Source: Thermodesulfobacteriota bacterium
GTDB lineage: Bacteria > Desulfobacterota > Desulfobacteria > Desulfobacterales > C00003060
NCBI GenBank assembly: GCA_034189385.1
Contig: JAXHVD010000005.1
Span: 32,001-96,000, forward strand
Length of the DNA stretch: 64,000 bases
Reading direction: 5' to 3'
Shown here in pieces: positions 1 to 64,000 of this stretch. The notes under the pieces are model-generated. The model searched no databases. It worked only from the letters and a program-made list of their open reading frames with translations, and was not told where the DNA came from. How positions within the stretch are numbered: the first letter of the stretch is position 1; the number at the start of each line of letters is the position of its first letter. The position numbers were made by a program, and so were the translations under genes.

Positions 1-9
1 GGTGATCTG

Positions 10-1161
10 ATGGCTGAGAGACGAGCAACATATGGGGAGTTGGAACAAAGGGTCAAAGCACTCGAGCAGGAAGCGGCCAAGGGCAAGCGTGTGGAGGCGG
101 AGCTTCGGGAGAGCGAGGAGAAATACCGCCTTCTCATCGACAACTATGGTGATCCGATCACGGTCTTTGACGACAATGGTGTTCTTACCCTTATAAACAT
201 TGTAGGGGCCAGGAACTTGGGTGGAACCCCTGAGGAGTTTGTTGGAAAGTCCATGCACCACCTTTTTCCTGAGAATGCCCATGTCCTTATGGAGAGAAAT
301 CGTCAGGTCATCGAATCTGGAACAGGGCGTGATTTCGAAGACGAATTCCAACTGCCCACGGGGAATCGATGGTTTCTGTCAAACATTCAGCCTGTTAAAG
401 CCCGTGATGGAAAGACCTTTGGTGTTCAGATTATCTCTCATGACATCACTGAGCGCAAGCTCATGGAAGAGGAGCTGAGAAAGAGCTCTGAGAAGATAAA
501 AATCTTTGCCTACTCGGTTTCACATGACCTCAAGAGCCCGGCCGTGGGCCTCTATGGCGTCACACGGCTTCTTCACAAACACTACCGACATGTCCTTGAC
601 GAAAGGGCAAGGAATTATTGTGATCAGATTATGACGGCCGCAGAACAGATTGCAGATCTTGTTTGGAAAATCAATGTCTACATATCGACTAAAGAGTTAC
701 CGCTGAACGTGACGAGTGTTAAGCTGAAAGAGATACTGCAGATGGTGAAAGACGAATTCTCAGCCCAACTCAATCTCCGCGGAATTCAGTGGATGGAGCC
801 TGAAAGCATGCCTGAGATCAGGGTTGACAGATTGTCTATCTTGAGGGTGTTAAGGAACCTTGTGGAGAATGCACTGAAGCACGGAGGCGATGGGTTGAGT
901 GAAATCTGGGCAGGATATGAGAGGTCTGATCAGTTTCATGTCCTTTTAGTAGGCAATAACGGTGTGGGAATAAAGAGCGAAGTCATGGAGAAGATCTTTG
1001 GGCCTTTCCAGCGCCATGAAACACGTGGGGCTGGGGAGGGGGCCGGTCTGGGCCTGGCCATCGTTAAAGAGGTGGCAGAACAGCATGGCGGCAAAGTATG
1101 GGTGAAATCCCGCCCGGGAGAGGGGCCGACTTTTTACATATCCATTTCTAGGGCCTTGTAA
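10..1161 (+). CDS. PAS-domain sensor histidine kinase
   Basis: PAS-like region (EKYRLLIDN...SHDITERK), HisKA H-box (SVSHDLKSP), N-box (NLVENALKH), G-boxes (NNGVGI, GAGLGLAIV). Confidence 0.92.
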   Translation: MAERRATYGELEQRVKALEQEAAKGKRVEAELRESEEKYRLLIDNYGDPITVFDDNGVLTLINIVGARNLGGTPEEFVGKSMHHLFPENAHVLMERNRQVIESGTGRDFEDEFQLPTGNRWFLSNIQPVKARDGKTFGVQIISHDITERKLMEEELRKSSEKIKIFAYSVSHDLKSPAVGLYGVTRLLHKHYRHVLDERARNYCDQIMTAAEQIADLVWKINVYISTKELPLNVTSVKLKEILQMVKDEFSAQLNLRGIQWMEPESMPEIRVDRLSILRVLRNLVENALKHGGDGLSEIWAGYERSDQFHVLLVGNNGVGIKSEVMEKIFGPFQRHETRGAGEGAGLGLAIVKEVAEQHGGKVWVKSRPGEGPTFYISISRAL

Positions 1162-1235
1162 CTGGCCTAGTCGCCAGTGTGAATAAGTACCAGGCCATGG
1201 GCCAGTGCTTTCTTCCCTCCCCCCCTTTTTGTGGA

Positions 1236-1303
1236 AAGAATCGATCTGATCGGGCAGAAAGTCTTTTGTGAGGGACATTGAGTCCGCCCTGGCGGGAAAA
1301 TTT
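1236..1303 (+). repeat. Degenerate partial copy of the inverted-repeat element family also at 58051 and 60721
   Basis: AAAGTCTTTTGTGAGGGACATTGAGTCCGCCCTGGCGG aligns with AAAGTCTTTCGCGAACGACATTGAGCCCGCCGTGGCGG from the 60721 element. Confidence 0.65.
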
Positions 1304-1431
1304 CTGTGCAAAGCGAGACAAGGGGCAATCGGTGCAAGATCTATGTAACTGACACGGGACATGGGATCGCAAGTGGAGACACAACAGGGGCAGCAAGGTG
1401 TGTTTCCTCATGGCCCTGTTGGACAGAGGAC

Positions 1432-1569
1432 TTAGGTATACATGAGGGAATAGAGCCTGGTTCTTTCCCAGAGAGATGTAATGTCCCAAGCTTGTCTTTT
1501 AGGAAGTATCCTGACCAGGCGGCAGTAGACATGCAGGGCATTGAGGTTATGGTGTAAGAAGTTTTTCAT
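1432..1569 (-). CDS. Small hypothetical protein, 45 aa (MKNFLHHNLNALHVYCRL...)
   Basis: ATG at 1569 with a purine-rich RBS (AAAGGGGGAAAATACG-ATG) and its own sigma-54 promoter immediately upstream. Confidence 0.65.
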   Translation of the reverse strand: MKNFLHHNLNALHVYCRLVRILPKRQAWDITSLWERTRLYSLMYT

Positions 1570-1604
1570 CGTATTTTCCCCCTTTCTTTTGGTTATCCTC
1601 TTTT

Positions 1605-1621
1605 TGCACTGGCCATGCCAA
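1605..1621 (-). promoter_or_regulatory. Sigma-54 (-24/-12) promoter
   Basis: TTGGCATGGCCAGTGCA with exact GG-N10-GC spacing; 14 of 16 positions identical to the promoter at 14431. Confidence 0.8.
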
Positions 1622-1728
1622 CTCACGGCAACCTCGGCCGCGCTTCAATATAACCAATTGTAATGAGACAGATTCTTGGATTTCCAGCCTTTGTGAAGGG
1701 ATTTTGGGTCCGTGGGCAACTGATGAGT

Positions 1729-1780
1729 TGTTGTGTGCAATGCAACTTATTGCAGTGGCAGTGTCTCCTCAAGGCCAACA
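1729..1780. promoter_or_regulatory. Paired upstream activator sites (TGTTG-N9-CAACA type)
   Basis: TGTTGTGTGCAATGCAACT (1729-1747) and TGTCTCCTCAAGGCCAACA (1762-1780), 33 bp apart; the proximal site is 109 bp from the -24 box. Confidence 0.65.
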
Positions 1781-1858
1781 TCACGATCGGAGAGAGGGAG
1801 AAAAGGGCAGACTCGAAAAAAGTCAGAAACGGGCGTTGTGACTTCTTGCGACACCATC

Positions 1859-1893
1859 AAAAAAGGGAGGCGGCCAAAACGGCCCCCTCCCTC
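1859..1893 (-). terminator. Rho-independent terminator of the Tyr/Pro-rich precursor gene
   Basis: Minus strand reads GGGAGGGGGCC-GTTTT-GGCCGCCTCCC followed by a T tract, about 25 nt after the stop. Confidence 0.8.
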
Positions 1894-1917
1894 TAGGAGT
1901 TGCCCGAGGAGGTAGCT

Positions 1918-2172
1918 TTACTCAGCGCCACCGCCCATTGCCGGCATTGCCCCGCCGGGAATGCCGTACGGGACCACAGGGTAGCAGGGATAGGGGAAAC
2001 AGGGGAAGTAAGGATAGCCCATGTAGAAGGGAAAACCGGGGTAGCAGGGATAGCCGGGGATGTACCCAGGGACATAACCCGGGCCGGGGTAACAACCACC
2101 TGCCACCTCACTCATAGCCTTGCCGTTTAGTTCCTTGTCCATTTCCAAATCCTTGATTTTGACCTTTTTCAT
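1918..2172 (-). CDS. Double-glycine-leader secreted peptide precursor with Tyr/Pro/Gly/Cys-rich core (84 aa)
   Basis: RBS AAAGGAGAAGGAAA-ATG; leader MKKVKIKDLEMDKELNGKAMSEVAGG; own sigma-54 promoter and terminator; C39 peptidase transporter nearby. Confidence 0.88.
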   Translation of the reverse strand: MKKVKIKDLEMDKELNGKAMSEVAGGCYPGPGYVPGYIPGYPCYPGFPFYMGYPYFPCFPYPCYPVVPYGIPGGAMPAMGGGAE

Positions 2173-2224
2173 TTTCCTTCTCCTTTCTTTTTGTTTTTTG
2201 CTGGCGTTTGGTTTACTGTTGGTC

Positions 2225-2241
2225 TGCATCCCCCGTGCCAA
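2225..2241 (-). promoter_or_regulatory. Sigma-54 (-24/-12) promoter
   Basis: TTGGCACGGGGGATGCA, near consensus with GG-N10-GC, about 50 bp upstream of ATG 2172. Confidence 0.88.
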
Positions 2242-2348
2242 CACCGTCGCCAATATTGGATGAACAGTGATAAGTATTTATCATTCAACATCAATTTTGA
2301 ATAAGGGCCTTTTGGGGGAAGCTCCGTATTTTCCAGGTCTCTAAATCT

Positions 2349-2400
2349 TGTTGCTTTTTTTGCAACACATCTGGCATGATCTGTTTGTTCACTGCCAACG
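2349..2400. promoter_or_regulatory. Paired upstream activator sites
   Basis: Palindrome TGTTGC-T7-GCAACA (2349-2367), 109 bp from the -24 box, and TGTTTGTTCACTGCCAACG (2382-2400), 33 bp further. Confidence 0.7.
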
Positions 2401-2653
2401 CTTCTGTTGAGTCGAAGCATTCTGTTGTCCCTTTGCTTGTGACAAGAAGAGTCAAAACCCCTTGATTTGGAGGGATGAAATGGCCATTTTGGGATTGTCT
2501 TTTCATTGAATCTCTGGTATTTGAGATTTTGGCAGTTTGACACTTTCAGAGCACCAGCAACCGTTTTTCCCATAAACAAACAAGTTGTGAAGATCTTGCC
2601 GCTTGGCCTGACAGAACATTCTTTGTGCTGTTCCGTGCCTAAGCGTTAAGGTG

Positions 2654-2772
2654 TTGAACCGAATAAGCGAGCGCATTCCCCGCTGCTTGCGGCGGGGTTA
2701 GCGAGTGTATAGTTAAGATGACAACATCCTTGCGGTGAAGATTCCCCGTGGCTTGCCGCGGGGAGGGTTCAA
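2654..2772. mobile_element. 119-bp non-autonomous miniature element (REP/MITE-like) with two GC-rich hairpins
   Basis: Terminal inverted repeat TTGAACC...GGTTCAA; hairpins CCCCGCTGCTTGCGGCGGGG (2678-2697) and CCCCGTGGCTTGCCGCGGGG (2744-2763). Confidence 0.6.
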
Positions 2773-2865
2773 TTCATCATTATTCGTGCTCGTGGCTGTA
2801 TGCCGTTGCATCGGGCGCCTCGTCAGTTCCCTGTGTCTTTCAATTGCATTGATCTGTGAGGTACA

Positions 2866-3549
2866 TTGAGAAGGCCCCTTTCCGTTGGATACTTGGCGCT
2901 CCTGCCGTCTATCATTGCCATCCTTGCCTCTGCAGCTATTGCCGAAGATCGATCTGAAAAAGAGATTTGGCAGCTATCCCCCGACTATGAGCTCATGAAG
3001 CCCAAAGTGATTGCGGTGGTTCCCATGGACAACTTCTCTTTGGAGCCCAACGTTGAGAAGGCCTTGTACCAGGAGGTCTATGAACGATTGAAGGTGAAGG
3101 GATACATGAGGATTGCGGCCGAAAAAGTAGATGAGGTCATGAAAGAGCTCGGTATTCAAACGCCTGGTCAACTGGCGGGGATTTCACTCGCCAGGCTTGG
3201 GAAAAAACTTAAGTGTGAGGCTGTGTTGATGGGGCAGATCGAGCAGTCTGGCACGATCCATAAAGGGATTTATGACGCTGTAGCAGTCTCTTGTTCTCTT
3301 AGGCTGGTGGACTGCGCCACGGGGAGAATGCTCTGGCAAACGGAGCAGTGGAGAGCCGCCCACAGACAGTGGCAGGTGGATCCGATTAATCTATTTATCA
3401 ATGTTGCCGCCCATGAAAAGGCCTCACGTGAAAAGAGAGTGGCCTGCCTCGTCCATGAGATGCTGAAGACATTGCCCCAGGGCCACGTCGATGTGCAAGT
3501 TGGCGACCTTTTAAATCAAGCCCAGGAGATCCCAGCAAACCAACCGTAG
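2866..3549 (+). CDS. Exported protein, DUF799/CsgG-like fold
   Basis: N-terminal signal peptide; IAVVPMDN...LKVKGY...AVLMGQI...SLRLVDCATGRMLW pattern typical of DUF799/LpoB/CsgG-like proteins. Confidence 0.65.
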   Translation: MRRPLSVGYLALLPSIIAILASAAIAEDRSEKEIWQLSPDYELMKPKVIAVVPMDNFSLEPNVEKALYQEVYERLKVKGYMRIAAEKVDEVMKELGIQTPGQLAGISLARLGKKLKCEAVLMGQIEQSGTIHKGIYDAVAVSCSLRLVDCATGRMLWQTEQWRAAHRQWQVDPINLFINVAAHEKASREKRVACLVHEMLKTLPQGHVDVQVGDLLNQAQEIPANQP

Positions 3550-3602
3550 AATAGTATGTTGGTACACCCCGCTTTTCGGACCGGTATGATCGGAGGAAAA
3601 AG

Positions 3603-5018
3603 ATGAAGGCTTCACTGGCAATCAGGTTCTCTCTATTGATGGTGACGGTCCTAAGTGCATGCTCTGTGGGGCCCCAATATGAACGCCCGAAGCTTGAGGA
3701 AAAGAAGGCTTGGGGTGAAACAGAAGCTGCCGAATTAGGGCCCTGCCGAGTCATACAGATGGATTGGTGGACGGGTTTTGGCGATCCTTATCTTAACAAA
3801 TTGGTCCAAGAGGCTATCTCAGGCAGTTTTGACTTGAAGATTCTGCTCGGACGTATCCAGGAAGCAGGTGCTACGATTAAAGGGGCTCGGGCGCAACTGA
3901 TGCCTTCTCTAGACTTGTCCACAAAGGCAGAGTTTAGTCGGGCGGAAGTGCCTGACTTCGGTGGCGGTCACACGGTGGCTGACTCTCAACAGGCCACCGG
4001 ACAGACGAGTTTGAGTTGGGAAATAGACATGTGGGGCAAGAAGAGGAGAGAGTATGCAGCAACCAAAGCTGAATATGAAGCCAGTCAAGCTGACTATCGG
4101 GCAGGATATCTAAAGCTGGTTTCGGAGCTGGCAATGGCCTATTTTCAGATCCGCCAGATTGATGAGCAGTCCCGTATGACGGACAGGTCCCATGGACAAT
4201 ACAATCAAATACTGACCATCTACCAAAACCAATACGCTGAAGGCCTTGTTCCTCAGTGGAAAGTGCTGCGGCAAGAGGCAGAAGTGAAAAGGCTGAATCA
4301 GGATTTGTTGGAACTTGAAAGGGTGCGAAAGAGGCTTGAAAACAGAATAGCCACTTTGTTGGGCCGGCCTGCAGGGGATTTGAAAATTCCCCGTGCCAAC
4401 CTGAGACAAAACCTGCGGCCCGTGAAGGTGCCTGTGGGCCTTCCCTCTGACCTTCTGTCCCGACGTCCGGACATTGTGGCAGCCGAATACCGCCTCATTA
4501 AGGCAACCCATAACGTAGGTGCGGCCGAAGCCGCCAGGCTCCCATCTTTTGGTCTGACCGGCTCTGGCAGCTTAGTGAGTGAAAGCCTCAAGGGGCTGCT
4601 CACGGGCACCTGGGCGCTGTCCATCGCACCAGCCGTGTCCATGCCGCTTTTTGATGGTGGCAGTCGCAAGGCTGACGTTGCTGCAAAACAAGCACGAGCA
4701 CAAGTAACCCAAGAGGTGTATCGCAAGACAGTAATGACAGCCTTTGAAGAGGTGGAGAACGCTTTGGTAAATCTGGAGAGTCGACAAAAGCAGCAGGCTG
4801 TCCTGAAGGAGAAGCTCGACGGGCTGAAACAGGTTCGATCTCAAACCACCGCCAAATTTGAACTTGGCTTGATATCCCAATTACAGGTTCTAGACATCGA
4901 GCGGGAGCTTTATGCAGCTGAGAAGTCGCTTCTGCAGATGCATCGTTACCTCTTGGATGATACCGTCTCTCTCTTTAAGGCCCTGGGCGGCGGCTGGGGC
5001 AAGGTCACAGTGAAGTAG
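3603..5018 (+). CDS. Outer membrane factor lipoprotein (NodT/OprM/TolC family)
   Basis: Lipobox LSAC-SVGP, WWTGFGDPYLNKLV, SWEIDMWGK, PSDLLSRRPDIVAAE, LFKALGGGW. Confidence 0.95.
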   Translation: MKASLAIRFSLLMVTVLSACSVGPQYERPKLEEKKAWGETEAAELGPCRVIQMDWWTGFGDPYLNKLVQEAISGSFDLKILLGRIQEAGATIKGARAQLMPSLDLSTKAEFSRAEVPDFGGGHTVADSQQATGQTSLSWEIDMWGKKRREYAATKAEYEASQADYRAGYLKLVSELAMAYFQIRQIDEQSRMTDRSHGQYNQILTIYQNQYAEGLVPQWKVLRQEAEVKRLNQDLLELERVRKRLENRIATLLGRPAGDLKIPRANLRQNLRPVKVPVGLPSDLLSRRPDIVAAEYRLIKATHNVGAAEAARLPSFGLTGSGSLVSESLKGLLTGTWALSIAPAVSMPLFDGGSRKADVAAKQARAQVTQEVYRKTVMTAFEEVENALVNLESRQKQQAVLKEKLDGLKQVRSQTTAKFELGLISQLQVLDIERELYAAEKSLLQMHRYLLDDTVSLFKALGGGWGKVTVK

Positions 5019-5056
5019 CGTGAGAAAGTAGAATTTTGACCGGAGACATTTTTCCT

Positions 5057-7108
5057 ATGAAAGTCATCCTGCAGGCCGAGCCAAATACGGGTATCCAAGA
5101 TATCGTCATCGAGGGCTTGCCTTTTGTGATCGGCCGCGGCGAAGGCAAGTTTTCGCAGTACGAAGAGCAATTCCCGGATCAGCTAAAGAAGCTTTCCAGG
5201 CGGCATGCCCGGATCTTCGTCGAGGGGGGCAGACTGTACATAGAGGACCTGGGCAGCACCAACGGCACTTTTTTGGGCGGACAACGGCTTCATGATCAGC
5301 CCATGCCTCTTGGAAATGGGGACGCTATAGCCTTTGGCGCTTTCTTTAAATACGTGATTTACATAGATCAACCTGAGACGAAATCGGCGGAAAGCCGGCC
5401 CGGCGGGGAAAGCACCATATACGTGTCGGACGCTTCCTCCTTCTTGGGCATGCTAGCCTCGGAGAAGAAAGCAGATCAGGGCCCTTCTTCAGGCGGCCGC
5501 CAAGAAACCTCCTCCCAATCCTCTATTCCGTGTGCGGGCACCCATTCGAAACTTAAGGACAAGAAAAGACTTTTTGCCGCCTTTATCGCTGAGTTCTGGG
5601 ACAAGCCCGGAGACGGCCGGAAACGAAAATGGTACTTGCTGGGTTTGGTCGGGGTCCTCTTGGCTGCAGGGGTTGTTTCAGTGGTCGCCCTCAGTTCGCC
5701 CGAACGGAAGTTGAAGAGACTAATGAAGCAACAGCGTTACACTGAGTGTGCTCAGGTGGCTGATGCAATACTGCGGGAGGATCCTCACGATGAACGCGTG
5801 TGTGATATCGCAACAGAGGCTCTCATAAAGGGCATTTTGCCTGACTGGATGGACAAATTGAAAAGGGCACGCTTCGCTGAGGCCCGGGAATTCCTAGCCT
5901 CAGCGGCATCACGAAACGAACACAATCGTGACGGCTTAAAAGCTATAGAGTTGTTGGTTTGGGTCACAGACCTTGAAGCGTTCTTTGCCGGAAGGAAGGG
6001 CGAAACACCTGTAACCATATACCGGGACGAGGAAAAGGTAGAGTCCTTGCTCAGTCGATGGACCAAGGACAAGAACTGCAACTGCTCTCTTCTGGACCAA
6101 ATGGCAAACCACCATCCTCCATTTGCCATTTACCAGAGACAGATACACAGCGATCTAAATGCACTGAAGACCTTGGAGACGATGCGTGTTGAGCCCACCG
6201 AAGAGCTCAAGGCGGCAATAGAAAGTCAATTGGATGCGGACCGGCCTGAGGCTTTGGTTGCAACTGTAGAAAACTTCAGACGAAAGTACCCAGAGATCGG
6301 CGGAATAGAGGCATTGCAGAAAGATGTGGCTGCCTATATTGCCCTCTGGAGAGCGGTGGAGTCAAAGGAATTGTTCAGGGTGTCCTCCTTGCTTGAAGAA
6401 GACCCTTATCAGACCAAGCCATTTGTGGACAAGGTCGCCCACATTCGTGAAAAGATCCTGCCCTCGCCCGCCGTCGTTGAGGCATACAGAAGGGCCAGAG
6501 AGGCCTGGTTGGGGGGGGCTCCCAAAAAAGCCATCGCGATCCTTCAACCCCTCGTCAACGAGAAATGGGGCGAACTGGCAGAGAGGAAACTGAAACACTA
6601 TCGTCAGGTTCTAAAGGACTTCGCTGCGGTGGAAGGGTCAAGAGACAGATTAGACTACGGTGTCCTCCTGCTCTCTTTTCATAATATCCTTATTCCAAGT
6701 GAGGACGAGGTTTTCTTGAAGTTGATAGAAAAGGATTACGAGAAGATTAGAACCGAAGAGTTGAAGAAGAGTCAGGCTTCATTCATGGAGGCGCAAGCAA
6801 AATGGGATGACTACCTAAAAGGTGGTGGGATTTCGGGGCTTCTTCGCCTTGACACAAAGGTGTCTGAGGAGTTTCGAAGAAAGGCAGGACTTCTGAGAAC
6901 GGCCTTTGAGGCTTTTTCGTCAGGTGCCAGCATATATGGTCTTCTAAACAGGGAGTTGCCCGATACGTGGAAGACCCTTGAGAAGACCATTCTTGATGAA
7001 GTCCAAATCCAACGACTACGTCTTGATGATCTCAGAAACGTATTGGACCCTGCTGTATCGTCAGAGAAGGTCAAATTGCTACCGAATCCATCAGAGAGGA
7101 AAGACTGA
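5057..7108 (+). CDS. FHA-domain membrane protein with large helical (TPR-like) C-terminal region
   Basis: FHA motifs VIGR, LSRRHA, DLGSTNGT; one hydrophobic helix (WYLLGLVGVLLAAGVVSVVAL); alternative TTG start at 5036. Confidence 0.85.
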   Translation: MKVILQAEPNTGIQDIVIEGLPFVIGRGEGKFSQYEEQFPDQLKKLSRRHARIFVEGGRLYIEDLGSTNGTFLGGQRLHDQPMPLGNGDAIAFGAFFKYVIYIDQPETKSAESRPGGESTIYVSDASSFLGMLASEKKADQGPSSGGRQETSSQSSIPCAGTHSKLKDKKRLFAAFIAEFWDKPGDGRKRKWYLLGLVGVLLAAGVVSVVALSSPERKLKRLMKQQRYTECAQVADAILREDPHDERVCDIATEALIKGILPDWMDKLKRARFAEAREFLASAASRNEHNRDGLKAIELLVWVTDLEAFFAGRKGETPVTIYRDEEKVESLLSRWTKDKNCNCSLLDQMANHHPPFAIYQRQIHSDLNALKTLETMRVEPTEELKAAIESQLDADRPEALVATVENFRRKYPEIGGIEALQKDVAAYIALWRAVESKELFRVSSLLEEDPYQTKPFVDKVAHIREKILPSPAVVEAYRRAREAWLGGAPKKAIAILQPLVNEKWGELAERKLKHYRQVLKDFAAVEGSRDRLDYGVLLLSFHNILIPSEDEVFLKLIEKDYEKIRTEELKKSQASFMEAQAKWDDYLKGGGISGLLRLDTKVSEEFRRKAGLLRTAFEAFSSGASIYGLLNRELPDTWKTLEKTILDEVQIQRLRLDDLRNVLDPAVSSEKVKLLPNPSERKD

Positions 7109-8475
7109 TGTCCCAAGAAAAACACCCAGAGGTTTTCGTGGACGCCGTGGAAGAGCACAGTGCGGAAGCCCTTGAAGTGCTCATGGAAAGGTCCTCTTTG
7201 TTAGCCCGGGGGATTATCTATCTGCTGATAGCCCTCTTAGCGTCGCTGTTTATCTGGTCTTTTTACGGCAAGGCAGATGTGATCATTAAGGCTAAAGGGC
7301 AATTGGAGCCGGCGTCTGAGGAAAGACGGGTCTATTCACCCACAAACGGTGAATTGATCGACATCTATGTGGCAGAGGGCATGCCCATATCCAAGAATGA
7401 CCTCCTGGCTCGCATCAAGGCGCCAGAAGCCATCAAGGCTGCGGCAGGAGCAGTGGAGGCAAAGATGAAACTTCAGGAAGCTGAGCGGCAAAAAGAGGTC
7501 TTTCCAGAGAAGAAGAAGATAATGGAAGAAGAGCTTGCCACCATAGCCAAACACATTGAGCAGAAAGAGAAGGAGTACAGTCAACTTAAGACAGAAGGAT
7601 TGCGGAACCTTTCGGAGAGCCAAAGACATAAACTAGAGGCAACGAGAACCAAGCTGGAAGAAGCAAGAAGCGAAAGAGATCTTGCGAAACGGACGGCGGG
7701 TACATACAAGCGCCTCTATGAGACGCCAGGCCATGGCGGCGTCTCCAGACAAGAAACGGAAAAGGCAGAAAGCACATACCTTAAGGCAAATGCCACGTAT
7801 GAGCGTTTGTTGACGGAGCTACAGAACCTGGAACTTGAGTTCAGCAAACAACATGCGGAAACGGGCAACAAGATTGACAAGACATACATTGAGCTACTGG
7901 GTATGCGTGTCAAACATGCAAACAAGAGGCAGGAAATCGCAAACGCGGAAAGCCGGATTGACGTCCAGTATCGCACGGCGCGGGCGAAGTGGGAGGCCGC
8001 TTCCCTGGTGAGTTTTGAGGACCTTGATCAAGAAACGCTAGTGATCCGTTCCCCTGTATCCGGGAAGATAACCCGGGTCTCCTTCAAGCAACAAGGAGAA
8101 AAGGTGGAAGCAACAAAAGCCCTCGTTTCCATCGCCCCGGCAGATGCCAGGGATATTCTGCGTGTTTCTATCTTGGACAAGGACCGTGGCTTCCTCAAGG
8201 TAGGCCAACCGGCAAAACTGAAGTTTGCTGCCTTTCCTTTTCAGCGCTATGGCTTCATACGGGGCAAACTGGAGTATATATCTCCCTCTGCAGAGCTCTC
8301 AAAGGACGGACAGCCGCTATACAATGGCCGGGTCAGTTTGGAACGTGACTATTTCATAGTCAACGGTGAGGAGATAAAACTGAGGTATGGCATGACTGCA
8401 GATGCGGAGATCATAGTTCAAAAGCGCAGGTTGATAGATCTGGCCTTGGATCCGGTGAGAAGACTCAAAGGCTAG
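7108..8475 (+). CDS. HlyD-family type I secretion membrane fusion protein
   Basis: N-terminal TM helix, lipoyl-like halves, long coiled coil, KLKFAAFPFQRYG, LRYGMTADAEI. Confidence 0.95.
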   Translation: MSQEKHPEVFVDAVEEHSAEALEVLMERSSLLARGIIYLLIALLASLFIWSFYGKADVIIKAKGQLEPASEERRVYSPTNGELIDIYVAEGMPISKNDLLARIKAPEAIKAAAGAVEAKMKLQEAERQKEVFPEKKKIMEEELATIAKHIEQKEKEYSQLKTEGLRNLSESQRHKLEATRTKLEEARSERDLAKRTAGTYKRLYETPGHGGVSRQETEKAESTYLKANATYERLLTELQNLELEFSKQHAETGNKIDKTYIELLGMRVKHANKRQEIANAESRIDVQYRTARAKWEAASLVSFEDLDQETLVIRSPVSGKITRVSFKQQGEKVEATKALVSIAPADARDILRVSILDKDRGFLKVGQPAKLKFAAFPFQRYGFIRGKLEYISPSAELSKDGQPLYNGRVSLERDYFIVNGEEIKLRYGMTADAEIIVQKRRLIDLALDPVRRLKG

Positions 8476-8664
8476 GGGCGGCGTGGACTGAAGGGTCGGG
8501 ATCTTACACAGTCAGCCCGACATGAATTGATCTGTGCCAGTGACCGCACTTTCACGGTCGTGGGATTCCATGTTAAGAAAGGAGGTGACCGTATTCCCGG
8601 GGGGAGGAATTTGACAGGAAAGGTAGCGCGCCTGAGTATTTATGGGTTCTTGAAGGAGGTAAAG

Positions 8665-9417
8665 ATGAGCACAGCGATCAAGATTAACGACGAGGTGGTT
8701 TCTGCAGAGCAATTTATCAATATCCTGAAAATGTCAAACGAGTTTCCTTTGCTGGCCGAGAAAGTTATCCGCGACAAGATAACGGTACAGGAGGCCAAAA
8801 AGAAAGGCATCAGTGTGTCCACCGAGGAGGTCCAGCAGGAAGCGGACGATTTCAGACGCGTTGCGGCCCTTCATCGGGCAAAGGATACGCAGGAATGGAT
8901 GGATCAGAGAGGGCTGACGCTGGATGAGTTTGAGATTTTTGTAACGGAGAGAATCTACAAGAAGAAGATGGTTGAAACCATCACGAGCGAGCAGTCCATT
9001 GAAGAGTATTTCAAGCTGAACTCGCCCAAGTTCGACAGTGCCGATATCAGGCACATCGTGGTGGACAGTGAGGCCAAGGCAAAAGAACTGATGTCTCTGC
9101 TGAGTGAAGACCCAGAGGGTTTTGGCGAGTTGGCCAAGGAGCACTCGCTTGACAATGAGACCAGAAAGACGGGAGGACAGATCGGAGGCTTGCGTCGGGG
9201 GGTGCTGCCCGATGAGGTGAGTGCCAAGGTCTTCAATGCATCTGCAGGAGATGTCGTCGGGCCCTTGGAGTTGGGCGATGGGTATTTCTACGAGATTATC
9301 CAGGTTACAGCCGTCAATCCTGCCAGCCTGGACGATTCCACCAAGGAAGAGATAGGTGAGTTACTTTACAACGACTGGCTGGAGGCACGTCTGCAAGAGC
9401 ACAGTGTTACGGTATAG
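8665..9417 (+). CDS. Parvulin (PpiC/SurA-like) peptidyl-prolyl isomerase without signal peptide
   Basis: RBS AAGGAGG; RHIVV...FGELAKEHSLD...TGGQIG...GDVVGPL rotamase motifs after a SurA-like helical region. Confidence 0.9.
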   Translation: MSTAIKINDEVVSAEQFINILKMSNEFPLLAEKVIRDKITVQEAKKKGISVSTEEVQQEADDFRRVAALHRAKDTQEWMDQRGLTLDEFEIFVTERIYKKKMVETITSEQSIEEYFKLNSPKFDSADIRHIVVDSEAKAKELMSLLSEDPEGFGELAKEHSLDNETRKTGGQIGGLRRGVLPDEVSAKVFNASAGDVVGPLELGDGYFYEIIQVTAVNPASLDDSTKEEIGELLYNDWLEARLQEHSVTV

Positions 9418-9775
9418 TTCGTTTCTGTCCCTATAAATCGCTCTTATTCCAATGAGCGGCTTTATGCGTGGGTATTGCGCCTGGGGCTTGAAAGGAACGG
9501 CTGTGATCCGCCTATGGTGGACTGACTTCGAGACTGAGGTCAGTGCTGATTCATAAGCTGTTTATACATGGGCAGTAGCTGGGTTTCGTGAGAAGAGGAA
9601 GGTGGCTGAAACCGTGGTCCTTGCAGGCAAGGGGGAGTTGCCGCTTTTTTTTATTCCGGGGCGCCCCCCTTTTACTTCATAAAGGTTGTGGTCCCCTTAC
9701 AATAGGTTTCTTTGAGTCCATGGCTTTGACTTGCCGGAGTACATTGGCCGGCCAGATTAAACAGGAGGCCTTTCA

Positions 9776-12700
9776 TTGACAGAGTCATCCATAGTAGACT
9801 TCCTTGCTAGCGTTGAGTTCTTCTCTCCTTTTATATATCGAGAACTGGAGCAATTGGCCGGATATGCCGAGTCGTTGCACTTCGAGTTTGGGGACACCAT
9901 ATGCACCTCTGGCGACACGGCCCAAGGCCTCTTCGTCATCAAGGCGGGGCGGGTGAGACTCTTTACCGAAGACAGGGGCAAAGAGAGGAGCATAGGGGTT
10001 CGCGAACCTGGGGACACCTTTGGCGAGGTCTCGGTTTTGGAAGAGCCAACGCTCGACTATTCGGCCCGCGCCTCTAGCAAGGTGGAGATCCTTTTCTTGC
10101 CTCGCCAGCCGGTCATGGATTTGTTGGCGAAAAACGAGGCAGCAAAGGGTTTTATCGCACGATATGTGGCCTTGAAGGTGAGCGGTGCTGTGGTGACCCA
10201 GCTTTTCAACCTTCGCTCCAAGGTGGACCGCGGAGAGATCGAAGAGATTATCAAGGGCATTGGCATTAAGCGCGTGAAGGCAGGAGAGAAGATCCTTGTC
10301 CAAGAGGGCGCTGAAGATCGACGGCTGTACATCGTGCGAGAGGGCAAAGTAAGTATTGTAAAGGAGGAAGAGGGTTCGGAGTATTCTTTAATGAGTCTGG
10401 GACCAGGGGAAGTGTTCGGAGAAAAGGCCTGCCTCCTTTATTCGACGCAGCCGGCTACGGCCGTTGCAGACACGGACAGTGTCCTGATGGCCGTGCCACA
10501 AGAGACCATCCACTTCATTCTGGAGCGTAATCCTGGCCTGCGGGAGGTGTTGGAGGAACGCATCCATTTCGCCGAGAAGGAATTGGAGCGGAGAAGAAAA
10601 GTTGCCGAGCGCAGGAAAAAACGTCTTCTCTTTGACATCAAGTCCAAGCCCAAAATGGGGGAGCGCATTATCAAGCGGTTTCCCCTAGTAGAGCAGGCCG
10701 AGGAAATGGATTGCGGTGCGGCCTGTCTTGCCATGATCTGCAAGTACTATGACATCCCTGTGACCCTGGGAAAACTGAGGGAGATGGCCAATGTGACCAT
10801 TGAAGGTGCTACCATGGAAAGCCTGGCACGTGTGGGTGAATCCTTGGGCTTTGCGACAAAGGGCGTCCGATGCACCTACAAATCCATGCTCAGTTTTGAG
10901 CTTCCCTTTGTAGCACACTGGGAAGGATATCACTACATTGTGGTGTACGGCATTTCCAAGTCCCATGTTTGGGCTGCTGACCCGGGGGTGGGGTTTAGGA
11001 AGATGTCCGTGTCGGAGTTTGAACAGGGGTGGACGGGCAATAACCTGTTGTTTTCCCCCACCGGGGCCCTCGCTCAGATCGCCGTTGAGCAGTCCCCCTG
11101 GCTTCGTTTTGTCGGCTATCTCAGTCCCTTTAAGAAGATCCTTCGGGACCTCATTTTTGCGTCCCTTATTGTCCAGTTGCTGGGCCTGGCCCCTCCTGTG
11201 ATCATACAGAACATCCTGGACAGGGTCGTGGTTCACCAGAACTATCACCTCCTCCATGTCATGATCGTGGGTCTGGCAATCACGATGATATTTAGCCAGG
11301 TCACGGGGTATCTCAGCGCTTACCTGTCAAATTTCATGATCCGCAAGATGGATTTCAACATGATGTCCCACTTCTATAAACATGTGCTTTCTCTGCCGAC
11401 GAGCTTTTTTGCCAAGCGGAAGGTGGGCGACATCATGGCCCGGTTTCAAGAAAATGACACCATCAGGCGGTTCATGACAGAGACCAGTATCAGGACCCTT
11501 ATAAGCACGCTGATGGTGTTTACCTATTTCATTGTCATGTTCATGTACAATGTAAAACTGACCCTTTTGCTACTCGCCTTTTTGCCGCCCATCATCCTCC
11601 TTACCCTCTTGGCCACACCCAAATACAAGGACTACGCCCGGCGCAGTTTCTATGCCGAAGCTGATGCCCAATCCCTTCTCGTAGAAACATTGGGCGGGGC
11701 AGAGACAGTGAAAGGGACAGGCATCGAGCGACCAATGCGCCTAAAATGGGAGAAAAAGTATGTCAAGACCCTGGACCTGCGTTATCGTTGCGAAATGTTC
11801 ACCAGCCTGGTGGGGACTCTGGGCCAAACGTTAAAAGCGGCCACGACGCTTACGCTATTGTGGGTGGGGTCCAGGATGGTTCTGGCCCAGGAGCTTACCA
11901 TTGGCCAATTGATGGCTTTTAATGCCCTTATCGGCAGCGTGATGACACCCCTCATGGGCCTCGTGGGGGTTTGGGATGAGCTTCAAGAAACGCTCATTTC
12001 CATGGAGCGGCTGGGCGACGTGCTGGAGCTAGAGTCTGAGCAGAAGCCAGAAGAGGTCCCCGCCAAAGTGGTGCTTCCTGACCTGAAGGGAGACATACGC
12101 TTCGAGAATGTCTATTTTCGGTATGGTGGCAAGGAAACCCCTTATGTGCTGGAAAACATCAACATGGACATTCAGGCCGATACGACAGTGGCCATTGTTG
12201 GGCACAGCGGTTCAGGTAAAACCACACTGGCCAAAATGCTGGTGGGTTTCTATCGGCCCAGTGAAGGGAAAATATTCGTTGATGGTTATGATATTGGCAT
12301 GCTCGATGTAGAGTACTACCGTGCTCAAATTGGCTACGTCATGCAGAGTAATCTCCTCTTTTCGGGAACGGTCTCTGAAAACATTGCCGTGGGTGAGCAG
12401 AATCCGGACCCGAGACGCATTGCCGAGGCGGCCAGACTGGCTGATGCCCATGGGTTTATTGGCAACTTGCCTTTGGGTTACGAACAGGTCGTTGGTGAAA
12501 GGGGAATAGGCTTGTCCGGTGGGCAGATTCAGCGCATTTGTATTGCCCGTGCCCTTTACCGTGATTCAAGATTGTTGATTTTTGATGAAGCCACATCTGC
12601 CTTGGACAGCGAATCTGAAAGTCATATCCAGATGAATATGCGAAAGATCCTCAAGGGCAGGACTGCCATTATCATCGCCCACAGACTGAGCACCGTCATG

Positions 12701-12835
12701 CATGCTGACAGGATACTGGTCCTCTATGATGGGGCTATTGTGGAGGAAGGAAACCATCAAGAGCTGTTAGAGAGAAAGGGCATGTACTTTCATCTTGTCC
12801 AGAAACAGATATCTTCGGGAGAGATTAAGTCATGA
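9776..12835 (+). CDS. Peptidase-containing ABC transporter: 2x cNMP-binding, C39 peptidase, ABC membrane and ATPase domains
   Basis: Two cNMP-like domains (PGDTFGEVS, PGEVFGEKA); C39 catalytic residues QAEEMDCGAAC, HYIVV, ADP; Walker A GHSGSGKTT, LSGGQ, DEATSALD. Confidence 0.95.
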   Translation: MTESSIVDFLASVEFFSPFIYRELEQLAGYAESLHFEFGDTICTSGDTAQGLFVIKAGRVRLFTEDRGKERSIGVREPGDTFGEVSVLEEPTLDYSARASSKVEILFLPRQPVMDLLAKNEAAKGFIARYVALKVSGAVVTQLFNLRSKVDRGEIEEIIKGIGIKRVKAGEKILVQEGAEDRRLYIVREGKVSIVKEEEGSEYSLMSLGPGEVFGEKACLLYSTQPATAVADTDSVLMAVPQETIHFILERNPGLREVLEERIHFAEKELERRRKVAERRKKRLLFDIKSKPKMGERIIKRFPLVEQAEEMDCGAACLAMICKYYDIPVTLGKLREMANVTIEGATMESLARVGESLGFATKGVRCTYKSMLSFELPFVAHWEGYHYIVVYGISKSHVWAADPGVGFRKMSVSEFEQGWTGNNLLFSPTGALAQIAVEQSPWLRFVGYLSPFKKILRDLIFASLIVQLLGLAPPVIIQNILDRVVVHQNYHLLHVMIVGLAITMIFSQVTGYLSAYLSNFMIRKMDFNMMSHFYKHVLSLPTSFFAKRKVGDIMARFQENDTIRRFMTETSIRTLISTLMVFTYFIVMFMYNVKLTLLLLAFLPPIILLTLLATPKYKDYARRSFYAEADAQSLLVETLGGAETVKGTGIERPMRLKWEKKYVKTLDLRYRCEMFTSLVGTLGQTLKAATTLTLLWVGSRMVLAQELTIGQLMAFNALIGSVMTPLMGLVGVWDELQETLISMERLGDVLELESEQKPEEVPAKVVLPDLKGDIRFENVYFRYGGKETPYVLENINMDIQADTTVAIVGHSGSGKTTLAKMLVGFYRPSEGKIFVDGYDIGMLDVEYYRAQIGYVMQSNLLFSGTVSENIAVGEQNPDPRRIAEAARLADAHGFIGNLPLGYEQVVGERGIGLSGGQIQRICIARALYRDSRLLIFDEATSALDSESESHIQMNMRKILKGRTAIIIAHRLSTVMHADRILVLYDGAIVEEGNHQELLERKGMYFHLVQKQISSGEIKS

Positions 12836-14100
12836 AAACGGGCTCTGTGGTATCCTTTGCTCGGCTCTTAGAGCGTATTGAGATTCTCCGTTCGGGCCTC
12901 CGCTGGGCCCCCCAGCTTGACCGTACGGGGGTCCAGAGGATCTTAAGGCAGGTGAACAAGTTACGCGAGGACGTCCTACTGCTTTCTGGGGTGGAAAGAT
13001 ACAAAAAGCGTATGCGTGAGAAGGCCCCGCCGAAGCCCAAGGCTGCTAAGAAGAGACTTCAGGCGCTCATGGACCGCAACTTTGTCTTTGAAGGGGTTTT
13101 TGGCGAAAACCCAAAGCTGCTGGAAGCCTTGGAAACAGTGGAAAGAGCTGCACGGACAGAGTTGCCCATCTTGATCGAAGGCGAGAGCGGCACAGGCAAA
13201 GAATTACTTGCCAAGCTCATCCACGCTGGAAGTGACCGGTCGGAGAAGACCTTTGTCTCCGTTAACTGTGGTGCCATCACCCCCAGTTTGCTGGAATCTG
13301 ATCTGTTCGGCCACGTCAAAGGGGCTTTCACGGGCTCTGTAAAGGACCGCAAAGGCAAGTTTGAGACCGCCAAAGACGGCATCATTTTTCTGGATGAGAT
13401 TGGTGAGCTTTCGGCGGAAAGCCAGGTCAAGCTCTTACGGGTGCTGGAAAGTGGCGAGATCCAGAGAGTCGGCTCAGATGAGGTCATTCGGGTAAACACC
13501 CGCGTCCTTGCAGCCACAAACCGCAACTTGTACCAGATGACGGCAGACGGGCAGTTCCGAGAGGACTTGTACTACCGTTTGAGCGTCATTTCCGTCACGT
13601 TACCCCCTCTTCGCGAGCGTACCGATGAGATCCCCCTGCTTATAGACTACTTCTGTGCCGAGGCATCGGAGAAGTTGAATCGTCCTGCTGTGAGGCTCTC
13701 TCCGCGACTCAGAAGATTTCTGCAAAAACACCCTTTTCCAGGAAACATCCGGGAGCTGCGAAACATCATCTACCGTGTAGCCTGTCTGGCCGATGAAGTG
13801 GCGGACCTAAGAGATCTGCCGGAGACCATACGCCCTTCGTCAGTGGGGCCCCAAGACGCAGTTGAAGGGCGGGCCCCAAGCCGATTTACTACCCTGGCCG
13901 AGGCCAGGAAGGCGGCTACCGACGCAGCGGAAAAAGAGTTTCTGGAAGAACACCTGACACAGACCCATGGAAACGTGACGCAGTTGGCCAAACACCTGGA
14001 GATGAATCGTTCCTACCTTCAGACGCTACTAAAGAGCCATGGGCTGCGGGCGAAAGATTTCAAAGGCAAGGCAACGTCTACAAAGAACTCTGAAAGATGA
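12832..14100 (+). CDS. Sigma-54-dependent enhancer-binding activator (AAA+ and Fis-type HTH)
   Basis: GESGTGKE, SDLFGHVKGAFTGS, FLDEIGE, FREDLYYRL, FPGNIREL, C-terminal HTH GNVTQLAKHLEMNRSYL. Confidence 0.95.
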   Translation: MKTGSVVSFARLLERIEILRSGLRWAPQLDRTGVQRILRQVNKLREDVLLLSGVERYKKRMREKAPPKPKAAKKRLQALMDRNFVFEGVFGENPKLLEALETVERAARTELPILIEGESGTGKELLAKLIHAGSDRSEKTFVSVNCGAITPSLLESDLFGHVKGAFTGSVKDRKGKFETAKDGIIFLDEIGELSAESQVKLLRVLESGEIQRVGSDEVIRVNTRVLAATNRNLYQMTADGQFREDLYYRLSVISVTLPPLRERTDEIPLLIDYFCAEASEKLNRPAVRLSPRLRRFLQKHPFPGNIRELRNIIYRVACLADEVADLRDLPETIRPSSVGPQDAVEGRAPSRFTTLAEARKAATDAAEKEFLEEHLTQTHGNVTQLAKHLEMNRSYLQTLLKSHGLRAKDFKGKATSTKNSER

Positions 14101-14122
14101 AGGGGCCCACAGGCCCCTTTTT
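14100..14122. terminator. Terminator hairpin between convergent genes
   Basis: AAGGGGCC-CACA-GGCCCCTT-TTT between the activator stop and the precursor stop. Confidence 0.75.
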
Positions 14123-14136
14123 GCTCTTTGTGACAG

Positions 14137-14364
14137 CTAAGCGCCCCAGCCGCCCCATGGCATGCCCCAGCCGCCCCATGGGTTTCCCCACCAGCCGGTA
14201 CCCCAGGAGGTGGAGCTGCTGCTTCTGCCGCCGCCGCCCCAGGGGGTCCACCACCAGCTCGAGCTGGAGCGCTGACTCCACCACCAACCGCCTGTCAAGC
14301 TCTTCAACGCCTCTTTGTCGAGCTCCATGTTCTTTTCCAGGTCCTTAACTTCAATGTTTGCCAT
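14137..14364 (-). CDS. Double-glycine-leader secreted peptide precursor with Trp/Ser/Gly-rich core (75 aa)
   Basis: RBS AAAGGAG; leader MANIEVKDLEKNMELDKEALKSLTGG aligns without gaps to the leader at 2172 (10 of 26 identical); own sigma-54 promoter. Confidence 0.9.
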   Translation of the reverse strand: MANIEVKDLEKNMELDKEALKSLTGGWWWSQRSSSSWWWTPWGGGGRSSSSTSWGTGWWGNPWGGWGMPWGGWGA

Positions 14365-14430
14365 GTTCTATCTCCTTTCTTCTGATGTTTGTTCAACTCG
14401 CTCTTTCTTGAGGATCCGTCTCTAGACGTA

Positions 14431-14447
14431 TGCACTGCTCATGCCAG
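14431..14447 (-). promoter_or_regulatory. Sigma-54 (-24/-12) promoter
   Basis: CTGGCATGAGCAGTGCA with GG-N10-GC, about 65 bp upstream of ATG 14364. Confidence 0.85.
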
Positions 14448-14557
14448 GTCGGGGTCTATCAGGCCATCCATCATGATAACGCTTTATAATTAATAGCTAA
14501 ATTGATGATGGAATCTGTCTTGCCTTGCAACCTATTGCAGCTAGTCCTTTGTTTTTT

Positions 14558-14620
14558 TGGTGTCTTTTACCCAACATAATCAACGGGGACTTGGAGGCAA
14601 GTGTTGGCTCCATCCTAACA
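14558..14620. promoter_or_regulatory. Paired upstream activator sites
   Basis: TGGTGTCTTTTACCCAACA (14558-14576, 112 bp from the -24 box) and TGTTGGCTCCATCCTAACA (14602-14620), 44 bp apart. Confidence 0.6.
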
Positions 14621-14712
14621 ACGTGTTGCCAGGCCCCTTCCCACTGCTTGGCATCATTGCGACCTCCCGAAAAAGAGCGGATTTTCTGCCTGGCCCACGT
14701 CCATTCTTTGAT

Positions 14713-14764
14713 TGTTTGCAAAAAAGTAACATTTTGGTTTTCATTTGTTCTTCTAAACACAACA
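14713..14764. promoter_or_regulatory. Paired upstream activator sites for the rightward promoter
   Basis: TGTTTGCAAAAAAGTAACA (14713-14731) and TGTTCTTCTAAACACAACA (14746-14764), 33 bp apart; the proximal site is 111 bp from the -24 box at 14875. Confidence 0.65.
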
Positions 14765-14873
14765 CAAACCAGACGTGAAGATTGGTCAAGTCGATCTGAA
14801 ACGACTTGCCGGGTTCGACATTTAATAGACATGATAACTGCTTATGGAAGAGCATGGGGGGACAGCCCGTAGG

Positions 14874-14890
14874 TTGGCACGGTAGATGCG
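14874..14890 (+). promoter_or_regulatory. Sigma-54 (-24/-12) promoter facing the kinase operon
   Basis: TTGGCACGGTAGATGCG with GG-N10-GC. Confidence 0.82.
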
Positions 14891-15140
14891 ATGTAAATGA
14901 AACGAAGGAACCCTGAGGGGGCGAGGCGGATCTTCTCTGACTAAAGGTCGCTGCCGGTCTGCATGGCAGAGGCACCTACAGTGGTAGGTGAAAAAAGAGG
15001 GCACTGGCGGCATCGGGGGCAGAGCGGAGAGGGGTCCGAATGTTCTTGGCTCCATGAGGGTGTGGCCATTTTTTTGAGGCCAGCCGGCTATTGTTTTTTT
15101 GGAATCTTTGGTATATGAGATGACATAGTGAGGGGAAATA

Positions 15141-16952
15141 GTGGCTCTAGCCAATGAAATCTGCACGTACTACTCTGTGCAGTTTACTCCTCAGATACCG
15201 CAGATAGACTGGCCTCTTATGTCCGAAGATGAAACCAAAATTAAGTCAGCTCTTGGTAAGAAGTATGAGATCAAGAGCCTGATCAACAGCGGAGGGATGG
15301 GTGCCGTCTACTTGGGCATCCATCGGGCCCTCGATAGGCCCGTGGCTATAAAGATCATCCATCAGGAGTTGAGCAAGGATGAGCAGCTCAGGAGGAGGTT
15401 CTGCCAAGAGGCCAAGTTGGCCGCAAGTCTCGATCATCCTGTCATCATTGACGTATACGATTTTGGCAGCAAAGATGATTTTGACTATATCATTATGCCC
15501 TATGTTGAGGGTAAAACGCTCCAAGACCGGCTCAAGGAAGCGGGCAAATTCGGAGTGCAGGAATGCTTAAGATTGATGATCAAACTAACAGATGCCCTTT
15601 GTTATGCACACAAGAAGAACGTGGTGCATCGGGACATCAAGCCATCAAATGTCATGATAGATAACCATGGACATCTTGTTCTCACTGATTTCGGCATCTC
15701 CAAGGACATGGGGGATCTTGGGCTTACTGTTCCCGGGAAAGTGCTCGGATCGCCGAAATACATGAGCCCTGAGCAGATTAGAGGGGAGGATGTGGACGGC
15801 AGAAGCGATCTGTACTCCTTGGGCTTGGTTTTCTACGAAATGATTACGGGTAAACATCCTTTTGAGGGCAAGGATGCCACCTCCATTTACTACGCCCAGG
15901 CCCACGAGATTCCCCCCAGGCCGGAAGAGTCTGTACTCGAAATCCCCGGTCAAGTGGGGGATATCATCATGAAGCTCCTTGAGAAGTCCCCGGAACAAAG
16001 GTACCAAGACAGTGGTCAATTGCTGAGGGATTTGGAGGGCCTTGGCCCTGGTCCTCCCAAGGAGCTAAGGATAGATGTCGATGCAACGTTGGTAGACCCC
16101 GAAACAGGACCTGATGGGAGGGGCAAGCCTTCTGCCCAGGACGCGAAGAAAGAAATCTCTCCATTAGGAAGGCCCAATGAAATGGCCGACGGTCTTGCCG
16201 AACAAGCACAGCCTTCGGCGAAAGACAGGAAGACTCCCAGATGGATGGTCCCTGCACTGGGAGCGACTCTAGTAGTTGTGGTCGGCATTGTGTGGGTCAT
16301 GCTCATGCCATCGACAAAAGACCCTGGGCCAAGCCCGACAGACAATCAGTCTCCACAAAGCCTTGAGAAAGAAAATGGGTCAAGCCTCTCTTCAATGGGT
16401 GTGGAAGTCCTCAAATCGGAAACGGAGAAGGAGTTGAGCTCTGAGCTGACTCAGGGTCTGGGGGCCAAACCCTCATTCGATTCAGTAGTAGAACGCTTGC
16501 TGGTCCTTGCTCAAGACAGAGAGGCCGTCTTTCTTCGGCTGTCAGTAGACAAGCCGAATTTTAAAATCGGCGAATCCATTTCCTACCATTTTCGATCAGA
16601 CAAGGCCTGCTATTTGGCATTGCTCAGTCTTACCACCGGCGGGGAACTCATTCAGGTTTTTCCCAACAAGTTCAACCCGGACCAATATATAGAGGCGAAA
16701 AGGGATTATGCCATTCCTGGAGAGAAGATGGATTTTGAATTGCATATTACAGGGCCGCCAGGGGAAGAAGAGCTTCTGGCCTTCGCAGCCGATGCGCCCT
16801 TTGACCTTTTCTCTGCCAGCTTTGAAGCTCAGCCCTTCTTCCAGGTGGACAAGGGTGACCAAAGGATACTGGATAGAATCATTAACAGAATACAAGAAAT
16901 GGAGAGAATCAACGTCGCACAGAGGCGTGTAAGCTATACAATAAGTGACTAA
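15141..16952 (+). CDS. Hanks-type Ser/Thr protein kinase with TM helix and C-terminal DUF4384-like domain
   Basis: GGMGAVY, VAIK, HRDIKPSN, DFG, YMSPE, SDLYSLG; TM helix near aa 370-390; C-terminal FKIGESISYHFRSDKACYL...QVFPN. Start is GTG 15141 or ATG 15219. Confidence 0.93.
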   Translation: MALANEICTYYSVQFTPQIPQIDWPLMSEDETKIKSALGKKYEIKSLINSGGMGAVYLGIHRALDRPVAIKIIHQELSKDEQLRRRFCQEAKLAASLDHPVIIDVYDFGSKDDFDYIIMPYVEGKTLQDRLKEAGKFGVQECLRLMIKLTDALCYAHKKNVVHRDIKPSNVMIDNHGHLVLTDFGISKDMGDLGLTVPGKVLGSPKYMSPEQIRGEDVDGRSDLYSLGLVFYEMITGKHPFEGKDATSIYYAQAHEIPPRPEESVLEIPGQVGDIIMKLLEKSPEQRYQDSGQLLRDLEGLGPGPPKELRIDVDATLVDPETGPDGRGKPSAQDAKKEISPLGRPNEMADGLAEQAQPSAKDRKTPRWMVPALGATLVVVVGIVWVMLMPSTKDPGPSPTDNQSPQSLEKENGSSLSSMGVEVLKSETEKELSSELTQGLGAKPSFDSVVERLLVLAQDREAVFLRLSVDKPNFKIGESISYHFRSDKACYLALLSLTTGGELIQVFPNKFNPDQYIEAKRDYAIPGEKMDFELHITGPPGEEELLAFAADAPFDLFSASFEAQPFFQVDKGDQRILDRIINRIQEMERINVAQRRVSYTISD

Positions 16953-17038
16953 AAGGAGCTCAGCTACTGATTCTTTTTGATCCCTCTGCCAGGCAGGCTC
17001 CTCCGGACCATGAGTCACAATGAGAAAGGAGTACACAC

Positions 17039-19123
17039 ATGAGACTAAAACATATACTCAGCCTGTTTTTTGTCGGCTTGTGTTTCCTCTTGTGCTTTCC
17101 GGTGGCTGTCCAATGTGGAGAAACCTCTAGGATTCTTATCCTTGTAAGAGGCGACCAGCCGCAGGTGCAATCTGTGAAAACAGAAGGCGGGCCAGAGGTA
17201 AAAATCGTTTACGGTGATGAGGAAGGGGGCGCAAAAGCTTCGGAGATGCTCATTGCGAAGCGTTTGCTGGGGGCCAACTATGATGTATTGACATCTGACG
17301 ACTTAGCTCCCTCTTTATGGCTATCAAGTGAGGATATTCTCGCGGCCAAGAAAGGGAATGTGCCAAAGGGACGAAAGGCCGCTGCCTTTTCTGACGCGAA
17401 CGTACTTTTCAGTGGTTTTATCAAGGTGGGCACGAGCGCGGAGGAAGTGCTGGATATGGAAATGAATAAAGCGGTGACCACCTTGTCTTACAAACTTGTA
17501 AGTACTGCTTCAGGAAAGGTCCTTGATCTAGATAGCAAGCAGTACCGCAGTAGCAGTAGATCTGCGAAAGAGGCTGTGCAGGCCACCTTGGAAACCATGG
17601 CCAATGAGGTCGCCCAGATGTTGGCAGAAAAGGTTCCTCTGGAGGTTTCCAAGAAAGATTCAGGATTGTTGGCAAAGTACAAGAAGAAGTTTGAAAAGAC
17701 CAAAGTGGCAAGGAAACCATCTGTCCCTCCAGAGCCGACGGCCTCAAAGGAAAAAGCGGCACCATCTCCTCAGATCATTATTATTAGCCCCCCGGTGGGA
17801 CGGGGATTTGAGGTGGTTGAGAAGAAGACCAAAATTACCATAGAGGGGCTTGCCAAAGATCCTGCCGGCATCAAACTGGTGAAGGTGAATGCTGATCCTG
17901 CCGACCTGGACACGGAGGGCTTCTTTTCTTACGAATCTACCCTGTCACCAGGAGATAACCGTTTTCTGGTGTTGGCCATGAACAAGGTTGGAAGTACGGC
18001 CACCAAGGAACTAGTCGTTAAACACAGGAAGGATGAATCTCCGCCTGAAATTGTCCTCATGAGGCCCCAGGTGACGAGGGGCTTTACAGTGGCGATGAAA
18101 CAGCCGCTGTCAAAGACCTTTGTCGAAGGCATGGTCAAAGACGACACCGGCATTCTTTATGTGAGAGTGAACGGAGGAGACGCCGCCGTTGACAAAGAAG
18201 GGTTTTTTTCTAAGGAGATTCCCGTAAAGGAGACCGATGAGAAGATCGTCATTGAGGCAGCTGACAAGGCGGGGAACCAGACGCGCAAAGAGTTTCAAAT
18301 TACCAGAACGTACGAAGGCACGAGGACCATGGCCCCTCTAGGGAGCGGGACCGTCAAACCGGTCCTCTGGGGCCTGGCCATAGGCGTTTCTCGATACGAC
18401 GGCACTACCGCGGATCTCAGATACGCCGATGACGACGCAAAGAGCCTGGCGGAGTCTCTAAAAAAACAGGAGGGTAGGCTCTTCTCTGAAGTTCATTTTG
18501 AGACTCTGGTGAATGAGGACGTGACGCGGGACAGTATTATCCAGAGCATGTCAAGGCACTTGGGCAAGGCCGCTCCGGACGATGTTGTTTTCATATTTAT
18601 TGCAGGTCACGGGGTGAAGCATCGCCAGTCCGGCTCATACTACTTTGTTCCGTACGACGCTGATTTTGATTCCATCCTTACAAAGGGACTCAGAATGTCC
18701 GATTTTGATGAAGCCGTTAGCATCCTGTCGAGGAACGTGAACAAGGTCATCCTGGCCATGGATACTTGTCATTCGGGGGCGATGAGACTGGGTGTGAGGG
18801 CTGAAGGGAGCGGGGAAAATCTGGCTGAAGCCCTGAGAGAGGCCAGCGGACGCTATGTTCTCGCGGCTTCAAAAGGCGGAGAGGAATCCCTTGAAAACGA
18901 GAAGTTCAAGATAGACAAACAAGACTCAGGACACGGGGCATTTACCTACGCGCTACTGGAAGGTATGTCCGGTAAGGCGAACTACGATGGGGACAACTAC
19001 ATTTCTCTGAACGAGCTTTTTCAATATGTGGCCAAGCGGGTCCCTCGGTTAACGGATGGAAAACAGCATCCGTACTTCACCGCAGCAGGAACGGATATGC
19101 CTTTGATTGTTTTGAAGGAGTAA
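17039..19123 (+). CDS. Exported caspase-like (peptidase C14) protein with two Ig-like repeats
   Basis: Signal peptide; two beta-rich repeats (PQIIIISP.../PEIVLMRP...); LAIGVSRY, catalytic FIAGHG and DTCHSG, HGAFTYALLEG. Confidence 0.9.
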   Translation: MRLKHILSLFFVGLCFLLCFPVAVQCGETSRILILVRGDQPQVQSVKTEGGPEVKIVYGDEEGGAKASEMLIAKRLLGANYDVLTSDDLAPSLWLSSEDILAAKKGNVPKGRKAAAFSDANVLFSGFIKVGTSAEEVLDMEMNKAVTTLSYKLVSTASGKVLDLDSKQYRSSSRSAKEAVQATLETMANEVAQMLAEKVPLEVSKKDSGLLAKYKKKFEKTKVARKPSVPPEPTASKEKAAPSPQIIIISPPVGRGFEVVEKKTKITIEGLAKDPAGIKLVKVNADPADLDTEGFFSYESTLSPGDNRFLVLAMNKVGSTATKELVVKHRKDESPPEIVLMRPQVTRGFTVAMKQPLSKTFVEGMVKDDTGILYVRVNGGDAAVDKEGFFSKEIPVKETDEKIVIEAADKAGNQTRKEFQITRTYEGTRTMAPLGSGTVKPVLWGLAIGVSRYDGTTADLRYADDDAKSLAESLKKQEGRLFSEVHFETLVNEDVTRDSIIQSMSRHLGKAAPDDVVFIFIAGHGVKHRQSGSYYFVPYDADFDSILTKGLRMSDFDEAVSILSRNVNKVILAMDTCHSGAMRLGVRAEGSGENLAEALREASGRYVLAASKGGEESLENEKFKIDKQDSGHGAFTYALLEGMSGKANYDGDNYISLNELFQYVAKRVPRLTDGKQHPYFTAAGTDMPLIVLKE

Positions 19124-19153
19124 GACCGCCCAAGGGCAGGGGCGCTAAACGAG

Positions 19154-19882
19154 ATGTCAGAAAACAGGAGGTCCACGTTGAAAGGAAATTACACTTCAGT
19201 AAAAGTCCTGCAGTTAACGGCGCTTTCAATAGTCCTTGCGCTCTTGGGGTGTGCGGGAGCTCCGCCTGCCGCTGATCTGCCGCCAACACCGGAAGAAAAG
19301 ATGGACTGGTCCACACTGCCCAGTCCGCCACAGAAGAAGCAGCTTGTTGCTGTCGCGGGTTTTGAGAACAAGAGCACCTATTCTGCTGACAAACTCTGGG
19401 ATACATCCTCCCGCATCCTGGCAAGTTACCTGTTGCGGGCCGGATACTTCCGGGTAGTGGAATGGGAGAAGATGAAGCAGCTCTTTGACTGGGACACCTT
19501 GAGTACGGCCAGCCTGGTGAAAACGCCGGAAAATATGAAAAAAGCACAGCGTATATTGTTATGTGAGCAGTTTCTTTCCGGGTCGATCACGTATTTCGAC
19601 GTGCGACAACATGCAAGTGTGAGCGCTACTTCCAAGAAAAAGGTCATAGACACAACCATCCGGGTCGATCTACTCCTCCAAGATGCTCAGTCTGGGGAGT
19701 ATGTCTCTGCTGGCATGGGCGAACATACGGTGAGCCAGGTCTATTCAGGGGGGCTCTCAGGTGGCCAGACGGGAAGCTGGGATCCGCGCGCCGCAGATAA
19801 AGCGCTGGATATGGCCATTGGCAAGGCATTACTTGAATTGATTTCAAATTTTGACCGGCTTGTGGGACATGGGGCTTCGTAG
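19154..19882 (+). CDS. CsgG/HfaB-family lipoprotein
   Basis: Lipobox LLGC; VAVAGFENKS...GYFRVVE...LSGSITYF...IRVDLLLQDAQSGE pattern. Confidence 0.75.
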   Translation: MSENRRSTLKGNYTSVKVLQLTALSIVLALLGCAGAPPAADLPPTPEEKMDWSTLPSPPQKKQLVAVAGFENKSTYSADKLWDTSSRILASYLLRAGYFRVVEWEKMKQLFDWDTLSTASLVKTPENMKKAQRILLCEQFLSGSITYFDVRQHASVSATSKKKVIDTTIRVDLLLQDAQSGEYVSAGMGEHTVSQVYSGGLSGGQTGSWDPRAADKALDMAIGKALLELISNFDRLVGHGAS

Positions 19883-20314
19883 CGCCTCTTATCTGGGGCC
19901 GCAGTGTTGAATTTCCATCAAAGGAACACTGATAACCCTGCGAGCCTTCGTGGGGTGGGACATATCGATGGTCGAACAAGGAGTTTTGACGCACGGGGTT
20001 TTCGAACGCTTCCTTTCTAAAATCCTTCAACAGTTGTCAATCCTTGCTCATTATTCGATGTTCAGTCAGTCCTGGAGTGGCGTTCAGCTTCAAGTTTGCT
20101 TCCGTGTGTGAAGGGGCACGGGGGTCGTGTCTCGTCATCACGGGATACCTCTTTTTAAATCAACCGTAGTCGAAAATCAGGGGGGAGCAATGAGAAGTAA
20201 AATGGAAGGGAAGCGGGAGCCTCCAAGGCCCATTGGCACGGAGCAAGGGGTGGTAGCGTTTAGTAAAATAAAGAGTGGGCTATTTCGTTTGCCAAAGGTG
20301 AAAGGAGAGTCAGA

Positions 20315-21982
20315 ATGAGAAGATTCAGGTCAAACACTCTGGCACAGATTCTATGCTTCATTGCTGTTGCCTTTTTCGTTGTACCGAGTCATGTGGCATC
20401 CGTCCTTGCCGAGGAGGTCATAAAGGCCACTACAAAGGTCGAACACAAACCCATCAAGTACTTTGTCCCCGAAAAAAGGATCAAGCTTCAGGCAGAGGTC
20501 ACGGACAAGGAAGGGGTGAATCTCGTCCGGTGCTATTTTCGGGCCGTTGAGCAGGCCGACTATGTGTTTGTGGCCATGAAGCCGGGCAGCAGCCTGTATT
20601 CAGGCGTCATTCCTGCGCCGAGCAAAGAGACAGAAATGCTTGAGTATCTGTTTCTGGTTGTGAATGGTGAAAACAAAGTAGTCAAAACACAGACATTTAA
20701 GGTCGAGAAAAAGGACGACGACGACACACCGGCATGGCAGGAGGTGAGCTCAAAGGGCGATATCCATGTGAGTACTGAGTTGGCCCAGGCCCCCACAGCG
20801 CCGCCGGGTTTTGCAGACTCCATTGCAATAGACGTTGCTGAATCATCTGCCCGTTTTGGTTTTGTGGTGGGGGGTATCTACACAGCGCTTCAGGCTTCAG
20901 ACTCTGGAGGCACTTCCGGCACTGCCGCAGCAGCAGATAGCGCAGGCACCATTTCCGCCAAAACAGGTGGTCTGTCCACGTTGGCCTATGTTGGCATTGG
21001 TGCTGCCCTTGTGGCTGGAGGCGCTGCTGCCGCTGGAGGCGGTGGAGGCGGTGGCGGCGGTGGCGGCGGTAATGGAGGACTCTCAGGCGTTACCGTAGAT
21101 AGCACCGCTGTCAGTATAGCTTTCTGGGACTGTGGGTCGGCAGATACTGATCCGCCGTGCAACAATGATGGGGACGTCATCGACGCCAGCCTCAATGGGG
21201 CACCTATTGCACAGAGCCTTAGGTTGTCTCCAAGTGAAGACGTTCGCCAAGTCAGCTTAAGAGAGGGACAAAACACCCTTAGGATCATGGCACGGCAAGA
21301 TGGAGAGTGTCCCGGCAACGCGGCATGCCTTCGTATCTCAAACGTAACCTCAGGCGATCCAACTCAGGATTGGCAGCTTTCCGCCGTAGGACATGAGGGT
21401 TGGCCCCAAAGTGCTACGATGCCGATAAACGCTCCAACGGACGACACAACCACCACAACGACAAGCACTACGACTACGTCGACCACAACCACAGGGACAA
21501 CCACAGCGCCTCCGACGACAATACCGACGACGACAATATCAACAACGACAATACCAATGCCTACGTCAACAACAACAGTGGCCGATCCCTGTGCAGGCAA
21601 CCATCCTCCTCAAGTGGGGGGTGTGAATGTGTACGGGGCTCAGAATACAAGTGCCCTTTGTGTGGGCGACCGTATTGCCTTCACAGCAAGCGGTTATGAT
21701 GCAGATACCAACTTGGACGTACAAAGTATCTATGTGACGGTGGTAAATAAGACTTACGGCACCCAAGGGGCCCAGACCTTCTATCCCCAACCTTCAGGAG
21801 TTGGCAATTCTTTTACGGTGTCGAGAGTAACCAGGTTCAGTGTTGGATATGAGGACGCCCAGTATTGCGTTTACGTCCAGCTACAGGACAAATGCGGAAA
21901 CCGGAGCAATACCGGAGCCGGCTGTGCTTACAGCAGCGACTGTAGCGGACATCACGATGACGACTATTATGACGATTATTAG
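20315..21982 (+). CDS. Secreted modular protein with poly-Gly linker, Thr-rich mucin-like tract and Cys-containing beta domains
   Basis: RBS AAAGGAG, signal peptide, hydrophobic segment followed by a long Gly run, Thr tract at about 21434-21589, acidic Tyr/Asp tail HHDDDYYDDY. Confidence 0.8.
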   Translation: MRRFRSNTLAQILCFIAVAFFVVPSHVASVLAEEVIKATTKVEHKPIKYFVPEKRIKLQAEVTDKEGVNLVRCYFRAVEQADYVFVAMKPGSSLYSGVIPAPSKETEMLEYLFLVVNGENKVVKTQTFKVEKKDDDDTPAWQEVSSKGDIHVSTELAQAPTAPPGFADSIAIDVAESSARFGFVVGGIYTALQASDSGGTSGTAAAADSAGTISAKTGGLSTLAYVGIGAALVAGGAAAAGGGGGGGGGGGGNGGLSGVTVDSTAVSIAFWDCGSADTDPPCNNDGDVIDASLNGAPIAQSLRLSPSEDVRQVSLREGQNTLRIMARQDGECPGNAACLRISNVTSGDPTQDWQLSAVGHEGWPQSATMPINAPTDDTTTTTTSTTTTSTTTTGTTTAPPTTIPTTTISTTTIPMPTSTTTVADPCAGNHPPQVGGVNVYGAQNTSALCVGDRIAFTASGYDADTNLDVQSIYVTVVNKTYGTQGAQTFYPQPSGVGNSFTVSRVTRFSVGYEDAQYCVYVQLQDKCGNRSNTGAGCAYSSDCSGHHDDDYYDDY

Positions 21983-22247
21983 AAATTATTAGACAGGCAA
22001 AGGATATTCTTTCGTCTTCTCCCCTTGGGGGCATTGATGATTCACCCAAGAGGTTTTTCCCCGTACGGCTGCGATTCATCTGTGCATGGACCGTACATGA
22101 TAATAGCTTGCTGGTAAGGCCTTTTGGCTTGACAGCTTTTTAGGAGAGGGCCTCCGATCAGTTCCGGCGCATTTTCTTGCGCCTCTTGTGCCAAGAAGGC
22201 AATTATTTTTGCCATGGCAGGGGAGCCGTATCATCATTCTAGCATAA

Positions 22248-23732
22248 GTGAAATGTATGCTGTCCATAGTACTTCATTACTTCCATGGTAGAGGTTTCGT
22301 TCTCTCTCGCCTGTGTTGGTGCGGGCTGATCCTATCCATAGTCTGCTATTGGGAAGGTGTCGGCGCTGAAGAGAACGCCACCGGACGAGGAGAGGATGAG
22401 AGCGTTATGTCCCTCACTCTGGAAGAGGCCATCAACCTGGCCCTTGAGGCGAACAGGAATCTTCTTATTTCAACCTCCAATTTGGAAAGCCAGACACTAT
22501 TCTTGACTTCAGCCCAATCGGAATTCGAACTGAAGTTTGCGCCGTCCGTGACCGGAGACGCCAGCGATGATTACAAAAGCATAGGATCAGAGATCTCCCT
22601 GGACAAGAAACTTAAGATGGGACCAAGGGCTACATTGACGCCGGGGATTGCAATTTCAGATGTAGGGGACAAGTATTCAGGGAGGACAGCTCTCTCGCTT
22701 GAGATGCCACTTCTGAGAGATTTCGGCAGAGAGGTCACCCTGGACAGTGTGCGGTCTTCGGAGTTCTCAGTCAGGACTGCGGAAAGGTCTCTGTATTTCA
22801 CAAGGGTGAATACGGTTTTGGACACCGTTTTCGGTGTCTACGACATCATCAAACAAAGGGAACTCGTCGAGCTCTATGATTCTCAGGTCAAACGCTTGAA
22901 CGGACACGCTGAAACGGCAAAGATAAAGGAGAAGGTCGGCCTGGCAACGCCTATAGACATTTATCGTGCAGAGATTCGCCTTAAGGACGCTGAGGACAGC
23001 CTAACACAGGCCCGCGAAGCCCTTAGTTCTTCTGAGGATGCGCTGAAGCTGATTCTTGCAATGCCGCTGGACACATCAATCGCGGTGACTGCCCCCGTCG
23101 AGTATGATCCAATCAATGTGAATATAGATGATGCGGTTGAAATAGCGCATAATAATAGAGTAGAACTGGAGGGCCAGAGAGATCAAATTCGAGAAGTCGA
23201 GAGGAGGTCTCGTGTTTACAAGCATAGACTGCTGCCACAGTTAAACGTCGTCATGAATTACGAAAAGTATGGCACTTCTGATGACTTCAGCGAGAGCACG
23301 AGATTGGACGAGGATCGTTGGAGCATTAATCTGGTTAGCACAACCGATTGGGCTCGAACCGCGGAAAAAGCAGCATTCAGGCAAAGCCTCCTTGACATTA
23401 AAACAGCCCGGCTGGATCTTGAAGCGAGGCGAGATGAGATAACCCGAGAGGTGCGGCGACAACTGGAAGCACTAAGAAAGTCCAGGGAACGTATTGAAAT
23501 TAGGAGCGAAAAGATAAAACAGGCTAAGGGAAAACTGGCCCTGGCAAAAATCAAGTTTAATTACGGAATGGCCAACAATTTTGACGTCATTGAGGCAGAG
23601 ACAGAGCTCCAGCAGGCGCAGGTGGATTTACTTTCCACAGAGGTAGAATACATTGTGGGAACCTACAACCTGAGAGCTGTTTTAGGCACGCTCATTGAAA
23701 GAGGGGGAGATCCAGTTTTTAATGCGTCTTAA
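22248..23732 (+). CDS. TolC-family outer membrane efflux protein
   Basis: LTLEEAINLALEANRNL, two OEP repeats, GMANNFDVIEAETEL; start uncertain. Confidence 0.88.
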   Translation: MKCMLSIVLHYFHGRGFVLSRLCWCGLILSIVCYWEGVGAEENATGRGEDESVMSLTLEEAINLALEANRNLLISTSNLESQTLFLTSAQSEFELKFAPSVTGDASDDYKSIGSEISLDKKLKMGPRATLTPGIAISDVGDKYSGRTALSLEMPLLRDFGREVTLDSVRSSEFSVRTAERSLYFTRVNTVLDTVFGVYDIIKQRELVELYDSQVKRLNGHAETAKIKEKVGLATPIDIYRAEIRLKDAEDSLTQAREALSSSEDALKLILAMPLDTSIAVTAPVEYDPINVNIDDAVEIAHNNRVELEGQRDQIREVERRSRVYKHRLLPQLNVVMNYEKYGTSDDFSESTRLDEDRWSINLVSTTDWARTAEKAAFRQSLLDIKTARLDLEARRDEITREVRRQLEALRKSRERIEIRSEKIKQAKGKLALAKIKFNYGMANNFDVIEAETELQQAQVDLLSTEVEYIVGTYNLRAVLGTLIERGGDPVFNAS

Positions 23733-25173
23733 ACCCATACACAAGTATTCCATGCTGGCTATGGGCCTGGTCACGGTTGGACTTCTGTTGGTCCGTTTCG
23801 TGACGCCCGGCTCCAGTAATCACGATGTTCAATTGGCAACGGTGTCCGCCAGTAGTTTTGACATACGGGTGAACGCCGTGGGGGTGTTGGATACGGAAAG
23901 GTCCCACACGATTTCCTCTGCTATTGGAGGAAACAAGGGGAAAATTGTCTACTTGATAGAAGACGGAACGTGGGTCAAGGAAGGTGATGTGTTGGTGGGG
24001 CTCGACGCCACGCCCTTTGAGGAGGCCGTTCGTACCTTGAAGGGATCGGTTGAGGCCCTGGAGGCTGAAGTAAAAGGAGAGGAACAGAAAGTAGAGTGGG
24101 AAAAAAACCAGGTTGAACGAGAAATCAAAGCAGCCGAATACGGGCTGAAAGTTACCAAACTGGATTTGAAGAAGGTTGTTGAAGGAGACGGGCCCCTTCA
24201 GTTGGCTCAATTCAAGGAGGAGATGGAGAAGGCTAAGGAAGACCATTCCCGCCACCAGTCATATATACGGGACCTGGAAGAGTTGAGCCAAAAAGGGTTC
24301 AATAATCCTACAGAAATGGCTTTAGCAAGAGAAAGAATAGCAGAGTTGAAAGAAAGACATGATGCGGCCAGTAAGAAGTATGCCAGTTATAATGAACACG
24401 TTCTTCCGTCGCTCGTAGAAGCTGCCAAGGCCAAGGTAGGAAAAGCCGACATGGAACTCGAGCAGATCAAGAAGGGCGCCGTCTTCAAGGTAGCCAGGGC
24501 AGTAGCTTCCATGGAAGAGGCTAAGGGCAGACTGAAAGCGACCAGGGCCTCACTCACGCAGGCAAAGAGCGACTTGGGAAAGACAACTATCGGTGCTCCT
24601 TTTTCAGGGATAGCTATCTTATTTGAGACATTTCGAGATGGAGAAAAGAGAAAACCAAGAGTGGGGGACCAGGCCTGGCAGAATCAACCTTTGCTGTACC
24701 TACCAGACATGTCTTCCATGATAGTCAAAACTCAGATTCGGGAAATTGACCTTCACAAGATTAGACTGGGACAAAAGTGCATGGTGAAGGTTGACGCCTA
24801 TCCTGACGCTGAGTTCGAAGGCGAAGTGATCTTTATCGGTGTACTGGCCTCTAAGCGCTTTGAGGGAGGGATAGGGGAGAAGTATTTCCAACTCACCCTT
24901 TCTCTTAAGAGTGAAGACTCAAGGCTCAGACCGGGCATGACGGCAAGGGTCTCCATATTGACAGACAGCGTTAAAGACGCCCTCTGTGTTCCGTCCCAAG
25001 CCGTCTTTGACGAAGGAGGTAAGAAATACTGTTATCAGTATACGGGCCAAAGCTTTCTAAGAGCAGAAGTCTCTTTGGGCAAACAGAATGAGGATTTGGC
25101 TGAGATCTTATCAGGGCTGAGAAAGGGGGACAAGGTCAGCTTGGTCAAACCGCCTCGGCAAGAAACAAGATAG
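23722..25173 (+). CDS. MacA-like efflux periplasmic adaptor
   Basis: N-terminal TM helix, GTWVKEGDVLVGLD, coiled coil, TIGAPFSG, RLRPGMTARV, GLRKGDKV. Confidence 0.9.
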   Translation: MRLKPIHKYSMLAMGLVTVGLLLVRFVTPGSSNHDVQLATVSASSFDIRVNAVGVLDTERSHTISSAIGGNKGKIVYLIEDGTWVKEGDVLVGLDATPFEEAVRTLKGSVEALEAEVKGEEQKVEWEKNQVEREIKAAEYGLKVTKLDLKKVVEGDGPLQLAQFKEEMEKAKEDHSRHQSYIRDLEELSQKGFNNPTEMALARERIAELKERHDAASKKYASYNEHVLPSLVEAAKAKVGKADMELEQIKKGAVFKVARAVASMEEAKGRLKATRASLTQAKSDLGKTTIGAPFSGIAILFETFRDGEKRKPRVGDQAWQNQPLLYLPDMSSMIVKTQIREIDLHKIRLGQKCMVKVDAYPDAEFEGEVIFIGVLASKRFEGGIGEKYFQLTLSLKSEDSRLRPGMTARVSILTDSVKDALCVPSQAVFDEGGKKYCYQYTGQSFLRAEVSLGKQNEDLAEILSGLRKGDKVSLVKPPRQETR

Positions 25174-25236
25174 GGGGTCGCGGCTGTCCATACCCGCCGG
25201 TGAAGGAAAGACGGAAAAGGGTGAAAGACTACGGAC

Positions 25237-25926
25237 ATGTCATATCTGATAGAGGCATCGGGAATCACCAAGGAATTTAGCATTGGCGGATCTTTGATTC
25301 AAGCTTTAGATAACATTGACCTCCAGGTTGACAAGGGTGAGTTTGTAGCCATCATGGGACCTTCCGGGTCAGGGAAGTCCACTTTGTTGCACGTCCTGGG
25401 ATGTTTAGAAAGGCCCACCTCGGGGACTTACTTGCTAAATGGCACAGACGTCTTTCAATCTTCGGACAGAGAGCTTTCTCACTTTCGCGCCAACCACATA
25501 GGCTTCGTGTTTCAAACTTTCAACCTTCTATCCCAATTGACTGTTTTTGAGAACGTAGAGCTTCCGTTTTTCTATTCCTCCAGTACGAATGGGGAGACAA
25601 GTGCCCGAGTGACGAGGGCCATTGAAGAGGTGGGGCTCATTGACAGGCTTGACCACCGGCCGTCAGAGCTTTCCGGAGGTGAGATGCAGCGCGTGGCCAT
25701 TGCCAGGGCCCTGGCCATTGCACCCACACTCATTCTGGCAGATGAGCCCACGGGCAACCTGGATTCCAGGACCAGCCAGGAGATCCTTGAGCTGTTTGAT
25801 AGGCTCCACAATGACGGTGCAACCATGCTGATGGTAACCCATGATCGTGAAGTGGCGTCCCGGTCTCAGCGGGTCATGACTTTAAGGGACGGCAAATTCA
25901 TTGACGGCATTGAGGTTGGAAGGTGA
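25237..25926 (+). CDS. ABC transporter ATP-binding protein (MacB/LolD type)
   Basis: GPSGSGKST, LSGGEMQRVAIARAL, ADEPTGNLD, VTHD. Confidence 0.96.
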   Translation: MSYLIEASGITKEFSIGGSLIQALDNIDLQVDKGEFVAIMGPSGSGKSTLLHVLGCLERPTSGTYLLNGTDVFQSSDRELSHFRANHIGFVFQTFNLLSQLTVFENVELPFFYSSSTNGETSARVTRAIEEVGLIDRLDHRPSELSGGEMQRVAIARALAIAPTLILADEPTGNLDSRTSQEILELFDRLHNDGATMLMVTHDREVASRSQRVMTLRDGKFIDGIEVGR

Positions 25927-27173
25927 ATAGGGCTTCAAAGATTATTGCATTGGCCATTCGGTCTTTGCTGCAACACAAATTGAGGGCGGCCTTGAGCATT
26001 CTAGGAGTCATATGCGGGGTCACGGCAGTCCTTGCCATGCTGTCCATAGGGGAGGGCGCCAAGCGAGAAGTCCTGAGCCAGATAGAGCAACTGGGCACAA
26101 AGAACATCTATCTTAAGGCAGTGGCTTTGACGGAGAATCAAGAAATAAAGGCAAGAGAGAAACTGTCCCGGGGCTTAAGCACGTACGATAGGGATCGCAT
26201 TGTTCGGGGTTGTGCAGCAGTGAGAGATGTAGCCTGCTTGATGGAACTGCCTGCGTCGGTCATTGGTATGGCAAGGGAAGTGTCTCCTCAGATTGTAGCC
26301 TGTTCCTCCAACTATGGTGAGGTGCACAGAATCCCTCTTTCCTACGGACGGTTTGTTGGCGATCAGGATGTGGAGCGCAAGTATAGAGTCTGCGTGCTGG
26401 GTTGGGATGTGTCTGAAAGTCTGGGCTCAGAGGGCCGGCTGGGAAGCCACATAAGAATGGAAGACCACCTATACCAAATCGTGGGTGTTTTGAAGAGACA
26501 GGACTTCAAGACCGCCAAATCATCAGTCGTATCTGTCCGAAACCATAATCAGATGATTTTCGTTCCCCTGGGGACGGAAGGGAATCTTGTGCAAGGCCCG
26601 CAAAGAAAGGGTAATCGATCGACCGGCGGTTTGACGGAACTGGTCGTTCAGGTGCAAGAGACGGATCAGGTGATTGGAGCGGCAAGGGTCATTAGAAGAA
26701 TTATGGAAAGATCCCACGGTGGTGCACAGGATTATCAGATGGTTGTCCCTCAAGAGTTATTGAGACAGGCACAAAAGACCCAGAGAACCTTCAATATTGT
26801 TTTGGGCAGCATTGCCTGTATCTCTCTGCTAGTGGGCGGCATAGGGATCATGAACATTATGCTTGCCACCGTGTCGGAACGAACAAGAGAGATCGGGATC
26901 AGAAGAGCGGTGGGGGCTGCACGTGAACACATCATGATTCAATTTCTTGCTGAATCCGTACTATTGACTTTTTCCGGTGGCATTGTCGGGGTTGCAGGCG
27001 GCATAGTGGGCGTGTGGCTTATTACAGCCATGGCTGGATGGAAGACGGCCATAACGATCTGGTCGATTATTCTTTCTTTACTGATGTCCACCGTCGTGGG
27101 GATCTTTTTCGGCCTCTACCCTGCCTACCATGCCGCTAAAATGGACCCGATCGCAGCCCTTCGCCACGAGTGA
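25923..27173 (+). CDS. ABC transporter permease (MacB/FtsX family)
   Basis: SLLVGGIGIMNIMLATVSERTREIGIRRAVGA, GLYPAYHAAKMDPIAALRHE. Confidence 0.96.
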   Translation: MNRASKIIALAIRSLLQHKLRAALSILGVICGVTAVLAMLSIGEGAKREVLSQIEQLGTKNIYLKAVALTENQEIKAREKLSRGLSTYDRDRIVRGCAAVRDVACLMELPASVIGMAREVSPQIVACSSNYGEVHRIPLSYGRFVGDQDVERKYRVCVLGWDVSESLGSEGRLGSHIRMEDHLYQIVGVLKRQDFKTAKSSVVSVRNHNQMIFVPLGTEGNLVQGPQRKGNRSTGGLTELVVQVQETDQVIGAARVIRRIMERSHGGAQDYQMVVPQELLRQAQKTQRTFNIVLGSIACISLLVGGIGIMNIMLATVSERTREIGIRRAVGAAREHIMIQFLAESVLLTFSGGIVGVAGGIVGVWLITAMAGWKTAITIWSIILSLLMSTVVGIFFGLYPAYHAAKMDPIAALRHE

Positions 27174-27407
27174 GCGGGGGGCTGAAAAGGTGCCATGACA
27201 GTGAAATATGAATGACAGACTCTGAGAAAAAGCATCTATTTCTGGTGTGGTGACACGGCTTAAGGCGCATGGCGTGCGGCGCAAGACATCTGGCCTTGCG
27301 TCCTAAGTCTCATGCCTTGCGCCTCGATTTTGTCCCCAAAAGGTTCTTCTACTCAACAGCCACGCAATCGGTTGGCATCATGTCTGTCATCAAGGAGGCT
27401 ATTAGCG

Positions 27408-28103
27408 TTGTCTACTGTGTTTTCCGGCCATAACATTTCCGTGGTGATCCCCACTTTGAACGAGGAGGTGACCATCGCGCGGGTCATAGACGGGTGCAGA
27501 CCCTACGCAGATGAGATCATCGTGGTAGACGGTCATTCCCGCGACAGGACAAGGCAGATTGCCGAGAAACTGGGGGTCAAGGTTGTTCAAGATAACAAGA
27601 TGGGCAAGGGTGAGGCCCTGCGGCACTCCATCAACTGCGTTACAGGGGACATCATCGTTTTTATCGACGCCGACGGCTCTCACAATCCTGACGACATACC
27701 GAAACTGATTCGGCCCATAATGGGAGGCAGGGCCGATCACGTATCGGGATCCAGGCTGATTGGCGGGTCGAGCGAGTTGCACGGAGGTTTTGACGAATGT
27801 TTCCGGCTTATGGGAAGCTCCTTTGTCACTGCCTGCATCAATTGGAAGTTCAAGGTGCGCTTGAGTGAGAGTCAGAATGGATTTCGAGCCATAAGGACAG
27901 ATGTTGTCAAACAGCTGGGCCTAAGAGAAAATATTACCACTATTGAACAGGAGATGATCATCAAGACCTTGAAGAATGGATTTCGAATGACTGAGGTGCC
28001 CACGCACGAGAACGAACGCACGGCCGGGTACTCCAAGATTGACCTGAAGAAGGTGTGGTTTAGGTATGTGTACTCCCTGGTGAAATACCTCTTCTGGGGT
28101 TAG
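27408..28103 (+). CDS. Glycosyltransferase family 2 (polyprenol-phosphate sugar synthase-like)
   Basis: TTG start after AGGAGG; ISVVIPTLNEE, VVDGHSRD, GKGEAL, FIDADGSH, GFRA. Confidence 0.92.
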   Translation: MSTVFSGHNISVVIPTLNEEVTIARVIDGCRPYADEIIVVDGHSRDRTRQIAEKLGVKVVQDNKMGKGEALRHSINCVTGDIIVFIDADGSHNPDDIPKLIRPIMGGRADHVSGSRLIGGSSELHGGFDECFRLMGSSFVTACINWKFKVRLSESQNGFRAIRTDVVKQLGLRENITTIEQEMIIKTLKNGFRMTEVPTHENERTAGYSKIDLKKVWFRYVYSLVKYLFWG

Positions 28104-28167
28104 GCAATATAGTGTTTTGGCGGAAGTCTTTTTGTGGTTTCAATAAATGCGTGCAGTGTGGGATGAC

Positions 28168-29589
28168 ATGAACATTTTATTACTCAACCCTCCAACGTTT
28201 GACAACAAGGCCTACATCCGAGAGGGCCGCTGCAACCAAGAGCAAGGGGCGTGGACGACCCTGTGGCCCCCCGTCAGCTTGGCCACAGCCGCATCTATGC
28301 TCGAGCAAAAGGGGCATAACGTAAAGGTTTTGGATTGTGCGGCCCGGGAGATCCATCTAAGAGCTCTGCTGAAGAAAGTCCGCACAGGGCGTTTTCCGCT
28401 CATTATTTGGAGCACCGCAACCCCTTCCATAAAAAGCGACCTGGCCCTGGCCGACCAAATCAAGAAGATGGAGTCAAGAGTAACAACAGCGGTCTTTGGA
28501 ACACATGTGACAACGCTGGCAAGGGAGTGTTTGGAGGCGACGGAAGGTCTGGATGTGGTCATTCGTCATGAGCCGGAGGCATCTATAGTGGACTTGGCAG
28601 ACTGCCTTGAAGACAAAGGTCCGCTGGAGGAGGTGGCAGGCATCAGTTACAAGAGCTCTGATGGTGAGATTATTCACAACCCAGAGCGTCCCTTTATCCA
28701 GGACCTGGACAGCCTTCCTGCTCCTGCGTGGCACCTCCTGGACTTGGAAAGATACAGGCTTCCCCTTAAAGGAGACAAATTCCTTATCCTTTCTCCTGTT
28801 CGGGGATGTCCCTATGCCTGCACCTTCTGCACGGCTCAGACCTACTATGGGAAGAGGCTGCGCAGAAAGTCAGTGTCAAAGGTGATGGAGGAGATAAGAT
28901 ACATTATTGATCGATTCAACATAAGCGAATTCTTCGTCTGGGCCGACACCTTCACTGCAGACAGAGACTACGTGACTGAATTCTGCCAGGCTATTAGCGA
29001 CAAAGAATGGGCCATTGGCTGGACCTGTAACAGTCGCGTCGATACAGTGGATAGGGCCCTGTTGGCGGCCATGGCAAAGGCAGGATGCTGGATGATTAGC
29101 TATGGGATTGAATCAGGCACACAGGAGATCCTGGATACGGCCAGAAAGAGGATAACTCTGGGCCAGTGCCGTGAGGCAGTGCGAATGGCCAAGGCGGCAG
29201 GCATTAAAGTGGCCGGGCATTTCGTCTTGGGCCTTCCGGGCGAAACTGAAGCCACCCTCAAAGAAACGCTGGCCTTTGCATTGACCCTGGACCTTGATAT
29301 GGCGCAGTTTTATTGTGCCGTGCCATTCCCAGGTTCGTCTTTGTTCGAATGGGCTCGAGCTCAGGGCTGGATAGAGGGGAAAGGGTTCGATGAATTTCGC
29401 CAAGACAATGCCGTTATGAATCTACCCGGGCTTTCTCCCTCCATTGTCAATGATTATAGAAAAAAAGCTTTTAGCCGCTTTTACCTAAGACCCAGTCGTT
29501 TCCTTCAAATGTGGAACATGGCGAAAATGCGGTCCATAGGAGAGACTATTAGGGGTGGGCTTCGGTTCATGAAATGGATGGGCTCATGA
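28168..29589 (+). CDS. Cobalamin-binding radical SAM protein
   Basis: N-terminal B12-binding region, RGCPYACTFC, YGIESG, FVLGLPGET, PFPGS. Confidence 0.93.
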   Translation: MNILLLNPPTFDNKAYIREGRCNQEQGAWTTLWPPVSLATAASMLEQKGHNVKVLDCAAREIHLRALLKKVRTGRFPLIIWSTATPSIKSDLALADQIKKMESRVTTAVFGTHVTTLARECLEATEGLDVVIRHEPEASIVDLADCLEDKGPLEEVAGISYKSSDGEIIHNPERPFIQDLDSLPAPAWHLLDLERYRLPLKGDKFLILSPVRGCPYACTFCTAQTYYGKRLRRKSVSKVMEEIRYIIDRFNISEFFVWADTFTADRDYVTEFCQAISDKEWAIGWTCNSRVDTVDRALLAAMAKAGCWMISYGIESGTQEILDTARKRITLGQCREAVRMAKAAGIKVAGHFVLGLPGETEATLKETLAFALTLDLDMAQFYCAVPFPGSSLFEWARAQGWIEGKGFDEFRQDNAVMNLPGLSPSIVNDYRKKAFSRFYLRPSRFLQMWNMAKMRSIGETIRGGLRFMKWMGS

Positions 29590-31277
29590 GATCAATCTTG
29601 GGGATATGGGATGGCCATGATTCTGGCGCAGCCCTCATTGCAGACAACAAGGTCCTCTTTGCCATTAACGAAGAGCGTCTTAGCCGAAGAAAACTTGAGA
29701 TTGCCTTTCCCGACAGGTCCATAGCGGCCTGCCTTGCATATGCCAGGAGGTCACCAGAGGAGATCTGGGACGTGGCCATTTCCACCTCAGACGTGGCAAA
29801 GACGGTGGCCCGAATTATCCCCTCCCTCCGGGAAGAGTATTATCTGATCCGGAGGAGAAAGAAAGAGCCGGGCAAGATTACTTCTTTGAAGAAACAGTTC
29901 AAGTACAAACTCACTGAATACCCCCCCCTAGCTCCGACCAGGTGGCTGAGCCGGTATAATGTGCGGCAAAATATGAAAAGGCTCGGTTTTCGGGACTTCC
30001 ATCTACACCTGGTGGACCACCATCACAGTCACGCCGCCACAGCTGCCTTTTGCAGCGGCTTTGAACGGGGCCTGGTCATCACCTTGGACGGGTTGGGCGA
30101 TGGGCTTTCAGGCTCTATCTATGCGTTCAGGGACGGCACCTTGGAAAACCTGTCCTCCCTTCCCGCCCGCCATTCTCTGGGGATCTTCTTTGAGCACGTC
30201 ACCAATCTCATGAATATGCGGGAACTGGAGGATGAAGGAAAGGTGATGGCACTTGCAAACTATGCCTATCCCGTTGGTGATGCCGAGAATCCCATGATGG
30301 AGTTGATTCAGGTGAATGGACTTGCCATCGAATGCCGTCACACGTCTCTTGGAATGTTTGAGGAACTACGAAAGATTCTCTGGCATTATCCCTCTGAGCA
30401 ATTCGCCTATATGGCCCAGAGAAGTCTAGAAGTGAAGATATTAGAATTGGCCCAAAACGCCATAGATGCAACAGGCCTTGATCATCTGAGCCTGGCCGGA
30501 GGCGTCTTTTCCAATGTCAAGGTAAACCGCCTCCTGAGGATACTTCCCGGTGTGAAGGAATGCTTTGTCTTCCCGCACATGGGAGATGGCGGTTTGGCAC
30601 TCGGAGCAGCCCTGGTGGCAAATCACAGGCTGAATGGCACACACCATATGGCGCTGGATAATCTGTTTCTTGGTCCCCAATACTCGGATCAGGAGATAGA
30701 AGAAGTTTTGCAGGAAACCAACGTTTCCTATCAAAAGAGCACGGATATTGTCAAAGAGGTGGCAGAGATCATAGGCAGCGGGGAGACAGTGCCTTGGTTC
30801 CAGGGACGTATGGAATTAGGGCCTAGGGCCCTTGGGGCCCGTTCTATTCTGTCTCGACCTGATTCAGAGACGATCAAGGACGAGCTCAATCTCAAGCTCA
30901 AGAAACGGGTTTGGTACCAGCCCTTTTGTCCCACCATGTTGGAAGAAGATGCTGAAGAGCTGCTAGAAGACTATGACGGTCGGCCCAACACATTTATGAC
31001 CATGGCTTACATGGTGCGGGAGAGGAAGAGGGATCTCGTTCGCGGCGTGATCAACGTAGACGGCTCCTGCCGTCCTCAGATCCTCCCTCTAGACGACTCT
31101 CCTTTTGTACGGCTCCTTAAAGAGATTAAGAAGAAGACGGGCCACGGCATTCTGCTCAACACAAGTTTCAATCTGCATGGAGAACCGCTGGTCTGTTCGC
31201 CTGAAGATGCTCTGTCTACATTTGTGAGGACGAGGAGCAAGTACATGGCTATGGGCAGCTTCCTGATAATGAAATGA
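29586..31277 (+). CDS. Carbamoyltransferase (CmcH/NodU family)
   Basis: HDSGAAL, INEERLSRRK, HHHSHAATA, EGKVMALA, GPRALGARSIL, VNVDGSCRPQ-like motif, LLNTSFNLHGEP; ATGA overlap with the upstream gene. Confidence 0.95.
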   Translation: MRSILGIWDGHDSGAALIADNKVLFAINEERLSRRKLEIAFPDRSIAACLAYARRSPEEIWDVAISTSDVAKTVARIIPSLREEYYLIRRRKKEPGKITSLKKQFKYKLTEYPPLAPTRWLSRYNVRQNMKRLGFRDFHLHLVDHHHSHAATAAFCSGFERGLVITLDGLGDGLSGSIYAFRDGTLENLSSLPARHSLGIFFEHVTNLMNMRELEDEGKVMALANYAYPVGDAENPMMELIQVNGLAIECRHTSLGMFEELRKILWHYPSEQFAYMAQRSLEVKILELAQNAIDATGLDHLSLAGGVFSNVKVNRLLRILPGVKECFVFPHMGDGGLALGAALVANHRLNGTHHMALDNLFLGPQYSDQEIEEVLQETNVSYQKSTDIVKEVAEIIGSGETVPWFQGRMELGPRALGARSILSRPDSETIKDELNLKLKKRVWYQPFCPTMLEEDAEELLEDYDGRPNTFMTMAYMVRERKRDLVRGVINVDGSCRPQILPLDDSPFVRLLKEIKKKTGHGILLNTSFNLHGEPLVCSPEDALSTFVRTRSKYMAMGSFLIMK

Positions 31278-33058
31278 CAAGAGAAGACGGCGGCAAAAAG
31301 AGTCTGGCGGAAGGAGAGAAACGAACTGTAGGCTGGATGCTTGTCATTCTCGTCTATGTCAGTATCGTGGCAGCCCTCCTTATGTGGTGCATCTCATTTG
31401 ATTCTAAGCAGTTGCGGGATCAACTCATCTCAATCATTCCGTGGTTTCTTGAAGTCAACTTGTTGTTGATCATTATTGCCATTGGTCTGAGCTTTGCTGT
31501 TGTCAGAAATCAGCTAAAAGACATTTCTTCAAGGCAGTGGTGTCTTGTGTCAGCCATCGTTGTCCTGGGAGTGGTGATGACTGCATTTGTGGCCCCAAGG
31601 ACCCATAGGCTTTTCTACGACGAGAATATCTACCTGAATATTGGTCAGACCATAGCAGCCGAAAAAAAGGCAGCCATGTGTGCTGAAGGATACAACCGGT
31701 ACGGCGAGTATCATTGCGCGCAATTGGAGCACAACAAACAGCCCTATGCCTTTCCTCATCTTATCAGTATCGTGTACCGAGTATTTGGCCCAAGTGAGAC
31801 AGTGGGCTTTGTGTTTAATAATGTCGTTTTTGGCCTTGCCATTCTCCTATCATTCCTCCTTGGCTTCCTTTTGTTTGGCCATTTTGCGGCCGGCATCTAC
31901 TCTGCTCTTATTTATTGTCTGATTCCAGAGAATGTGATTTGGGCCAATACAACAGCAGTGGAACCCAGCGCGGCCCTTTTTTCAGGCCTGGTGATGGCGG
32001 CAGGCTTGATCTATTTGAAGGAAAAAGGTGCGAGAGCCCTTTTCCTTTTGTCTGTACTGCTCCCGTACTCGATGCAGTTTCGCACAGAATCCTTTCTCAT
32101 TGTTCCCGTCGTCGGTTTTCTTGTTTTACTGCATGAAAGGGAGGCTCTGAGAGATTGGGATACATATATACTACTTGCCATCTCTTTTGTGCTCATAGCT
32201 CCCCATATAGTGCAGCTCTACGCAGTAAGAGGAGAAAGTTGGGGGAGTAGCGGCCTAAGGATGAGCTTGGCCTATCTTTTCAACAACTTCAGAGTAAATT
32301 CATTATTCTATATCAACAATGTAAAATTCCCGTTTCTTTACACCCTCCTTCTTGGTGTTGGCCTTTTATTGAAAGGAACGGTGAGAAAGAAGCTGTTCTT
32401 GGTGACATGGCTTTTCCTGTTTTGGGGAATATTTCTTTTCTTCTATGCTGGGAGCTATGAATTTGGCCAAGATGTGCGGTTTTCTCTTGTTTCATACATG
32501 CCATTATCTGTCCTAGCCGGCCTTGGCATCTTTAGATTGGAGAGGCTGTTGGAGCCAAAGGGTTTAACCAAGACATTCAGAATCGTGGTGGTGGCCGTCC
32601 TTTGTCTTTCATTCACGAGCTTCTTGCCTCATGTACGGACTATTGGGGAAGAGGCCTGCCAGGCCCGGGCAGATCACAAGTATGCACGAGAGATGGCGAA
32701 GCTCTTGCCAGAAGACTCCATGGTGTTGACCCATAACCCCAACATGTTCCTCCTCTGGGGAAAGAATGCTGCACAGGCCTCCATTGCCACGCACAATGCG
32801 CCACTCATTGAACACTTTTTCAAAAGATATACAGGTGGGGTGTATTTCCATTTCAACTATTGGTGCAACACGGATAATGCAAGGGAGCGAGCGTTTTGCC
32901 AGAATATCCTGGACAAGTATGGTCATGAAGCTGTTGCTAACTATGAGGAAGGAGGGTATACTTTTGCGCTATACCGGCTGAAGGGCAGATCAGTGCCCAC
33001 ACAGGAGAAAGCCGAAGAAAAGGATGTAACAGATGAGTTAGCGACACCAAAGCTGTAA
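31274..33058 (+). CDS. Multi-pass membrane GT-C fold glycosyltransferase (PMT/ArnT-like)
   Basis: Many TM helices with FYDENIY acidic motif in the first external loop and a late RF motif. Confidence 0.75.
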   Translation: MTREDGGKKSLAEGEKRTVGWMLVILVYVSIVAALLMWCISFDSKQLRDQLISIIPWFLEVNLLLIIIAIGLSFAVVRNQLKDISSRQWCLVSAIVVLGVVMTAFVAPRTHRLFYDENIYLNIGQTIAAEKKAAMCAEGYNRYGEYHCAQLEHNKQPYAFPHLISIVYRVFGPSETVGFVFNNVVFGLAILLSFLLGFLLFGHFAAGIYSALIYCLIPENVIWANTTAVEPSAALFSGLVMAAGLIYLKEKGARALFLLSVLLPYSMQFRTESFLIVPVVGFLVLLHEREALRDWDTYILLAISFVLIAPHIVQLYAVRGESWGSSGLRMSLAYLFNNFRVNSLFYINNVKFPFLYTLLLGVGLLLKGTVRKKLFLVTWLFLFWGIFLFFYAGSYEFGQDVRFSLVSYMPLSVLAGLGIFRLERLLEPKGLTKTFRIVVVAVLCLSFTSFLPHVRTIGEEACQARADHKYAREMAKLLPEDSMVLTHNPNMFLLWGKNAAQASIATHNAPLIEHFFKRYTGGVYFHFNYWCNTDNARERAFCQNILDKYGHEAVANYEEGGYTFALYRLKGRSVPTQEKAEEKDVTDELATPKL

Positions 33059-33085
33059 TTTCTGCTACTGACCGTATGGAGAAAA

Positions 33086-33682
33086 ATGAAACCCAAGAGA
33101 TACGTTGTTTTGTTTCTGATTTTGGCCCTGTCATCCGTGGTGACTGGCTGCGCTGCCTTTAGAGAGGGGAGCATTTCCAGGGCCGGGATGCTGACTGAAA
33201 CCGCCATGAAGAAACACCCATCAATCGGTGTGCAGGTGAGTGGGGCAGTTATCTTGAATGGCAAGATATATCAATCCCACCCAAAAACCACAAAGAACTG
33301 GCGTGCCCAGACGATTAGGGCTTACGAAGAATCAGGCCTCTTTTCTCAAGTGGTGGAGAGTGCCGGCGACACAGACCTTCATGCGGAGGTGATGATAGTT
33401 GACAGAGGTGATCCGAATCGGTTTTTCTCCTTCATAACGGGTCTGACCTTATACATCATACCCAGCAAGGCGACTGATAAGTTCACTGTGAAGACAGCGA
33501 TCAGCGATGGGGATGGGAACATCCTTGAAGCATTCGAAAAGTCTGAGACAGTGACCCTTTGGCAGCACTTGTTTATGATTGTTGCTATGCCCTTTAATTG
33601 GCCTTCGTCAGTCGCAAAAGAAGCCCTGTATGATTTAAACCGTGCAACCATCAGCGACGCATATGCTCATGGGATATTGTAG
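33086..33682 (+). CDS. Hypothetical lipoprotein
   Basis: RBS GGAG, lipobox VTGC, TGLTLYIIP hydrophobic segment. Confidence 0.75.
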   Translation: MKPKRYVVLFLILALSSVVTGCAAFREGSISRAGMLTETAMKKHPSIGVQVSGAVILNGKIYQSHPKTTKNWRAQTIRAYEESGLFSQVVESAGDTDLHAEVMIVDRGDPNRFFSFITGLTLYIIPSKATDKFTVKTAISDGDGNILEAFEKSETVTLWQHLFMIVAMPFNWPSSVAKEALYDLNRATISDAYAHGIL

Positions 33683-33701
33683 GCTGAAAACAGTGCCTCA
33701 C

Positions 33702-35003
33702 CTAATGACTGTGCTCGTTATTTCCGACAGACAACTTATATGGTGAATCCCAGGCCATGGCCTCCAGACGCTGGATGCGCTCTGCAAGGGGTGGATGGGA
33801 ATAATAGAACCATGCATAAAGGGGGTGCGGATAGAGATTTGAAAGATTGTCACTGGCCAACCGCTTCAGGGCACTGATCAGGTCAGCAGGCTGCTTTAAC
33901 AATTGAGCGGCATAGGAATCAGCCTCTCTTTCAAACCGCCTGGAAATAGCAGCGCCTAAGGGCCCGAAGAATTGGCCCACAGCCTCCCAAAGCACGCCCA
34001 CAAGAAAAAGCCCTACATAGGAAACGCCGTGATCAAACCCAAATGTCTGGTACAGGGTGGGCCATGTCAGCAGCCTTGAAGCTGTGTAGAACAAAAGGAG
34101 TGAGACAAGGCTCACGAAGAACAGGTTTTTATGGAGGTGCCTTTTTTTCCAGTGTCCCACTTCATGGGCAAGAATAGCCACGATCTCATCGTGACTGTGG
34201 GAGGTAAGGAGGGTATCAAAGAGCACAATCCGCTTGGCCTTTCCCAAACCGGTGAAGTAGGCATTGGTGTGCCGACTGCGTTTGCCTGCGTCCATCTTAA
34301 AGACACCTTCGACTGCCAGGCCACCCCGCTCCATGGTCCGTTTTACCTGCTCTTCCAAGGCTTTGTCCTCCAGGGGAAGAAACTTGTTGAACCAAGGGGC
34401 AATGAGGGTCGGATAAAGGACAAGCAACAGGAGTTGAAAGCCGAAGAAGACCAACCAGGCCCAGAGCCACCAGAGGCTTCCGCCATGCTCCACGAGAAGG
34501 AGGACGGAGCCCAGCAAAATGCCGCCAATGATGGCGCCTACCACGACAGCCTTCAAAATGTCCGTAACCCATGTCTTGAACGTTGATGTGTTAAAGCCAT
34601 AGCGTTGTTCAATCACAAAAGTTTTATAGTAATTGAAAGGCAGGGAGAATACCCCTTGGACCACGGCAAGTGTGGCAAAGAAGATCATGGCGGAAGCAAG
34701 GACACCAAAGCCAAAGGTCTCCACCAGTTTGACAAACCAGGGAAGGAGACCGGAGAGAATAACAAAAAGAAAAAGGGCGCTGGTGATCCACGAGGTGAAT
34801 AGATCAAACTGCTCATTGTCAACGGTGTAGTCTGTTATGATCCTCAATTTGTCGCCATCGATGTAGCCCTTGAAAAGATCGGGCACCCTATGGCCATGGT
34901 GTTTAAAATGGCCCATATTCATCTTCGTCAAGACGGACTCAGTCGCCACGCCGGTCAAGAAAAGAACAAGATAGACTATGAGAAGTGGACTTATGGAGAT
35001 CAT
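33702..35003 (-). CDS. M48 family (Ste24-like) membrane zinc metallopeptidase
   Basis: NAYFTG, KRIVLFDTL, HEVGH, EREAD, YSHPPLAERI. Confidence 0.96.
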   Translation of the reverse strand: MISISPLLIVYLVLFLTGVATESVLTKMNMGHFKHHGHRVPDLFKGYIDGDKLRIITDYTVDNEQFDLFTSWITSALFLFVILSGLLPWFVKLVETFGFGVLASAMIFFATLAVVQGVFSLPFNYYKTFVIEQRYGFNTSTFKTWVTDILKAVVVGAIIGGILLGSVLLLVEHGGSLWWLWAWLVFFGFQLLLLVLYPTLIAPWFNKFLPLEDKALEEQVKRTMERGGLAVEGVFKMDAGKRSRHTNAYFTGLGKAKRIVLFDTLLTSHSHDEIVAILAHEVGHWKKRHLHKNLFFVSLVSLLLFYTASRLLTWPTLYQTFGFDHGVSYVGLFLVGVLWEAVGQFFGPLGAAISRRFEREADSYAAQLLKQPADLISALKRLASDNLSNLYPHPLYAWFYYSHPPLAERIQRLEAMAWDSPYKLSVGNNEHSH

Positions 35004-35818
35004 GTTTCGTTATTCCATACCTGTTTTTTACCTGCCCCTTTTCGGTGGCGTTTCGTGGCAGGGCGCTGGCGCAACAGGATATAGGTGGCCCCCGCACCCC
35101 CGTCGCATGCTCTGGCGCTGGTAAAAGCGATGACCCACTTCCGCCATGGGCCCGACGTGAGCCACTCCTTTACCTTGGCCTTTAAGACAGGCTCTTTAGG
35201 GGAAGAAAGGCCGCGGCCGTGAACGATCAGAACCGCCCTTTTTCCTGTGAGCAGGGCTTCCTTGAGAAAGCCCTCAAAGGCTTCGAGGGCCTCCTCCACC
35301 CCAAGGCCATGGAGGTCAAGGTGTTCCTGGATGGAGAAATCACCTTGATGCAATCGTTTAGCGATTTCAGGGCGTACGCCGTATCCCACGCCTTCCATGT
35401 ACTCTGCTGTGTCAGAGACAATAAAGCCCTCCCCATCTCTTATCAGATCCTCCAGCAAGGCTAGGGCTTCGGCTTCTGGATCCTTTTCTTCCATCTTCGG
35501 ACGGGCGGGCTGGAGTTCATGCAGGTGACTGGCCTCATGGACCATGGGTACAACGTCTGCCATGAGCTCTCGAAAAAGCTGTGCTTCCTCATCAGCATTC
35601 AACGGACTGTTATCTTCTTCTTTTGTTACAGGCTGTTCCTTGGGCTCAGAAACCACCGGAAAGGACTTTTCCTCAAGGAGGTCCTTGAGATTCTCAAAGG
35701 GTCTATAGGTGCCAGAGGCCTTAGAAGATTTCATGGATGCTTGTTCCAGCAAGGGGCCTGTGCCCACCGTCAGACTCCCTTCTCGGGTTGGAAGAGAAGG
35801 CCCCTGATGCTTTGACAA
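35000..35818 (-). CDS. Smr/MutS2 C-terminal domain protein
   Basis: LDLHG, LIVHGRG, PVLK, DGGAGATYILL; start may be ATG 35734. Confidence 0.9.
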   Translation of the reverse strand: MSKHQGPSLPTREGSLTVGTGPLLEQASMKSSKASGTYRPFENLKDLLEEKSFPVVSEPKEQPVTKEEDNSPLNADEEAQLFRELMADVVPMVHEASHLHELQPARPKMEEKDPEAEALALLEDLIRDGEGFIVSDTAEYMEGVGYGVRPEIAKRLHQGDFSIQEHLDLHGLGVEEALEAFEGFLKEALLTGKRAVLIVHGRGLSSPKEPVLKAKVKEWLTSGPWRKWVIAFTSARACDGGAGATYILLRQRPATKRHRKGAGKKQVWNNET

Positions 35819-35943
35819 GATATCCGAAAGATGCTAGAAAATGCAAGCCCAAGGGTGCAAGAAGAAGTGTTCTATGGTCTTCAGAAGACTTCTCGCTGCC
35901 ATCAACCCTATGACGGCAAGAGACAAAGATTTGGAGGCAGGAA

Positions 35944-36135
35944 ATGAAAGTCACCTGTGATCAATGCCAGTGCGACATGAAGATAACCTCTTCTTACAGG
36001 TACCATTGTCCAGAATGCAAAAACGAGATCGAGATGGCCTACGTTCAAGAGATGAACAAGAAGTACTGGGATGAACACAAAAAGAACATGGAGTGGGTGA
36101 AAATCAAGGGCACCGAGATCATCATGGTAGAATAG
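35944..36135 (+). CDS. Small zinc-ribbon protein (63 aa)
   Basis: RBS GGAGG; CDQC and CPEC pairs. Confidence 0.7.
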   Translation: MKVTCDQCQCDMKITSSYRYHCPECKNEIEMAYVQEMNKKYWDEHKKNMEWVKIKGTEIIMVE

Positions 36136-36218
36136 CCAGCCGTTGGTTGTCCAGGAAGTGCCGATTTAGAGCGTTCTGGAGTGTGTGATTCCGTCTTGGG
36201 TCAAGCGTTACAGAGCGG

Positions 36219-36314
36219 AAAGCTCAAGGCTCAAAGCTGAAAGGCCAGGAAGTTCTTTTAAGAAAACCCCTTGATTGTTTTGCCCTTGAGCCTTCAGCTT
36301 GTGCCTTTCAGCTT
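36219..36314. repeat. Heptamer-based inverted repeat between convergent genes
   Basis: AAGCTCA-AGGCTCA-AAGCTGA-AAGG followed by complementary units; perfect 12-bp arms AAGCTGAAAGGC (36234-36245) and GCCTTTCAGCTT (36303-36314). Confidence 0.7.
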
Positions 36315-36317
36315 CCT

Positions 36318-37253
36318 CTATCGTGTTTTATAGGCGAGAGACCGGAGTTTCTCGTAGCCAAAAAGCTCGTCTCTCACCATAGGGCTTTCCTTTAGTTCCA
36401 CTTCAAAGGCCTTCTCAAAAGCCCCTATCGCCGTCTCCTTGACCTGATCCCATGGCGGTCTCTTTCCTGTTTCCTGCTCTACAGACGTAAGTGGCTCTAC
36501 CACTTTGTCCCGCACCTCTGGTGGCACCCATACGATGCGCAAAAAGTCTCTGGTATCCAGGGGGGCCAAGAAGGTCAGGGCATTTACTAGCGCTATACCC
36601 TCAACCTCTGAGATGACGAAAGTGGCGATTTTGTCTCCCCGTACCCGAATGCTTCCCCGGTGCTTGTACCAGGCCTCTTTGACACCCAGATCCCTTACGA
36701 TTTCCAGCAAGACATGTCCGATCTTGTTGTAAGCCCCATCAATGTCATCCACGAGGTCCCCTGGGAGGATCAGTTGGATGAAAGCCGTGCTTTGTGGGTG
36801 GCCAAAGACCAGATTGCGCTCCCCAGTCAAGATGACCTGCTCCAAATCGGGTAGCTCCGGTCGAACCTCATTGATCATGGGGGCAAAGTTGGTCAAGGCA
36901 ACGAGGACTTTAGCACCAGAGTCCTTGAGGATGTGGAGGATCTCTCCGCCCTTGTAAAGGGTGTTGAAGGGCACGGCCACGGCCCCAAGTTTCAGCGTAC
37001 CTACCAAGGTGTACACAAACTCAGGGATGTTCGGAAGCATGATCGCCACCCTGTCCCCCTTTGCCACCCCCACCCCTTGGAGTCCGTTGGCCACGCGATT
37101 GGCCCTAAGGTTCAATTCCCCATAGGTGATGGGCTCTCCTTCAAACTGGAGAGCCACCGAGTCGGGACTGGACGAAGCCCATCTTTCAATGGACTGAACC
37201 AATCCTCGATTATTTTCGTTCAATTCTCCGCTCATCCTGATAGTCTTCCGCAA
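36318..37253 (-). CDS. Hybrid: N-terminal part of an acyl-CoA synthetase fused to the C-terminal part of a lipoate-ligase (LplA/BPL) fold
   Basis: TYGELNLRANRVANGL, GDRVAIMLPN, GAVAVPFN but no YTSGTTG; after aa 145, RDLGV...IRVRGDKIA...LTSVEQETGKRPP resembles the LplA C-half. Confidence 0.75.
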   Translation of the reverse strand: MRKTIRMSGELNENNRGLVQSIERWASSSPDSVALQFEGEPITYGELNLRANRVANGLQGVGVAKGDRVAIMLPNIPEFVYTLVGTLKLGAVAVPFNTLYKGGEILHILKDSGAKVLVALTNFAPMINEVRPELPDLEQVILTGERNLVFGHPQSTAFIQLILPGDLVDDIDGAYNKIGHVLLEIVRDLGVKEAWYKHRGSIRVRGDKIATFVISEVEGIALVNALTFLAPLDTRDFLRIVWVPPEVRDKVVEPLTSVEQETGKRPPWDQVKETAIGAFEKAFEVELKESPMVRDELFGYEKLRSLAYKTR

Positions 37254-38637
37254 GCTCCTTCTTAAGAACCTTCCCCGTCACACTCATGGGTAAGACCTTC
37301 CTAAAACAGATCTCATCGGGCACCTTGAAGCTTGACAGGGCCTCCTTGCAGTGGTCCATGACCTCTTTTGCTGTAAGCTCTCCCTTGGCTGTGACAAAGG
37401 CAACGATTTCCTCACGCTCCCCTTTTTTTCTGCCAATGACGGCGGCCTCCTTTATGGCCGGATGGCTCGACAGGACCTCTTCCACCTCCCTGGGGGAAAT
37501 GTTAAAACCTCCCTTAATGATGATTTCTTTCTTACGATCAGTAACATAGAAGTAGCCATCGTCATCCCGATATCCGATATCGCCGGTGAGAAACCAGCCC
37601 TCCCTAAAGGCCTCTTTCGTATCCTCTGGAAGACGGAAGTAGCCCGGCGTGACGCCATCTCCCCTTACTGCAATCTCTCCCTGCTTCCCCGAGGGAAGTC
37701 CTTTGCCGTCTGGGTCAAGGATATCCATTTCGAATCCGGGAAGGGGGAGGCCAATGGAGCCAGCCTTGCAGATGCCATCTGGAGGATTGGCGCAGCATGC
37801 TGCCACGGTTTCCGTCAAGCCATATCCCTCAAGCAGCTGAGCGCCCGAACAGTCCTCAAAGGTTTGGATCATCTCCTTGGGCAATGGGGCCGCCCCTGAC
37901 ACACAGATTCGGATGCTTCTAGGCAGCTGCACCTTTTTTCGTTCCAGGAGGGTGAGAAGATGGACATACATAGTGGGAATGGCGACCATGAGGGTGGGAT
38001 GATGATCCATAATAGTCTTCAGCAAGTTGGCGGGACTATACTGTGGAACAAGGATCACAGTGCCCCCGTGAATCAGACCCAGATGGAGCACATTTGAAAG
38101 GCCGAAAACATGAAAAAAAGGCAACACGCCGATCACCTTATCCTTGGGCGTGCAATCGAGCACATGTTCCGTAGACTTGCCTTCGGAAACAAAATTCTTG
38201 TGGGTCAACTGCACCCCCTTGGGCCGACCCGTTGTACCGGAAGTGTATAGGATGCAGGCCAGATCTTCCGGCTCAGTGGCAACGGAGACGAATGCGTCGT
38301 CTTCCTGTAACATCATTTCTTCAAAGTTGATGGTTTCTGCCGGCCGCAAGCTGGCTCTGCCAGACCTGGGTTGAAAGGCCACGTCCACGTCGTGCTCTGA
38401 TGCGGCCTGGAAATCCACTGCTACGTCCGCCCCTGCCAATATCCCTTTCTTAGAGAGGCCCTGAATGACAAGGGTGCCCCCTGAAGCCATGGATGAAAGG
38501 AGGTAGCGTCCGGCGATCTGGCCCTCTACAACAGCGCCTGGCAAGGCCATCACATCTGCTATGTCAGCTTGCGGCTTAAAGATAAGGCGCCACTGCTCTT
38601 TACGCTTTTTTCGAGAGAAAATCTTCCACTTCATCAA
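37210..38637 (-). CDS. Hybrid: N-terminal part of a lipoate-ligase fold fused to the catalytic C-terminal two-thirds of an acyl-CoA synthetase
   Basis: WRLI...MAL N-terminus; then LYTSGTTGRPKG, EGYGLTE, TGDIG, DRKKE, KVPD, GKVLK. Confidence 0.8.
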   Translation of the reverse strand: MMKWKIFSRKKRKEQWRLIFKPQADIADVMALPGAVVEGQIAGRYLLSSMASGGTLVIQGLSKKGILAGADVAVDFQAASEHDVDVAFQPRSGRASLRPAETINFEEMMLQEDDAFVSVATEPEDLACILYTSGTTGRPKGVQLTHKNFVSEGKSTEHVLDCTPKDKVIGVLPFFHVFGLSNVLHLGLIHGGTVILVPQYSPANLLKTIMDHHPTLMVAIPTMYVHLLTLLERKKVQLPRSIRICVSGAAPLPKEMIQTFEDCSGAQLLEGYGLTETVAACCANPPDGICKAGSIGLPLPGFEMDILDPDGKGLPSGKQGEIAVRGDGVTPGYFRLPEDTKEAFREGWFLTGDIGYRDDDGYFYVTDRKKEIIIKGGFNISPREVEEVLSSHPAIKEAAVIGRKKGEREEIVAFVTAKGELTAKEVMDHCKEALSSFKVPDEICFRKVLPMSVTGKVLKKELAEDYQDERRIERK

Positions 38638-40102
38638 AAAACACCCGAATCACTTTTTCGCTGGGCCGGCTGGTGAGCAGGCTGATAACCACAAAGAGTA
38701 TGAGATTCACCAAAATGGTCGGAATGGCAGGCGGCAGGCCAAGCAGCAGCGGCTTGTGGATGAACCCTGCGACCAGATAGACAGATCCCGCAACCGTGCC
38801 TGCTAATGCCCCCTTCTTGGTGGCCCTTTTCCAGAGTATCCCCCCGACGAGAGCTGGCCCCCACTGCGCAAAACCAGGTATGGCAAGGTCGAGCAAGTAA
38901 CGGGCCAGTTCAACAGGGTACCAGAAGGCAATGCCCATGCTCATGAGGAGAATGGCAATGACCGACAGCTTCGTCGTTCTTATAAGGAACTGGTCCCTAC
39001 CCCTTGGAACGAAGACACCGTGGATAATGTCCCGGGCCACGATGATGCTGGCCGTCATGAGCTGGACTGCAGCCGTGGATATGGCTGCTGCAATGACTCC
39101 CATAAGCACAAAGGTTGAAAACCAGGGAGGCAGATAAGAGGTGACAATGGTCTGTACGATATTGTCTGCGGCCTTGCCTGACACCGGTGGCACGAGACTG
39201 CCTGGCATATGACTGATGGCTGGGGCTACCACAGCGCCCCAGATAAAAGGGATGGTGTAAAAGAGCATGCCTGCCACAATGAGGGCCAGGGCTGGCATCC
39301 ACTTGAATATGGTTTTGTCCTGGGCCGTCATGGTGCTGACAACGATGTGGGGCCAGGTAAAAGCCAATATTCCAAGCATGAACACAATACAGGTTACGTG
39401 GGGGAGGAATTTTTCCTGGGGGCCTGGTGTGAAGAGAAGGGCAGGTTGTTTTGCCTGAAGAATGGACACGGCTTCTGATAGCCCTCCAGGAAAGACCTTG
39501 ACGACGACAAAGACCAGAGATCCGAGAAAGGCAAGGGTGTAGAGGAGGCCAAGAATCACATTGACCCACGCCGTGATGCGCATGCCGCCCAGCAAAACGA
39601 TGAGAATGAGAAGCAAGGAGATATAGAGAATGCCCACAAAAGGAGGAAAGCCCAGCAGGGCTTTCAGTCCAAGGCCTACGCCCAGAGACTGATCAGCGAT
39701 GTAGGGCACAACAGAACCAAGGAGCACCAGGGATAGAAGAAGTCTTAAGGCAGGAGATTCGTACCTGGCGGAAAGGGCCTCAATGGGGGATAGAAACCGA
39801 TTTAATCGGCAAACGGCCCAAAGGCGCGGGCCGATAAACATGTATAAAACGACGAACCCTGCCACGCAGCCCCATATAAAATAGACGAACCCAGGCCCAT
39901 GGCGATAGAGGATGCTGGGATAGGCATAGAAGGTCCACACACTGGATATGGCAAAGAGGGCAAAGAAGAACATGACTGCAATGCCGATACCCCTGCCCGC
40001 GAGCATGTAGTCTTCTGCGGTCTTGGCCGAGACCTTGTATCCATAAACGGCCAAGAGCAAGACCAGCAATCCAAAGGCAGCCAAAATGAAGACCGTCATC
40101 AT
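38600..40102 (-). CDS. Sodium:solute symporter family protein
   Basis: EDYMLAGRGIG, GGMR, AAAIST, about 13 TM helices. Confidence 0.93.
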   Translation of the reverse strand: MMTVFILAAFGLLVLLLAVYGYKVSAKTAEDYMLAGRGIGIAVMFFFALFAISSVWTFYAYPSILYRHGPGFVYFIWGCVAGFVVLYMFIGPRLWAVCRLNRFLSPIEALSARYESPALRLLLSLVLLGSVVPYIADQSLGVGLGLKALLGFPPFVGILYISLLLILIVLLGGMRITAWVNVILGLLYTLAFLGSLVFVVVKVFPGGLSEAVSILQAKQPALLFTPGPQEKFLPHVTCIVFMLGILAFTWPHIVVSTMTAQDKTIFKWMPALALIVAGMLFYTIPFIWGAVVAPAISHMPGSLVPPVSGKAADNIVQTIVTSYLPPWFSTFVLMGVIAAAISTAAVQLMTASIIVARDIIHGVFVPRGRDQFLIRTTKLSVIAILLMSMGIAFWYPVELARYLLDLAIPGFAQWGPALVGGILWKRATKKGALAGTVAGSVYLVAGFIHKPLLLGLPPAIPTILVNLILFVVISLLTSRPSEKVIRVFFDEVEDFLSKKA

Positions 40103-40141
40103 ACCTCCTCTTTCACCCTGAATCCCTGTCCGTCCTCAGAA

Positions 40142-40354
40142 TCAACGAAAGGGCCAATACTTAAAGAAATAAACCAGATATGCACAAAGCCAAATAAGCA
40201 GGAAAACGATGCCCGCTGCAAATGGCAGGCTAATCCACCCCATGACAATGATTGGTTTGGAGAACAAGGGGGTGACTGCTAAAAGCCCTGCGACATCCAG
40301 GAATAGAACCAGCAGGAAGATCCGACCTGCCCGGTGTGAAAAGGCCTCTCTCAC
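40142..40354 (-). CDS. Small two-helix membrane protein, likely symporter accessory subunit
   Basis: GTG start after GGAGG; two hydrophobic helices; directly upstream of the symporter gene. Confidence 0.7.
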   Translation of the reverse strand: MREAFSHRAGRIFLLVLFLDVAGLLAVTPLFSKPIIVMGWISLPFAAGIVFLLIWLCAYLVYFFKYWPFR

Positions 40355-40642
40355 GTTGCCCTCCTTGACACACGAGATGCATGGGTTAGTTGCCCAAAGG
40401 ACGTTCGATTACATACTCTGGATGGGGGTCACATATCAAGCTAAAACCGTACACCAATGGGGCCGTGACCGAGCCCTTTTTCAGAGCCTTTGTTGGTAAG
40501 GTTTTGGGGCAGATATACTGGCAAAAAACATCTTCATGTCATGCCCCACAAAGAGATTCTTGGTTCGGAAGGTGGGGAAGAAAACAGATACTGACGGGCG
40601 TCGAGGGTGTCGGGCGGCGAGATCGCTTCACAGAAGGGCTTT

Positions 40643-41056
40643 TCAGAAAGCTGTCATTCTTGACGGTTTCTGGATGCCCCCAGCCACGTATGTTTGTACG
40701 ATGTTAAACAGATCCTTGAGATTGAAGGGCTTGGCCAAAAAAGAGTCCGCACCCAACTCCTTGGCGGACTTTTCATTAGAGGGGTCGGCTGACATGATAA
40801 TACATATCTTGCGTGGGTACTTCTTCTTTATTTTGGACAAAAGCTCAAATCCATTCATCTTGGGCATGTCTACGTCAGCTACTACAATGTCCGCCCTACC
40901 GTGACTGGCCAGATAGTTCCATGCTTCCACGCCATTCTCAAAGGACAAGACATTTCTGTTCACGCAATACATGAACACATTGACCACAAGCTCTCTAATG
41001 AGCTTATTGTCCTCAACCACAGCGATGGTGACATTCGGTATGATGGCCCACCTCAC
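40643..41056 (-). CDS. Single-domain response regulator
   Basis: VVED, DVDMPKMNG, IIMSA, FLAKP. Confidence 0.92.
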   Translation of the reverse strand: MRWAIIPNVTIAVVEDNKLIRELVVNVFMYCVNRNVLSFENGVEAWNYLASHGRADIVVADVDMPKMNGFELLSKIKKKYPRKICIIMSADPSNEKSAKELGADSFLAKPFNLKDLFNIVQTYVAGGIQKPSRMTAF

Positions 41057-41451
41057 GCTACTTTCATGAACTTCATATCGTATGCCTGGCTGTCAAACGT
41101 GATGGCTTCACATATATAATTCAGATTATCCTCCAAGGCTTGCCGCCTGAATTCCCCCATGGGGTATCCCTCGGCAAAGGCCTTCGCCATCACGGCAAGT
41201 AGCTCGACTCTCAGGTGAAATACATGATCTTGATCCATCTCCTCCTTTGATTCAAGGCCTGCCATGTGCTCTTTAACATATTTGGCCACATGCTCAGCAT
41301 TTTCAATGACGGCTTCTTTTCTAAACTCGCCAAGAGGGTAGCCTTTCAGGTAACCCTTTGACATGATAATAAGTAGTTGTAATTTTGCCAGGGAAATGTC
41401 CTTTTCAGACATCTCCCCCATTTCTGCCGGACTCGACCCAAATCTCAGCAT
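41053..41451 (-). CDS. Hypothetical protein with an internal duplication
   Basis: Repeats KLQLLIIMSKGYLKGYPLGEFRKEAVIEN and RVELLAVMAKAFAEGYPMGEFRRQALEDN; start uncertain (ORF open to 41550). Confidence 0.75.
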   Translation of the reverse strand: MLRFGSSPAEMGEMSEKDISLAKLQLLIIMSKGYLKGYPLGEFRKEAVIENAEHVAKYVKEHMAGLESKEEMDQDHVFHLRVELLAVMAKAFAEGYPMGEFRRQALEDNLNYICEAITFDSQAYDMKFMKVA

Positions 41452-41797
41452 AATATGCCCCTTTGCTTGGAGGTCCTGAGCAAGACCAGCTACTGAGGCC
41501 CCATCTCTCAACATAATTGCGACACTATTCCTTAACCTATCGCTATTCACATGTCAACAAGCTATTGGCTCGTGCCTCCAAAAAAATGTATTGAGGCGAC
41601 ATAGTTATGCGACTTTTTCGTGAGCCGGACAAGACCTAACATCGCAACCCCTTGTGTGTGCATGTGCCGGAGGGTCTCATATGGGGTGGAAAAAGCCTCT
41701 TGCTTTGCCGAGAGGCATTCTTTGCAGCGGAACGGAGGAGTTCGGTCCAAGGGACCCACTTGAGGGGAAAAAGCCTTCAACGGTTCCATGACGTCCC

Positions 41798-43102
41798 TTA
41801 GGGTCCAAATTTCTCTCTTGGGGGGTTGAAATATCCGAATTTCAGCGTGGGAAAAGCCTTTCGCACCCTTTCCATGACGGTGTGCATCCCCATCAGTTGT
41901 GCTTCGGGGCTACCGTCGCCCATAATTTGCCAGTAGCGCACCGGGTCAAAATTCAGGTTCCGCCATTGGATCATCTGGACGGGATGGTTATCCAGAAAAG
42001 ACAGAAAAGCGGCCATTTCCTCCTTGGAATCGGTGAACCCAGGCAGGTTCAGATAGTTCATGGAAACAAATTTGCCTTTATGTCCGGCCAAATCGATGCT
42101 TGCAACCACATCCTCGAAGCTGTAGCCTTTTGGTCGGAAATAGGCTTCATAGAACCGTTTCCTGACGCTGTTCATGCTTACCCGAATGGCGTCTAGGCCT
42201 GCCTCAAAGAGTCTCTCCAGCACAGACGGAAGGCTGGCATTGGTATTCATATTGATGGTACCCCGTTGAGTGGCCTGTCGAATAAGCCGAATGGCGGGTT
42301 CAATCACCTTTGCGGCCAGTAGAGGCTCCCCCTCACATCCTTGACCGAAACTGACCACAGGTCTTTTGGTATGGCTGATATGATGCATGGCAATCTGTGC
42401 AATCTCGTCCGGCGTAGGAGTGAAATCAATCCGCTTTTGGGTACTTGGAATGTCGCTCTCTCGCTGCAGGGAAAGACACCCGTGACATTTGGCATTGCAT
42501 TTCACCGACGTGGGTAGAGGGCCTTCACAGCGTTCCAGAAAGAAGTTCTTGGCTGCGGGACAGCCGTAAGTGAGGGCGCAGGTCTCAAGATGGGCCCTCA
42601 GTCGATTTGAAGGCATGGTACGACGAAGGGAGGCGATTCCCTCGACGATCTTGTCATGGGGCATAAGCCGCAGGTCCTGGCGTCTTTCCCGGTCCACCCG
42701 AATGGCTGCCACTCGAAATCTTCCCTTAAGCCAGCCAATAGCACCGTAAGAAAAAAGGGGGAGAGGGGCGGGATCGGGCTGCTCTGCATAGGCGCTTACA
42801 AGAGAGATAGTGTAGCCCGGGGCGTTAAAGGCTGCTACGGGATAGACCGGCTCGCCTGGAGCATGGGGATTATCAGTGAGGACTTCGAATGTCTTGGCTG
42901 CCATGTTATAGACAATAGGCCTTCTATCCGGCAGGAACAGGTGTTCGCCTCCAAAGGGCATGTTAATAGTGTCCATCTCCGTAAGGGGAACCAATGTGGA
43001 ACCAGCCATCCCTACGGCAGCGTAGTGATCGAGATCAAAGAATTCTCCTTCCCTGTTTGCTACAAGGGCCTTTATGAACTGTCTCCGTTGTCTAGACATC
43101 AC
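41798..43102 (-). CDS. Radical SAM protein, function unknown
   Basis: CNAKCHGC, SFGQGCEGEPL, NMNTNAS. Confidence 0.9.
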   Translation of the reverse strand: MMSRQRRQFIKALVANREGEFFDLDHYAAVGMAGSTLVPLTEMDTINMPFGGEHLFLPDRRPIVYNMAAKTFEVLTDNPHAPGEPVYPVAAFNAPGYTISLVSAYAEQPDPAPLPLFSYGAIGWLKGRFRVAAIRVDRERRQDLRLMPHDKIVEGIASLRRTMPSNRLRAHLETCALTYGCPAAKNFFLERCEGPLPTSVKCNAKCHGCLSLQRESDIPSTQKRIDFTPTPDEIAQIAMHHISHTKRPVVSFGQGCEGEPLLAAKVIEPAIRLIRQATQRGTINMNTNASLPSVLERLFEAGLDAIRVSMNSVRKRFYEAYFRPKGYSFEDVVASIDLAGHKGKFVSMNYLNLPGFTDSKEEMAAFLSFLDNHPVQMIQWRNLNFDPVRYWQIMGDGSPEAQLMGMHTVMERVRKAFPTLKFGYFNPPREKFGP

Positions 43103-43140
43103 ATTCCTTCAAGCCTTGACCGTGTTTCTCTGAACAACGA

Positions 43141-43327
43141 AAAACCGGGTCCTCGACTCCGTCCTTTTACCGCCTTTTCCCCGATTTCCTGGCCTTGGGC
43201 CTCAATTCAAGAAGCCTATTTTGAACACGGTCCCCTCCATTACGAACCCATCTGCGGCCACAAACATCATGGTCATCTCCGGTGCACCAAGTGTGGCAAA
43301 ACGATAGAACCTCAGGAAGGGCTTTGA
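43141..43327 (+). pseudogene. Frameshifted, truncated Fur/Zur-family regulator relic
   Basis: One frame gives TPSFYRLFPDFLALGL; skipping base 43204 continues as IQEAYFEHGPLHYEPICGHKHHGHLRCTKCGKTIE, matching the Fur helix-wing and HHxHLxCxxC motif. Confidence 0.7.
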
Positions 43328-43344
43328 AGCGGCGGCGGGTGGCC

Positions 43345-44394
43345 CTATCTCAGAATACCTGCAAAACGATCAGCAATTTCCTTCATGTTTTTTAGATAAT
43401 CTCTGGCCAACGGATCAATATGCACCACCTTGCCTCCAATGGCACGGGCCACGGTTTCAGCACTGGTTTTGCTGAACTGCTTCTGCACGAATATGATGCC
43501 GATGCCCTCTTCCTTCGCCTCTTCAATGATACGAATGAGATCTTTGGCCGTTGGCTCCTTGCCTTCGATTTCGATGGGAATTTGCTCCAGCCCGTAGTCA
43601 CGGGCAAAGTACCCCCATGCTGGATGAAAAACCATGAATTTACCGGTCTTTGCCTTTTTCAGGGACTGTGCGATTTTCCTGTCTAGCTCGTCAAGATCGC
43701 GCTCAAGGGCTTTGAGATTCTCCAGGTAATAAGTCCTGTGAGCAGGATCTTCCGCTGCCAGGGCTTCAAAGACGGTCTGGGCCTGTATCTTGACCAGTCT
43801 AAGACTTAACCAGATATGGGGGTCTTTCAGGCCTTCGCCGCGATGACGGTGGGCAGACCCACGTTCTCCATGGCCGTTGTGTCGGTGGTGTTCATCCTGG
43901 TCCTTTTCTTGATGACGACCTTGGAGCCCATGTCTTTCTTCATGATGATGGGCTTTCATGGGCAGAAGCTCGATGCCGTGACGGGTGTCAACAACCTTCA
44001 TGTTCGGGTTGATCTTGCTTATCCGTTCCATCCAGACTTTTTCAAAATCCACGCCAATGCGAAAGTAAAGCTTGGCCTGGCTGAGCTCGTACATCTGTTT
44101 TGGCCCGGGTTCGTACGTGTGAGGGCTGTGACCGGGCCCAACCATGACCGAGACGTCTACAAGGTCTCCGCCCACGCGGTCTAAGAAATAGGCTTGGGGG
44201 AGAATGCTGACGAAAACCTTCATCTCCGGTTCTAGAGGACCCGATATTTCCGCAGACGATTGGGATCCAATTGGAAGGAGCAATCCGGCGAACACCAGGA
44301 TAAGGCCAACGATGCACACAGAATGCCTTCTCCTTGTTTCTCGTTGCCTCCCTGCCAAGGATATCCGTTTCATGTGTGTCACTTGTCTTTGCAT
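43345..44394 (-). CDS. znuA: Zinc/manganese ABC transporter substrate-binding protein
   Basis: SPHTYEP, His-rich loop, DPHIWLS, VFHPAWGYF, EGKEP, IDPL; start uncertain. Confidence 0.9.
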   Translation of the reverse strand: MQRQVTHMKRISLAGRQRETRRRHSVCIVGLILVFAGLLLPIGSQSSAEISGPLEPEMKVFVSILPQAYFLDRVGGDLVDVSVMVGPGHSPHTYEPGPKQMYELSQAKLYFRIGVDFEKVWMERISKINPNMKVVDTRHGIELLPMKAHHHEERHGLQGRHQEKDQDEHHRHNGHGERGSAHRHRGEGLKDPHIWLSLRLVKIQAQTVFEALAAEDPAHRTYYLENLKALERDLDELDRKIAQSLKKAKTGKFMVFHPAWGYFARDYGLEQIPIEIEGKEPTAKDLIRIIEEAKEEGIGIIFVQKQFSKTSAETVARAIGGKVVHIDPLARDYLKNMKEIADRFAGILR

Positions 44395-44463
44395 GGGAAT
44401 AAGGTGTGGAAAGGGGCCATTGGCCCCAGATGGAAGCCCCGTAGTGTTGTCAAAGTGGCTGGT

Positions 44464-46653
44464 TCATGCCAATCCAATGATCTTGCCGCCTTGATAGATC
44501 AAAAAGGCAACGACCCAGGCCAGAACGGTGCTGTAACCGATGCTGAAGAAGGTCCACTTCCAGGAATTCGTTTCCCGTCTGATGACTGCCACAGTGGCGA
44601 GGCAGGGGACATAGATGAGCACAAAGGCCATCATGGCATAGGCGGAAAGGGCCGTCATCCCAGATTTCTTAAGGGCTCCTTTCAAGGCCTCATTTCTCTC
44701 GGTCCCATCAGCCCCGACGGCATAGAGAACGCCCATGGTGCTTACCACAATCTCCTTGGCAACAAAACCGGAGATGACTGCCACACTGCCACGCCAGTCC
44801 ATGCCAATAGGAGCAAAGATCGGGGCCAAGGCTTTTCCTAGATAGCCCATGTAGGATTTTTCCACCTTCTCTCTGGCCTTCTGCGCTTCCACGGCGGAGA
44901 TGGCTTTATCCCGTTGCCGCATGAGTGCTTCACCGCTATTCCCCTGCAATTGGAGGATCTGAGTCTCATACTTGGCATGGACGGTTGCTATCTCCGATTC
45001 GTAGTCCCTTGAGTACTCAATGTCCTGTGGAAAGGCACTCAAGAACCACACAACAACCGACCCGATTAGGATCACGCCTCCCATTTTCTTTAGAAAAATC
45101 TTGCTGCGATCCCACATATGGATAAGCAGTCCTTTAAACATGGGGGCCCGATACGGTGGAAGTTCCATGACAAAGGGAGCCACTTTACCTCTGAGTACGG
45201 TGGATCGAAACAGACGCCCCACAAGAATCGCCAGCACGATGCCCAAGGCGTAGATGGAAAAAATAGCGTTGCCGGCCTTGACTCCAAAAAAAGTACCGGC
45301 CAGAAGGATATACACGGGTAATCTAGCAGAACACGACATCAGGGGATTGATTAGAATCGTCAATATACGATCCTTTTCGCTTTCCAAGGTCCTGGTGGCC
45401 ATGATGGCTGGGGCATTGCAGCCGAAACCCATGAGCAAGGGGATGAAGGACTTGCCATGGAGCCCGATGAGGTGCATGACCTTGTCCATTAAGAAGGCAG
45501 CCCGAGCCATATAGCCGGTATCCTCAAACAGGGCAATGCAGAAGAAAAGGATCAGGATGTTCGGCAAGAATATGATGACACTTCCCACGCCGGCAATGAT
45601 GCCGTCTACGATCAGATCGTGCAGGAGGCCCTGTGGCAGACGCCCTCCGATGGCTCCGCCCAGCCAGCCCACGCCTGAATCTATCCAGCCCATGGGATAG
45701 GTCCCCAGTGAGAAGGTGATCTGGAACATGGCCCAAATGAAGAAGACAAAGATAGGAAGCCCCAGCAGTCGGTTGGTCAAGATCTGGTCTACTTGCCGGG
45801 AAATGTCTATACGTCTTCCCGATACTGTCTTTAAGGCCTCTTTCACAATACCGGCGATAAAACCGTACCGGTGGTCTGTCATGACAATCTCGGGTTCCTC
45901 ATCAAAGAATTGGCGGAGCCTCTCCCGTTTCTGCTCCGCCTCACAGAGGATAGCCTCTCCTTCTGGGCTGGCCGCCTGAAGGGTCCTTTCTTGAACGATC
46001 TTGTCCTTTTCAAGGAGCTTCACGGCAATCCAGCGAACACTGTGAGGAAGCCTTTTACCCATTTTGTCCTTTATGAATGTGGACAATTCCCCAATGGTCT
46101 TTTCAATGTCTTTGCCGTAATAAACACGGCGGGTGCGAGGAAGCTCTATATCCGTTTCTGCCACGGCGATGATGGCCTTGAGGAGTTGATCTGTGCCTTC
46201 GTTCTTGTTGCCGACCGTGAACACCACCGGCACGTCAAGCAGTTCAGACAGCTTCTCGCCGTCGATCTTGATACCGCGCTGGCGGGCCACATCGGCCATG
46301 TTCAGGACATAGATGACCTTCGTGTCAAGTTCCCGAAGCTGTGTGGCCAGGTAGAGATTGCGCTCCAAGTTCGAGGCGTCAATGATATCAACGACTACGT
46401 CAGGTTTTTCATCCAGGATGAAATCGCGAGCCACGATTTCTTCGATAGAATAGGCGGTAAGGCTGTATGTGCCAGGGAGATCGACAATGGTGAGTTCATA
46501 CCCGTTGGTGCTAAGATGGCCTTCTTTTTTTTCTACAGTGACGCCAGGCCAGTTTCCTACCTTCTGGCGGGTACCTGTGAGATTATTAAATATCGTGCTC
46601 TTGCCCGAGTTGGGATTGCCGGCAAGGGCTACTGTAATGGAGTGGGGGGCCAT
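44464..46653 (-). CDS. feoB: Ferrous iron transport protein B
   Basis: GNPNSGKST, VGNWPGVTVE, DLPGTYSL, GFGCNAPA, MSCSARLP, YVPC. Confidence 0.98.
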   Translation of the reverse strand: MAPHSITVALAGNPNSGKSTIFNNLTGTRQKVGNWPGVTVEKKEGHLSTNGYELTIVDLPGTYSLTAYSIEEIVARDFILDEKPDVVVDIIDASNLERNLYLATQLRELDTKVIYVLNMADVARQRGIKIDGEKLSELLDVPVVFTVGNKNEGTDQLLKAIIAVAETDIELPRTRRVYYGKDIEKTIGELSTFIKDKMGKRLPHSVRWIAVKLLEKDKIVQERTLQAASPEGEAILCEAEQKRERLRQFFDEEPEIVMTDHRYGFIAGIVKEALKTVSGRRIDISRQVDQILTNRLLGLPIFVFFIWAMFQITFSLGTYPMGWIDSGVGWLGGAIGGRLPQGLLHDLIVDGIIAGVGSVIIFLPNILILFFCIALFEDTGYMARAAFLMDKVMHLIGLHGKSFIPLLMGFGCNAPAIMATRTLESEKDRILTILINPLMSCSARLPVYILLAGTFFGVKAGNAIFSIYALGIVLAILVGRLFRSTVLRGKVAPFVMELPPYRAPMFKGLLIHMWDRSKIFLKKMGGVILIGSVVVWFLSAFPQDIEYSRDYESEIATVHAKYETQILQLQGNSGEALMRQRDKAISAVEAQKAREKVEKSYMGYLGKALAPIFAPIGMDWRGSVAVISGFVAKEIVVSTMGVLYAVGADGTERNEALKGALKKSGMTALSAYAMMAFVLIYVPCLATVAVIRRETNSWKWTFFSIGYSTVLAWVVAFLIYQGGKIIGLA

Positions 46654-46656
46654 CTG

Positions 46657-46896
46657 TTATGTTGCTCCAAGCCTTACGTTTTCGACTTGAACCCAGGCGG
46701 CTTCATCCACGCGAAGAGACACATGGTAGCCTTTCAGGATGAGTTCAATAGGGTCTTTCAAGGGGGCGTATTTTTCAACATACACCTCTGTGCCGCGCAA
46801 AAACCCCATCTCAAGGAGTCGCCTACGAAAAGAACCTTTACCCGACACCCGAACGACTGTGGCTACCTGACCTTCCTGCAGTTCACTCAGGTTCAC
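46657..46896 (-). CDS. feoA: Ferrous iron transport protein A
   Basis: RRRLLEMGF, APLKDPI, SLRVDEA. Confidence 0.96.
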   Translation of the reverse strand: MNLSELQEGQVATVVRVSGKGSFRRRLLEMGFLRGTEVYVEKYAPLKDPIELILKGYHVSLRVDEAAWVQVENVRLGAT

Positions 46897-47588
46897 GGCA
46901 AGTCCCTTCGGTCTCCATTTGGTTTGACCATGATCTTTCTGGCAATCCCTCGGCCCAAGGCCAACCTCGTGGCATTTACTGCCACCACCACTTGTCCCTC
47001 ACCCCTGTTGGTGATGACTTCCACTTCATCTCCGCTTCGCAGCCCCATGGTAGCCAAGCGCAGTTGTGCGCCAGCACCTCCCATGAACTCTTCTATGATG
47101 CCCCGCTCCCCTTCTTGGGCATACGATAGCGGCATCAATTGGACGCGTTCTTTCACACAGTCTGCGCAAAGCCCGTAGATCTCCATCTTGTGCTGGAGCA
47201 TGTGAAAGCCATGGGTAGCCGCTATTTCCACTTGCAGGTGTTCCATCTGCTGATTTTTGAACTCAACAATCTTCCGGCACTTCGTACATATGAGGTGATC
47301 GTGGTGTAACCCAAGGTGACGATGCTCGTAACGGGTGGGCTGACCTTCGAATTTTTCCTTTGAGGCAAACCCATACCGGCACATCAGGTTGAGTGTCTTC
47401 TTTACGAAGTCAGGCTCAAAATGAAGGCCTTTTCTTTCTAACAGGTCCATGAGATCTTTGAAGCTTACATGTGCCTCTTGTCCAAGAAAGACGCCGAGGA
47501 TGGCCATTCGATCCTGAATTTGGTCTATTCCTTCCCTTTCAAAAAGACGTTTGAATTGTCGCTTTTCCTGCTGATGAATCGGGTCCAT
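46893..47588 (-). CDS. Fur-family regulator fused to a FeoA domain
   Basis: YEH...HHDHLICTKC...YGLCADC, then MPLS...RLATMGL...RLALGRGIARKIMV. Confidence 0.9.
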   Translation of the reverse strand: MDPIHQQEKRQFKRLFEREGIDQIQDRMAILGVFLGQEAHVSFKDLMDLLERKGLHFEPDFVKKTLNLMCRYGFASKEKFEGQPTRYEHRHLGLHHDHLICTKCRKIVEFKNQQMEHLQVEIAATHGFHMLQHKMEIYGLCADCVKERVQLMPLSYAQEGERGIIEEFMGGAGAQLRLATMGLRSGDEVEVITNRGEGQVVVAVNATRLALGRGIARKIMVKPNGDRRDLP

Positions 47589-47601
47589 AAAACAGGCCCC
47601 C

Positions 47602-47622
47602 TATTGCAACTAAATTTCAATA
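47602..47622. promoter_or_regulatory. Candidate Fur box upstream of the feo operon
   Basis: Imperfect palindrome TATTGCAACTAAATTTCAATA about 14 bp upstream of the start codon. Confidence 0.65.
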
Positions 47623-47692
47623 AAGTTAATGCACGACAGCGAGCTTGTCAATCCCTGCTTCGGGGCGTGCTGGTGACTTGACGTATGGTTGC

Positions 47693-47941
47693 CTAACTTT
47701 TGGAATAACCGGGGAACTCTATCGAGGTGCAGGTCCCGGAGGCACATTGCCTGGATTCGACCGTTGGGCGTCGTGCTTCGCCTCCACTCGGGCCTACTGA
47801 ATAGGTGGTGGTGCTCATGACACGTTCAAAGTCAGAGGATTGACAGTGGGGACACCTCATGTCAAACCCGTCCTCTTCTTTGACCTTGAGGAGCTCGAAG
47901 ACCTGGTTACACTTCAAACAGCGGAATTCATATATGGGCAT
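47693..47941 (-). CDS. FmdB-family zinc-ribbon protein
   Basis: RBS AAAGGAG; MPIYEFRCLKC...CPHC. Confidence 0.88.
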   Translation of the reverse strand: MPIYEFRCLKCNQVFELLKVKEEDGFDMRCPHCQSSDFERVMSTTTYSVGPSGGEARRPTVESRQCASGTCTSIEFPGYSKS

Positions 47942-48225
47942 GATTATTCTCCTTTCTATATCATGAGTATAACAAAACCCAAAGATGGAGGCAATCATTA
48001 AATCTCCCACCGCGGAGACTGATGGGTTGTCCATGATCCCAGCTCGGCGGGAGAGCCTTCCCCTTGACCACCCAATAGGATTATCCTATTTTCTTATAAA
48101 AGGCTTAAGAAAAGCTTGCGCTCAGAAGTGGCAGTGAACCTCTTTGGCGGACGGTGATGAAAAGAGGCCCATGGCTGAAGTGGTCCACACTAGAACTTAT
48201 GAACATTACGACAAAATAATAGGAT

Positions 48226-48759
48226 ATGAGCGATACAAACTGGTGTGTCATCAGCGGTGCGCCGTCTTCAGGAAAAACAACGCTGGTGGAGGAGCTTGAA
48301 AGGCGCGGCTACCGGGTTATTCATGAAGTGGCCAGGGCCATCATTGAAGCAGGGATGGAGCAGGGCCGAACGCTAGAAGAGATTAGATCAGATGCAGAGT
48401 CTTTTGAAAACCTTGTCCTGAACACCAAGATTGCCATAGAGGCAGATCTTCCAAAGGATGAGGTCATTTTTCTTGACAGGGCCGTACCAGACAGCATTGC
48501 ATATTTTGAGATTGCAGGTTTGAATCCAGAGGAGGCTCTCGCAAAAAGCCCTCGCAATCGTTACAAGAAGGTTTTTTTGCTGGATAGACTTGCCTATCTG
48601 AGGGATGATGCCAGAATAGAAGATCAGGAGGAGGCCGCAAGTCTGGATCAAAGCCTGGAGGCCAGCTACTCAGCGCTCGGCTATGAGGTGATCAGAATTG
48701 GGGTGATGCCCGTCAAAGAGAGACTAACACGCGTCATAGAGGAAATAGAAAAAGAGTAA
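48226..48759 (+). CDS. P-loop ATPase/kinase (AAA_28, NadR/Ttd14-like)
   Basis: SGAPSSGKTT, HEVAR, FLDRAVPDSIAY. Confidence 0.85.
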   Translation: MSDTNWCVISGAPSSGKTTLVEELERRGYRVIHEVARAIIEAGMEQGRTLEEIRSDAESFENLVLNTKIAIEADLPKDEVIFLDRAVPDSIAYFEIAGLNPEEALAKSPRNRYKKVFLLDRLAYLRDDARIEDQEEAASLDQSLEASYSALGYEVIRIGVMPVKERLTRVIEEIEKE

Positions 48760-48828
48760 GGGTTCATCCTGTTACCCTTGGCGAGTGACAACCACCGGCT
48801 GTTGCCACCAGGAAAAGGAGGTGCCTCT

Positions 48829-49359
48829 ATGGAGAGGAAGGTTGGGAATTCAGTAGTTGAGGTGAGCCAGTCCGACTTGACTGAGATGGACACAGATGCC
48901 ATCGTCAATGCCGCCAACGCGCAGCTTATCCTAGGCGCTGGTGTGGCCGGCGCCATCAAGGCCAAGGGCGGTCCAAAGATCCAACAAGCATGCAATGTCA
49001 TTGGGGGGACCTTTGTAGGCGGGGCGGTGATAACGACAGGAGGAAATCTAAAAGCCCGTCACGTCATCCATGCAGTAGGGCCTCAGATGGGTGAAGGCGA
49101 AGAAGACGAAAAGCTCAAAAACGCCACCCTAAATAGCCTCAAGGTGGCAGATGAAAACAACCTTGCCAGCCTCAGTTTTCCGGCTATCAGTACGGGCATC
49201 TTTGGCTTTCCAAAGGACCGCTGCGCCGAGATCATGCTTGGTACTGTCATTGAGTATCTAAAAAAGGGAGAGACCAGACTTCAAAGGGTGGTCTTCTGTC
49301 TTCACGGAGCGTCCAGTTTCGAGATTTTCTCAGCAGCCTTGAAACGGCTCCAAGCATAA
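48829..49359 (+). CDS. Macro domain protein (ADP-ribose binding / O-acetyl-ADP-ribose deacetylase-like)
   Basis: RBS AGGAGG; DAIVNAAN, GVAGAI, VIHAVGP, FPAISTGIFGFP. Confidence 0.95.
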   Translation: MERKVGNSVVEVSQSDLTEMDTDAIVNAANAQLILGAGVAGAIKAKGGPKIQQACNVIGGTFVGGAVITTGGNLKARHVIHAVGPQMGEGEEDEKLKNATLNSLKVADENNLASLSFPAISTGIFGFPKDRCAEIMLGTVIEYLKKGETRLQRVVFCLHGASSFEIFSAALKRLQA

Positions 49360-49508
49360 ACATAATCTGAGTGTCACTTACGTCGTGCATCCTGCCAGAT
49401 GGCGTCCACAGGTGGAAGCCTTAACTTGCCAGGGGCATGATGCGGCGCAACCCGATTCTGTCTGGTCGGAGGAGGCCAGAGGAAGCGGCATGGACTTCTT
49501 ACAAACCG

Positions 49509-50912
49509 TCATTGTGGTGGGCATGGCATGGAGTTGTTCACAGGCGAAGGGATCCTACTTGCAGGAACCATAACCTTGGCATTCGCCCTTTGTTCCCAGT
49601 CAGTGACATCTTCTTTCTGGAGAAAAAGCGCAGTGTTGCCGTGACAATTGTTGCAGTTTTTGTTTTGTGGCGTCACCCGTTGAAGCGTGTGAGGTGTGTC
49701 CAGTTTCCAGGTAGGAAGTCTGTCAAAATCGCTTAGCCCGTCCTTTACATAGAAATCAAAGAGGCCCGGATGTGCAGGGGCATGACGCAACACTACATAG
49801 TTATAGGGCCTGTCTTCACTCTTGCCAGGATTGATGCCTATCTTAAAGAGCATCGTGGTTTCCCTAGATTGGTAGTAGGGAAGGCCTTGTTTGTCTGTTC
49901 CAACGTGGCACTGGAAGCAGTTTTTGTAGGGCCTGCCGTGGCAGACTTGGCATGCCACCTTGTCCCTGTGAATCCTGTGTGACGCTGTGCTAGGGTTTTC
50001 CGATACAGCGTCCCAGTGGCAGTTTTCGCATCGGGGCCTCTCGGGCAGATCAAGTCGACTGGAAACCCCCATGGCATCAGCATGCATCTCCATGCCGGTG
50101 TGGCAGTCCATACACGTCATGTTCACTTTGGCATAATGGACGTCTGCTGGATACCCCTCGTTTCCCCCAGTATACTCCTTATAAGTGCGGCCGCTGTGGC
50201 AGCCCGCACAGCCAGAGTCCATTGGTGGGCTCTTCTGAAAAACATGTCCGGCCAGGAACCCCCCCTCCGCGTAATCTGGACGGCTGACATGACACTGCCC
50301 GCAGCTTGCGTGACAGACACTGCAGTGCTTATCTCTGGCCGACCAGACTTTGTCCATGATTCCCTGGTCCTTCTTGTTGGTCCGGGCCCTGATCGTCCTG
50401 CTGAAGGGAGCCAGCGTGTAGTGAAGGCTATTCTTGGCTGTGGACGTGATACCCTGGTGACATGCTCCGCAAGCCTTGTCGGCATCGGGAAAGGTGGGAT
50501 CTCTCACAAGCCCCTCGTGGGCGGCCTGCCAATTGGATGCCAGTGGGTTGCCTTGATGGCATGTCTGGCAAGGTATTTTCCCATGGCGGGTCTTGAGGAA
50601 TGACCGGTCAACATAGGTCCTCTCGTGCGGCTCGGACCAAGCCACAGGCTCGGCTCAACATTCGCCAGTGGATTCTGGTGACGGGCCAGGCTTTGGCCTT
50701 ACCTTTTCCATCTCCCTGGCCAAGGTGACTTGCCTTTCGGCATTGGTGTGGCAACTGACGCATTCACTCTGCGCCAAGTCCTGGTTAGCCACAGAACGCG
50801 GTGACACGCCACACGCCGGCAGGGCAAAAGATAAGACTAGAAGTCCAATGGAGATAAAAAATGCTCCCAGCCTATTTGTCCTGTTCCATTTCAGAGAGTC
50901 TATCTCGAGCAT
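49509..50912 (-). CDS. Multiheme cytochrome c lipoprotein (11 CxxCH), probable selenoprotein read through TGA 50655-50657
   Basis: Upstream ORF (lipobox LPAC, one CxxCH) and downstream ORF (10 CxxCH, no signal peptide) are in frame across a single TGA followed by a SECIS-like hairpin; start uncertain (50912 or 50921). Confidence 0.8.
50621..50654 (-). promoter_or_regulatory. Putative bacterial SECIS element
   Basis: After UGA: GCCGAGCC-UGUGGCUUG-GUC-CGAGCCGCA, a 9-bp stem with two G-U pairs and apical GGUC about 17-20 nt downstream of UGA. Confidence 0.7.
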
Positions 50913-51093
50913 TTCTCGCATATTCGCTGTCGGGGTAATTAGCCACAATTTCCTGGTACAACTTCTTGGCGTGCTCTTCGTTGTGTTGCAACTCTTCCAG
51001 CCGTGCGGTATCAAAAAGCTCTTCAGCCTTATTGCCCGTGCAGCCAGAAAGGGCTAGGGCAGCCCAAAGAAAGAGGAAAGAATATCGTTTCAT
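50872..51093 (-). CDS. Small TPR-like lipoprotein
   Basis: RBS AGGAGG; lipobox LSGC; AKKLYQEIVANYPDSEYA TPR-like helix pair. Confidence 0.85.
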   Translation of the reverse strand: MKRYSFLFLWAALALSGCTGNKAEELFDTARLEELQHNEEHAKKLYQEIVANYPDSEYARNARDRLSEMEQDK

Positions 51094-51398
51094 AGGCCCT
51101 CCTTAATTTATTGCTTATCACGAAATGGTGAGGGACATCAAATGGCCCCCCCCTTCTGTGGCGGTGGTTTTTAAGTCTACCAAGTCTCAGGGCGATTTTC
51201 CAAATAGATCTTGAGGGGCGGGATCTTTTCTGCCATACTATTAAATAATCGTCAATGATACCAAAGTATTGCAGAAAGCGTCATGGACCAAAGGGAGCGC
51301 TGGGGCTCGCTAGGACCACATTTAGTGGTTCTCAACGTTGTTGACGGGATGCAGCAACCAACATTCTGGGAACATGACCGCCTGCAGAGCACAGAGAT

Positions 51399-52040
51399 AT
51401 GCCGACAGAAGAGGACTACAAGACAGCTCGTGCGCTGGCATTTGAAAAGCTAGCAGAACTCGATGTTGGGGGGTGCTGCAAGAGGGCGGGGCTATCATTT
51501 GAAACAGTCTCACCAGACAAGAAGCGTGTCTCGATTCCGTATCTGGGCAAGACATACCATCTGAGTGTGTCGACCGAGAAGACCTCCTTTGATGAAGGTG
51601 AAGAGGCTCCCAAGATATCTGATCAGGTTCTCCTGCTCCACTATCTGATCACCGCTACCGGCATTCCTTTTGCGGACGAATGGATTACTTTTCGCGAAGT
51701 CCCGTCGGGCTCATTTTACTACCCGTCCTTTGTAAAACGGGCTATTGACCCCCTCGTAAGATCCTTTGGAAAGAGGCCAGAGCTCTTGGAAGGGACAGCC
51801 GGGAGGCTCGGTCAATTGATGGTGACCCTCCCGGGCGACAAGGGGGCGAAAATCTTAGCCCTTCCACGGGTGCCTGTAGTCCTTGCCCTGTGGAGGGGAG
51901 ATGACGAATTCCCGCCAGAGGGGAATGTCTATTTTGACGCCTCTGTTTCTTCCTATCTTTCCACAGAAGACATCGCCTACCTGGCCGGCGCAACGGTATA
52001 TAGGATCATCAGCATGGCACGTGATGTGGCGGGATTGTGA
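51399..52040 (+). CDS. DUF3786-family protein
   Basis: LLLHYL, WITFREVPSG, LPRVPV, WRGDDEFP, LSTED. Confidence 0.85.
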   Translation: MPTEEDYKTARALAFEKLAELDVGGCCKRAGLSFETVSPDKKRVSIPYLGKTYHLSVSTEKTSFDEGEEAPKISDQVLLLHYLITATGIPFADEWITFREVPSGSFYYPSFVKRAIDPLVRSFGKRPELLEGTAGRLGQLMVTLPGDKGAKILALPRVPVVLALWRGDDEFPPEGNVYFDASVSSYLSTEDIAYLAGATVYRIISMARDVAGL

Positions 52041-52101
52041 CCGCCTGTGGAGTGTTAGAGTAATGGAATGGCGAGGTGATGGCTTCCAAGAGGCTGGTGC
52101 C

Positions 52102-52869
52102 ATGAAAATTACCATACTTGGCTCAGGTACCTGTGTGCCCTCTTTGAAACGGAGCAGCTGTTCGGTACTCATCCAGATCGACAAAAAGTGGCTGCTTTTT
52201 GACTCCGGCGCCGGGACCATGAGAAGACTCCTTGAGGCAGGGGTCACCATTGACAGGATTTCGCATCTCTTTTATAGCCACCTTCATCCAGACCACTCTG
52301 GAGAGCTGGTCCCCTTCTTGTTTTCAACCAAGTACCCGGAGACCTACAGACGACGCACGCCCTTTACCGTTATCGCCGCCAAAGGATTTGTGGACTTCTA
52401 TAAAAAGCTGAAGTTGGCTTATGGAGAGTGGATTGAAATGTCACCAGGCCTCATGCGCATCTTAGAACTTGACAATAAGATTGGCGACCATCTCGATTGC
52501 GGCCTTTTTGACGTAGACAGCCTGCCCATGAATCATACGGACAAAAGCCTGGCCTATCGAATTACTGCGCCCAACGGCTGCTCTGTTGTCTACTCAGGAG
52601 ACACAGACGTATGTGAAAACCTGGTGACCCTGGCCAAGGATGCAGATCTGCTGATTTGCGAATCTGCCTTGCCTGATGAGATGAAGGTGCCCGGGCACCT
52701 CACGCCATCTCTGGCAGGTCACATTGCCACCCAAGCAGGCGTCAAGAGGCTTGTCTTAACCCACTTTTATCCTGAGTGCGACAGGGTGGATGTGTCCGCA
52801 CAATGCCGAAAGACCTATCAGGGAGACCTCGTTCTGGCAGAAGATCTTTTGGAAATCCACCTTTCTTAG
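52102..52869 (+). CDS. Metallo-beta-lactamase-fold hydrolase (RNase Z/BN-like)
   Basis: ILGSG, SHLHPDH, YSGDT, GHLT, LTHFY. Confidence 0.92.
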   Translation: MKITILGSGTCVPSLKRSSCSVLIQIDKKWLLFDSGAGTMRRLLEAGVTIDRISHLFYSHLHPDHSGELVPFLFSTKYPETYRRRTPFTVIAAKGFVDFYKKLKLAYGEWIEMSPGLMRILELDNKIGDHLDCGLFDVDSLPMNHTDKSLAYRITAPNGCSVVYSGDTDVCENLVTLAKDADLLICESALPDEMKVPGHLTPSLAGHIATQAGVKRLVLTHFYPECDRVDVSAQCRKTYQGDLVLAEDLLEIHLS

Positions 52870-53002
52870 GTAGTTTCCATCCATAAAGCGTTTAGCTATC
52901 AACAGGCACCGGCAGAGTATTGTATGGGACGCCGTCGAGGCGCCTTTACAAGAGGATCGTCAAAAGAAGAGGGTGCCGTTAGAAAGAGGGGAATCAGAAG
53001 AT

Positions 53003-53030
53003 AGCCCCCCCGCCCTGGAGGCGGGGGGGG
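53003..53030. terminator. GC-rich hairpin between convergent genes
   Basis: CCCCCCCGCC-CTGGA-GGCGGGGGGG just beyond the Mrp stop; no clear U tract. Confidence 0.5.
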
Positions 53031-53044
53031 GTGGGGGAGGGGCA

Positions 53045-54292
53045 TTAATGGTCACACACGTTTTCTCCGGTAACCAATGCGTTTGAGAGATATTGCTGTA
53101 CCAGTTCCTCAGGTACAAGATTAGGCGCCCCTGTCATCACCTTAATGTCGTTTTCTCCAAAAAGGCTGAGGGCCCTCTGTCCCATGCCTCCCGCAATAAT
53201 CACGCTCACACCCTGTTCGTGGAGCCACTTGGGCAGCACGCCCGGCTCATGGGGTGGGGGGGTCAACATCTCTTTCTTCGTTATTTCCTGGTTTTCCACA
53301 TGAACAATGGCAAAATCTGCCGCATGGCCAAAATGGGCCGTGAGTTTACCTTCAGCGACAGGGATTGCGATTTTCATAACGCCATCCTCCTTCTTTCCTT
53401 TTTCCGTCTGTGATGTCTTGGGAGCAGGTTTAGAAGCAACGGCTCCTGTCTGGTTGTTTTCTATTATTCTTTCAACCACTTCATTGAACGCTTGCGTTGT
53501 CTCAGAGTCCGGATATTTTCCCATGTACGATTCCCCTGCATCACCGCACTGTACCAGCTTGGGATCAAAGGGGATCCGACCCAAAAAGGGCACATTCATG
53601 GCCAGAGCCGTTTTAAAACCGCCACCTGTTCCGAAGAGCTCCACCGATTGGCCACAATGGGGGCACAAGAATCCGCTCATATTTTCTATTAGTCCCAGGA
53701 TGGGCATCTTAACGGTCCTGCAAAAACTGATCGATTTCCTGATGTCGGCCAGAGAAATCTCCTGGGGAGTGGTGACGATAATGGCCTTGGCACCAGGGAT
53801 GGTTTGAGCGATAGAGAGCGGTTCATCCCCTGTGCCAGGCGGCGAGTCGATAATGAGATAATCGAGTCTTTCCCAATGCACGTCAGAGATGAATTGCCGG
53901 ATAACATGCATCTTCAAGGGACCCCTCCAGATCACGGCTTCGTCCTGATCTTGGGCAAGGGACTCAATGGAGACTACTTTGAGATTGTCGGAGTATGCCT
54001 TTGGTACCATTCGGTTATCGGCGCTGATGCCAAGAAGGCCCTTGAGCCCCAGCATTCTCGGTATGTCAGGGCCATGGAGATCAACGTCCATGAGCCCTAC
54101 CTTGGCCCCCTTTTTTGACAGAGCCACAGCCAGGTTGGCAGAGACACTGCTTTTGCCCACACCACCTTTTCCGCTCATGACCAGAAACTTATGCTTGATA
54201 AGACTGAGCGATTCTTGGATGGCCAGGTCTTGTGGGTCCGTCCCTCCACCCTGCTTGGATGGCCCTTGGCCAGATTTCTTAACTTCACTCAT
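53045..54292 (-). CDS. mrp: Mrp/NBP35 (ApbC) Fe-S carrier ATPase fused to a NifB/NifX-like domain
   Basis: GKGGVGKS, IWRGP, DSPPGTGDE, ENMS, CPHC; C-terminal MKIAIP...HFGHA...GGMG...NVCDH. Confidence 0.93.
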   Translation of the reverse strand: MSEVKKSGQGPSKQGGGTDPQDLAIQESLSLIKHKFLVMSGKGGVGKSSVSANLAVALSKKGAKVGLMDVDLHGPDIPRMLGLKGLLGISADNRMVPKAYSDNLKVVSIESLAQDQDEAVIWRGPLKMHVIRQFISDVHWERLDYLIIDSPPGTGDEPLSIAQTIPGAKAIIVTTPQEISLADIRKSISFCRTVKMPILGLIENMSGFLCPHCGQSVELFGTGGGFKTALAMNVPFLGRIPFDPKLVQCGDAGESYMGKYPDSETTQAFNEVVERIIENNQTGAVASKPAPKTSQTEKGKKEDGVMKIAIPVAEGKLTAHFGHAADFAIVHVENQEITKKEMLTPPPHEPGVLPKWLHEQGVSVIIAGGMGQRALSLFGENDIKVMTGAPNLVPEELVQQYLSNALVTGENVCDH

Positions 54293-54405
54293 CGAGAAAC
54301 CTCCTGTATTTGCTATTTTAGAATGTGGATGCCCAGTGTAGCAGGAACTATAAGCATTCAAACCCTTGGTGGCAACCCCTAACCCTTCACACCTGGGCCT
54401 ACTGA

Positions 54406-54768
54406 CTAGACCCAGTGCCCTTCTACATTGGGCCCGTCCACCTGCTCTAACCGGCCGTTTTTGTACTGCATGACGGCATCTATCACGCGTCCTTTGGCAC
54501 CCGTCACCACCTTGATGTCTGCAGCATTCAAGACATCAAAGGCCTTGGGCCCGCAATTGCCGGAGATCAATACACTCACCTTGTTATCTACAATAGTTTT
54601 GGCCGCTTGGATGCCCGCCCCTTGCGGCAAATTCAGATTTTGTACATTCTCCACGGCTTCATATTCCAGTGTCTTGGGGTTTACGACAACAAAATATGTG
54701 GCCCTCCCAAAACGGGGATCCATTTCGGAAATAAGCTCGTTCCCAGTAGAACTGACAGCAATTCTCAT
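54406..54768 (-). CDS. NifB/NifX-family protein (Orange protein-like)
   Basis: DPRFGRA, GAGIQAA, GNCGPKAF, VEGHW. Confidence 0.9.
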   Translation of the reverse strand: MRIAVSSTGNELISEMDPRFGRATYFVVVNPKTLEYEAVENVQNLNLPQGAGIQAAKTIVDNKVSVLISGNCGPKAFDVLNAADIKVVTGAKGRVIDAVMQYKNGRLEQVDGPNVEGHWV

Positions 54769-54793
54769 TCTTGGTTCTGCCTCCTCTTTTTCA

Positions 54794-55084
54794 CTAATTC
54801 CCGGCTTGTTTTAGCACCTCCATAAGCTGATCAGCCCTGTTGTATCCTGCCACCTTGATCTCCACCTCCTCAACGCCCTCTGTTTTTTCCACAGCCTTCT
54901 GAATGTTGTGGGCCAGTTCAAAGGCCATGGGACAGACTGGAGACGAGGGGTGAAAGGTAAAGCTGACTTTGCCGTGCTGGTCGACAGAGAGTCCTCTGAC
55001 CAGTCTCATGCGCATGATGTCAAGTTTGGTGCCTGGGTCAATCACTTCTCTTAAAGTATCTTCAACTTTTTTCTTTAGTGTCAT
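54794..55084 (-). CDS. DUF59 / Fe-S assembly protein
   Basis: LREVIDP...LDI...SPVCP. Confidence 0.85.
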   Translation of the reverse strand: MTLKKKVEDTLREVIDPGTKLDIMRMRLVRGLSVDQHGKVSFTFHPSSPVCPMAFELAHNIQKAVEKTEGVEEVEIKVAGYNRADQLMEVLKQAGN

Positions 55085-56016
55085 CGGTAATCCCTGAGTT
55101 GATAGTAGACCTCAGCGTCCTTGTTGACCACCTTGATCTTATCGTCCTTAACCAACAGGTCCATGTATTTTATGACCTCGTTCTTATGCACAGCCAACCC
55201 AGAAGAGATGTCATCCAAGGTGCACGGCCGTCTTGCAAGGAGGTTCAACAAGTCTTGTTCAATGTTGGTCTTGGGTTCGTGCTTGTGGCCGTCTTCAAAT
55301 GGTGCAATCACTTCTGCCTTCTCGCCTAGAATCTTGCAGAACCTCGCCATCTCCTCTTGGGAAACCTTCTGCGCATGAGGTTCTGCTGAAGGGCGGACAG
55401 CGGTGTTCACGTGTACCTTCTGCGGATCCACCCTTTCGATCCATTGCCTAAAGCGTGTGGCGTCGGTTTCCGTGGCATTTACATTTTTGAGGATGAAGAC
55501 CTCAAGCCATATCTCCCCGCTGTATACCTTCCGGAAGTCAACGAGTCCATCGACCATGGCCCTAAAGCTGATCTCGGGATGGGGGCGATTGATTACCTCA
55601 AACCCCCTTTGGTCATATGCGTCTAAAGACGGCAGCACGACGTCAGCCTCCATGATAGATTCTTGAACCCTGCCGTCTCCCAAAAGGGAACCGTTGGTTA
55701 ACACCGCTACCGGAATGTCAGTGTGTTTCTTAATGTCATGAATCAGTGGGCCGATATCACTATTCAATGTGGGTTCCCCAGATCCTGCCAGGGAGATGTA
55801 GTCTGCGTCCAGACCCTCTTCCATGGTTTCATAGAACTGATCCAGGATCTTTCTTACCGGTATATAAGGCTTTCTTTCAATGGTCTTGGTCTTGGTTCGC
55901 CCAAGTTGGCAATAGATACAGTCATAGGAACAGACCTTATATGGAACCAGATCAAGGCCTAAAGAGCGTCCCAACCTCCGTGAGGGCACAGGCCCGTAAA
56001 GAAAGCGTTGCTTCAT
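55081..56016 (-). CDS. Radical SAM protein
   Basis: YGPVPSRRLGRSLG, CSYDCIYC, GSGEPTL, LTNGS. Confidence 0.92.
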   Translation of the reverse strand: MKQRFLYGPVPSRRLGRSLGLDLVPYKVCSYDCIYCQLGRTKTKTIERKPYIPVRKILDQFYETMEEGLDADYISLAGSGEPTLNSDIGPLIHDIKKHTDIPVAVLTNGSLLGDGRVQESIMEADVVLPSLDAYDQRGFEVINRPHPEISFRAMVDGLVDFRKVYSGEIWLEVFILKNVNATETDATRFRQWIERVDPQKVHVNTAVRPSAEPHAQKVSQEEMARFCKILGEKAEVIAPFEDGHKHEPKTNIEQDLLNLLARRPCTLDDISSGLAVHKNEVIKYMDLLVKDDKIKVVNKDAEVYYQLRDYR

Positions 56017-56879
56017 TGTCTTCCCAGGCAGTCATCAACCCGATGCCAGATATCTTTTATGGCCTCAGACACCTTGCCCTTTGAGAACTCGACAACACTC
56101 TGTCCAGCCACCATGGCACGGGTGACCTCGGTGTCGTAGGGGATATGCCCCACCAATTCAATGCCGTTCTTTCCACAATAATCTGCAACCCGCGCAGACA
56201 TCTCCTCATTGAGGTCGAATTTGTTGATACAGGCCAGGGTAGGTATCTTGAAGTGGGCAGCCAGCCCGCCAACCCGTTCAAGGTCGTGAAGTCCTGACAG
56301 GGTGGGTTCGGTCACTATAAGGACCAAACTTGTGCCGGTTATGGAGGCAATGACGGGACATCCAATCCCCGGGGGGCCGTCCACAATAACGGTATCTAGC
56401 CCCCTGTCCTCGGCTAGGACTTTGGCCTGATTTCTAACGAGGCTTACCAGCAACCCAGAGTTCTCCTCTGCGATACCCAGGCGGGCATGGACCATGGGGC
56501 CAAACCTGCTTTCAGAGACGTACCACTTACCGCAAACACTCTGGGGAAAGTCAATGGCCTCCACTGGGCAGAAATGGACACACACCCCGCATCCCTCGCA
56601 ATCGATCTTATTGACTACAAACTCTGGACTAATGGCATTGAACTGACATCGATTCAGGCACTCCCCGCATTCCGTGCACCTATCAGGGTCAATGACGGCG
56701 ATTCGCCCCCCCTTGAAATCTTCCTCATGCCTGATCTCCGGGGCAAGAATCAAGTGAAGATCGGCCGCGTCCACATCGGCATCGGCCATGACCTTTTCTT
56801 TAGCAAGGGCCGCGAAAGAGGCTACCACACTGGTCTTACCAGTGCCGCCTTTGCCACTTATGATCGTTATTTCTTTCAT
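56013..56879 (-). CDS. MinD-superfamily P-loop ATPase with inserted 2x[4Fe-4S] ferredoxin
   Basis: SGKGGTGKT, DADVDA, CTECGEC, CEGCGVC, DGPPGIGCP, TEPT. Confidence 0.93.
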   Translation of the reverse strand: MKEITIISGKGGTGKTSVVASFAALAKEKVMADADVDAADLHLILAPEIRHEEDFKGGRIAVIDPDRCTECGECLNRCQFNAISPEFVVNKIDCEGCGVCVHFCPVEAIDFPQSVCGKWYVSESRFGPMVHARLGIAEENSGLLVSLVRNQAKVLAEDRGLDTVIVDGPPGIGCPVIASITGTSLVLIVTEPTLSGLHDLERVGGLAAHFKIPTLACINKFDLNEEMSARVADYCGKNGIELVGHIPYDTEVTRAMVAGQSVVEFSKGKVSEAIKDIWHRVDDCLGRQ

Positions 56880-57712
56880 GCAGTCAGTTCCCCTATTTTC
56901 TCATAAACCGCTCGAAACTGATCCTTCATCTCAGGCCTGACGTCTATCATCATGATGCCACGGGAATAGGCCTCAGCGATCTTTCGGTCATTTGGGATCT
57001 CCATCAAGATGGGGATTCCCTCTTTTTTAGCATATGCCACAACGCGATCGTCTCCTACGTCAGATCGGTTGATAACGATCCCGAGGGGGATTTCCAGAAT
57101 CCTTACAGCCCCCACGGCCAACTTGAGGTCATGTAGTCCAAAGGGAGTGGGTTCGGTCACCAAGAGGGCGAAGTCCGAGCCTTTGAGTGTGACAATGACG
57201 GGGCACGATGTCCCTGGTGGCGCATCGATAATGGTCGTCTTTTTCGGATCAATGTATTCCTTAACCTCTTCAATGAGAGGGGGAGACATGGCCTCGCCAA
57301 TCCGTAAACGGCCATGGATGAATTCAACGGAGCCGCAGTGGCCCTTTTCCAGGACCCCAAGTTCACGGGGCTTCTCTCCTATGGCCTCTCTCGGACAGAC
57401 CATCATGCACCCTTTACAGCTGTGACAAAGCTCCGGGAAAGTCAGCACCTTCTTGCCAATGACGGCAATGGCACTAAACTGACAGATCTCTCCGCACATT
57501 CCGCAGTAATCGCACTTTTCCAAATCAACTTCCGGCACCGGTGTCGTCACCGTCCCCGTATAGTCGATGTCAGGTTTGGTAAAGATGTGGGCGTTTGGTT
57601 CTTCCACATCACAGTCCAAGAGCTGAACCCCTCCATCCAATGAAAAAGCCAGGTTGGTAGCGATAGTCGTCTTCCCCGTGCCCCCTTTGCCGCTGGCAAT
57701 AGAAATAATCAT
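56876..57712 (-). CDS. MinD-superfamily P-loop ATPase with inserted 2x[4Fe-4S] ferredoxin
   Basis: SGKGGTGKTT, DCDVEEPN, CDYCGMC, CHSCKGC, DAPPGTSCP, TEPTPFG. Confidence 0.93.
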   Translation of the reverse strand: MIISIASGKGGTGKTTIATNLAFSLDGGVQLLDCDVEEPNAHIFTKPDIDYTGTVTTPVPEVDLEKCDYCGMCGEICQFSAIAVIGKKVLTFPELCHSCKGCMMVCPREAIGEKPRELGVLEKGHCGSVEFIHGRLRIGEAMSPPLIEEVKEYIDPKKTTIIDAPPGTSCPVIVTLKGSDFALLVTEPTPFGLHDLKLAVGAVRILEIPLGIVINRSDVGDDRVVAYAKKEGIPILMEIPNDRKIAEAYSRGIMMIDVRPEMKDQFRAVYEKIGELTA

Positions 57713-57797
57713 GCCTCTCAGATTCTCCTCAATCTATAATGATGGCCCGTTGCCGTCAGTGTATGGGTGTCGCCGGCATGGCCTGCCCCTCATTTGG

Positions 57798-58019
57798 CTA
57801 CCCTCGTGTCATGGCCGCCCCACACTTGGGGCATTTTTCTTCAAAGCAGGGCGTTCCCTGTCGGTGGGGAACCCTTTGGCCACAACTGGGGCAAACACAG
57901 TCTCCACCGGGACCTCTGCCAGAACCCGCACCCTGACCTGAGCCTCCGCCGCCTTGCCCCATGCGCCTTCCTGTGCCGGGGCCTTCGCCCCTCGGGCCAG
58001 TTCCGTCTCCTCGTGGCAT
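57798..58019 (-). CDS. Small Gly-rich protein with Cys cluster (DUF5320-like)
   Basis: RBS AGGAGG; MPRGDGTGP, CVCPSCG, CPKCG. Confidence 0.85.
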   Translation of the reverse strand: MPRGDGTGPRGEGPGTGRRMGQGGGGSGQGAGSGRGPGGDCVCPSCGQRVPHRQGTPCFEEKCPKCGAAMTRG

Positions 58020-58050
58020 TGTCATCTCCTCCTAATTTCAGTTCTAACCT

Positions 58051-58115
58051 TGATGGTTTCGAAAAAAGTCTTTTTCAAATCATTGAGTCCGCGGGGGCGG
58101 ATGAGAAAAGCACTT
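58051..58115 (+). repeat. Partial (left-end) copy of the inverted-repeat element family
   Basis: TGATGGTTTCGAAAAAAGTC then CATTGAGTCCGC...GGCGG, matching 60721 onward. Confidence 0.7.
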
Positions 58116-58539
58116 ACTCCTGGGCCCGTATTCGGTGGAGTTCTTCGCATCCACAGGAAGGGCATTTCTGGGGCCGGCCCGTGCCACGAGGTTCTTTCCA
58201 CTGACTTTTGCAGTGGTCGCAAAGGAAAAGCCGATTTTCTGCCGGGTCTACCCTTTTGTAATTTCCCCCTTCTACATTGATAGCCTTTCCGTAAATGAGT
58301 GCTCCTGCAATGGTTTTGCGCGCCTGTTCGACAATGCGCCCAAATGTGGCTCTTGATACCCCCATCTGCTTGCCTGCTTCTTCATGAGACAACCCCAGAA
58401 GATCAGCGAGCCTTAGCGCCTCAAGCTCATCCACGGTGAGTTGGACCTGTTCCAAGTCGATCATGGGAACTCCCCGCGGTTTGAAGTAGTTTATCTGCGG
58501 GTCAATATTTACAAGTCGGTCTTTTTGCGGACGTACCAT
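58114..58539 (-). CDS. DUF134-family DNA-binding protein with C-terminal zinc ribbon
   Basis: YFKPRG, ELEALRLAD, MGVSRATF, EGG, CDHC, CPSCG. Confidence 0.92.
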   Translation of the reverse strand: MVRPQKDRLVNIDPQINYFKPRGVPMIDLEQVQLTVDELEALRLADLLGLSHEEAGKQMGVSRATFGRIVEQARKTIAGALIYGKAINVEGGNYKRVDPAENRLFLCDHCKSQWKEPRGTGRPQKCPSCGCEELHRIRAQE

Positions 58540-58560
58540 GGCGCCACCGTTATGAGTGCG

Positions 58561-58580
58561 TTATGAGTATATGCTAAAAA
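58561..58580. promoter_or_regulatory. Candidate operator upstream of the DUF134 operon
   Basis: Imperfect palindrome TTATGAGTAT-ATGCTAAAAA (7 of 10 pairs), with a repeated half site TTATGAGT at 58550. Confidence 0.45.
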
Positions 58581-58947
58581 CTACAGTAAACATCCCCCTG
58601 AGCCTTGTCAAGAAATAAAATCATGACCCTGTCAAAGACTCATCAACCTAGCTGACTTGGTCCGTTAGTCGGTGTTCCTCGCTGGGAAAAGCGCGTTGCG
58701 TGGCCATGGGAAGGGCCCTCTTTCGGAAACCTGGCACCAATTTACAGGGGAGCCCCTGTTAAGAGGGGGGCAAGCCTTTACGGGCTGTTGCCCAAATCCC
58801 TTTTCGCTTGGGCTAAAGCGTTTTTTGACAAATGTGGGGCTCGCTCCAGGCGATGTCAAAACTCTCGGCCGCGGCGGATCAAGCAGTTGACATTGCTAGT
58901 CTTCCACTTCGCCAACAGTTGTTGGCAAAAAACGCCTTAATGCCCGC

Positions 58948-60696
58948 TCAAAGGAATTCTTGTTTGGGCAACAGCCCGTTTAGATAGTGCCCGAATTGCC
59001 GCAGGCTCAGAGGGGAAAAGGAATCTAATTCGCTGAACATCTCGAGTCCAGGTATGAAGCTTTTTACCACCGGTATGTCCAAATCGTCTCTGGTGAGATC
59101 CACGTAGACCGGGCTATAGCCATTGGAGACCAGAAGCCTTTCCAAGAGCTTTAGATCCTCGTTGACGTCGCCAGACGAATAGTCTGGAAGATCTTTGTAG
59201 TCCAGTTCCTTGGGGCCGTGGATCACCGACCCAGGGGCAAACCAGGAGGGGTGATAAGGCACCTCTGTAAGCGCCGAGACAGCGGCCCTCTTTCCATCCA
59301 GGTGAGCGGCAGATCCTTTAAGGATTTGTCCATCTGGGCCCTGTATGAAGGCCTTGTAACAGGGGATACCGAATTCTGAAGTGATGTCCAAAAACTGGAC
59401 GTGGATGCCTTCCTTTCTGCAGCCACCTAAGATCTTCTGCACTGGCAGCTCATTCCATGCCAGGGAAAAACACCTTTCCGGAACATAGGGCATGACCCTT
59501 TCTGCATCCCTCTCGATGACCTCCAGCAAGCTGTGCAGTCTAGCCTCCTCAGGCGTGTTTCCGGCAGCCAGACCGGTGGAGGGCAAACCGGTTGATAGGC
59601 TTATTTCATCCAGATTGGAGAACAAAAAGACCAACTGGGCTGGCACGTAGACCGGATGTTGGCCCTTTTCATCTACCCTCACGGCAGACACCCAGTATAG
59701 GGGCTGGTTTCTGTAAGGGACCTCAAGATGGATCTCGTTAGGGTTTAACACGTCAGGGTATTCTTCTCTCAAGTTCTCATAGGTGCCATGGATCAAGGGG
59801 TGGCCGTCTTTGTAGCGCAAGGCCCCTCTTTCATCAAAACTGGCAAAGGATGACACCCTTTCCGCCACCTCCATCCAGCAGGAGGCCCTCGCTTGATCCC
59901 TATCGAGTCCCTTGCCATAACTGGTCTGGGGCCCGGCCAATTCCCAATGGTTTCTCCCGACAGACACCGTCACCTTAAGATGCCATGGTATCTTTAGAGC
60001 AAAGGGGCTGAGACTGGCCTGGTTTTCTGTCTCTTCTCCCGCCTTTAAATCAATGGCCTTCAGCCTTTCCCTGGCCGTGCATGCGATCTCAGAAGGCGTT
60101 GGGACCGGCAGGCCCCCTTTTTGACAGCGCTGGTTCCCTTCTGGAGGCAATAGTCGTGAAATGGGCAAGGTGCTGTTGTACCATGCATCTATCGCTTGCT
60201 GATCAAAGGGGATAGGCCGTTCAAAGTCTCCTGCGGCCTTAAGCGGCCGGTGTCTCAGGAGGTTTTCGGAGAAAAGTTCAAGCCAATAGGCCCTGTTGTC
60301 CCGATCCGCTTTCAAGGACCAGTTGATATAAATAAGTGGCGTACATTCTGCCAGTCCTTTGATGTCTAAACCCTTAAATTCTGGTATCAAATCGTGCAAT
60401 CTGTCATTGAGGAGACAGGTCTCGTACATCAATGCTAGCAAACAAGGGTTCCCCTTTTTTCCTTTTTCTATCAATTGGCGAGTCAGGTTTGGCCCGAATT
60501 TTCCTGCCAGTCCCAGGAGGTGTTTGTGCATGAAGTCGTCGTAAGGATGATCCTGGATATATTCAAACCCGTGTTCCACATCCAGGTCATCGCTGGGCAG
60601 GCACGCAAAGGACCCTGTCCCAAATCGCGTCTCTAGATGCGCCATTTCGTATCTGATAGTACGATGACATGCTGCAAACTCACTGCTTTCATTCAT
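58948..60696 (-). CDS. YcaO-family protein
   Basis: SYGKG...ASCWMEVAER, STGLAAGNT...LLEVIERDA, LDIT, VDLT, PVVK...PGLE. Confidence 0.9.
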   Translation of the reverse strand: MNESSEFAACHRTIRYEMAHLETRFGTGSFACLPSDDLDVEHGFEYIQDHPYDDFMHKHLLGLAGKFGPNLTRQLIEKGKKGNPCLLALMYETCLLNDRLHDLIPEFKGLDIKGLAECTPLIYINWSLKADRDNRAYWLELFSENLLRHRPLKAAGDFERPIPFDQQAIDAWYNSTLPISRLLPPEGNQRCQKGGLPVPTPSEIACTARERLKAIDLKAGEETENQASLSPFALKIPWHLKVTVSVGRNHWELAGPQTSYGKGLDRDQARASCWMEVAERVSSFASFDERGALRYKDGHPLIHGTYENLREEYPDVLNPNEIHLEVPYRNQPLYWVSAVRVDEKGQHPVYVPAQLVFLFSNLDEISLSTGLPSTGLAAGNTPEEARLHSLLEVIERDAERVMPYVPERCFSLAWNELPVQKILGGCRKEGIHVQFLDITSEFGIPCYKAFIQGPDGQILKGSAAHLDGKRAAVSALTEVPYHPSWFAPGSVIHGPKELDYKDLPDYSSGDVNEDLKLLERLLVSNGYSPVYVDLTRDDLDIPVVKSFIPGLEMFSELDSFSPLSLRQFGHYLNGLLPKQEFL

Positions 60697-60720
60697 ACAA
60701 TCTCTTCTCTCTTTCAAGAA

Positions 60721-60942
60721 TGATAGAGTCGCAAAAAGTCTTTCGCGAACGACATTGAGCCCGCCGTGGCGGAGGAGGAAAACATTTGAGATGTTCCGGG
60801 TTAAGAAATGCTAACTGTTTGATCCGCCGCCGCGGAGCGTTTTAGCATTTTAGCTGAACCTCTCAAGCGCCCCCATCTCTTTTCAAGCCCGCAGGCGCAA
60901 ATGGTCACGGAGTGAGAAAGTCGACTTTTTACGAATCCATCA
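60721..60942. mobile_element. 222-bp MITE-like element with 20-bp terminal inverted repeats
   Basis: TGATAGAGTCGCAAAAAGTC and GACTTTTTACGAATCCATCA (17 of 20 complementary); no ORF; partial copies at 1236 and 58051. Confidence 0.7.
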
Positions 60943-61204
60943 AGGATGAAACCAATAGGCGACGTTTTTGCTTATTGCCGATAGAGTAAAAGACCCTCCT
61001 TGTCAACAGTGAGATGGACTAGGGCCCCTTTGCCGTGCGCCGTTTTTTCGGTGTCCGGCGGGTGGACGGGCGTGACGCCTTCAGACTTACCCGAAGGACG
61101 GTAAAGACTGGTGCCTAGTCCAAGGCACTGATTGGCCGTTGACAGAAGGCTTGAGGCTCTGTTATCAAGTGTCCACCTTATTTTCAGACTGTGAGGACTG
61201 AATC

Positions 61205-61867
61205 ATGTTGGATTTTTCAAAGACTTTCGAGAAATACGAGGCCCTGGTTTCTGAGGTTGACAAGATCTTCAAGGCCGTGCAGGAGGCGGAAAAGGGTTGC
61301 GTGCGGTGTGAAATCCATTGCTGCGACTGCTGTTACGCCGTGTTTGATCTTACCCTCATTGAGGCCGTTTATGTGAACTATCATTTCAACAGGTCTCTTG
61401 CCAGGAAAGAGAGACGCCCCATCATGAGGCGGGCGGAAAAGGCTGATCGCAAGTATTATCAGATTAAACAAAAACTTCAGAAGATGTACATAGACAAGGG
61501 AAAGCCTCCCGAGGAGGTCTTCCAGCAGTTGTCCCAAGAGCGGGTACCCTGTCCCTTTCTCAATGATGAGAAGATGTGTGACCTCTATGCCCGCAGACCC
61601 ATTACGTGTAGAGTCTACGGGATCCCGACTTCCATTGGGGGCATGGCCCACATCTGCGGAAAATCTGGCTTCAAAAAGGGCATTGCCTATCCTACGGTAA
61701 ACCTGGACAAGATGAATGACCGCCTCTTTGAGCTTTCCGAGGAGCTGCTCAAAGAGATTGGCTCGATCCGTTCAAGGCTTCATATGGGCCTTGTGCCCCT
61801 TTCAGCGGCCTTGATGACCGATTATGACGAGAAATACCTCTTGGCCAAGGACGTTGAACAAGCATAG
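61205..61867 (+). CDS. YkgJ-family (CxxCxxCC-type) cysteine-cluster protein
   Basis: CEIHCCDCC, CPFL, CDLYARRPITCRVYG. Confidence 0.9.
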   Translation: MLDFSKTFEKYEALVSEVDKIFKAVQEAEKGCVRCEIHCCDCCYAVFDLTLIEAVYVNYHFNRSLARKERRPIMRRAEKADRKYYQIKQKLQKMYIDKGKPPEEVFQQLSQERVPCPFLNDEKMCDLYARRPITCRVYGIPTSIGGMAHICGKSGFKKGIAYPTVNLDKMNDRLFELSEELLKEIGSIRSRLHMGLVPLSAALMTDYDEKYLLAKDVEQA

Positions 61868-61960
61868 GCTGCCGAAATGGATGTTCGGGGGTGCCCTAGG
61901 TGCTGAAGTAGTGCTTGAAGTAGTGCTTTTGATAGTCCTCAATGAAGGAGACATTGATAG

Positions 61961-62308
61961 ATGAGAAAACTATCGCCTGAAGAGGCAGAGAGAAAGAAAT
62001 TCATTTTTGACAGCATGTCCCCCAGGCGGCAGAAGCACATTCTTAAGAGAGAAGGCTATGACGAGTGGGACCCCTTTATTGAGCCAAAAGAGCCGATCGA
62101 TATACGGACCGACAAATCAAAACGGACGGCCATTCAACTGGCCAGGGAGTTTTTGGCCAGCTGGAGTCACGAGGACTACAGCAACGCCTTCGGGCAAGGG
62201 GCCTGGGAAATCTGCCTTGGGTTGATGAATGATGATGATCGCTTTAAAGGGATGTATGAGTTTTCCTGCTGGTATCGCGACCACCTGAAGAAGGAAGGGC
62301 TGGAGTGA
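61961..62308 (+). CDS. Hypothetical protein
   Basis: RBS AAGGAG, 115-aa ORF co-oriented with its neighbours. Confidence 0.75.
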   Translation: MRKLSPEEAERKKFIFDSMSPRRQKHILKREGYDEWDPFIEPKEPIDIRTDKSKRTAIQLAREFLASWSHEDYSNAFGQGAWEICLGLMNDDDRFKGMYEFSCWYRDHLKKEGLE

Positions 62309-62366
62309 GAAGGCAGCAACCTTCAAGGCATTCCAGATTCAAGAAAGGCCTTTCTGGTTCAGTCTT

Positions 62367-64000
62367 ATGTCTGTCAATTTCCTCTTCGTTCACGTCAACT
62401 TGTTAGCCCCCATTGAGTCTCCGGACACCATCCCCATATCTGAGGCTACTATTCTGGCCCACCTGAAGGATCACGGGTTCTCTGGTCAGATCTTGGGAGA
62501 TTTCCTAAATCGTCCCCTGAAACCTCACCTTTTGGGCAGGGCCATCCACACCCACGAGCCCCTTGCCGTGGGCTTTACCGCATATCAGGAGAATATAGAA
62601 CAGATAAGACTTTGGGCCAGATTTGCCAAGAAGATGTCGCCACATATCAAAATTATCCTTGGAGGACCCCAGGTCACCTTCATGCCTGCTCAGGCCCTAG
62701 GGCATATGCCGGAGGTGGATTTTCTTTGCAGGGGCGAAGGCGAGGAGGTGATGTTGGGCCTCGCCCGGGCCCTGAGCCGAGGGACAGACCCTGCTGGGGT
62801 GCCTGGGTTGTGCTTTTTTCAGGAAGGGAAGGTGGTGGAGACTGGCCCGGCCCACGGTGCCAAGGACTTGGATACCTATGCCTCCCCTTATCTCACGGAC
62901 CTCGTCGACCTGGCGCAAAAGGAACGGGTCGTGATGCTCACATCAAGGGGGTGCTCCTACAATTGCGCCTTTTGTTATACCCCGAAAGCCTGCGGCAAGA
63001 AAGTGAGATTCTACTCCATAGAGCGGATTATTGATGAGATGCAATATGTCAAATCCAAAGGGGTCAGGGCCTTTTGGTTTGCCGACCCCAATTTTTCTTT
63101 TTCCCGCAAGCGCTTGGAGGCACTGTTGGAGGCCATTATCACAAAGGTGCCAGGCATTACTTTCTGGTGTCAGACAAGGTACGACCTTGTTGACCGTGAG
63201 CTCTTGTCGCTGCTCAAGCGCGCCGGTGCTGATAATTTGGCATACGGATTGGAGTCGGCAAACCCCGGAGTCCTTGAGCGCATTAACAAAGGCATTGACC
63301 TTGAGCGTCTGTCAGAGGTCGTCCGCTTGACCCAAGAGGCCGGCATCCAGGTGGAGCTCTTTAGCATGTTTGGTCTTCCAGGGGAGACCTTTGACCAGGC
63401 ATTGAACACGCTGTCTTTTGTGAAAGAAAACGGGGTGGCCATAGACGGCAACTCTATATCCCAGCAAGCCCATCTCTTCTTTGGGACGCCCATGAATGAC
63501 AGCCCCGAGGCCTTTGGACTGCGCCCCTTCCCATGGGCACGCCCTGCCTACCTGAGCGTGTGCAGGGATTATGAGACCGACACCATGTCGGCAGACGAGA
63601 TTAAACAGATCAGTTTGATCTGGCGACTGAATCGTAGCGACTTTGCGGAAGACGTGCAAAGCGGAAGAAACCTGTTTCACAGGGCATCCTTTGTTACCCA
63701 AAATCAGAAGGCCTTGGCTCAGCGGCCTGAAGCTGCTTGCTTGCTTGCTCGGATATATCTCGGCCTTGAAGAATATAGAGCAGCCTTGGATTGCATGGAG
63801 AGATTGAACAAGGCTTTTCCTCAGGATCGTGCAACAGAATCGCTCCTGCAAGGGCCTTTCTTGTGCTTCAAGGTGACTCATGAGAGATCACGCCCCGGGT
63901 GTAAGGTCATCTACGACTGTCATGGTTCTATTGGTGGCAAGCCCGTGCCTGAAACGTGCGCAAGGTTTCAGGAGGCCATTCTTGGTGAAGGGGCACTTCT
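62367..64000 (+). CDS. Cobalamin-binding radical SAM protein, truncated by the window end
   Basis: Absent from the ORF track because no stop is reached. Manual translation from ATG 62367 gives IILGGPQVT, RGEGE, SRGCSYNCAFC, YGLES, FGLPGET, then a helical region. Confidence 0.88.
   Translation, partial: MSVNFLFVHVNLLAPIESPDTIPISEATILAHLKDHGFSGQILGDFLNRPLKPHLLGRAIHTHEPLAVGFTAYQENIEQIRLWARFAKKMSPHIKIILGGPQVTFMPAQALGHMPEVDFLCRGEGEEVMLGLARALSRGTDPAGVPGLCFFQEGKVVETGPAHGAKDLDTYASPYLTDLVDLAQKERVVMLTSRGCSYNCAFCYTPKACGKKVRFYSIERIIDEMQYVKSKGVRAFWFADPNFSFSRKRLEALLEAIITKVPGITFWCQTRYDLVDRELLSLLKRAGADNLAYGLESANPGVLERINKGIDLERLSEVVRLTQEAGIQVELFSMFGLPGETFDQALNTLSFVKENGVAIDGNSISQQAHLFFGTPMNDSPEAFGLRPFPWARPAYLSVCRDYETDTMSADEIKQISLIWRLNRSDFAEDVQSGRNLFHRASFVTQNQKALAQRPEAACLLARIYLGLEEYRAALDCMERLNKAFPQDRATESLLQGPFLCFKVTHERSRPGCKVIYDCHGSIGGKPVPETCARFQEAILGEGAL

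Follow-up and report, generated by a model that had tools for sequence, protein, structure and literature searches.

Nine promoters in the sulfate-reducer-type genome of this Thermodesulfobacteriota bacterium share one layout of upstream sites, and most likely a single rare sigma-54 activator (enhancer-binding protein, EBP) encoded beside a peptide-export pump jointly switches on the pump's scattered peptide substrates. We regard it as probable that these sigma-54 promoters respond to a single dedicated activator, the 422-aa EBP encoded at 12832-14100, acting from tandem enhancer sites. The motif of the sites, EBP orthologues, the exporter and one family of peptide leaders occur together across distant lineages. 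A preliminary description of the window, the whole 64,000-nt stretch that was analysed, had two peptide precursors, a 45-aa ORF and a kinase operon induced together. These four do share the layout, but the regulon is larger, with five of its nine promoters outside the window, and its main targets are corrected here to the presumed substrates of the neighbouring C39 exporter: the nine targets are six double-glycine-leader peptide genes, the 45-aa ORF, a 98-aa protein and the Ser/Thr-kinase operon.

The sigma-54 pattern TGGCA[CT]-N6-TGC, which contains GG-N10-GC, matches five times in the 64-kb window. Four matches are the regulon promoters (Table 1), all real matches to the -24/-12 pattern where the preliminary description had placed them; the fifth (20992) lies within an ORF. 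The four are intergenic and correctly oriented, with RBS-bearing ORFs beginning 51, 68, 82 and 266 nt past the T of TGGCA, and the genome has one rpoN gene. Numbering sites from that T and scoring them by the specified positions, out of 10, in TGTTG-N9-CAACA, we recovered the previously described proximal sites 109, 109, 112 and 111 bp from the GG (starts -127, -127, -130 and -129; about 108-111 bp upstream of the promoters). These 19-bp sites score 9, 10, 9 and 9. Second sites 33, 33, 44 and 33 bp beyond them were likewise found at all four promoters (starts -160, -160, -174 and -162; scores 8, 8, 9 and 8). The description of these distances as whole helical turns holds at about three and four turns, but only approximately, because at 10.5 bp per turn 33 bp makes 3.1 turns and 44 bp makes 4.2.

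Table 1. Coordinates of regulon and export features in the window
Feature	Position	Strand	Basis or remark
45-aa ORF, small-protein family	1432..1569	-	without double-glycine leader
Sigma-54 promoter, 45-aa ORF	1605..1620	-	pattern match, RBS-bearing ORF at 51 nt; predicted start ~1594
Proximal candidate activator site, 45-aa ORF promoter	1729..1747	.	9/10, start -127
Distal candidate activator site, 45-aa ORF promoter	1762..1780	.	8/10, 33 bp beyond proximal
Terminator-like hairpin and U-run 3' of precursor 1	1859..1894	-	-29.3 kcal/mol; 10/200 shuffles fold equally well
Precursor 1	1918..2172	-	26-aa double-glycine leader, 58-aa Cys/Tyr/Pro/Gly-rich core
Sigma-54 promoter, precursor 1	2225..2240	-	pattern match; predicted start ~2214
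Proximal candidate activator site, precursor 1	2349..2367	.	perfect palindrome, 10/10, start -127
Distal candidate activator site, precursor 1	2382..2400	.	8/10, 33 bp beyond proximal
GNA1162-like lipoprotein, opens export gene row	2866..3549	+	domain match
TolC-like outer-membrane factor	3603..5018	+	domain match
FHA-domain protein, 690 aa	5036..7108	+	domain match
HlyD-type periplasmic adaptor	7108..8475	+	domain matches
PpiC-type peptidyl-prolyl isomerase	8527..9417	+	with exporter in 6/9 orthologous loci
Exporter: two cNMP-binding domains, C39 peptidase, ABC membrane domain, ATPase	9776..12835	+	domain matches
Sigma-54 activator (EBP), 422 aa	12832..14100	+	N-terminal two-helix domain, AAA+ domain, Fis-type HTH
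Hairpin and U-run closing export/EBP gene row	14099..14122	+	fold prediction
Precursor 2	14137..14364	-	26-aa double-glycine leader, 49-aa Trp/Gly/Ser-rich core
Sigma-54 promoter, precursor 2	14431..14446	-	pattern match; predicted start ~14420
Proximal candidate activator site, precursor 2	14558..14576	.	9/10, start -130
Distal candidate activator site, precursor 2	14602..14620	.	9/10, 44 bp beyond proximal
Distal candidate activator site, kinase-operon promoter	14713..14731	.	8/10
Proximal candidate activator site, kinase-operon promoter	14746..14764	.	9/10, start -129
Sigma-54 promoter, kinase operon	14875..14890	+	pattern match; predicted start ~14901, leader ~240 nt
Ser/Thr protein kinase with DUF4384	15141..16952	+	domain matches
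Caspase-like (C14) peptidase	17039..19123	+	probably in kinase operon
CsgG-like lipoprotein	19154..19882	+	probably in kinase operon

Across the genome, all nine promoters have a proximal site at -127 to -130, and seven have a second site scoring at least 8/10 placed 31-33 or 44 bp further out. The genome-wide scan for paired sites with -24/-12 elements that had been proposed found no other such pairs, making these the genome's only site pairs facing a sigma-54 promoter. The site, an AT-rich block and the -24/-12 boxes are the only elements conserved among the nine upstream regions, whose mean pairwise identity from -105 to -5 is 31%. The block lies at -60 to -31 in every promoter (73-79% AT, with invariant A-T and T-T-A columns); judged by eye, the spacing of these columns seems not to match the E. 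coli IHF consensus.

A leader HMM run on the six-frame genome gave a family of eight precursors, six with the promoter layout; for C2:13804 and C4:862 neither promoter nor site was found. All eight leaders have Gly at -1 and -2 and hydrophobic residues at -4 (V/L), -7 (M/L) and -12 (L/M), which are the positions read by LahT150 according to PMC6363468. No modifying enzymes were found adjoining the dispersed precursors. The hairpin and U-run behind precursor 1 hint that its unit is probably monocistronic. The 45-aa ORF has three paralogues on contig C62 (58-68% identity) and one 45-aa homologue at 82%.

The exporter is the genome's only C39 gene (PF03412, E 2.2e-38; also PF00664 and PF00005). 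N-terminal to C39, PF00027 matches it in two stretches (E 3.2e-38), as it does in four orthologous loci (L002, L003, L005 and L008). Cys313 and His386, which we take to be the C39 catalytic pair, are invariant across nine orthologues. The middle part of the FHA protein is conserved in L002 and L003, there between the TolC and HlyD genes.

The EBP gene directly follows the exporter gene, whose stop its start overlaps by 4 nt. Its AAA+ sigma-54 interaction domain matches PF00158 (226.6 bits vs a cut-off of 20.2), with the loop GAFTGS, which reads GAFTGS or GAFTGA in orthologues. The C-terminal HTH matches PF02954 just below the cut-off of 22 (21.7 bits, E 1.7e-4), the L008 orthologue reaching 28.8 bits; a structure model places three helices at 364-402 with pLDDT 86-88, within a model whose mean pLDDT is poor (53.5), and the recognition helix is nearly invariant among orthologues. 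Ahead of the AAA+ domain stands a rare, conserved two-helix domain of about 55 aa; residues 1-88 gave no Pfam match at E up to 1. The protein scores below the cut-off of every NCBIfam equivalog and has no receiver (no PF00072 match), GAF or PAS domain. Since it has no known sensor domain, it may plausibly be controlled in trans, or simply through its own expression.

Full-length orthologues of the EBP, at 53-66% identity, are present in MAGs of Desulfobacterales, in four Massilia species and in one Methylococcaceae MAG, and the exporter-EBP order is kept in all nine orthologous loci (L001-L009). The motif stands at 10/12 sigma-54 promoter matches in these loci, which are not independent (four are from Massilia species), vs 1/14 in 71 non-orthologous EBP loci. 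Motif-bearing promoters of the orthologous loci precede peptides of the same leader family; at two of the nine (L002 and L008) no promoter of this kind lies within 10 kb. The L004 layout can be aligned over its full length, apart from an 11-nt deletion equal to one helical turn. Both divergent promoters and their four sites are all present in a relative with 92% identity (L087), where manual counting on the alignment gave changes at 4/40 half-site and 10/36 spacer positions. EBP and exporter orthologues were found together in one of 60 relatives (G056) and in none of 36 same-genus genomes, where the layout model gave five weak matches (17.5-20.5 bits), the four best covering part of the model.

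We give virtually no weight to the pattern being due to chance. Sites scoring at least 8/10 are indeed not enriched genome-wide (1,788 vs 1,567 in a shuffled genome), and several distal sites score just 8/10, a level that chance alone would reach some 1,650 times in the genome. At the specific position, however, there is an excess: 7 of 162 other promoter-like genome matches have a site of at least 8/10 at -130 to -127, where 0.28-0.36 are expected (Poisson P ~1e-7 to 2e-8). The motif also withstood the comparison with shuffled controls suggested in the preliminary description. When all 5-N(0-15)-5 inverted repeats were enumerated, TGTTG-N9 was the only dyad at 9/10 or better in 4/4 window regions, which 2 of 2000 dinucleotide shuffles equalled with any dyad counted and position unconstrained; at a looser 8/10 the test is powerless, 237/300 shuffles reaching 4/4. 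Searches with the nine-promoter PWM and the layout model are circular for those nine promoters. The positional excess, the dyad test and the comparison of orthologous with control loci together refute chance, and the layout is kept across lineages. Very unlikely, too, is an explanation by common descent, with the layout inherited as peptide-gene cassettes spread in the genome rather than reflecting a single factor that co-regulates the genes today. Paralogous peptide genes of one leader family do make up six of the nine targets, with a clear relationship between the cores of C1 and C20 and between those of window precursor 2 and C4. Yet outside the conserved elements the upstream regions are near the random level of identity, the 45-aa ORF, the 98-aa protein and the kinase operon are unrelated targets with the same layout, and half-sites are better kept than spacers in L087. 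Descent and function are in any case compatible, and it is precisely these elements that selection must have preserved.

Granting functional promoters and sites, the protein that binds them could be a different one among the genome's 30 or so EBPs, which we consider unlikely. There are 30 strong PF00158 matches, the C18 target has an EBP gene some 10 kb away, and adjacency by itself is no proof of a regulator-target pair. Against this, the motif travels with orthologues of the EBP at 12832 into Massilia and other Desulfobacterales, is nearly absent near the 71 other EBP genes (with no pairs there), and has no full-length layout-model match in the 36 same-genus genomes without the EBP and exporter orthologues. 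Neither the HTH nor the N-terminal domain of this EBP has a paralogue in the genome, the best other HTH being just 35% identical. Lack of paralogues, conserved gene order, motif co-occurrence and the recognition helix thus favour, computationally, the earlier proposal of the EBP at 12832 as the regulon's putative activator. The dyads might instead bind a repressor or architectural protein, with activation coming from another place or from solution; some EBPs act without specific sites. We give this little credence: the EBP orthologue with which the motif co-occurs has a conserved HTH, and sites 100-150 bp upstream of -24/-12, dyads in tandem at a spacing of about three turns and a bendable block between them and the promoter make up the textbook EBP layout, as portrayed in PMC7057263.

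For activation by the dedicated EBP, we infer binding, looping, promoter activation and leader cleavage along the following lines. EBP dimers would bind the two TGTTG-N9-CAACA dyads through the C-terminal Fis-type HTH. The dyads, 31-33 bp apart (44 bp in one case), would both lie on one DNA face, since their spacing equals three or four helical turns. The bound dimers would seed the AAA+ ring, and the conserved AT-rich block at -60 to -31 would permit the DNA to bend, so that the ring could reach the closed sigma-54 holoenzyme complex 108-111 bp downstream and open the promoter by ATP hydrolysis. Six promoters would thereby drive short, probably monocistronic peptide genes sharing one 26-aa double-glycine leader, which the C39 exporter should cut off as it exports the peptides via HlyD and TolC. 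The other three would drive the 45-aa ORF, the 98-aa protein and the Ser/Thr-kinase/caspase/CsgG-like operon.

In its logic, though in that only, the regulon resembles the PEP-CTERM/EpsH regulon with PrsR-PrsK-PrsT: scattered genes, one sorting signal and a shared activator-site plus sigma-54 element. Haft et al. 2006 (PMC1569441) describe dispersed, mostly single-gene operons with a common activator site and a -24/-12 element, whose phyletic profile matches a Fis-type sigma-54 activator. Compared with what is described there, the tag here is an N-terminal double-glycine leader instead of the C-terminal PEP-CTERM, export would run through a C39 ABC exporter together with HlyD and TolC instead of EpsH, and the EBP, unlike PrsR, has neither receiver domain nor partner histidine kinase and goes with a different motif. 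We rejected PrsR itself as an assignment (TIGR02915, 283.2 bits vs a cut-off of 502.6; no receiver domain).

The textbook bEBP enhancers reviewed in PMC7057263 share several features with the case here: dyad-symmetric sites in tandem, spaced by about three turns and placed 100-150 bp ahead of a -24/-12 promoter, an AAA+ domain with a GAFTGA-type loop, a C-terminal Fis-type HTH and a bendable enhancer-promoter stretch. NtrC at glnAp2 is one such enhancer system. Differences are the rare two-helix domain in place of the receiver and the targets, exported peptides and not nitrogen genes. An NtrC-type response regulator was also rejected, there being no PF00072 match and no equivalog above cut-off. 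The same source (PMC7057263) describes PspF and HrpR/HrpS, bEBPs that have no cis-acting sensor domain and are regulated in trans. The window EBP is like them in having no receiver, GAF, PAS or other known sensor domain, and unlike them in the two-helix domain of about 55 aa before its AAA+ domain. No PspA- or HrpV-like partner of it was identified.

Class II bacteriocins, microcins and NHLP/Nif11 peptides (TIGR03796 family) likewise pair one leader-cleaving ABC exporter with several small leader-sharing genes. To our knowledge those systems have two-component or quorum-sensing control, or no dedicated control has been described, whereas the regulon here would be a dedicated sigma-54 enhancer regulon; moreover, the exporter differs from that of NHLP in falling below the NHLM equivalog cut-off (545 vs 853 bits). 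Cyanobacteria, as far as we know, have no sigma-54, so control of the Nostoc exporter HetC would differ from that of the window exporter. In HetC of Nostoc PCC 7120, as described in PMC10986499, a cNMP-type domain stands ahead of an ABC transporter with an active C39 peptidase, export is proposed to be gated by a nucleotide ligand, and no leader-bearing gene lies nearby to reveal the substrate. The window exporter also has its cNMP-binding-type region N-terminal to C39, with two such domains, and here, unlike for HetC as described, eight candidate substrates are suggested by the promoter layout and leader that they have in common.

Searching the window with the pattern TGGCA[CT]-N6-TGC gave five matches, one of which (20992) lies within an ORF. 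The other four are the GG-N10-GC promoters proposed in the preliminary description, at the places claimed for them, and the distances it gave between the -24 box and the proximal 19-bp TGTTG-N9-CAACA site (109, 109, 112 and 111 bp), as well as the offsets to a second site further out (33, 33, 44 and 33 bp), were reproduced exactly. All four promoters point towards ORFs with ribosome-binding sites, lying 51 nt (45-aa ORF), 68 nt (84-aa peptide), 82 nt (75-aa peptide) and 266 nt (Ser/Thr kinase) downstream. The kinase gene is separated from the start predicted for the fourth promoter by an untranslated leader of about 240 nt (window 14901-15140), partly conserved in a related metagenome contig (L087). 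This leader has no Rfam match, and no Rfam family was found anywhere in the window.

We then evaluated whether this layout exceeds chance. The motif at 8 or more of its 10 specified positions is common and not enriched genome-wide (1,788 sites vs 1,567 in a shuffled genome), so only position-aware tests are informative. All inverted repeats of the form 5-N(0-15)-5 were enumerated across the regions upstream of the four promoters, with dinucleotide shuffles as controls. At 8/10 this enumeration is powerless, as 237 of 300 shuffles reach all four regions, and the 9/10 version was used instead. TGTTG-N9 was the sole dyad found at 9/10 or better in all four regions, and only 2 of 2000 shuffles held any dyad doing so. 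For an independent test, motif and position were taken from the window and applied to the remaining 162 promoter-like matches in the genome. Seven of these have a site of at least 8/10 at -130 to -127, where 0.28–0.36 are expected (P ~1e-7 to 2e-8). When site positions are binned for all 166 promoter-like matches, a single peak appears, with 11 in the -130 bin versus 0–4 in every other bin.

Five of the seven additional hits share the anatomy of the window promoters, giving nine promoters in all. A second site is present in seven of the nine, 31–33 or 44 bp further out. Genome-wide there are 44 site pairs, and only seven face a sigma-54 promoter; all seven are members and their gap is always 108–111 bp. 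Downstream of the 98-aa gene at the ninth promoter, on the same strand, lie an 84-aa ORF and a RecD-like helicase gene.

Sigma-54 promoters sharing the upstream layout. Site positions are counted from the T of TGGCA, with matches at the 10 specified positions in brackets; C numbers denote other contigs of the same genome.
Gene downstream	Location	Strand	Proximal site	Distal site	Membership
45-aa ORF	1620-1605	-	-127 (9/10)	-160 (8/10)	window
84-aa peptide	2240-2225	-	-127 (10/10)	-160 (8/10)	window
75-aa peptide	14446-14431	-	-130 (9/10)	-174 (9/10)	window
Ser/Thr kinase gene	14875-14890	+	-129 (9/10)	-162 (8/10)	window
small peptide gene	C1:214128				extra member
small peptide gene	C7:6924				extra member
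small peptide gene	C18:55849				extra member
small peptide gene	C20:50419				extra member
98-aa Cys-containing protein without double-glycine leader	C45:188763 (locus L085:5402-5776)				ninth promoter

When the nine upstream regions are compared, only three features stand out by information content, namely the site, an AT-rich block and the -24/-12 boxes; the remaining sequence is ~31% identical. The block (-60 to -31) is 73–79% AT versus 48% for the genome, and a 12-sequence alignment shows A-T and T-T-A columns that do not vary. It is a candidate site of DNA bending. Judged by eye, it departs from the IHF consensus. Searches with a position weight matrix (PWM) and a sequence model trained on the nine yielded no further member in this 90%-complete assembly. 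Two weaker promoter-like matches with a rightly placed site of 8–9/10 were not counted, both failing the PWM and model searches: C56:79619, 166 nt before a response-regulator gene, which may belong, and C63:77515, which has no plausible downstream gene. The model of the layout recovers all nine promoters at 59.9–79 bits, by construction. In 60 other genomes it gave 10 weak matches in nine genomes (17.5–25.2 bits), most covering only the promoter-proximal part, the best being in G045 (model positions 5-155). It missed G056, a relative carrying an orthologue of the activator described below. The model depends too strongly on a single spacing, because promoters of the type in L001, a locus with an orthologous activator, have other spacings; the PWM from this genome is likewise too specific for other loci.

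The two window peptides and four dispersed ones have a 26-aa leader in common. A leader HMM run on the six-frame genome found eight genes at E <1e-9, six of them with the promoter layout; the other two, C2:13804(-) and C4:862(+), have neither a sigma-54 promoter nor the dyad. By eye, the stretch upstream of the C4:862 precursor resembles a tRNA gene's 3' end. Each of the eight leaders terminates in Gly-Gly, with V/L at -4, M/L at -7 and L/M at -12, the positions that the C39 domain LahT150 is described as reading (PMC6363468). The cores are 39–58 aa long and are enriched in Gly (15–30%), aromatic residues (11–38%) and Pro (3–26%). The dispersed precursor genes occur singly, surrounded by housekeeping genes unrelated to them, and none has a modifying enzyme next to it. 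The 45-aa ORF (window 1432-1569, -) has three paralogues at 58–68% identity (C62:14182-14316, C62:16669-16803 and C62:91094-91225) as well as a single 45-aa homologue (82% identity) in the database, and is therefore probably a real small protein. One C62 copy is preceded at 102 nt by a sigma-54-like promoter lacking the TGTTG dyad, and a second copy has the identical sequence 390 nt upstream; thus at least one further member of this family may be sigma-54-controlled via another activator.

The candidate activator is a 422-aa enhancer-binding protein (EBP; window 12832-14100, +). Since the genome contains 30 strong EBP matches, adjacency alone is weak evidence, and co-occurrence carries the argument. 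Within the genome, no second gene has a similar helix-turn-helix (HTH; best 35% identity) or N-terminal domain. Orthologues of the EBP and the neighbouring exporter occur together in one of 60 relatives (G056) and in none of 36 same-genus genomes. Among 185,579 species genomes, full-length EBP orthologues (53–66% identity) were found in nine loci, carried by Desulfobacterales MAGs including Desulfonema limicola and Desulfatirhabdium butyrativorans, four Massilia species and a Methylococcaceae MAG. A cNMP-C39 exporter lies directly upstream of the EBP in all nine, together with the isomerase in six, while neither occurs in any of the 70 loci L011-L080. In L010, where the EBP is 41% identical, a distant exporter (29%) and isomerase (25%) are present.

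Of the 12 sigma-54 promoter matches in the nine orthologous loci, 10 have a site of at least 8/10 within 200 bp and seven have a pair, versus one of 14 and no pairs in 71 control loci with non-orthologous EBPs, a count that overstates independence because the loci are kin and four are Massilia. The promoters in orthologous loci precede peptides of the same leader family. Their sites lie at -150, -148/-115 and -150/-117 in Desulfobacterales and at -82/-50, -90/-59, -102/-70 and -91/-60 in Massilia; relative to the layout model, the promoter in L004 has an 11-nt deletion between site and AT block, equal to one helical turn. In two of the four Massilia loci the promoter lies upstream of precursor, isomerase, exporter and EBP, which argues for positive autoregulation there. 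The HTH recognition helix is nearly invariant in all 10 proteins compared. Two metagenome contigs provide further relatives: L087 (92% identity) keeps both divergent promoters and all four sites, and L089 (66% identity) has a promoter with a site at -126. In the alignment of the window with L087 we counted changes at 4 of 40 half-site positions and 10 of 36 spacer positions. Statistics and comparative genomics thus support the proposal that the EBP at 12832 would co-induce these genes through the sites.

The EBP ends a row of genes (2866-14100) coding, in order, for a lipoprotein, a TolC-like factor, an FHA-domain protein, an HlyD adaptor, a PpiC isomerase, the exporter and the EBP, whose start overlaps the exporter stop by 4 nt. 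The exporter (1019 aa) combines two cNMP-binding domains, a C39 peptidase and an ABC transporter; it is the only C39 gene in the genome, which has one rpoN. The protein between the TolC and HlyD genes (5036-7108) is kept in relatives (L002:3615-4475, L003:3376-4515, L008:6015-6722), with an FHA domain on or beside it only here and in L008, where the FHA protein precedes the exporter. A PP2C phosphatase adjoins the EBP in Massilia L005. The probable operon at 15141-19882 encodes the Ser/Thr kinase with DUF4384, a caspase-like C14 peptidase and a CsgG-like lipoprotein. When the kinase C-terminal part and the caspase-like protein were queried, tblastn gave no match in L001-L080, the nine orthologous loci included.

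The most likely reading of the DNA anatomy and co-occurrence that we observe is a textbook sigma-54 enhancer (layout described in PMC7057263); the binding, looping, activation and cleavage set out next are our inference. EBP dimers would bind two dyads about three helical turns apart (four in one case) and assemble into an AAA+ ring, the DNA would bend at the AT-rich block, and ATP hydrolysis would remodel the closed sigma-54 complex. The precursors would then be cut after Gly-Gly and exported through the neighbouring pump. What signal the EBP answers to has several candidates. The protein has an AAA+ domain with a GAFTGS loop and a Fis-type HTH, and no receiver, GAF or PAS domain; residues 1-88 have no Pfam match. 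An FHA or receiver domain at the N-terminus was rejected, neither giving a domain match. The structure model is poor (mean pLDDT 53.5) and shows two helices in this part. A profile of the N-terminal part matched no more than 52 clusters in a set of 1.84 billion representative proteins, in every case at the N-terminus; a word-based search with residues 1-88 returned only two close proteins, and an Atlas look-up (best score 0.82) provided nothing usable. Control in trans via the N-terminal helices is one candidate, the exporter's nucleotide-binding domains another. A third candidate, Ser/Thr phosphorylation, is suggested by the FHA protein in the row, the kinase operon in the regulon, the FHA protein of L008 and the phosphatase of L005.

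An unlikely elaboration would make exporter and EBP a transport-coupled switch, with products that are self-assembling surface or signalling peptides and not bacteriocins. Nucleotide-binding domains on the cytoplasmic side of the exporter could retain the EBP or set it free, so that precursor promoters would fire only with the export machine in place and ligand bound; Massilia would add positive feedback, with the same promoter driving precursor, isomerase, exporter and EBP. The idea draws on the EBP gene always following the exporter gene, the stop overlap and the only additional part of the EBP, a rare N-terminal domain of two helices without a known sensor fold. If true, it would tie aromatic/Gly/Pro-rich products to a co-regulated Ser/Thr-kinase, caspase-like and CsgG-like module.

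As far as PMC1569441 describes it, the PEP-CTERM/PrsR regulon is similar to the enhancer system proposed here in its dispersed single-gene operons, single sorting signal and shared activator site with a sigma-54 promoter. The signal, machine and motif differ here, however, and the activator lacks a receiver domain. Membership was rejected on these differences and because the EBP scores far below the TIGR02915 cut-off. The exporter's cNMP-type domain recalls HetC, the one studied cNMP-domain C39 exporter, whose substrate is given as not known (PMC10986499). No literature connecting double-glycine peptides or C39 exporters with sigma-54 or an EBP was found in the openly available full text searched. 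Term look-ups in two sigma-54 regulon surveys gave no occurrences of bacteriocin, type I secretion or peptidase (PMC4641369), nor of bacteriocin, type I secretion, C39 or double-glycine (PMC12316311). The result provides a complete, testable wiring diagram for an uncharacterised, rare activator family, comprising motif, geometry, nine targets and a conserved partner exporter. It suggests that sigma-54 enhancer control is applied to exported double-glycine peptides, and offers a route to scattered substrates of cNMP-domain C39 exporters. Because cultured Massilia strains carry the system, among them Massilia sp. Leaf139 and M. suwonensis KACC 12635, it is directly testable.

The window also contains a dispersed MITE/REP-like repeat of ~120 bp with two GC-rich hairpins (2654-2773), present in at least eight copies at 95–99% on other contigs (105 blastn-short matches in total). 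By eye, a similar GC hairpin occurs in L087, in a 42-bp insertion between its two divergent site sets.

What the first reader, a model, noticed from the sequence alone, without database searches (positions are those of the whole stretch)
1918..14447. Sigma-54-controlled export system for double-glycine peptides with low-complexity aromatic cores and no tailoring enzymes
Seen: two short antisense genes bracket an operon for an OMF, an FHA protein, HlyD, a parvulin, a cNMP-C39 ABC transporter and a sigma-54 activator. Both have 26-aa leaders that align without gaps (KDLE-x3-EL-x3-A-x5-GG) but unrelated cores. Known: C39 peptidase ABC transporters cleave after GG and export through HlyD/TolC. Seen: no lanthipeptide, YcaO, radical SAM or obvious immunity gene in the operon. 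Inference: the products may be self-assembling matrix or amyloid-like peptides rather than classical bacteriocins, by analogy with the GG-motif EbfG proteins and PteB transporter of Synechococcus elongatus biofilms. I recall a similar gene set in Burkholderia genomes but cannot verify that here.
Basis: partly seen in the sequence, partly recalled or inferred. Interest (0 to 1): 0.92.

Follow-up and report, generated by a model that had tools for sequence, protein, structure and literature searches.

The report
Sigma-54 regulon of exported aromatic peptides
An uncultured bacterium carries a peptide-cutting export pump with its own gene switch and eight scattered small genes for tagged peptides rich in tryptophan, tyrosine, glycine and proline; this is one member of a widespread, apparently unstudied secretion system whose products may build material outside the cell or act against rivals.

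Summary
Two small minus-strand genes (A 1918-2172, B 14137-14364) flank an operon for OMF, an FHA membrane protein, HlyD, a PrsA-like parvulin, a 2x cNMP-C39 ABC exporter and a sigma-54 activator. Their 26-residue GG leaders belong to eight paralogues in this genome. Six of the eight sit behind a strict sigma-54 promoter, of which the whole genome has 30. The genome has one C39 peptidase. Cores are under purifying selection (dN/dS 0.11-0.21). No conserved tailoring or immunity gene was found.

The cassette is not local. Of 80 related loci examined (Caballeronia/Burkholderia, Massilia, Aromatoleum, Gammaproteobacteria, Desulfobacterota), 43 keep all six genes, 74 keep exporter plus activator, and 69 carry leader-bearing small ORFs. 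A leader profile finds 1,507 protein clusters.

No curated family covers the peptides, and seven paper searches found no description of this cassette. Cyanobacterial long-PCAT/HlyD/SurA clusters (HetC, PteB/EbfG) are the nearest known. This scan noted related cNMP-PCAT plus parvulin modules on other DNA (e1-2498242, e1-4822078).

Export and GG cleavage are very likely. The role of the cargo (matrix or adhesive, bacteriocin, or signal) is open. A classical amyloid is unlikely for the 26%-proline peptide A.

The parts
1918..2172 (-). Cargo gene A: 84-aa precursor with a 26-aa GG leader and a 58-aa core (CYPGPGYV...; Pro 26%, Gly 21%, Tyr 19%, 4 Cys), core class III
   Evidence: Orthologues are 76-87% identical. 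dN/dS is 0.21 against L115.
2226..2240 (-). Sigma-54 type -24/-12 element (TGGCACGGGGGATGC) about 68 nt upstream of the ATG of A; AAAGGAGA ribosome-binding site at the gene
   Evidence: The motif is identical in orthologous loci L114 and L115.
1859..1892 (-). GC-rich hairpin followed by a T run after gene A (intrinsic-terminator-like)
   Evidence: Read from the sequence. The consensus scan did not list it.
2866..3549 (+). GNA1162-like (PF05643) exported protein, first gene of the plus-strand block. Kept in the two closest loci but in none of the 80 distant loci.
3603..5018 (+). Outer-membrane factor, NodT type
   Evidence: TIGR01845, 368 bits, cut-off 210
5036..7108 (+). Fourth component: cytoplasmic FHA domain (about residues 9-111), disordered linker, one membrane helix (about 194-223), and an all-helical periplasmic domain (222-689)
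   Evidence: mean pLDDT 82.7. Only the FHA domain finds PDB matches. Full-length homologues of 29-33% identity occur in proteobacterial loci.
7108..8475 (+). HlyD-family membrane fusion protein
8665..9417 (+). PrsA/SurA-like parvulin, 250 aa counted from Met47 of the ORF that opens at 8527. It has no signal peptide, so it is taken to be cytoplasmic.
   Evidence: 76 homologues in the 80 loci are 230-275 aa long. Alignment.
9776..12835 (+). Exporter: two cNMP-binding domains, C39 peptidase, ABC membrane domain and ATPase (1019 aa). It holds the only C39 domain found in this genome.
12832..14100 (+). Sigma-54 enhancer-binding protein: 85-aa N-terminal region of no known family, AAA+ domain with a GAFTGS loop, and an HTH_8 domain. 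Its start overlaps the exporter's stop.
   Evidence: It co-occurs with the exporter in 74 of 80 loci.
14099..14120 (.). Hairpin between the convergent EBP gene and gene B (terminator-like on both strands)
14137..14364 (-). Cargo gene B: 75-aa precursor with a 26-aa GG leader and a 49-aa core (WWWSQRSSSS...; Trp 29%, Gly 27%, Ser 20%), core class IV
   Evidence: Family alignment with invariant P41, G43, G46, S51, S53 and G55.
14432..14446 (-). Sigma-54 type -24/-12 element (TGGCATGAGCAGTGC) about 82 nt upstream of the ATG of B
15141..16952 (+). Ser/Thr protein kinase with a DUF4384 domain. It is a possible partner of the FHA domain; its membership in the system is inferred only.
   Evidence: A kinase lies within 10 kb in 21 of 80 loci. 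A PP2C phosphatase lies next to the EBP gene in 54 of 80 loci.

Best explanation
This is a dedicated type I secretion system of the peptidase-containing ABC transporter (PCAT) kind, together with its own sigma-54 regulon of cargo genes.

Proposed steps:
1. The enhancer-binding protein encoded behind the exporter activates sigma-54 promoters in front of eight monocistronic genes. Two flank the operon and six lie elsewhere in the genome.
2. Each gene makes a small precursor with a 26-residue amphipathic leader (M-x2-I-x-I-K-D-L-E-x3-E-L-D-x2-A-M-x2-V-x-G-G).
3. A cytoplasmic PrsA-like parvulin probably keeps these proline- and aromatic-rich precursors fit for export.
4. The C39 domain cuts after GG, and the core leaves through the ABC exporter, HlyD and the outer-membrane factor.
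5. Export is probably gated by a nucleotide ligand at the two cNMP domains, and by threonine phosphorylation read by the FHA domain of the fourth membrane component.

Shown here: the parts, their conservation, the promoters, the intact catalytic triad, and purifying selection on the cores. Inferred: every step of action.

For the cargo I commit to extracellular, unmodified, self-associating or surface-active peptides (matrix, adhesive or gel material), not classical immunity-linked bacteriocins. I put export and GG cleavage at about 0.9 and this cargo role at about 0.4. The confidence given below is for the whole statement.
For: Parts and families.

Peptidase: the catalytic Cys aligns with the Cys-to-Ala site of the PCAT1 peptidase entry 7n87, and His and Asp are conserved. 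Q307, C313, H386 and D402 are invariant in 5 orthologues.

One exporter, many substrates: one C39 domain in the genome against eight leader-bearing genes.

Sigma-54:
- 6 of 8 genes have the strict motif, of which the genome has 30.
- rpoN is present.
- The motif is unchanged in orthologous loci L114-L117.
- It stands before 9 of 12 leader-bearing ORFs found in other genomes of the same order.
- It stands before 66 (strict) or 96 (relaxed) of 148 first-in-run peptide genes in 80 distant loci. Background is 0.008 per 200 nt.

Cassette conservation in 80 loci: PCAT 80, PpiC 76, EBP 74, HlyD 51, FHA protein 49, OMF 46, all six 43.

Cargo:
- Leader homology across phyla: hhalign probability 97.4%.
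- Real, constrained genes: dN/dS 0.11-0.21.
- No tailoring enzyme in the operon, none beside the six remote cargo genes, and YcaO in only 3 of 80 loci.
- No consistent small membrane ORF beside the 8 genes.

Pointers to a material role:
- Composition.
- Conserved sets of core classes in related assemblies.
- A dedicated cytoplasmic chaperone-like protein.
- Asn-, Gln- and Val-rich cargo of about 66 residues in proteobacterial loci.
- Precedents: EbfG1-3 form amyloid and depend on PteB (passages of PMC4997328 and PMC9981879). Microcin MccAB1 forms fibres (abstract and section 7 of PMC13188072).
Against: - There are no expression, cleavage or secretion data. No RNA run was listed for this DNA.
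- The export operon of this window has no recognisable sigma-54 promoter.
- 2 of the 8 cargo genes lack the strict motif.
- The exporter was not found in any of the 36 other genomes of the same genus, 14 of them at least 90% complete. Cargo families are also very diverse. Both patterns are typical of competition genes.
- Related cassettes carry cationic Cys/Arg/Tyr-rich cargo that looks like antimicrobial peptides.
- No curlin or other known amyloid family matches.
- Peptide A is too proline-rich for a cross-beta fibre.
- The model of B has no confident fold, so it says nothing on assembly.
- In the parvulin, the position that I recall as the second catalytic His is an invariant Glu. Isomerase activity is therefore doubtful.
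Confidence: 0.45

Rival explanations
1. The cargo peptides are class II microcin-like bacteriocins. They would be exported in the same way and act on competing bacteria. Immunity would be encoded elsewhere, be intrinsic, or lie in small ORFs that I missed.
For: - The architecture is that of microcin systems: GG leader, PCAT, HlyD and OMF.
- The leader gives sub-threshold matches to Bacteriocin_IIc and ComC models.
- The distribution is patchy: the exporter was found in 0 of 36 other genomes of the genus.
- Cargo diversity is great.
- Related cassettes carry cationic Cys/Arg/Tyr-rich cores.
- Core class II of this genome is amphipathic and Trp-rich.
- Hidden immunity ORFs are known for microcins (PMC13188072 outline; passages of PMC12219008).
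Against: - No consistent small membrane ORF lies next to any of the 8 genes, and two loci have none at all.
- Cargo genes sit singly among housekeeping genes.
- Cores are under purifying, not diversifying, selection.
- The same core classes recur together in related assemblies.
- Net charge of the eight cores is -2 to +2.
- A dedicated chaperone-like protein and three layers of control are unusual for microcin loci. That last point is my own knowledge and was not tested.
Confidence: 0.3
2. The peptides are secreted signals (pheromone-like or developmental). A neighbouring Ser/Thr kinase or another receptor senses them, and this feeds back on the FHA protein or on the sigma-54 activator.
For: - HetC, a PCAT with a cNMP domain, is needed for heterocyst differentiation, and the authors propose that it exports a signalling peptide (passages of PMC10986499).
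- A membrane kinase lies next to gene B.
- A kinase is linked in 21 of 80 loci and a PP2C phosphatase in 54 of 80.
- The regulator and the exporter are translationally coupled.
Against: - Eight cargo genes of five unrelated core classes, each 39-58 residues, repetitive and costly (29% Trp), do not look like specific ligands.
- Up to 10 cargo genes per locus occur elsewhere.
- No receptor-type histidine kinase is conserved with the cassette: 1 of 80 loci matches the neighbouring kinase gene.
Confidence: 0.1
3. The peptides are RiPP precursors that enzymes encoded elsewhere modify before export. The invariant Cys right after GG, for example, could be a modification site.
For: - 5 of the 8 cores start with Cys, and this Cys is invariant in class III.
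- The leader shows weak similarity to TIGR04149 (rSAM-modified RiPP; E 0.0034 and 0.0015) and to TIGR04497 (ATP-grasp target; E 1.9e-4).
- The parvulin is a sub-threshold relative of TIGR04500, 'putative peptide maturation system protein'.
Against: - No tailoring enzyme is present in the operon.
- None lies directly beside the six remote cargo genes. One radical SAM gene lies about 2.2 kb from the C2 peptide gene, with other genes between.
- None is conserved in the 80 loci; YcaO is in 3 of 80.
- All matches to RiPP families are below their cut-offs.
Confidence: 0.05

Closest known systems
Cyanobacterial 'long' PCAT + HlyD + SurA-like rotamase clusters (groups I, II and VI of Wang, Fewer and Sivonen 2011), including HetC of Nostoc and PteB/EbfG1-4 of Synechococcus elongatus
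   Same: - A C39 ABC exporter with an N-terminal cNMP-binding region, an HlyD adaptor and a rotamase-domain protein.
- Small GG-motif proteins as cargo.
- A leader motif of similar flavour was reported for HetP-like proteins (KIxDLxYLE-x10-GG).
- Mature EbfG1/2 begin with Tyr/Pro-rich stretches, and EbfG1-3 form amyloid.

Seen as passages of PMC3140520, PMC10986499, PMC4997328 and PMC9981879.
   Different: - Here a sigma-54 activator is fused into the operon, and sigma-54 promoters stand before the cargo genes. From my own knowledge, cyanobacteria have no sigma-54.
- There is an extra FHA-membrane-periplasmic component.
- An outer-membrane factor is encoded in the operon.
- Cargo genes are scattered through the genome.
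- The leader is 3 residues longer between DL and GG than the HetP-like motif.
- Orthology of the exporter to HetC or PteB was not tested.
Class II microcin type I secretion (CvaAB-TolC with MccV and relatives; MccE492; MccAB1 of Acinetobacter baumannii)
   Same: - GG-leader peptides under 10 kDa, cut and exported by a PCAT with an HlyD-type adaptor and a TolC-type channel.
- Some microcins also form amyloid and promote biofilm (PMC13188072, abstract and section 7).
   Different: - Microcin leaders are about 15 residues (PMC13188072, section 7).
- Microcin PCATs lack cNMP domains (my knowledge).
- An immunity gene lies next to the microcin gene (passages of PMC12219008). None was found here.
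- Those systems have no parvulin, FHA protein or sigma-54 activator.
NHLP/Nif11 leader families with their three-gene transport cluster (TIGR03793/TIGR03798; TIGR03794, TIGR03796, TIGR03797)
   Same: - One transporter serves many precursor genes that share a conserved leader and have hypervariable cores, some far from the transporter (my knowledge of Haft et al. 2010; not read here).
- The exporter scores 545 bits on TIGR03796 and the adaptor 74 bits on TIGR03794.
   Different: - Both scores are below the family cut-offs (853 and 156 bits).
- The leaders are unrelated and short.
- There is no second ABC subunit and no modifying enzyme.
Threonine-phosphorylation control of type VI secretion (PpkA kinase, PppA phosphatase, Fha1) in Pseudomonas aeruginosa
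   Same: - A secretion machine accompanied by an FHA-domain protein, a Ser/Thr kinase and a PP2C phosphatase.
- The FHA domain here scores E 3e-9 on the T6SS-associated FHA family TIGR03354.
- This is a working analogy for gating, recalled from memory.
   Different: - A different secretion system.
- The FHA domain here is fused to a membrane protein with a large periplasmic helical domain.
- No PP2C was found in this genome with the query used.

Membership tests
Peptidase-containing ABC transporter (PCAT) | N-terminal C39 peptidase domain with catalytic Cys, His and Asp (plus the oxyanion Gln) | tested here: met
   PF03412, 131.5 bits. Q307, C313, H386 and D402 are invariant in 5 orthologues. 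The Cys aligns with the mutated Cys of PDB 7n87 and the intact Cys of 4s0f.
Peptidase-containing ABC transporter (PCAT) | ABC exporter membrane domain and ATPase, with an HlyD adaptor and an outer-membrane factor in Gram-negatives | tested here: met
   PF00664, PF00005, TIGR01843 and TIGR01845. 474 bits to PCAT1 4ry2 over residues 299-1008.
Peptidase-containing ABC transporter (PCAT) | Cleavage of the substrate after the double glycine, coupled to export | not testable with these tools
   This needs the recombinant C39 domain with precursor, or mass spectrometry of the secreted peptide.
Double-glycine leader peptides | Short N-terminal leader ending in GG (or GA/GS), with hydrophobic residues at -4, -7 and -12 (positions recalled from the literature) | tested here: met
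   Consensus of 53 leaders: MxxIxIKDLxxxxELDxxAMxxVxGG, which puts V at -4, M at -7 and L at -12.
Curated GG-leader or bacteriocin families (PF10439, PF03047, TIGR04149, TIGR04497 and others) | Score at or above the curated cut-off | tested here: not met
   - Peptides A and B: none in Pfam; in NCBIfam only B, on TIGR04149, at 17.2 bits against a cut-off of 25.
- 30 representatives against NCBIfam: none above cut-off.
- 36 against Pfam: none above cut-off.
Class II microcin | Small membrane immunity protein encoded next to the peptide gene | tested here: not met
   No consistent hydrophobic small ORF was found within 900 bp of the 8 genes. The hits are antisense overlaps of the leader region. 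A hidden ORF cannot be excluded.
Class II microcin | Antibacterial activity | not testable with these tools
   This needs an inhibition assay.
Sigma-54 dependent regulon | -24 GG / -12 GC promoter elements at the right spacing upstream of the genes | tested here: met
   6 of 8 cargo genes carry the strict motif, out of 30 such motifs in 8.27 million strand positions. The motif is conserved in orthologous and distant loci.
Sigma-54 dependent regulon | Bacterial enhancer-binding protein with an AAA+ sigma-54 interaction domain, and rpoN in the genome | tested here: met
   PF00158, 226.6 bits, with a GAFTGS loop. PF04552 gives one match at 207.9 bits.
Sigma-54 dependent regulon | Transcription start at the predicted promoter, dependent on rpoN and the EBP | not testable with these tools
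   No RNA run was listed for this DNA.
Cyanobacterial long-PCAT clusters (HetC/PteB type) | cNMP-binding domain(s) in front of the C39 domain, with HlyD and a rotamase protein in the cluster | tested here: met
   - PF00027 matches in two stretches.
- Domain 1 keeps FGE...RAS. Domain 2 has FGE...QPATA.
- HlyD and a parvulin are present.
- Orthology to HetC or PteB was not tested.
TIGR04500 (PpiC-related putative peptide maturation protein) | Score at or above 180 bits | tested here: not met
   106.5 bits. It is a relative, not a member.
Functional amyloid (curli, Fap, EbfG type) | Membership in a known amyloid subunit family, or cross-beta fibrils | tested here: not met
   - No Curlin_rpt or other amyloid family appears among 36 peptides at E up to 1.
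- Fibril formation cannot be tested here.
- Peptide A's core is 26% Pro.
RiPP biosynthetic cluster | Tailoring enzyme co-located and co-conserved with the precursor | tested here: not met
   None is present in the operon, none beside the six remote cargo genes, and YcaO occurs in only 3 of 80 loci.

The most novel reading that the evidence does not exclude
The cassette comprises a cNMP-gated PCAT, a cytoplasmic PrsA-like chaperone, an FHA-membrane-periplasmic component and a dedicated sigma-54 activator, often with a PP2C phosphatase and a Ser/Thr kinase. Its cargo leader family holds at least 1,500 clusters. On the most novel reading, this is an undescribed, signal-gated pathway by which Gram-negative bacteria build extracellular material from small self-associating proteins. 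The material would be Trp/Gly and Tyr/Pro/Gly 'elastomer-like' peptides in Desulfobacterota and Asn/Gln-rich beta-prone peptides in Proteobacteria. That would make it a further route to fibres or gels beside curli and Fap.
Probability: 0.3. Interest if true: 0.85.

Novelty: new variant of a known kind. Interest (0 to 1): 0.7.

Why it matters
PCAT systems are known as exporters of bacteriocins and pheromones. The cyanobacterial HetC and PteB cases hint at wider roles, but the substrate of HetC is still unknown (PMC10986499).

This locus gives a version in which the substrates can be read from the genome. A distinctive leader plus a sigma-54 promoter marks every cargo gene, even far from the exporter. 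That makes cargo discovery, regulon mapping and gating by nucleotides and phosphorylation directly testable in cultured carriers. Record titles name Desulfonema magnum, Caballeronia species, Paucimonas lemoignei and Aromatoleum toluolicum.

The cargo itself is unusual: 29% tryptophan in one peptide and 26% proline with 19% tyrosine in another. It could be of interest as a natural self-associating or adhesive peptide material, or as a new antimicrobial class.

Tried and rejected
- **Spurious ORFs.** Rejected on orthologues, purifying selection, ribosome-binding sites, promoters and terminators.
- **Lipoprotein signal.** I considered reading the 'GGC' junction as a lipobox. The leader is charged, not hydrophobic, so I rejected this.
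- **FHA protein against genome contigs.** No relative found. The N-terminal exporter profile then found 262.
- **Peptide alignment A1 for the metagenome scan.** The class III alignment A3 was used instead and gave 6 loci.
- **Expression.** No RNA holder was listed for window 5000-14900. DNA holders only, in marine and marine-sediment metagenomes.
- **Complex prediction, parvulin with precursor A.** No verdict (score 0.18, mark 0.32).
- **AlphaFold of peptide B with 13 homologues.** Mean pLDDT 48.6. The leader is modelled as a helix and the core has no structure. This is uninformative on assembly.
- **Foldseek of the FHA-protein model.** Only the FHA domain matches. The periplasmic helical domain has no clear PDB match. 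VIA searches were not run.
- **ESM Atlas.** The best feature score for B was 0.82 ('putative Bacteriocin'), within the range the tool gives for shuffled proteins. Nothing was found for A.
- **Shared upstream activator site.** None was found among the 8 promoters beyond the promoter and the ribosome-binding site.
- **Core homology between class IV/V and the proteobacterial 'APWVYGWI' cargo.** Only the leader aligns.
- **PLSDB annotation of a Caballeronia replicon.** It holds no features for the region.
- **Synteny of a remote cargo gene in congeners.** Abandoned, because the flanking aminoacyl-tRNA synthetase is only 41-60% identical there.
- **Paper searches**. None returned a description of this cassette. 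The library lacks most subscription journals, so this is not proof that none exists.

Full report
**What is in the window.**
On the plus strand, 2866-14100 encodes in order:
- a GNA1162-like exported protein (PF05643);
- a NodT-type outer-membrane factor (TIGR01845, 368 bits);
- a 690-residue FHA-domain protein;
- an HlyD-family adaptor;
- a parvulin;
- a 1019-residue protein with two cNMP-binding domains, a C39 peptidase, an ABC membrane domain and an ATPase;
- a sigma-54 enhancer-binding protein whose start overlaps the exporter's stop.

Two small minus-strand genes flank this block.
- A (2172 to 1918) encodes 84 residues.
- B (14364 to 14137) encodes 75 residues.
- Both have a strong AAAGGAGA-type ribosome-binding site and a hairpin with a T run behind them.

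**The small genes are real and belong to a family.**
- A profile of the leaders finds eight ORFs in the 4.13-Mb assembly, on seven contigs, at E 6.6e-16 to 9.7e-10. The next ORF scores E = 12.
- The cores fall into five classes:
  - I: CPDPNN...RYPTIPSWLWGML, with a variant Ib;
  - II: CFYPSPLG...WWRGAYWLGL;
  - III: peptide A;
  - IV: peptide B and a paralogue;
  - V: FWGWGY..., alignable with IV.
- A search of 5.8 billion proteins gave 41 hits among 279 candidates. Three are this genome's own. All others are unnamed or 'hypothetical'. The named ones come from MAGs labelled Thermodesulfobacteriota, and the same core classes recur.
- An orthologous metagenome locus (L115; FHA protein 72% and OMF 84% identical) keeps the order histidine kinase, peptide A, GNA1162-like gene, OMF, FHA protein, HlyD.
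- dN/dS is 0.21 for A against L115 (core 0.18), 0.16 for the two class I paralogues, and 0.11 for class II against L116.
- Composition: the core of B is 29% Trp, 27% Gly and 20% Ser. The core of A is 26% Pro, 21% Gly and 19% Tyr, with four Cys.
- Only 4 of the 8 cores are low-complexity and aromatic.

**Sigma-54 control.**
- A loose TGGCAC-N5-TTGC search is not enriched in the window (71 hits, 69.7 expected). Two of its hits lie 68 and 82 nt upstream of the ATGs of A and B.
- The strict form TGGCA[CT]-N5-NTGCA occurs only 30 times on both strands of the whole genome. Six of those precede six of the eight cargo genes at -68 to -82.
- The genome has one rpoN.
- The motif is unchanged in the orthologous loci L114-L117.
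- It stands before 9 of 12 leader-bearing ORFs found in other genomes of the same order.
- In 80 distant loci it stands before 66 (strict) or 96 (relaxed) of 148 first-in-run peptide genes, at -64 to -125. Background is 0.008 per 200 nt.
- In this window the export operon itself shows no such promoter. In several gammaproteobacterial loci the OMF gene does.
- I found no shared upstream activator site.

**One exporter for all eight.**
- The genome holds a single C39 domain, the one in the window.
- Its Gln, Cys, His and Asp are invariant among five orthologues.
- The Cys aligns with the Cys that is mutated to Ala in the PCAT1 peptidase entry 7n87.
- The rest of the protein aligns with PCAT1 over residues 299-1008 at 474 bits.
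- The six remote cargo genes stand singly among unrelated genes: amino-acid ABC transport, an OmpA-like gene, a HAD hydrolase, asparagine synthase, PilZ proteins, a cyclophilin-FKBP fusion, a beta-CASP RNase and a tRNA synthetase.
- They have no transporter and no tailoring enzyme beside them. One radical SAM gene lies about 2.2 kb from one of them, with other genes between.
- No consistent small membrane ORF of the immunity type lies within 900 bp of any of the eight.

**The accessory proteins.**
- Parvulin:
  - It most likely starts at Met47 of its ORF. 76 homologues in the 80 loci are 230-275 residues long, and it has no signal peptide.
  - It resembles the foldases PrsA and SurA over both the chaperone and the parvulin parts (5htf, E 1.7e-8).
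  - It is a sub-threshold relative of TIGR04500 (106.5 bits, cut-off 180).
  - At the position that I recall as the second catalytic His of parvulins, all 16 aligned sequences have Glu.
- FHA protein:
  - It models with mean pLDDT 82.7 as an FHA domain, a disordered linker, one membrane helix and a 470-residue all-helical periplasmic domain.
  - Only the FHA domain finds solved relatives.
- cNMP domains: the first keeps the FGE...RAS signature, and the second has lost the Arg.
- A Ser/Thr kinase gene follows gene B.

**The cassette elsewhere.**
- The exporter was not found in any of 36 other genomes of the same genus, 14 of them at least 90% complete. The full-length FHA protein was not found in 40 relatives.
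- In the same order, four genomes (handles G169, G119, G288, G069) carry OMF, a homologue of the FHA protein with or without its FHA domain, HlyD, exporter (58-74% identical) and EBP. The parvulin was matched in three of the four. Leader-bearing genes lie nearby or, in G169, about 1 Mb away.
- A profile of the exporter's first 440 residues found 262 relatives among species-representative genomes. The best 80 loci are, by their record titles, mostly Caballeronia/Burkholderia, Massilia, Paucimonas, Duganella and Herbaspirillum. The list also includes Aromatoleum toluolicum, Desulfonema magnum, a Desulfatirhabdium MAG and many gammaproteobacterial MAGs.
- Counts in these 80 loci:

| Component | Loci of 80 |
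|---|---|
| PCAT | 80 |
| PpiC | 76 |
| EBP | 74 |
| HlyD | 51 |
| FHA protein | 49 (45 including the FHA domain) |
| OMF | 46 |
| All six | 43 |
| Ser/Thr kinase | 21 |
| PP2C phosphatase next to the EBP | 54 |
| GNA1162-like gene | 0 |

**Cargo elsewhere.**
- The leader profile hits 228 small ORFs in 69 of the 80 loci. The median is 2 and the maximum 10 per locus. Median core length is 66 residues.
- Most cores are rich in Asn, Ala, Val, Gly, Ser and Gln.
- One family (APWV[YF]GWI.P[FY]...QMINQFQ) is present in 43 of 80 loci. It occupies the slot antisense behind the EBP/PP2C genes, the same slot as peptide B.
- Short Arg-rich peptides occur in 26 of 80 loci.
- A Desulfatirhabdium MAG has Cys/Tyr/Arg-rich cores, and a metagenome locus has an Arg/Tyr/Thr-rich core.
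- Between class IV/V and the APWV family only the leader aligns (26 columns, probability 97.4%).
- A 30-column profile of 53 leaders finds 1,507 representatives at E up to 0.001 among 1.84 billion. Nearly all of the best 150 are 49-140 residues long with the match at the N-terminus.
- No NCBIfam or Pfam model reaches its cut-off on any of the peptides tested: 30 and 36 representatives.
- YcaO occurs in 3 of 80 loci. No other tailoring enzyme is conserved.

**How it most likely works.**
- The EBP switches on the sigma-54 promoters of the cargo genes.
- The precursors are held by the cytoplasmic PrsA-like protein.
- The C39 domain removes the leader after GG.
- The core is expelled through the ABC exporter, HlyD and the OMF.
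- The cNMP domains and the FHA domain offer two further control points. HetC's cNMP domain binds ppGpp in vitro (passages of PMC10986499). Kinase, phosphatase and FHA control of type VI secretion is a recalled analogy.
- All of this is inference from parts. Nothing here shows expression, cleavage or secretion.

**What the cargo does.**
- For a structural or adhesive, self-associating role:
  - the composition (Trp/Gly/Ser and Tyr/Pro/Gly repeats recall eukaryotic elastomeric and aromatic-glycine low-complexity proteins, from memory);
  - conserved sets of classes under purifying selection;
  - no immunity genes;
  - a dedicated chaperone-like protein;
  - heavy regulation;
  - the EbfG and MccAB1 precedents.
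- For a bacteriocin role:
  - the architecture;
  - the patchy distribution;
  - the diversity of cargo;
  - the cationic cores in related cassettes.
- The two roles are not exclusive, as MccAB1 shows.
- A classical amyloid is unlikely for A because of its proline content. For B nothing can be said (pLDDT 48.6).
- My odds: material 0.4, bacteriocin 0.3, signal 0.1, RiPP 0.05, other 0.15.

**Comparison with what is known, and novelty.**
- The transport core is a PCAT type I system.
- The combination of long PCAT, HlyD and rotamase was catalogued in cyanobacteria in 2011 (passages of PMC3140520). Two members have phenotypes: HetC and PteB.
- Two earlier notes of this scan describe cNMP-PCAT plus parvulin modules in other phyla (e1-2498242 and e1-4822078).
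- As far as seven searches of the held library show, the following are not in print:
  - the six-gene cassette with a dedicated sigma-54 activator and an FHA-membrane-periplasmic component;
  - the frequent PP2C and kinase pair;
  - the leader family;
  - the marking of dispersed cargo genes by sigma-54 promoters;
  - the aromatic cargo classes.
- The library lacks most subscription journals, and I read supplements of no paper.
- I rate it a new variant of a known kind, with interest 0.7.

Noticed in passing
window 1435-1569 (-), promoter 1606-1620 (-): A conserved 45-codon ORF (MKNFLHHNLNALHVY...) sits just downstream of gene A on the same strand. It has its own strict sigma-54 motif and ribosome-binding site. 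It is 86-91% identical in loci L114 and L115, mostly through third-position changes. Three paralogues (58-68% identical) lie on contig C62. It has no GG leader and no Pfam match. It may be a further member of the regulon.
   Followed up: partly
window 14875-14889 (+) and 15141-19882 (+): A sigma-54-like motif (TGGCACGGTAGATGC) lies about 250 nt upstream of a gene row: Ser/Thr kinase with DUF4384, a 694-residue caspase-domain protein with two Glucodextran_B-like domains, and a CsgG-like protein (PF03783, E 2.8e-10). Together with the GNA1162-like gene at 2866-3549, curli-type periplasmic or outer-membrane families stand on both sides of the cassette.
   Followed up: partly
window 9417-9776: A 359-nt gap separates the parvulin gene from the exporter gene. 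It holds a terminator-like hairpin (9626-9642) and a sigma-70-like promoter (9676-9703), so exporter and EBP may form their own transcription unit. In proteobacterial loci the two genes are nearly contiguous. No further GG-leader ORF lies in the gap.
   Followed up: partly
window about 2690-2790 (read on the minus strand): Two similar GC-rich hairpin-forming stretches (ccccgcggcaagccacgggg and ccccgccgcaagcagcgggg) lie in the 694-nt divergent intergenic region between gene A and the operon. The repeat finder did not report them at its settings.
   Followed up: no
window 1979-2053 and 14142-14258: Short direct DNA repeats lie inside both core-coding regions: three 15-nt copies in A and three 33-nt copies in B. 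This fits cores that grew by internal duplication.
   Followed up: no
L070-L085 at about 8600-8800 (+), e.g. L083 from 8633: In Massilia-type loci a strict sigma-54 motif directly upstream of the parvulin gene precedes a small ORF with a longer leader variant (MKTLVI.DLA...SLSREEMK.VQGG) and a conserved core (RAISVLVDGRPGGVVDDFQL.MAIFKGDIGV). My leader profile missed it in most of these loci.
   Followed up: no
L067-L098, e.g. L070:17700-17894 (-): Short Arg-rich GG-leader peptides (cores under 50 residues) occur in 26 of 80 loci. In the largest cluster of them (15 members in 15 loci) none has a sigma-54 motif of its own within 200 nt.
   Followed up: no
L097:1282-3516 (+): In the Aromatoleum toluolicum locus an FHA-GAF-HD-GYP-type protein precedes the OMF gene (also matched in L064). 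This hints at a link to cyclic-nucleotide turnover.
   Followed up: no
window 22248-33058 (+): A second tripartite exporter (OEP, HlyD-like, MacB-type ABC ATPase and permease) is followed by a glycosyltransferase, a B12-binding radical SAM enzyme, a carbamoyltransferase and a PMT_2-like transferase. This lies 8-19 kb from the cassette and is probably unrelated to it.
   Followed up: no

Follow-up and report, generated by a model that had tools for sequence, protein, structure and literature searches.

A tryptophan-rich double-glycine peptide converging on a C39 exporter operon and its possible role as exported surface material

The window analysed here (the whole 64,000-nt stretch of DNA) carries a six-gene exporter operon and, converging on it from the minus strand, a gene for a Trp-rich peptide. 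The features of this region, together with one gene from another part of the genome, are as follows:

3603..5018, plus strand: outer-membrane factor (OEP, NodT/TolC-like)
5057..7108, plus strand: protein with an FHA domain, one hydrophobic membrane-type segment and a long C-terminal region of no known family
7108..8475, plus strand: HlyD-type membrane fusion protein (MFP)
8668..9417, plus strand: SurA/PrsA-like rotamase lacking a hydrophobic N-terminus
9776..12835, plus strand: peptidase-containing ABC transporter (PCAT; 1,019 aa) with two cNMP-binding domains, C39, TMD and NBD
12832..14100, plus strand: sigma-54 activator (GAFTGS, HTH)
14099..14120, unstranded: terminator-like hairpin separating the activator gene from the convergent peptide gene
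14137..14364, minus strand: precursor gene, 75 aa, leader plus Trp/Gly/Ser-rich core (translation, selection)
14140..14286, minus strand: predicted mature core, 49 aa, 14 Trp, no acidic residues (translation)
14236..14247, minus strand: T-P-W-G, predicted hairpin turn (low-confidence AlphaFold model, alignment of relatives, register test)
14287..14364, minus strand: double-glycine leader, 26 aa, Leu at -4, -7 and -12 (leader positions compared with PMC6363468)
14372..14377, minus strand: ribosome-binding site AAGGAG of the Trp-rich precursor
15141..16952, plus strand: Ser/Thr kinase with DUF4384, first gene of a divergent kinase/caspase-like/CsgG-like operon
G000:C45:189084-189941, minus strand: gene in which Pro-Pro-Gly-Met-His-Gly is repeated six-fold; its antisense frame looks like a Trp-rich ORF

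The Cys, His and Asp motifs of the C39 domain can be read in the transporter sequence, and this protein was the sole full-length match in the 90%-complete genome, as the three other matches span the ABC part only. The rotamase is a probable cytoplasmic chaperone, while the Ser/Thr kinase is a candidate partner of the FHA protein; no receiver, GAF or PAS domain was found in the sigma-54 activator. The divergent operon headed by the kinase (15141-21982, plus strand) also encodes a caspase-like protein, a CsgG-like lipoprotein and an unknown 555-aa protein, and has its promoter motif in common with the precursor genes described below. A kinase-DUF4384 gene and a caspase-domain gene likewise flank the operon in one Caballeronia record (L053). 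A PAS kinase gene is a further neighbour (10-1161).

Translation confirmed what a sequence-only reading had described, i.e., 14 Trp among 49 residues, repeated WWW, RSSSS and PWGGWG units (two copies of each) and no acidic residues; the full composition of the core is W14, G13, S10, T3, P3, R2 and one each of Q, N, M and A, with Asp, Glu, His and Cys absent. Trp represents 1.2% of residues in the genome (2,219 long ORFs), where no 49-aa window holds more than 7 Trp, and at this share 14 Trp in 49 residues has a binomial P of about 6e-16. Among 39,846 six-frame stop-to-stop segments (49-400 aa), the Trp-rich ORF ranked first. As the runner-up (12 Trp) proved to be the antisense shadow of the Pro-rich repeat gene, we checked whether the Trp-rich ORF could be an artefact of the same kind, i.e., no gene at all but the reverse reading of a Pro-rich frame on the plus strand. 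The orthologue at a syntenic metagenome locus (L024) keeps 13 of the 14 Trp; 22 of the 37 differences (ungapped 174 nt) fall at third codon positions, and dN/dS, a rough estimate from few codons, was 0.08 for the core and 0.07 for the leader. Read in register on the other strand, the same comparison gave 25 non-synonymous versus 2 synonymous codon changes, and L024 has a stop in that frame. Although one such shadow does occur elsewhere in the genome, the codon-position pattern, dN/dS, ribosome-binding site, promoter, terminator, paralogues and homologues make a shadow here scarcely credible, and these sequence comparisons indicate that 14137-14364 (minus strand) is a real gene under purifying selection. 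Orthologous cores from three pairs gave dN/dS values of 0.08-0.25. The peptide had no match in Pfam (E 0.01) or NCBIfam (E 0.001), and a PDB sequence search yielded a best E of 0.15 (1.2 for a Burkholderiaceae relative).

The Gly-Gly of the leader occupies residues 25-26 of the precursor, and the hydrophobic residues at -4, -7 and -12 are at the positions reported, in the part of the source cited, to be read by the C39 domain (PMC6363468). With Gly-Gly at -2/-1, these hydrophobic positions and a cognate transporter that has the C39 Cys-His-Asp motifs, the Trp-rich peptide shows the testable sequence features of a double-glycine PCAT cargo and would work like one. Eight genes in the genome carry the same leader, all eight with Gly-Gly and hydrophobic residues at -4, -7 and -12; three have Trp/Phe-Gly-Ser cores, one a Tyr/Pro/Cys core and four Pro-rich cores that start with Cys. 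The cognate exporter alongside, the seven paralogous precursors and their common sigma-54 regulon were all missing from the sequence-only reading. Regulatory features in the window, together with the genes at the other end of the operon, are:

1432..1569, minus strand: leaderless 45-aa ORF with the same promoter architecture
1918..2172, minus strand: second precursor with the same leader, at the operon's other end; Tyr/Pro/Gly/Cys-rich core with four Cys and no Ser/Thr
2225-2240: sigma-54 site of the second precursor; perfect motif at 2349-2367
14431..14447, minus strand: sigma-54-type (-24/-12) site of the Trp-rich gene, with its start 83 nt upstream of the ATG; L024 has an identical site
14558..14576, unstranded: TGTTG-N9-CAACA with 1 mismatch, a candidate site for the activator, 129 nt upstream of the sigma-54 site
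14602-14620, 14713-14731 and 14746-14764: further copies of TGTTG-N9-CAACA
14874..14890, plus strand: sigma-54-type site ahead of the divergent Ser/Thr kinase operon; a copy of the motif lies at -128

A sigma-54 site starts 69-83 nt upstream of six of the eight precursor genes (0.006 expected by density), the exceptions being C2 and C4, and terminator-like hairpins follow most of the eight. The motif TGTTG-N9-CAACA, which was derived from these same precursor promoters, occurs with 0-2 mismatches at -126 to -129 in all six precursor sigma-54 sites; of the 45 other sigma-54-like sites 4 have it, and of random positions 0.5%. Outside this genome it was present at 9 of 19 sites, one of them from a near-identical strain. 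We infer that the adjacent sigma-54 activator binds this motif. The 45-aa ORF at 1432-1569 belongs to no Pfam or NCBIfam family; contig C62 carries three paralogues close to it (58-68% identity), and weaker ones occur on C20 and C23. Another ORF of about 98 aa (G000:C45:188401-188764, minus strand) has no leader, a perfect motif at -126 and a sigma-54 site, and is a probable regulon member. Paralogue C4 (L003 862-3069), which has no sigma-54 site, converges on an asparagine-synthetase-like gene, and its L023 orthologue likewise lacks the site. A second palindrome, TTTACA-N4-TGTAAA-like, lies about 121-126 nt upstream of several other sigma-54-like sites (G000 contigs C63, C3, C43 and C34) and probably marks another activator's regulon.

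The six-gene operon occurs in the same order in 10 other loci, of which three are on Burkholderiaceae replicons (Caballeronia, Burkholderia stagnalis) and the other seven in genomes that belong to the same order as the present one. A convergent leader-bearing peptide directly follows the activator in 7 of these 10 loci, with none within the fetched stretch of the other three, and a Ser/Thr kinase lies near the operon in two of the three Burkholderiaceae loci. Among 400 same-order genomes drawn, the leader was found in 8 of 9 with a close rotamase orthologue and the orthologue in 8 of 10 with the leader, although kin among these genomes are not independent. Of 7,993 candidates scored against the FHA protein, 205 were homologues at E 1e-20; among those with names, the closest are labelled Thermodesulfobacteriota, and others are Paraburkholderia, Noviherbaspirillum, Cupriavidus and Gammaproteobacteria. 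A scan of a genome collection with the rotamase gave one distant locus, and 36 same-genus genomes, many of them incomplete, yielded neither a W-type peptide nor this C39. Two Caballeronia records (L053 4433-5416 and the L062 region) carry three different leader genes in tandem and in the same order (two Asn/Gln-rich, then basic), which suggests a multi-subunit product.

Family searches gave 4 matches and then 48, most with only the leader in common. Relatives showed only sub-cut-off leader matches (e.g., TIGR04149, Bacteriocin_IIc), and no precursor-like relative reached a curated cut-off. The 12 W-type cores, which were chosen by eye and leave out the truncated P0008 and the probably frameshifted P0014, hold 10-15 aromatic residues each, of which 3-14 are Trp with Phe or Tyr substituting; none contains Asp or Glu, Lys and Arg are absent from eight, and five have His (1-5 residues). 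By these alignments the conserved trait is an aromatic/Gly/Ser pattern, not Trp itself or charge. The proposal that such Trp density implies selection thus stands in part: the gene is under selection (dN/dS about 0.1, 13 of 14 Trp in the orthologue), but Trp density is not invariant among the 12 relatives. Likewise, the homologue search that had been proposed found the Trp pattern kept in the L024 orthologue, whereas the wider family keeps only its aromatic/Gly/Ser form.

Across 83 family cores, a set whose composition is biased by its origin in a W-type profile search (two truncated cores, cores <20 aa and L021, L028 and L042, which have a different leader subtype, were left out), W, Y, N, G, S and Q are enriched and L, K, D and E depleted; 53 lie near neutrality and 21, at net +4 or more, are cationic. 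Asn and Gln make up 15-27% of 10 of the 14 Burkholderiaceae cores and 4-11% of the other four. Elsewhere the same leader precedes a 51-aa core of net charge +18 (L026 10001-10234) and Cys/Tyr/Arg-rich 30-aa cores (L034/L044 397-774); the latter look like disulfide hairpin antimicrobial peptides. The related leader subtype of L028 and L042, which in L028 adjoins a B12 radical SAM gene and a more distantly related rotamase, is probably a modified-RiPP branch of the same leader lineage. In P0028 the end of the leader is duplicated internally, giving two GG sites.

With the central Pro as anchor, the 12 W-type cores align without gaps as aromatic, Ser run, aromatic, G-P-aromatic-G-G, aromatic, S-S-T-S, aromatic-G; at the position of T-P-W-G, most relatives have a turn of the form G-P-F/W/Y-G. 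When the cores were folded back in antiparallel register, 48 of 156 pairs placed an aromatic residue opposite Gly or Ala at the T-P-W-G register, as compared to 3-31 at nine other registers, in a test that was post hoc, anchored on the turn and applied to 12 related sequences. Pairing at this register would explain the odd runs in the Trp-rich core; alternatively, a tandem pseudo-repeat of 17-19 residues could account for the pattern. AlphaFold placed strands at residues 35-40 and 43-48 of the Trp-rich peptide with low confidence (mean pLDDT 48.6), whereas a distant relative at the same gene position was modelled as a long hairpin (pLDDT 72-89 over residues 31-80). Fold searches with the latter model returned nothing at E 0.001 (best Z 4.6), and a four-copy complex prediction scored 0.02; neither result speaks for or against the hairpin or its assembly.

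Overall, we favor, at a probability of roughly 0.4, the reading that the peptide is exported without modification, forms a hairpin and assembles with itself on the cell surface, and we rank this above the bacteriocin considered below. The neighbouring sigma-54 activator would switch on the precursor, which would be transcribed from single-gene units, and the SurA-like rotamase would maintain the aromatic-rich chains, which are prone to aggregate, in solution until export. According to the section of PMC11401910 cited, Ar-Ar and Ar-X-Ar motifs are bound by SurA; the core has five and two of these, respectively, and the operon's rotamase is a distant homologue. The chain would then be cut after Gly26 and exported unmodified, in one step, via the C39 transporter, HlyD and the outer-membrane channel; judged from the sequence features of leader and exporter, cleavage and export are very likely. 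The core would form a hairpin that turns at T-P-W-G, which we regard as somewhat better than an even bet. In it, the WWW that precedes the turn would face the GGG that follows, with the two Ser runs paired and the later W-G matched to the first WWW. The PWGG tail would serve as an aromatic anchor to the cell surface, to which the hairpins would stick while stacking into a sheet or fibre. Excerpts of two studies give precedents, i.e., the type-I-exported CdzC aggregates on the producer surface (PMC5380434) and a C39 protease is required for secretion of Fap amyloid (PMC5557850). The product may be a structural material, bound to the surface and made in bursts, and not a toxin that diffuses away, an assignment that we offer tentatively. 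This role is favored because none of the eight precursors has an immunity candidate, charge is not conserved, and the Trp-rich core contains neither a hydrophobic helix nor a glycine zipper; on the other side, the tail could be disordered, given its three Pro and many Gly, and some family cores look like antimicrobial peptides. It is a doubtful extension that a sigma-54-controlled type I system of this lineage and of Burkholderiaceae exports families of short beta-hairpin peptides, which would assemble into fibres or coats outside the cell, an amyloid-like route separate from curli and Fap. The Trp-rich peptide would then be the most aromatic subunit, a natural Trp-over-Gly zipper with stacked indoles.

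The strongest competitor, which we hold possible at somewhat long odds, is an unmodified, membrane-active bacteriocin (class II microcin- or Cdz-like), whose Trp clusters would partition into target membranes and permeabilise them, possibly while the peptide sits on the producer surface. Four of the five class II microcin parts listed in the portion of PMC9746304 cited are found here (precursor, PCAT, MFP and outer-membrane factor), the interfacial partitioning score is strong (-20 kcal/mol), there are several cargoes per genome with a patchy distribution, and cationic and Cys-hairpin cores occur elsewhere in the family; in addition, the best Atlas feature matches were automatically named bacteriocins (0.82, 0.81 and 0.76, under the 0.9 bar). 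However, a crude heuristic that looked, up to 250 nt downstream of each of the eight precursors, for a co-oriented ORF with an RBS and a hydrophobic helix found none, and the promoter of the Trp-rich gene leaves no room for an immunity gene upstream. The absence of Lys and Arg from 8 of the 12 W-type cores, the purifying selection on orthologous cores, and a Trp-rich core with one aliphatic residue, no hydrophobic segment (maximum KD19 -0.61) and no glycine zipper also argue against a bacteriocin. The two readings overlap, because CdzC both aggregates on the surface and kills (PMC5380434, in the part cited).

An unlikely alternative is that the precursor is that of a RiPP, whose Ser/Thr runs would be modified before export (YcaO heterocyclisation, kinase phosphorylation, glycosylation or amidation) by enzymes encoded elsewhere. 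Ser and Thr make up 27% of the core and stand in conserved columns; the genome has three YcaO genes; the Ser/Thr kinase gene adjoins the same intergenic region and has the same promoter motif; the rotamase shows a sub-cut-off likeness to TIGR04500; the asparagine-synthetase-like gene adjoins C4; and a related leader type accompanies the B12 radical SAM gene in L028. Yet no modifying enzyme gene was found in the operon, either here or in the 10 other loci (flanks partly scanned), there was no PqqD/RRE match (PqqD 0 matches in the 90%-complete genome), and the YcaO genes are at least 45 kb off or on another contig, none behind a sigma-54 site with the motif. A LanC search of the genome carries no weight, as the controls themselves were silent. 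Lasso peptides have an Asp or Glu acceptor within the first 7-9 core residues, and the core offers no Asp or Glu for such a ring and no Cys. Two of the YcaO genes are separated by a few kb, in which a B12 radical SAM/TPR gene lies (window 58948-60717, minus strand, and G000:C45:97693-98706), and no link of this pair to leader peptides was found. Slightly less probable again, by analogy to HetC, is an exported signalling or differentiation peptide that would feed back on the sigma-54 activator. A pheromone of 49 aa with an aggregation-prone core would be long, which counts against this idea, as do the need for several receptors for eight unrelated cores and the lack of a linked membrane receptor kinase, the neighbour at 10-1161 being a PAS kinase. 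In its favor, the activator itself lacks a sensor domain, the cluster is accompanied by kinase and FHA genes, HetC, with the same cNMP-C39-ABC layout, drives differentiation (PMC10986499, part cited), and the leader is like the HetP motif, I-x-D-L followed by GG 16-17 residues on (PMC3140520, part cited). Metal binding like that of prion octarepeats, which the sequence-only reading had raised, received no support and is very improbable; GGWG resembles part of the octarepeat and five of the 12 relatives have 1-5 His, but the binding unit is given in the passage cited as HGGGW, which needs His (PMC6721516), and both this core and its L024 orthologue lack His, Cys, Asp and Glu.

Gram-negative exporters of double-glycine peptides are mostly taken as microcin pumps, and the substrate of HetC, the best-studied cNMP-bearing exporter, is not known. 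The locus described here represents a complete testable set of one transporter, eight candidate cargoes, a regulator and a candidate binding site, and genetics should be feasible in the named soil Burkholderiaceae that carry the same operon. If the cargoes are structural, type I secretion would join the routes to functional amyloid-like material; toxic cargoes would constitute a bacteriocin class without immunity genes or charge. Should the hairpin-fibre reading be true, the stacked indoles could be examined for charge transport. As the 49-mer is short enough for synthesis, the question is cheap to settle.

Indolicidin-type cationic Trp-rich antimicrobial peptides have a conserved high positive charge, a trait not seen here, where the net charge is +2 over 49 aa and eight of the 12 W-type cores have no Lys or Arg. 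The Trp-rich peptide also lacks defining features of class II microcins, Cdz, Fap, lasso peptides and octarepeats. The FHA protein, the sigma-54 regulon and the leader family were not found in Pfam, NCBIfam or the literature searched, which largely excluded subscription journals, so that a description may exist.

The likenesses to known systems, each drawn from the parts of the sources cited, are partial. With class II microcins (PMC9746304) the locus shares a double-glycine precursor, a PCAT with catalytic triad, an MFP, a TolC-like channel and an operon without a modifying enzyme; it differs in having no immunity gene found, dispersed single-gene sigma-54 units, a nearly aliphatic-free core and no family match. 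Caulobacter CdzC and CdzD (PMC5380434) are likewise small, Gly-rich, type-I-exported proteins, and the surface aggregates of CdzC represent the behaviour proposed here, but Cdz has hydrophobic glycine zippers and the immunity protein CdzI, and the Trp-rich core has neither (GxxxGxxxG occurs 0 times in it, with the bare Gly spacing in 6 of 11 other relatives). In Pseudomonas Fap (PMC5557850) a C39 protease also serves export of self-assembling subunits; Fap, however, works through Sec, the FapF barrel and a C39 that stands alone in the periplasm, whereas here C39 is fused to the ABC transporter, and the FapC repeat motif was unmatched (2 of 10 letters in the Trp-rich core, at most 5 of 10 in any of 45 cores). 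HetC of Nostoc PCC 7120 (PMC10986499) has the same cNMP-C39-ABC architecture; it is described there without an adjacent MFP or known substrate, whereas MFP, channel and candidate substrates are identifiable here. The group I bacteriocin clusters of cyanobacteria (Wang et al. 2011, PMC3140520) share a long-type C39 ABC transporter with an N-terminal cyclic-nucleotide-binding domain, HlyD and a SurA/rotamase. Compared to that group, the present hosts are not cyanobacteria, the precursors match no named family (NHLP, Nif11, HetP), and one operon combines two cNMP domains with an FHA membrane protein, an outer-membrane factor and a sigma-54 activator.

Follow-up and report, generated by a model that had tools for sequence, protein, structure and literature searches.

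Two overlapping genes with exchanged halves

In the window, by which we mean the whole 64,000-nucleotide stretch of DNA analysed here, four genes lie in a row on the minus strand: an ORF encoding a 70-aa hydrophobic membrane protein (40142..40354), a sodium:solute symporter gene (38600..40102; PF00474), gene A and gene B. Gene A runs from 38637 (TTG) or 38634 (ATG, 474 aa) to 37210 and gene B from 37253 (TTG) or 37235 (ATG, 305 aa) to 36318. Homologues favoured the ATG starts of both A (38634) and B (37235), which give an A/B overlap of 26 nt, and the symporter gene overlaps the start of A by 35 nt. Residues of A and B are numbered from the TTG starts unless marked ATG. An earlier note on this DNA had described the two frames as intact and overlapping, and both ORFs are open over these coordinates; the conserved membrane protein gene at 40354-40142, which is recognizable as an ORF with homologues, had been overlooked. 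A promoter and terminator scan of the locus gave results at chance level. Directly 3' of the B stop lies a long imperfect hairpin (36200-36325, minus strand; z -1.79) that is present in a single copy in the genome. On the same strand, the A/B pair is followed in 10 loci by an Smr-domain gene (35000-35818) and preceded in 5 by a radical-SAM gene without a named family (41798-43102), each in close relatives only, and these neighbours therefore probably reflect local synteny.

The two genes share one acyl-CoA synthetase. Residues 99-475 of A (37210..38343, minus strand) extend from the a2-a3 loop through the C-terminal subdomain, with residues 100-334 corresponding to positions 136-384 of the AMP-binding model PF00501 and residues 384-456 to the C-terminal subdomain PF13193. 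The N-terminal subdomain, with motifs a1-a2, is encoded by about 140 aa of B from the ATG at 37235 (36816..37235, minus strand), where residues 23-142 correspond to PF00501 positions 2-127. The AMP-binding fold (PF00501 and PF13193) is complete, but only across both chains, and the break between PF00501 positions 127 and 136 falls just before the P-loop, at the a2-a3 junction. In a fold search, a model of B 1-139 aligned with acyl-CoA synthetases at Z 14-15 (up to 15.2). All folds listed by Foldseek for B were synthetase-type, and the list of fold matches to whole A was taken up by synthetases and does not bear on its N-terminal piece. Among 39 full A/B pairs, the P-loop was found in 39, a4 in 33, a5 in 39, a7 in 37, a8 in 37 and the a10 lysine in 34, counted with patterns that we take to define these motifs. 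The synthetase motifs are intact across both chains, those from a3 to a10 being carried by A. The synthetase was 40-47% identical to intact relatives within the phylum and about equally close to several CoA-ligase families.

The C-terminal piece of B (residues 147-311; 36318..36815, minus strand) is the C-half of an LplA-type catalytic domain, with its lysine present and without an LplB domain. Its residues 159-279 matched LplA-B_cat (PF21948) positions 77-199 at 26.5 bits, against a cut-off of 27. A profile of this piece, searched against 1.84 billion representatives, gave 92 matches, including intact proteins of 350-410 aa that were aligned from around residue 82. PF21948 was present in all 11 full-length matches scanned, and the named intact relatives were lipoate-protein ligases of Jordarchaeia/Freyarchaeota, Sulfolobus and Bathyarchaeota. 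The model of B 139-282 fitted LipB (2qht) with a Z of 12.8 and an rmsd of 2.3 over 125 residues, and the Z values for LipB and biotin ligases were 12.8-13.0. A biotin-ligase origin of the GRG loop was weighed, but the closest relatives by sequence are lipoate ligases, though the B fold fits BirA and LipB equally.

The N-terminal piece of A (residues 13-95; 38353..38601, minus strand) is the N-half of the same type of domain, up to a remodelled lipoate-binding loop (P-R-S/G-G-R). Queried alone, it gave no meaningful match in Pfam, PDB sequences or Atlas. When aligned by HHalign to a profile of 33 intact Lpl(AB) ligases, which had been picked via B only, it matched residues 3-76 with a probability of 97.6% and an E-value of 3e-12 (residues 3-79 of P0214, the best intact match of the C-half), and the B piece matched residues 82-245 with 99.9%. 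On an intact Lpl(AB) the two halves therefore abut end to end without overlap, 3-79 and then 82-245. All 39 N-pieces scored 9-28 bits on the intact-ligase profile, against 7.6 for the best of 975 shuffles and at most 1 for reversed pieces. The reciprocal split and the LplA identity of both odd pieces, proposed in the earlier note, are thus upheld, as HHalign ties both pieces to one intact Lpl(AB) clade; the motif LGV..I.V.G.KI given there lies in the right region of B. In trees of the LplA halves, built from 19 of the 39 split loci and 25 intact ligases with a midpoint root only, each split half formed one group (100/100 and 99/94) with matching subgroups, and P0214 came out as the sister of the N-halves, with a support of 98/92 from a bootstrap that had not fully converged. 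The sequences are consistent with one origin of the split pair. In databases both genes carry the name 'AMP-binding protein' or 'acyl-CoA synthetase', which has kept the LplA fold out of sight.

Several further forms of the ligase were seen along the way. LplA-like matches lie in frames of 520-560 aa in many genomes of the phylum (L053-L063, L065-L067, L069), and P0251, of this size class, consists of LplA, LplB and DUF116. A locus with an intact ligase relative (L084, 174-1769, plus strand) encodes a 531-aa protein in which an LplA/B catalytic domain is fused to a radical-SAM domain; genes for 2-oxoacid dehydrogenase E1 follow downstream. In one genome with the split pair, several lplA- and gcvH-like matches lie fragmented on a single contig (G415:C192, 5194-15593), which may be a sequencing error.

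Recurrence and conservation of the split pair

We found 152 relatives of B among 367 candidates, mostly of 305 aa, and 80 relatives of the A N-piece among 221 candidates. The same split was present in other genomes, where the earlier note had suggested looking for it: on GTDB contigs, 31 of 34 loci have A immediately before B (2 of them partial), and the other three are truncated where the contig ends or at an N gap. In a sample of 401 genomes of the host phylum, B was detected in 11 (E < 1e-50), with A upstream in 9 of the 10 others and the remaining contig too short. A and B were adjacent in all 39 full loci, a set that includes close relatives and whose members are not independent, and in each of these loci the synthetase was encoded by two ORFs, never on a single polypeptide. 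The split pair was found in Deltaproteobacteria/Desulfobacterales, Spirochaetota, Planctomycetia, Latescibacterota and Clostridiales, with one member in TA06; Alkalispirochaeta alkalica DSM 8900 (L021) is among the carriers. A fused A+B form was seen neither among 820 longer candidates, which is weak evidence, nor near 780 aa among the 92 representative matches. The frame offset from A to B differs among loci (31, 5, 3), so that no fixed frameshift joins the two genes, and synthesis of one chain via frameshift or read-through was ruled out on this basis.

Contigs from a second study span both junctions and the A/B overlap. The median dN/dS over 69 unsaturated pairs was 0.114 for the N-half of LplA, 0.155 for the C-part of the synthetase, 0.136 for its N-part and 0.127 for the C-half of LplA, and all four pieces are under purifying selection. 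Misassembly or a pseudogene was ruled out by the recurrence across loci, the bridging contigs of the second study and these dN/dS values. The same values bear on a frozen accident, in which the synthetase could no longer do without either gene after a crossover, while the LplA domain persisted without a ligand, only as a folding scaffold or as a surface on which the symporter docks. Such an entanglement would by itself account for co-inheritance and would agree with the loss of the canonical LplA catalytic features, but the dN/dS of the LplA halves (0.11, 0.13) is as low as that of the synthetase halves (0.14, 0.16), the charged residues of the LplA pocket are invariant at identities down to 30%, and linker lengths are nearly fixed among split pairs; we regard it as quite improbable.

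The earlier note had also linked A and B to the sodium:solute symporter, and this link recurred: the same symporter family was directly upstream in 32 of the 39 loci (30 full, 2 cut by a contig end). The other seven comprised three without upstream sequence, one with an ActP/MctC-like symporter and three with unrelated genes, so that no symporter stood beside the pair in 3 of the 36 loci with upstream sequence (L014, L076, L079). In the ActP/MctC-like case (L077, 11187-13079, minus strand), the pair lies behind a monocarboxylate symporter with an internal insertion, whose match was below the family cut-off. By tblastn, 29 of the other 38 split loci have a homologue of the 70-aa membrane gene, as do 2 symporter/synthetase loci without the split; the protein, which is likely the small partner of the symporter, had no NCBIfam match. 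YjcH, from the acs-yjcH-actP operon, is also a small membrane protein.

Symporter relatives also occur without the split pair. The three closest among the 401 genomes (39-43% identity) each adjoin an acyl-CoA synthetase gene, with no LplA, and among five more distant ones a single symporter has a synthetase at a distance of about 4 kb. Synthetases that adjoin non-split symporters scored 260-275 bits to the split one, against 357-423 for other intact relatives; they are not its nearest intact relatives and so do not show that it descends from the operon's own synthetase. An order with lplA beside acs was not seen in the five loci with intact ligases from the phylum or, from its ORFs, in L088 (L087 is outside this set). 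In L113 (9783-11349, minus strand), an acyl-CoA synthetase beside a related symporter is found in two overlapping ORFs of 200 and 353 aa without LplA parts, which may be a frameshift or an assembly error.

The predicted heterodimer and the remodelled LplA site

A and B are predicted to pair as a heterodimer, and only in this pairing would both folds be complete. The complex prediction for A+B scored 0.82, compared with 0.00 for the best of three controls, with at least 92% contact agreement among runs and a partner pLDDT of at least 86. Of 157 solved pairs, 116 reached the mark used for this score, as did 2 of 215 mismatched ones; these figures apply here only approximately, and halves of a split fold can pass such a test by their likeness to solved single-chain structures, so the score supports the dimer without showing it. 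The best predicted contacts (ATG numbering) were A54-57/B152-156 in the LplA sheet and A126-128/B86-88 and A192-194/B27-30 in the synthetase, and a further strand contact was predicted at A102-104/B135. The heterodimer put forward in the earlier note is thus borne out as a prediction, in which the contacts pair strands of both folds.

We then compared the LplA site of the 39 split pairs with that of the 33 intact ligases, mapping positions by profile alignments and not by coordinates. In the accessible text on a Mycoplasma (Mhp) ligase, the lipoate-binding loop is placed at residues 72-83, T75 and A143 line the lipoyl tunnel, and both adenylation and transfer are said to require K138 (PMC7186572). 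The chain break of the split pair falls inside this loop (RRxxGGGA(I/V)Y), after the glycines, and leaves it discontinuous. The first Arg of the RR..GGG loop was found in 5/39 split pairs versus 33/33 intact ligases and the second in 3/39 versus 32/33; the last Gly was replaced by Arg in 37/39 split pairs, and the position of T75 was Arg in 35/39. The lysine equivalent to K138, Lys202 of B in ATG numbering, was present in 39/39 split and 33/33 intact sequences, and the Gly that follows it in 8/39 versus 32/33. At the tunnel position of A143, 35/39 split pairs had V/L/Y, in contrast to G/A/S in 32/33 intact ligases. The Asp of the (N/G)D motif before the lysine strand, which we take to serve Mg/ATP binding, was found in 0/39 versus 33/33.

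Eight residues of B are invariant among the split pairs (W195, Y196, G200, R203, E246, D249, K250, E253), and a ring of new invariant or near-invariant residues comprises W195, Y196, K197, H198, G200 and R203 of B and R91 and R94 of A (TTG numbering). No conserved Cys was found in either LplA half (at most 10/39 in any column); the LipB, LipM and LipL octanoyl- and amidotransferases use a conserved catalytic cysteine. The LplB domain is absent from B, which ends at the position of donor residue 245, and a search of the host genome, which is 90% complete, gave no PF10437; in the part of the source available, activity without LplB is reported for one ligase (PMC7186572). Judged from these alignments, the LplA site is remodelled, with the lysine kept and the RR..GGG loop, the Asp and LplB lost. 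The kept lysine and the strong conservation would fit a catalytic LplA half equally well.

Such a half could belong to a new two-step ligase, in which acyl-AMP or acyl-CoA would donate its acyl group to a new amine acceptor outside lipoylation, either a lysine of a protein or a small molecule. The ring of new residues around the kept lysine speaks for this idea, as does the finding that divergences of the two LplA halves correlated with each other (Spearman 0.80) more strongly than with those of their covalent neighbours (0.60, 0.55), in pairs that are not independent. Against it, no acceptor gene recurs in the neighbourhoods, the Cys of a LipB/LipM/LipL-type relay is missing, and the thioester-forming motif a8 is kept, so that the synthetase needs no second enzyme. 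We consider a new ligase doubtful.

Function and relation to known systems

The earlier note had suggested that a carboxylic acid such as lipoate or octanoate is imported, activated and transferred. In this salvage route, the synthetase would take on the lost role of LplB and make lipoyl- or octanoyl-AMP, and the LplA half would pass the acyl group to a lysine of GcvH or E2. The invariant counterpart of K138 would suit such a step, and transfer from lipoyl-AMP is described as still possible for LplA without LplB in the accessible text (PMC7186572). A route from an acyl-CoA synthetase to a half-ligase has been proposed for ACSM1 and LIPT1 (PMC5828627), but this mammalian model is rejected in later reviews, as far as their available parts go (PMC7253636, PMC13692748). 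Intact ligase relatives adjoin gcvH and radical-SAM genes in three of the five loci examined (L082, L084, L085). A GcvH-like gene exceeded the cut-off in 42 of 43 genomes carrying the pair, but this co-occurrence says little because 167 of 201 genomes of the phylum (83%) have one anyway. Carriers mostly have lipoylation genes of their own, with lipA in 34/43 and another full-length LplA/LipB-family gene in 36/43, and the host has gcvH-gcvP-lipB-lipA on another contig. No lipoylation gene or lipoyl acceptor was seen as a recurring neighbour of the pair in the loci examined. Together with the cut and remodelled lipoate-binding loop, the loss of the RR arginines, the invariant Asp and the small tunnel residues in favour of bulkier ones, and the lack of a conserved Cys and of LplB, these observations go against lipoate or octanoate transfer as first worded; the lipoate-transfer reading is only partly supported, and we judge the two-step salvage unlikely.

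We favour, tentatively and with slightly less than even confidence, an import-and-activate unit whose LplA domain became a remodelled ligand-binding module and not a lipoate ligase. By analogy with acs-yjcH-actP, the symporter would bring in a carboxylic acid, which the A+B dimer would convert via acyl-AMP to acyl-CoA. The LplA pocket, with its kept lysine and gained conserved Arg/Lys/His, may bind an anionic ligand of the adenylate or CoA type, and this binding could tune the synthetase because the a2-a3 loop of the synthetase is the very place into which the LplA ligand loop is spliced. The A/B gene order is that of a circularly permuted acs inserted into lplA, and it could have arisen by one crossover between circular acs-bearing DNA and lplA, giving the order LplA-N/ACS-C and then ACS-N/LplA-C. 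In a broader form, which we hold possible with more reserve, two unrelated folds have been cut and cross-wired in a natural, widespread two-chain enzyme with its own symporter, in which an LplA-derived site with a new ligand either receives the activated acyl group from the synthetase or acts as a switch on the synthetase, so that one crossover would have created a new acyl-transfer or allosteric system. The pair would then be a clear natural case of two enzymes made interdependent by one recombination event, then kept and spread across phyla; it would offer an LplA fold with a new conserved pocket and make the origin of obligate complexes and of new allostery directly testable with two small soluble proteins.

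In the literature that we searched, which covered titles and the starts of abstracts with most subscription journals outside, no description of this split arrangement was found. The long- and medium-chain acyl-CoA synthetases of the ANL superfamily (FadD-like; PRK06187; PDB 6qjz, 4fuq, 8wev, 3r44) have the same fold and the same motifs a1-a10 that are here spread over A and B, which differ from them by the a2/a3 cut onto two chains, the reversed gene order and the fusion of each half to a half of another fold. The catalytic-domain fold and the conserved lysine are shared with Lpl(AB), bipartite LplAB, circularly permuted Lpl(BA) and half-ligases, as these are presented in the accessible parts of PMC10332631, PMC7186572 and PMC7253636. 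The known splits and permutations of ligases lie between LplA and LplB in the text available (PMC10332631), whereas the A/B cut lies inside the catalytic domain, in the lipoate-binding loop; compared with known Lpl(AB), the split pair also lacks LplB and has altered RR..GGG and N/G-D motifs.

Interrupted adenylation domains of NRPSs are reported with junctions at a2-a3, a6-a7 or a8-a9, and those of the a2-a3 type, e.g. TioN, carry a foreign domain at the same loop as A/B (PMC8341866, accessible part). In the TioN type, a whole methyltransferase is placed inside one chain (PMC8341866), whereas in A/B the partner domain is itself divided, its pieces lying next to the synthetase parts on two chains, with the topology of a permuted synthetase inside LplA and with no carrier or NRPS genes. 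The acs-yjcH-actP acetate operon, as outlined in the available text (PMC6498577), groups an acyl-CoA synthetase gene with that of a sodium:solute symporter and one additional small gene, as here, but our locus has another symporter subfamily and, in place of an acetyl-CoA synthetase, a FadD-like enzyme that is divided and interlocked with LplA. ACSM1 and LIPT1 likewise pair an acyl-CoA synthetase with an LplA-family protein described as unable to adenylate (PMC5828627), yet they are separate intact proteins whose physiological role is disputed in the accessible parts of later reviews (PMC7253636, PMC13692748), whereas A and B are interlocked halves. In sum, the architecture is new, its parts belong to known families, and its chemistry may prove ordinary.
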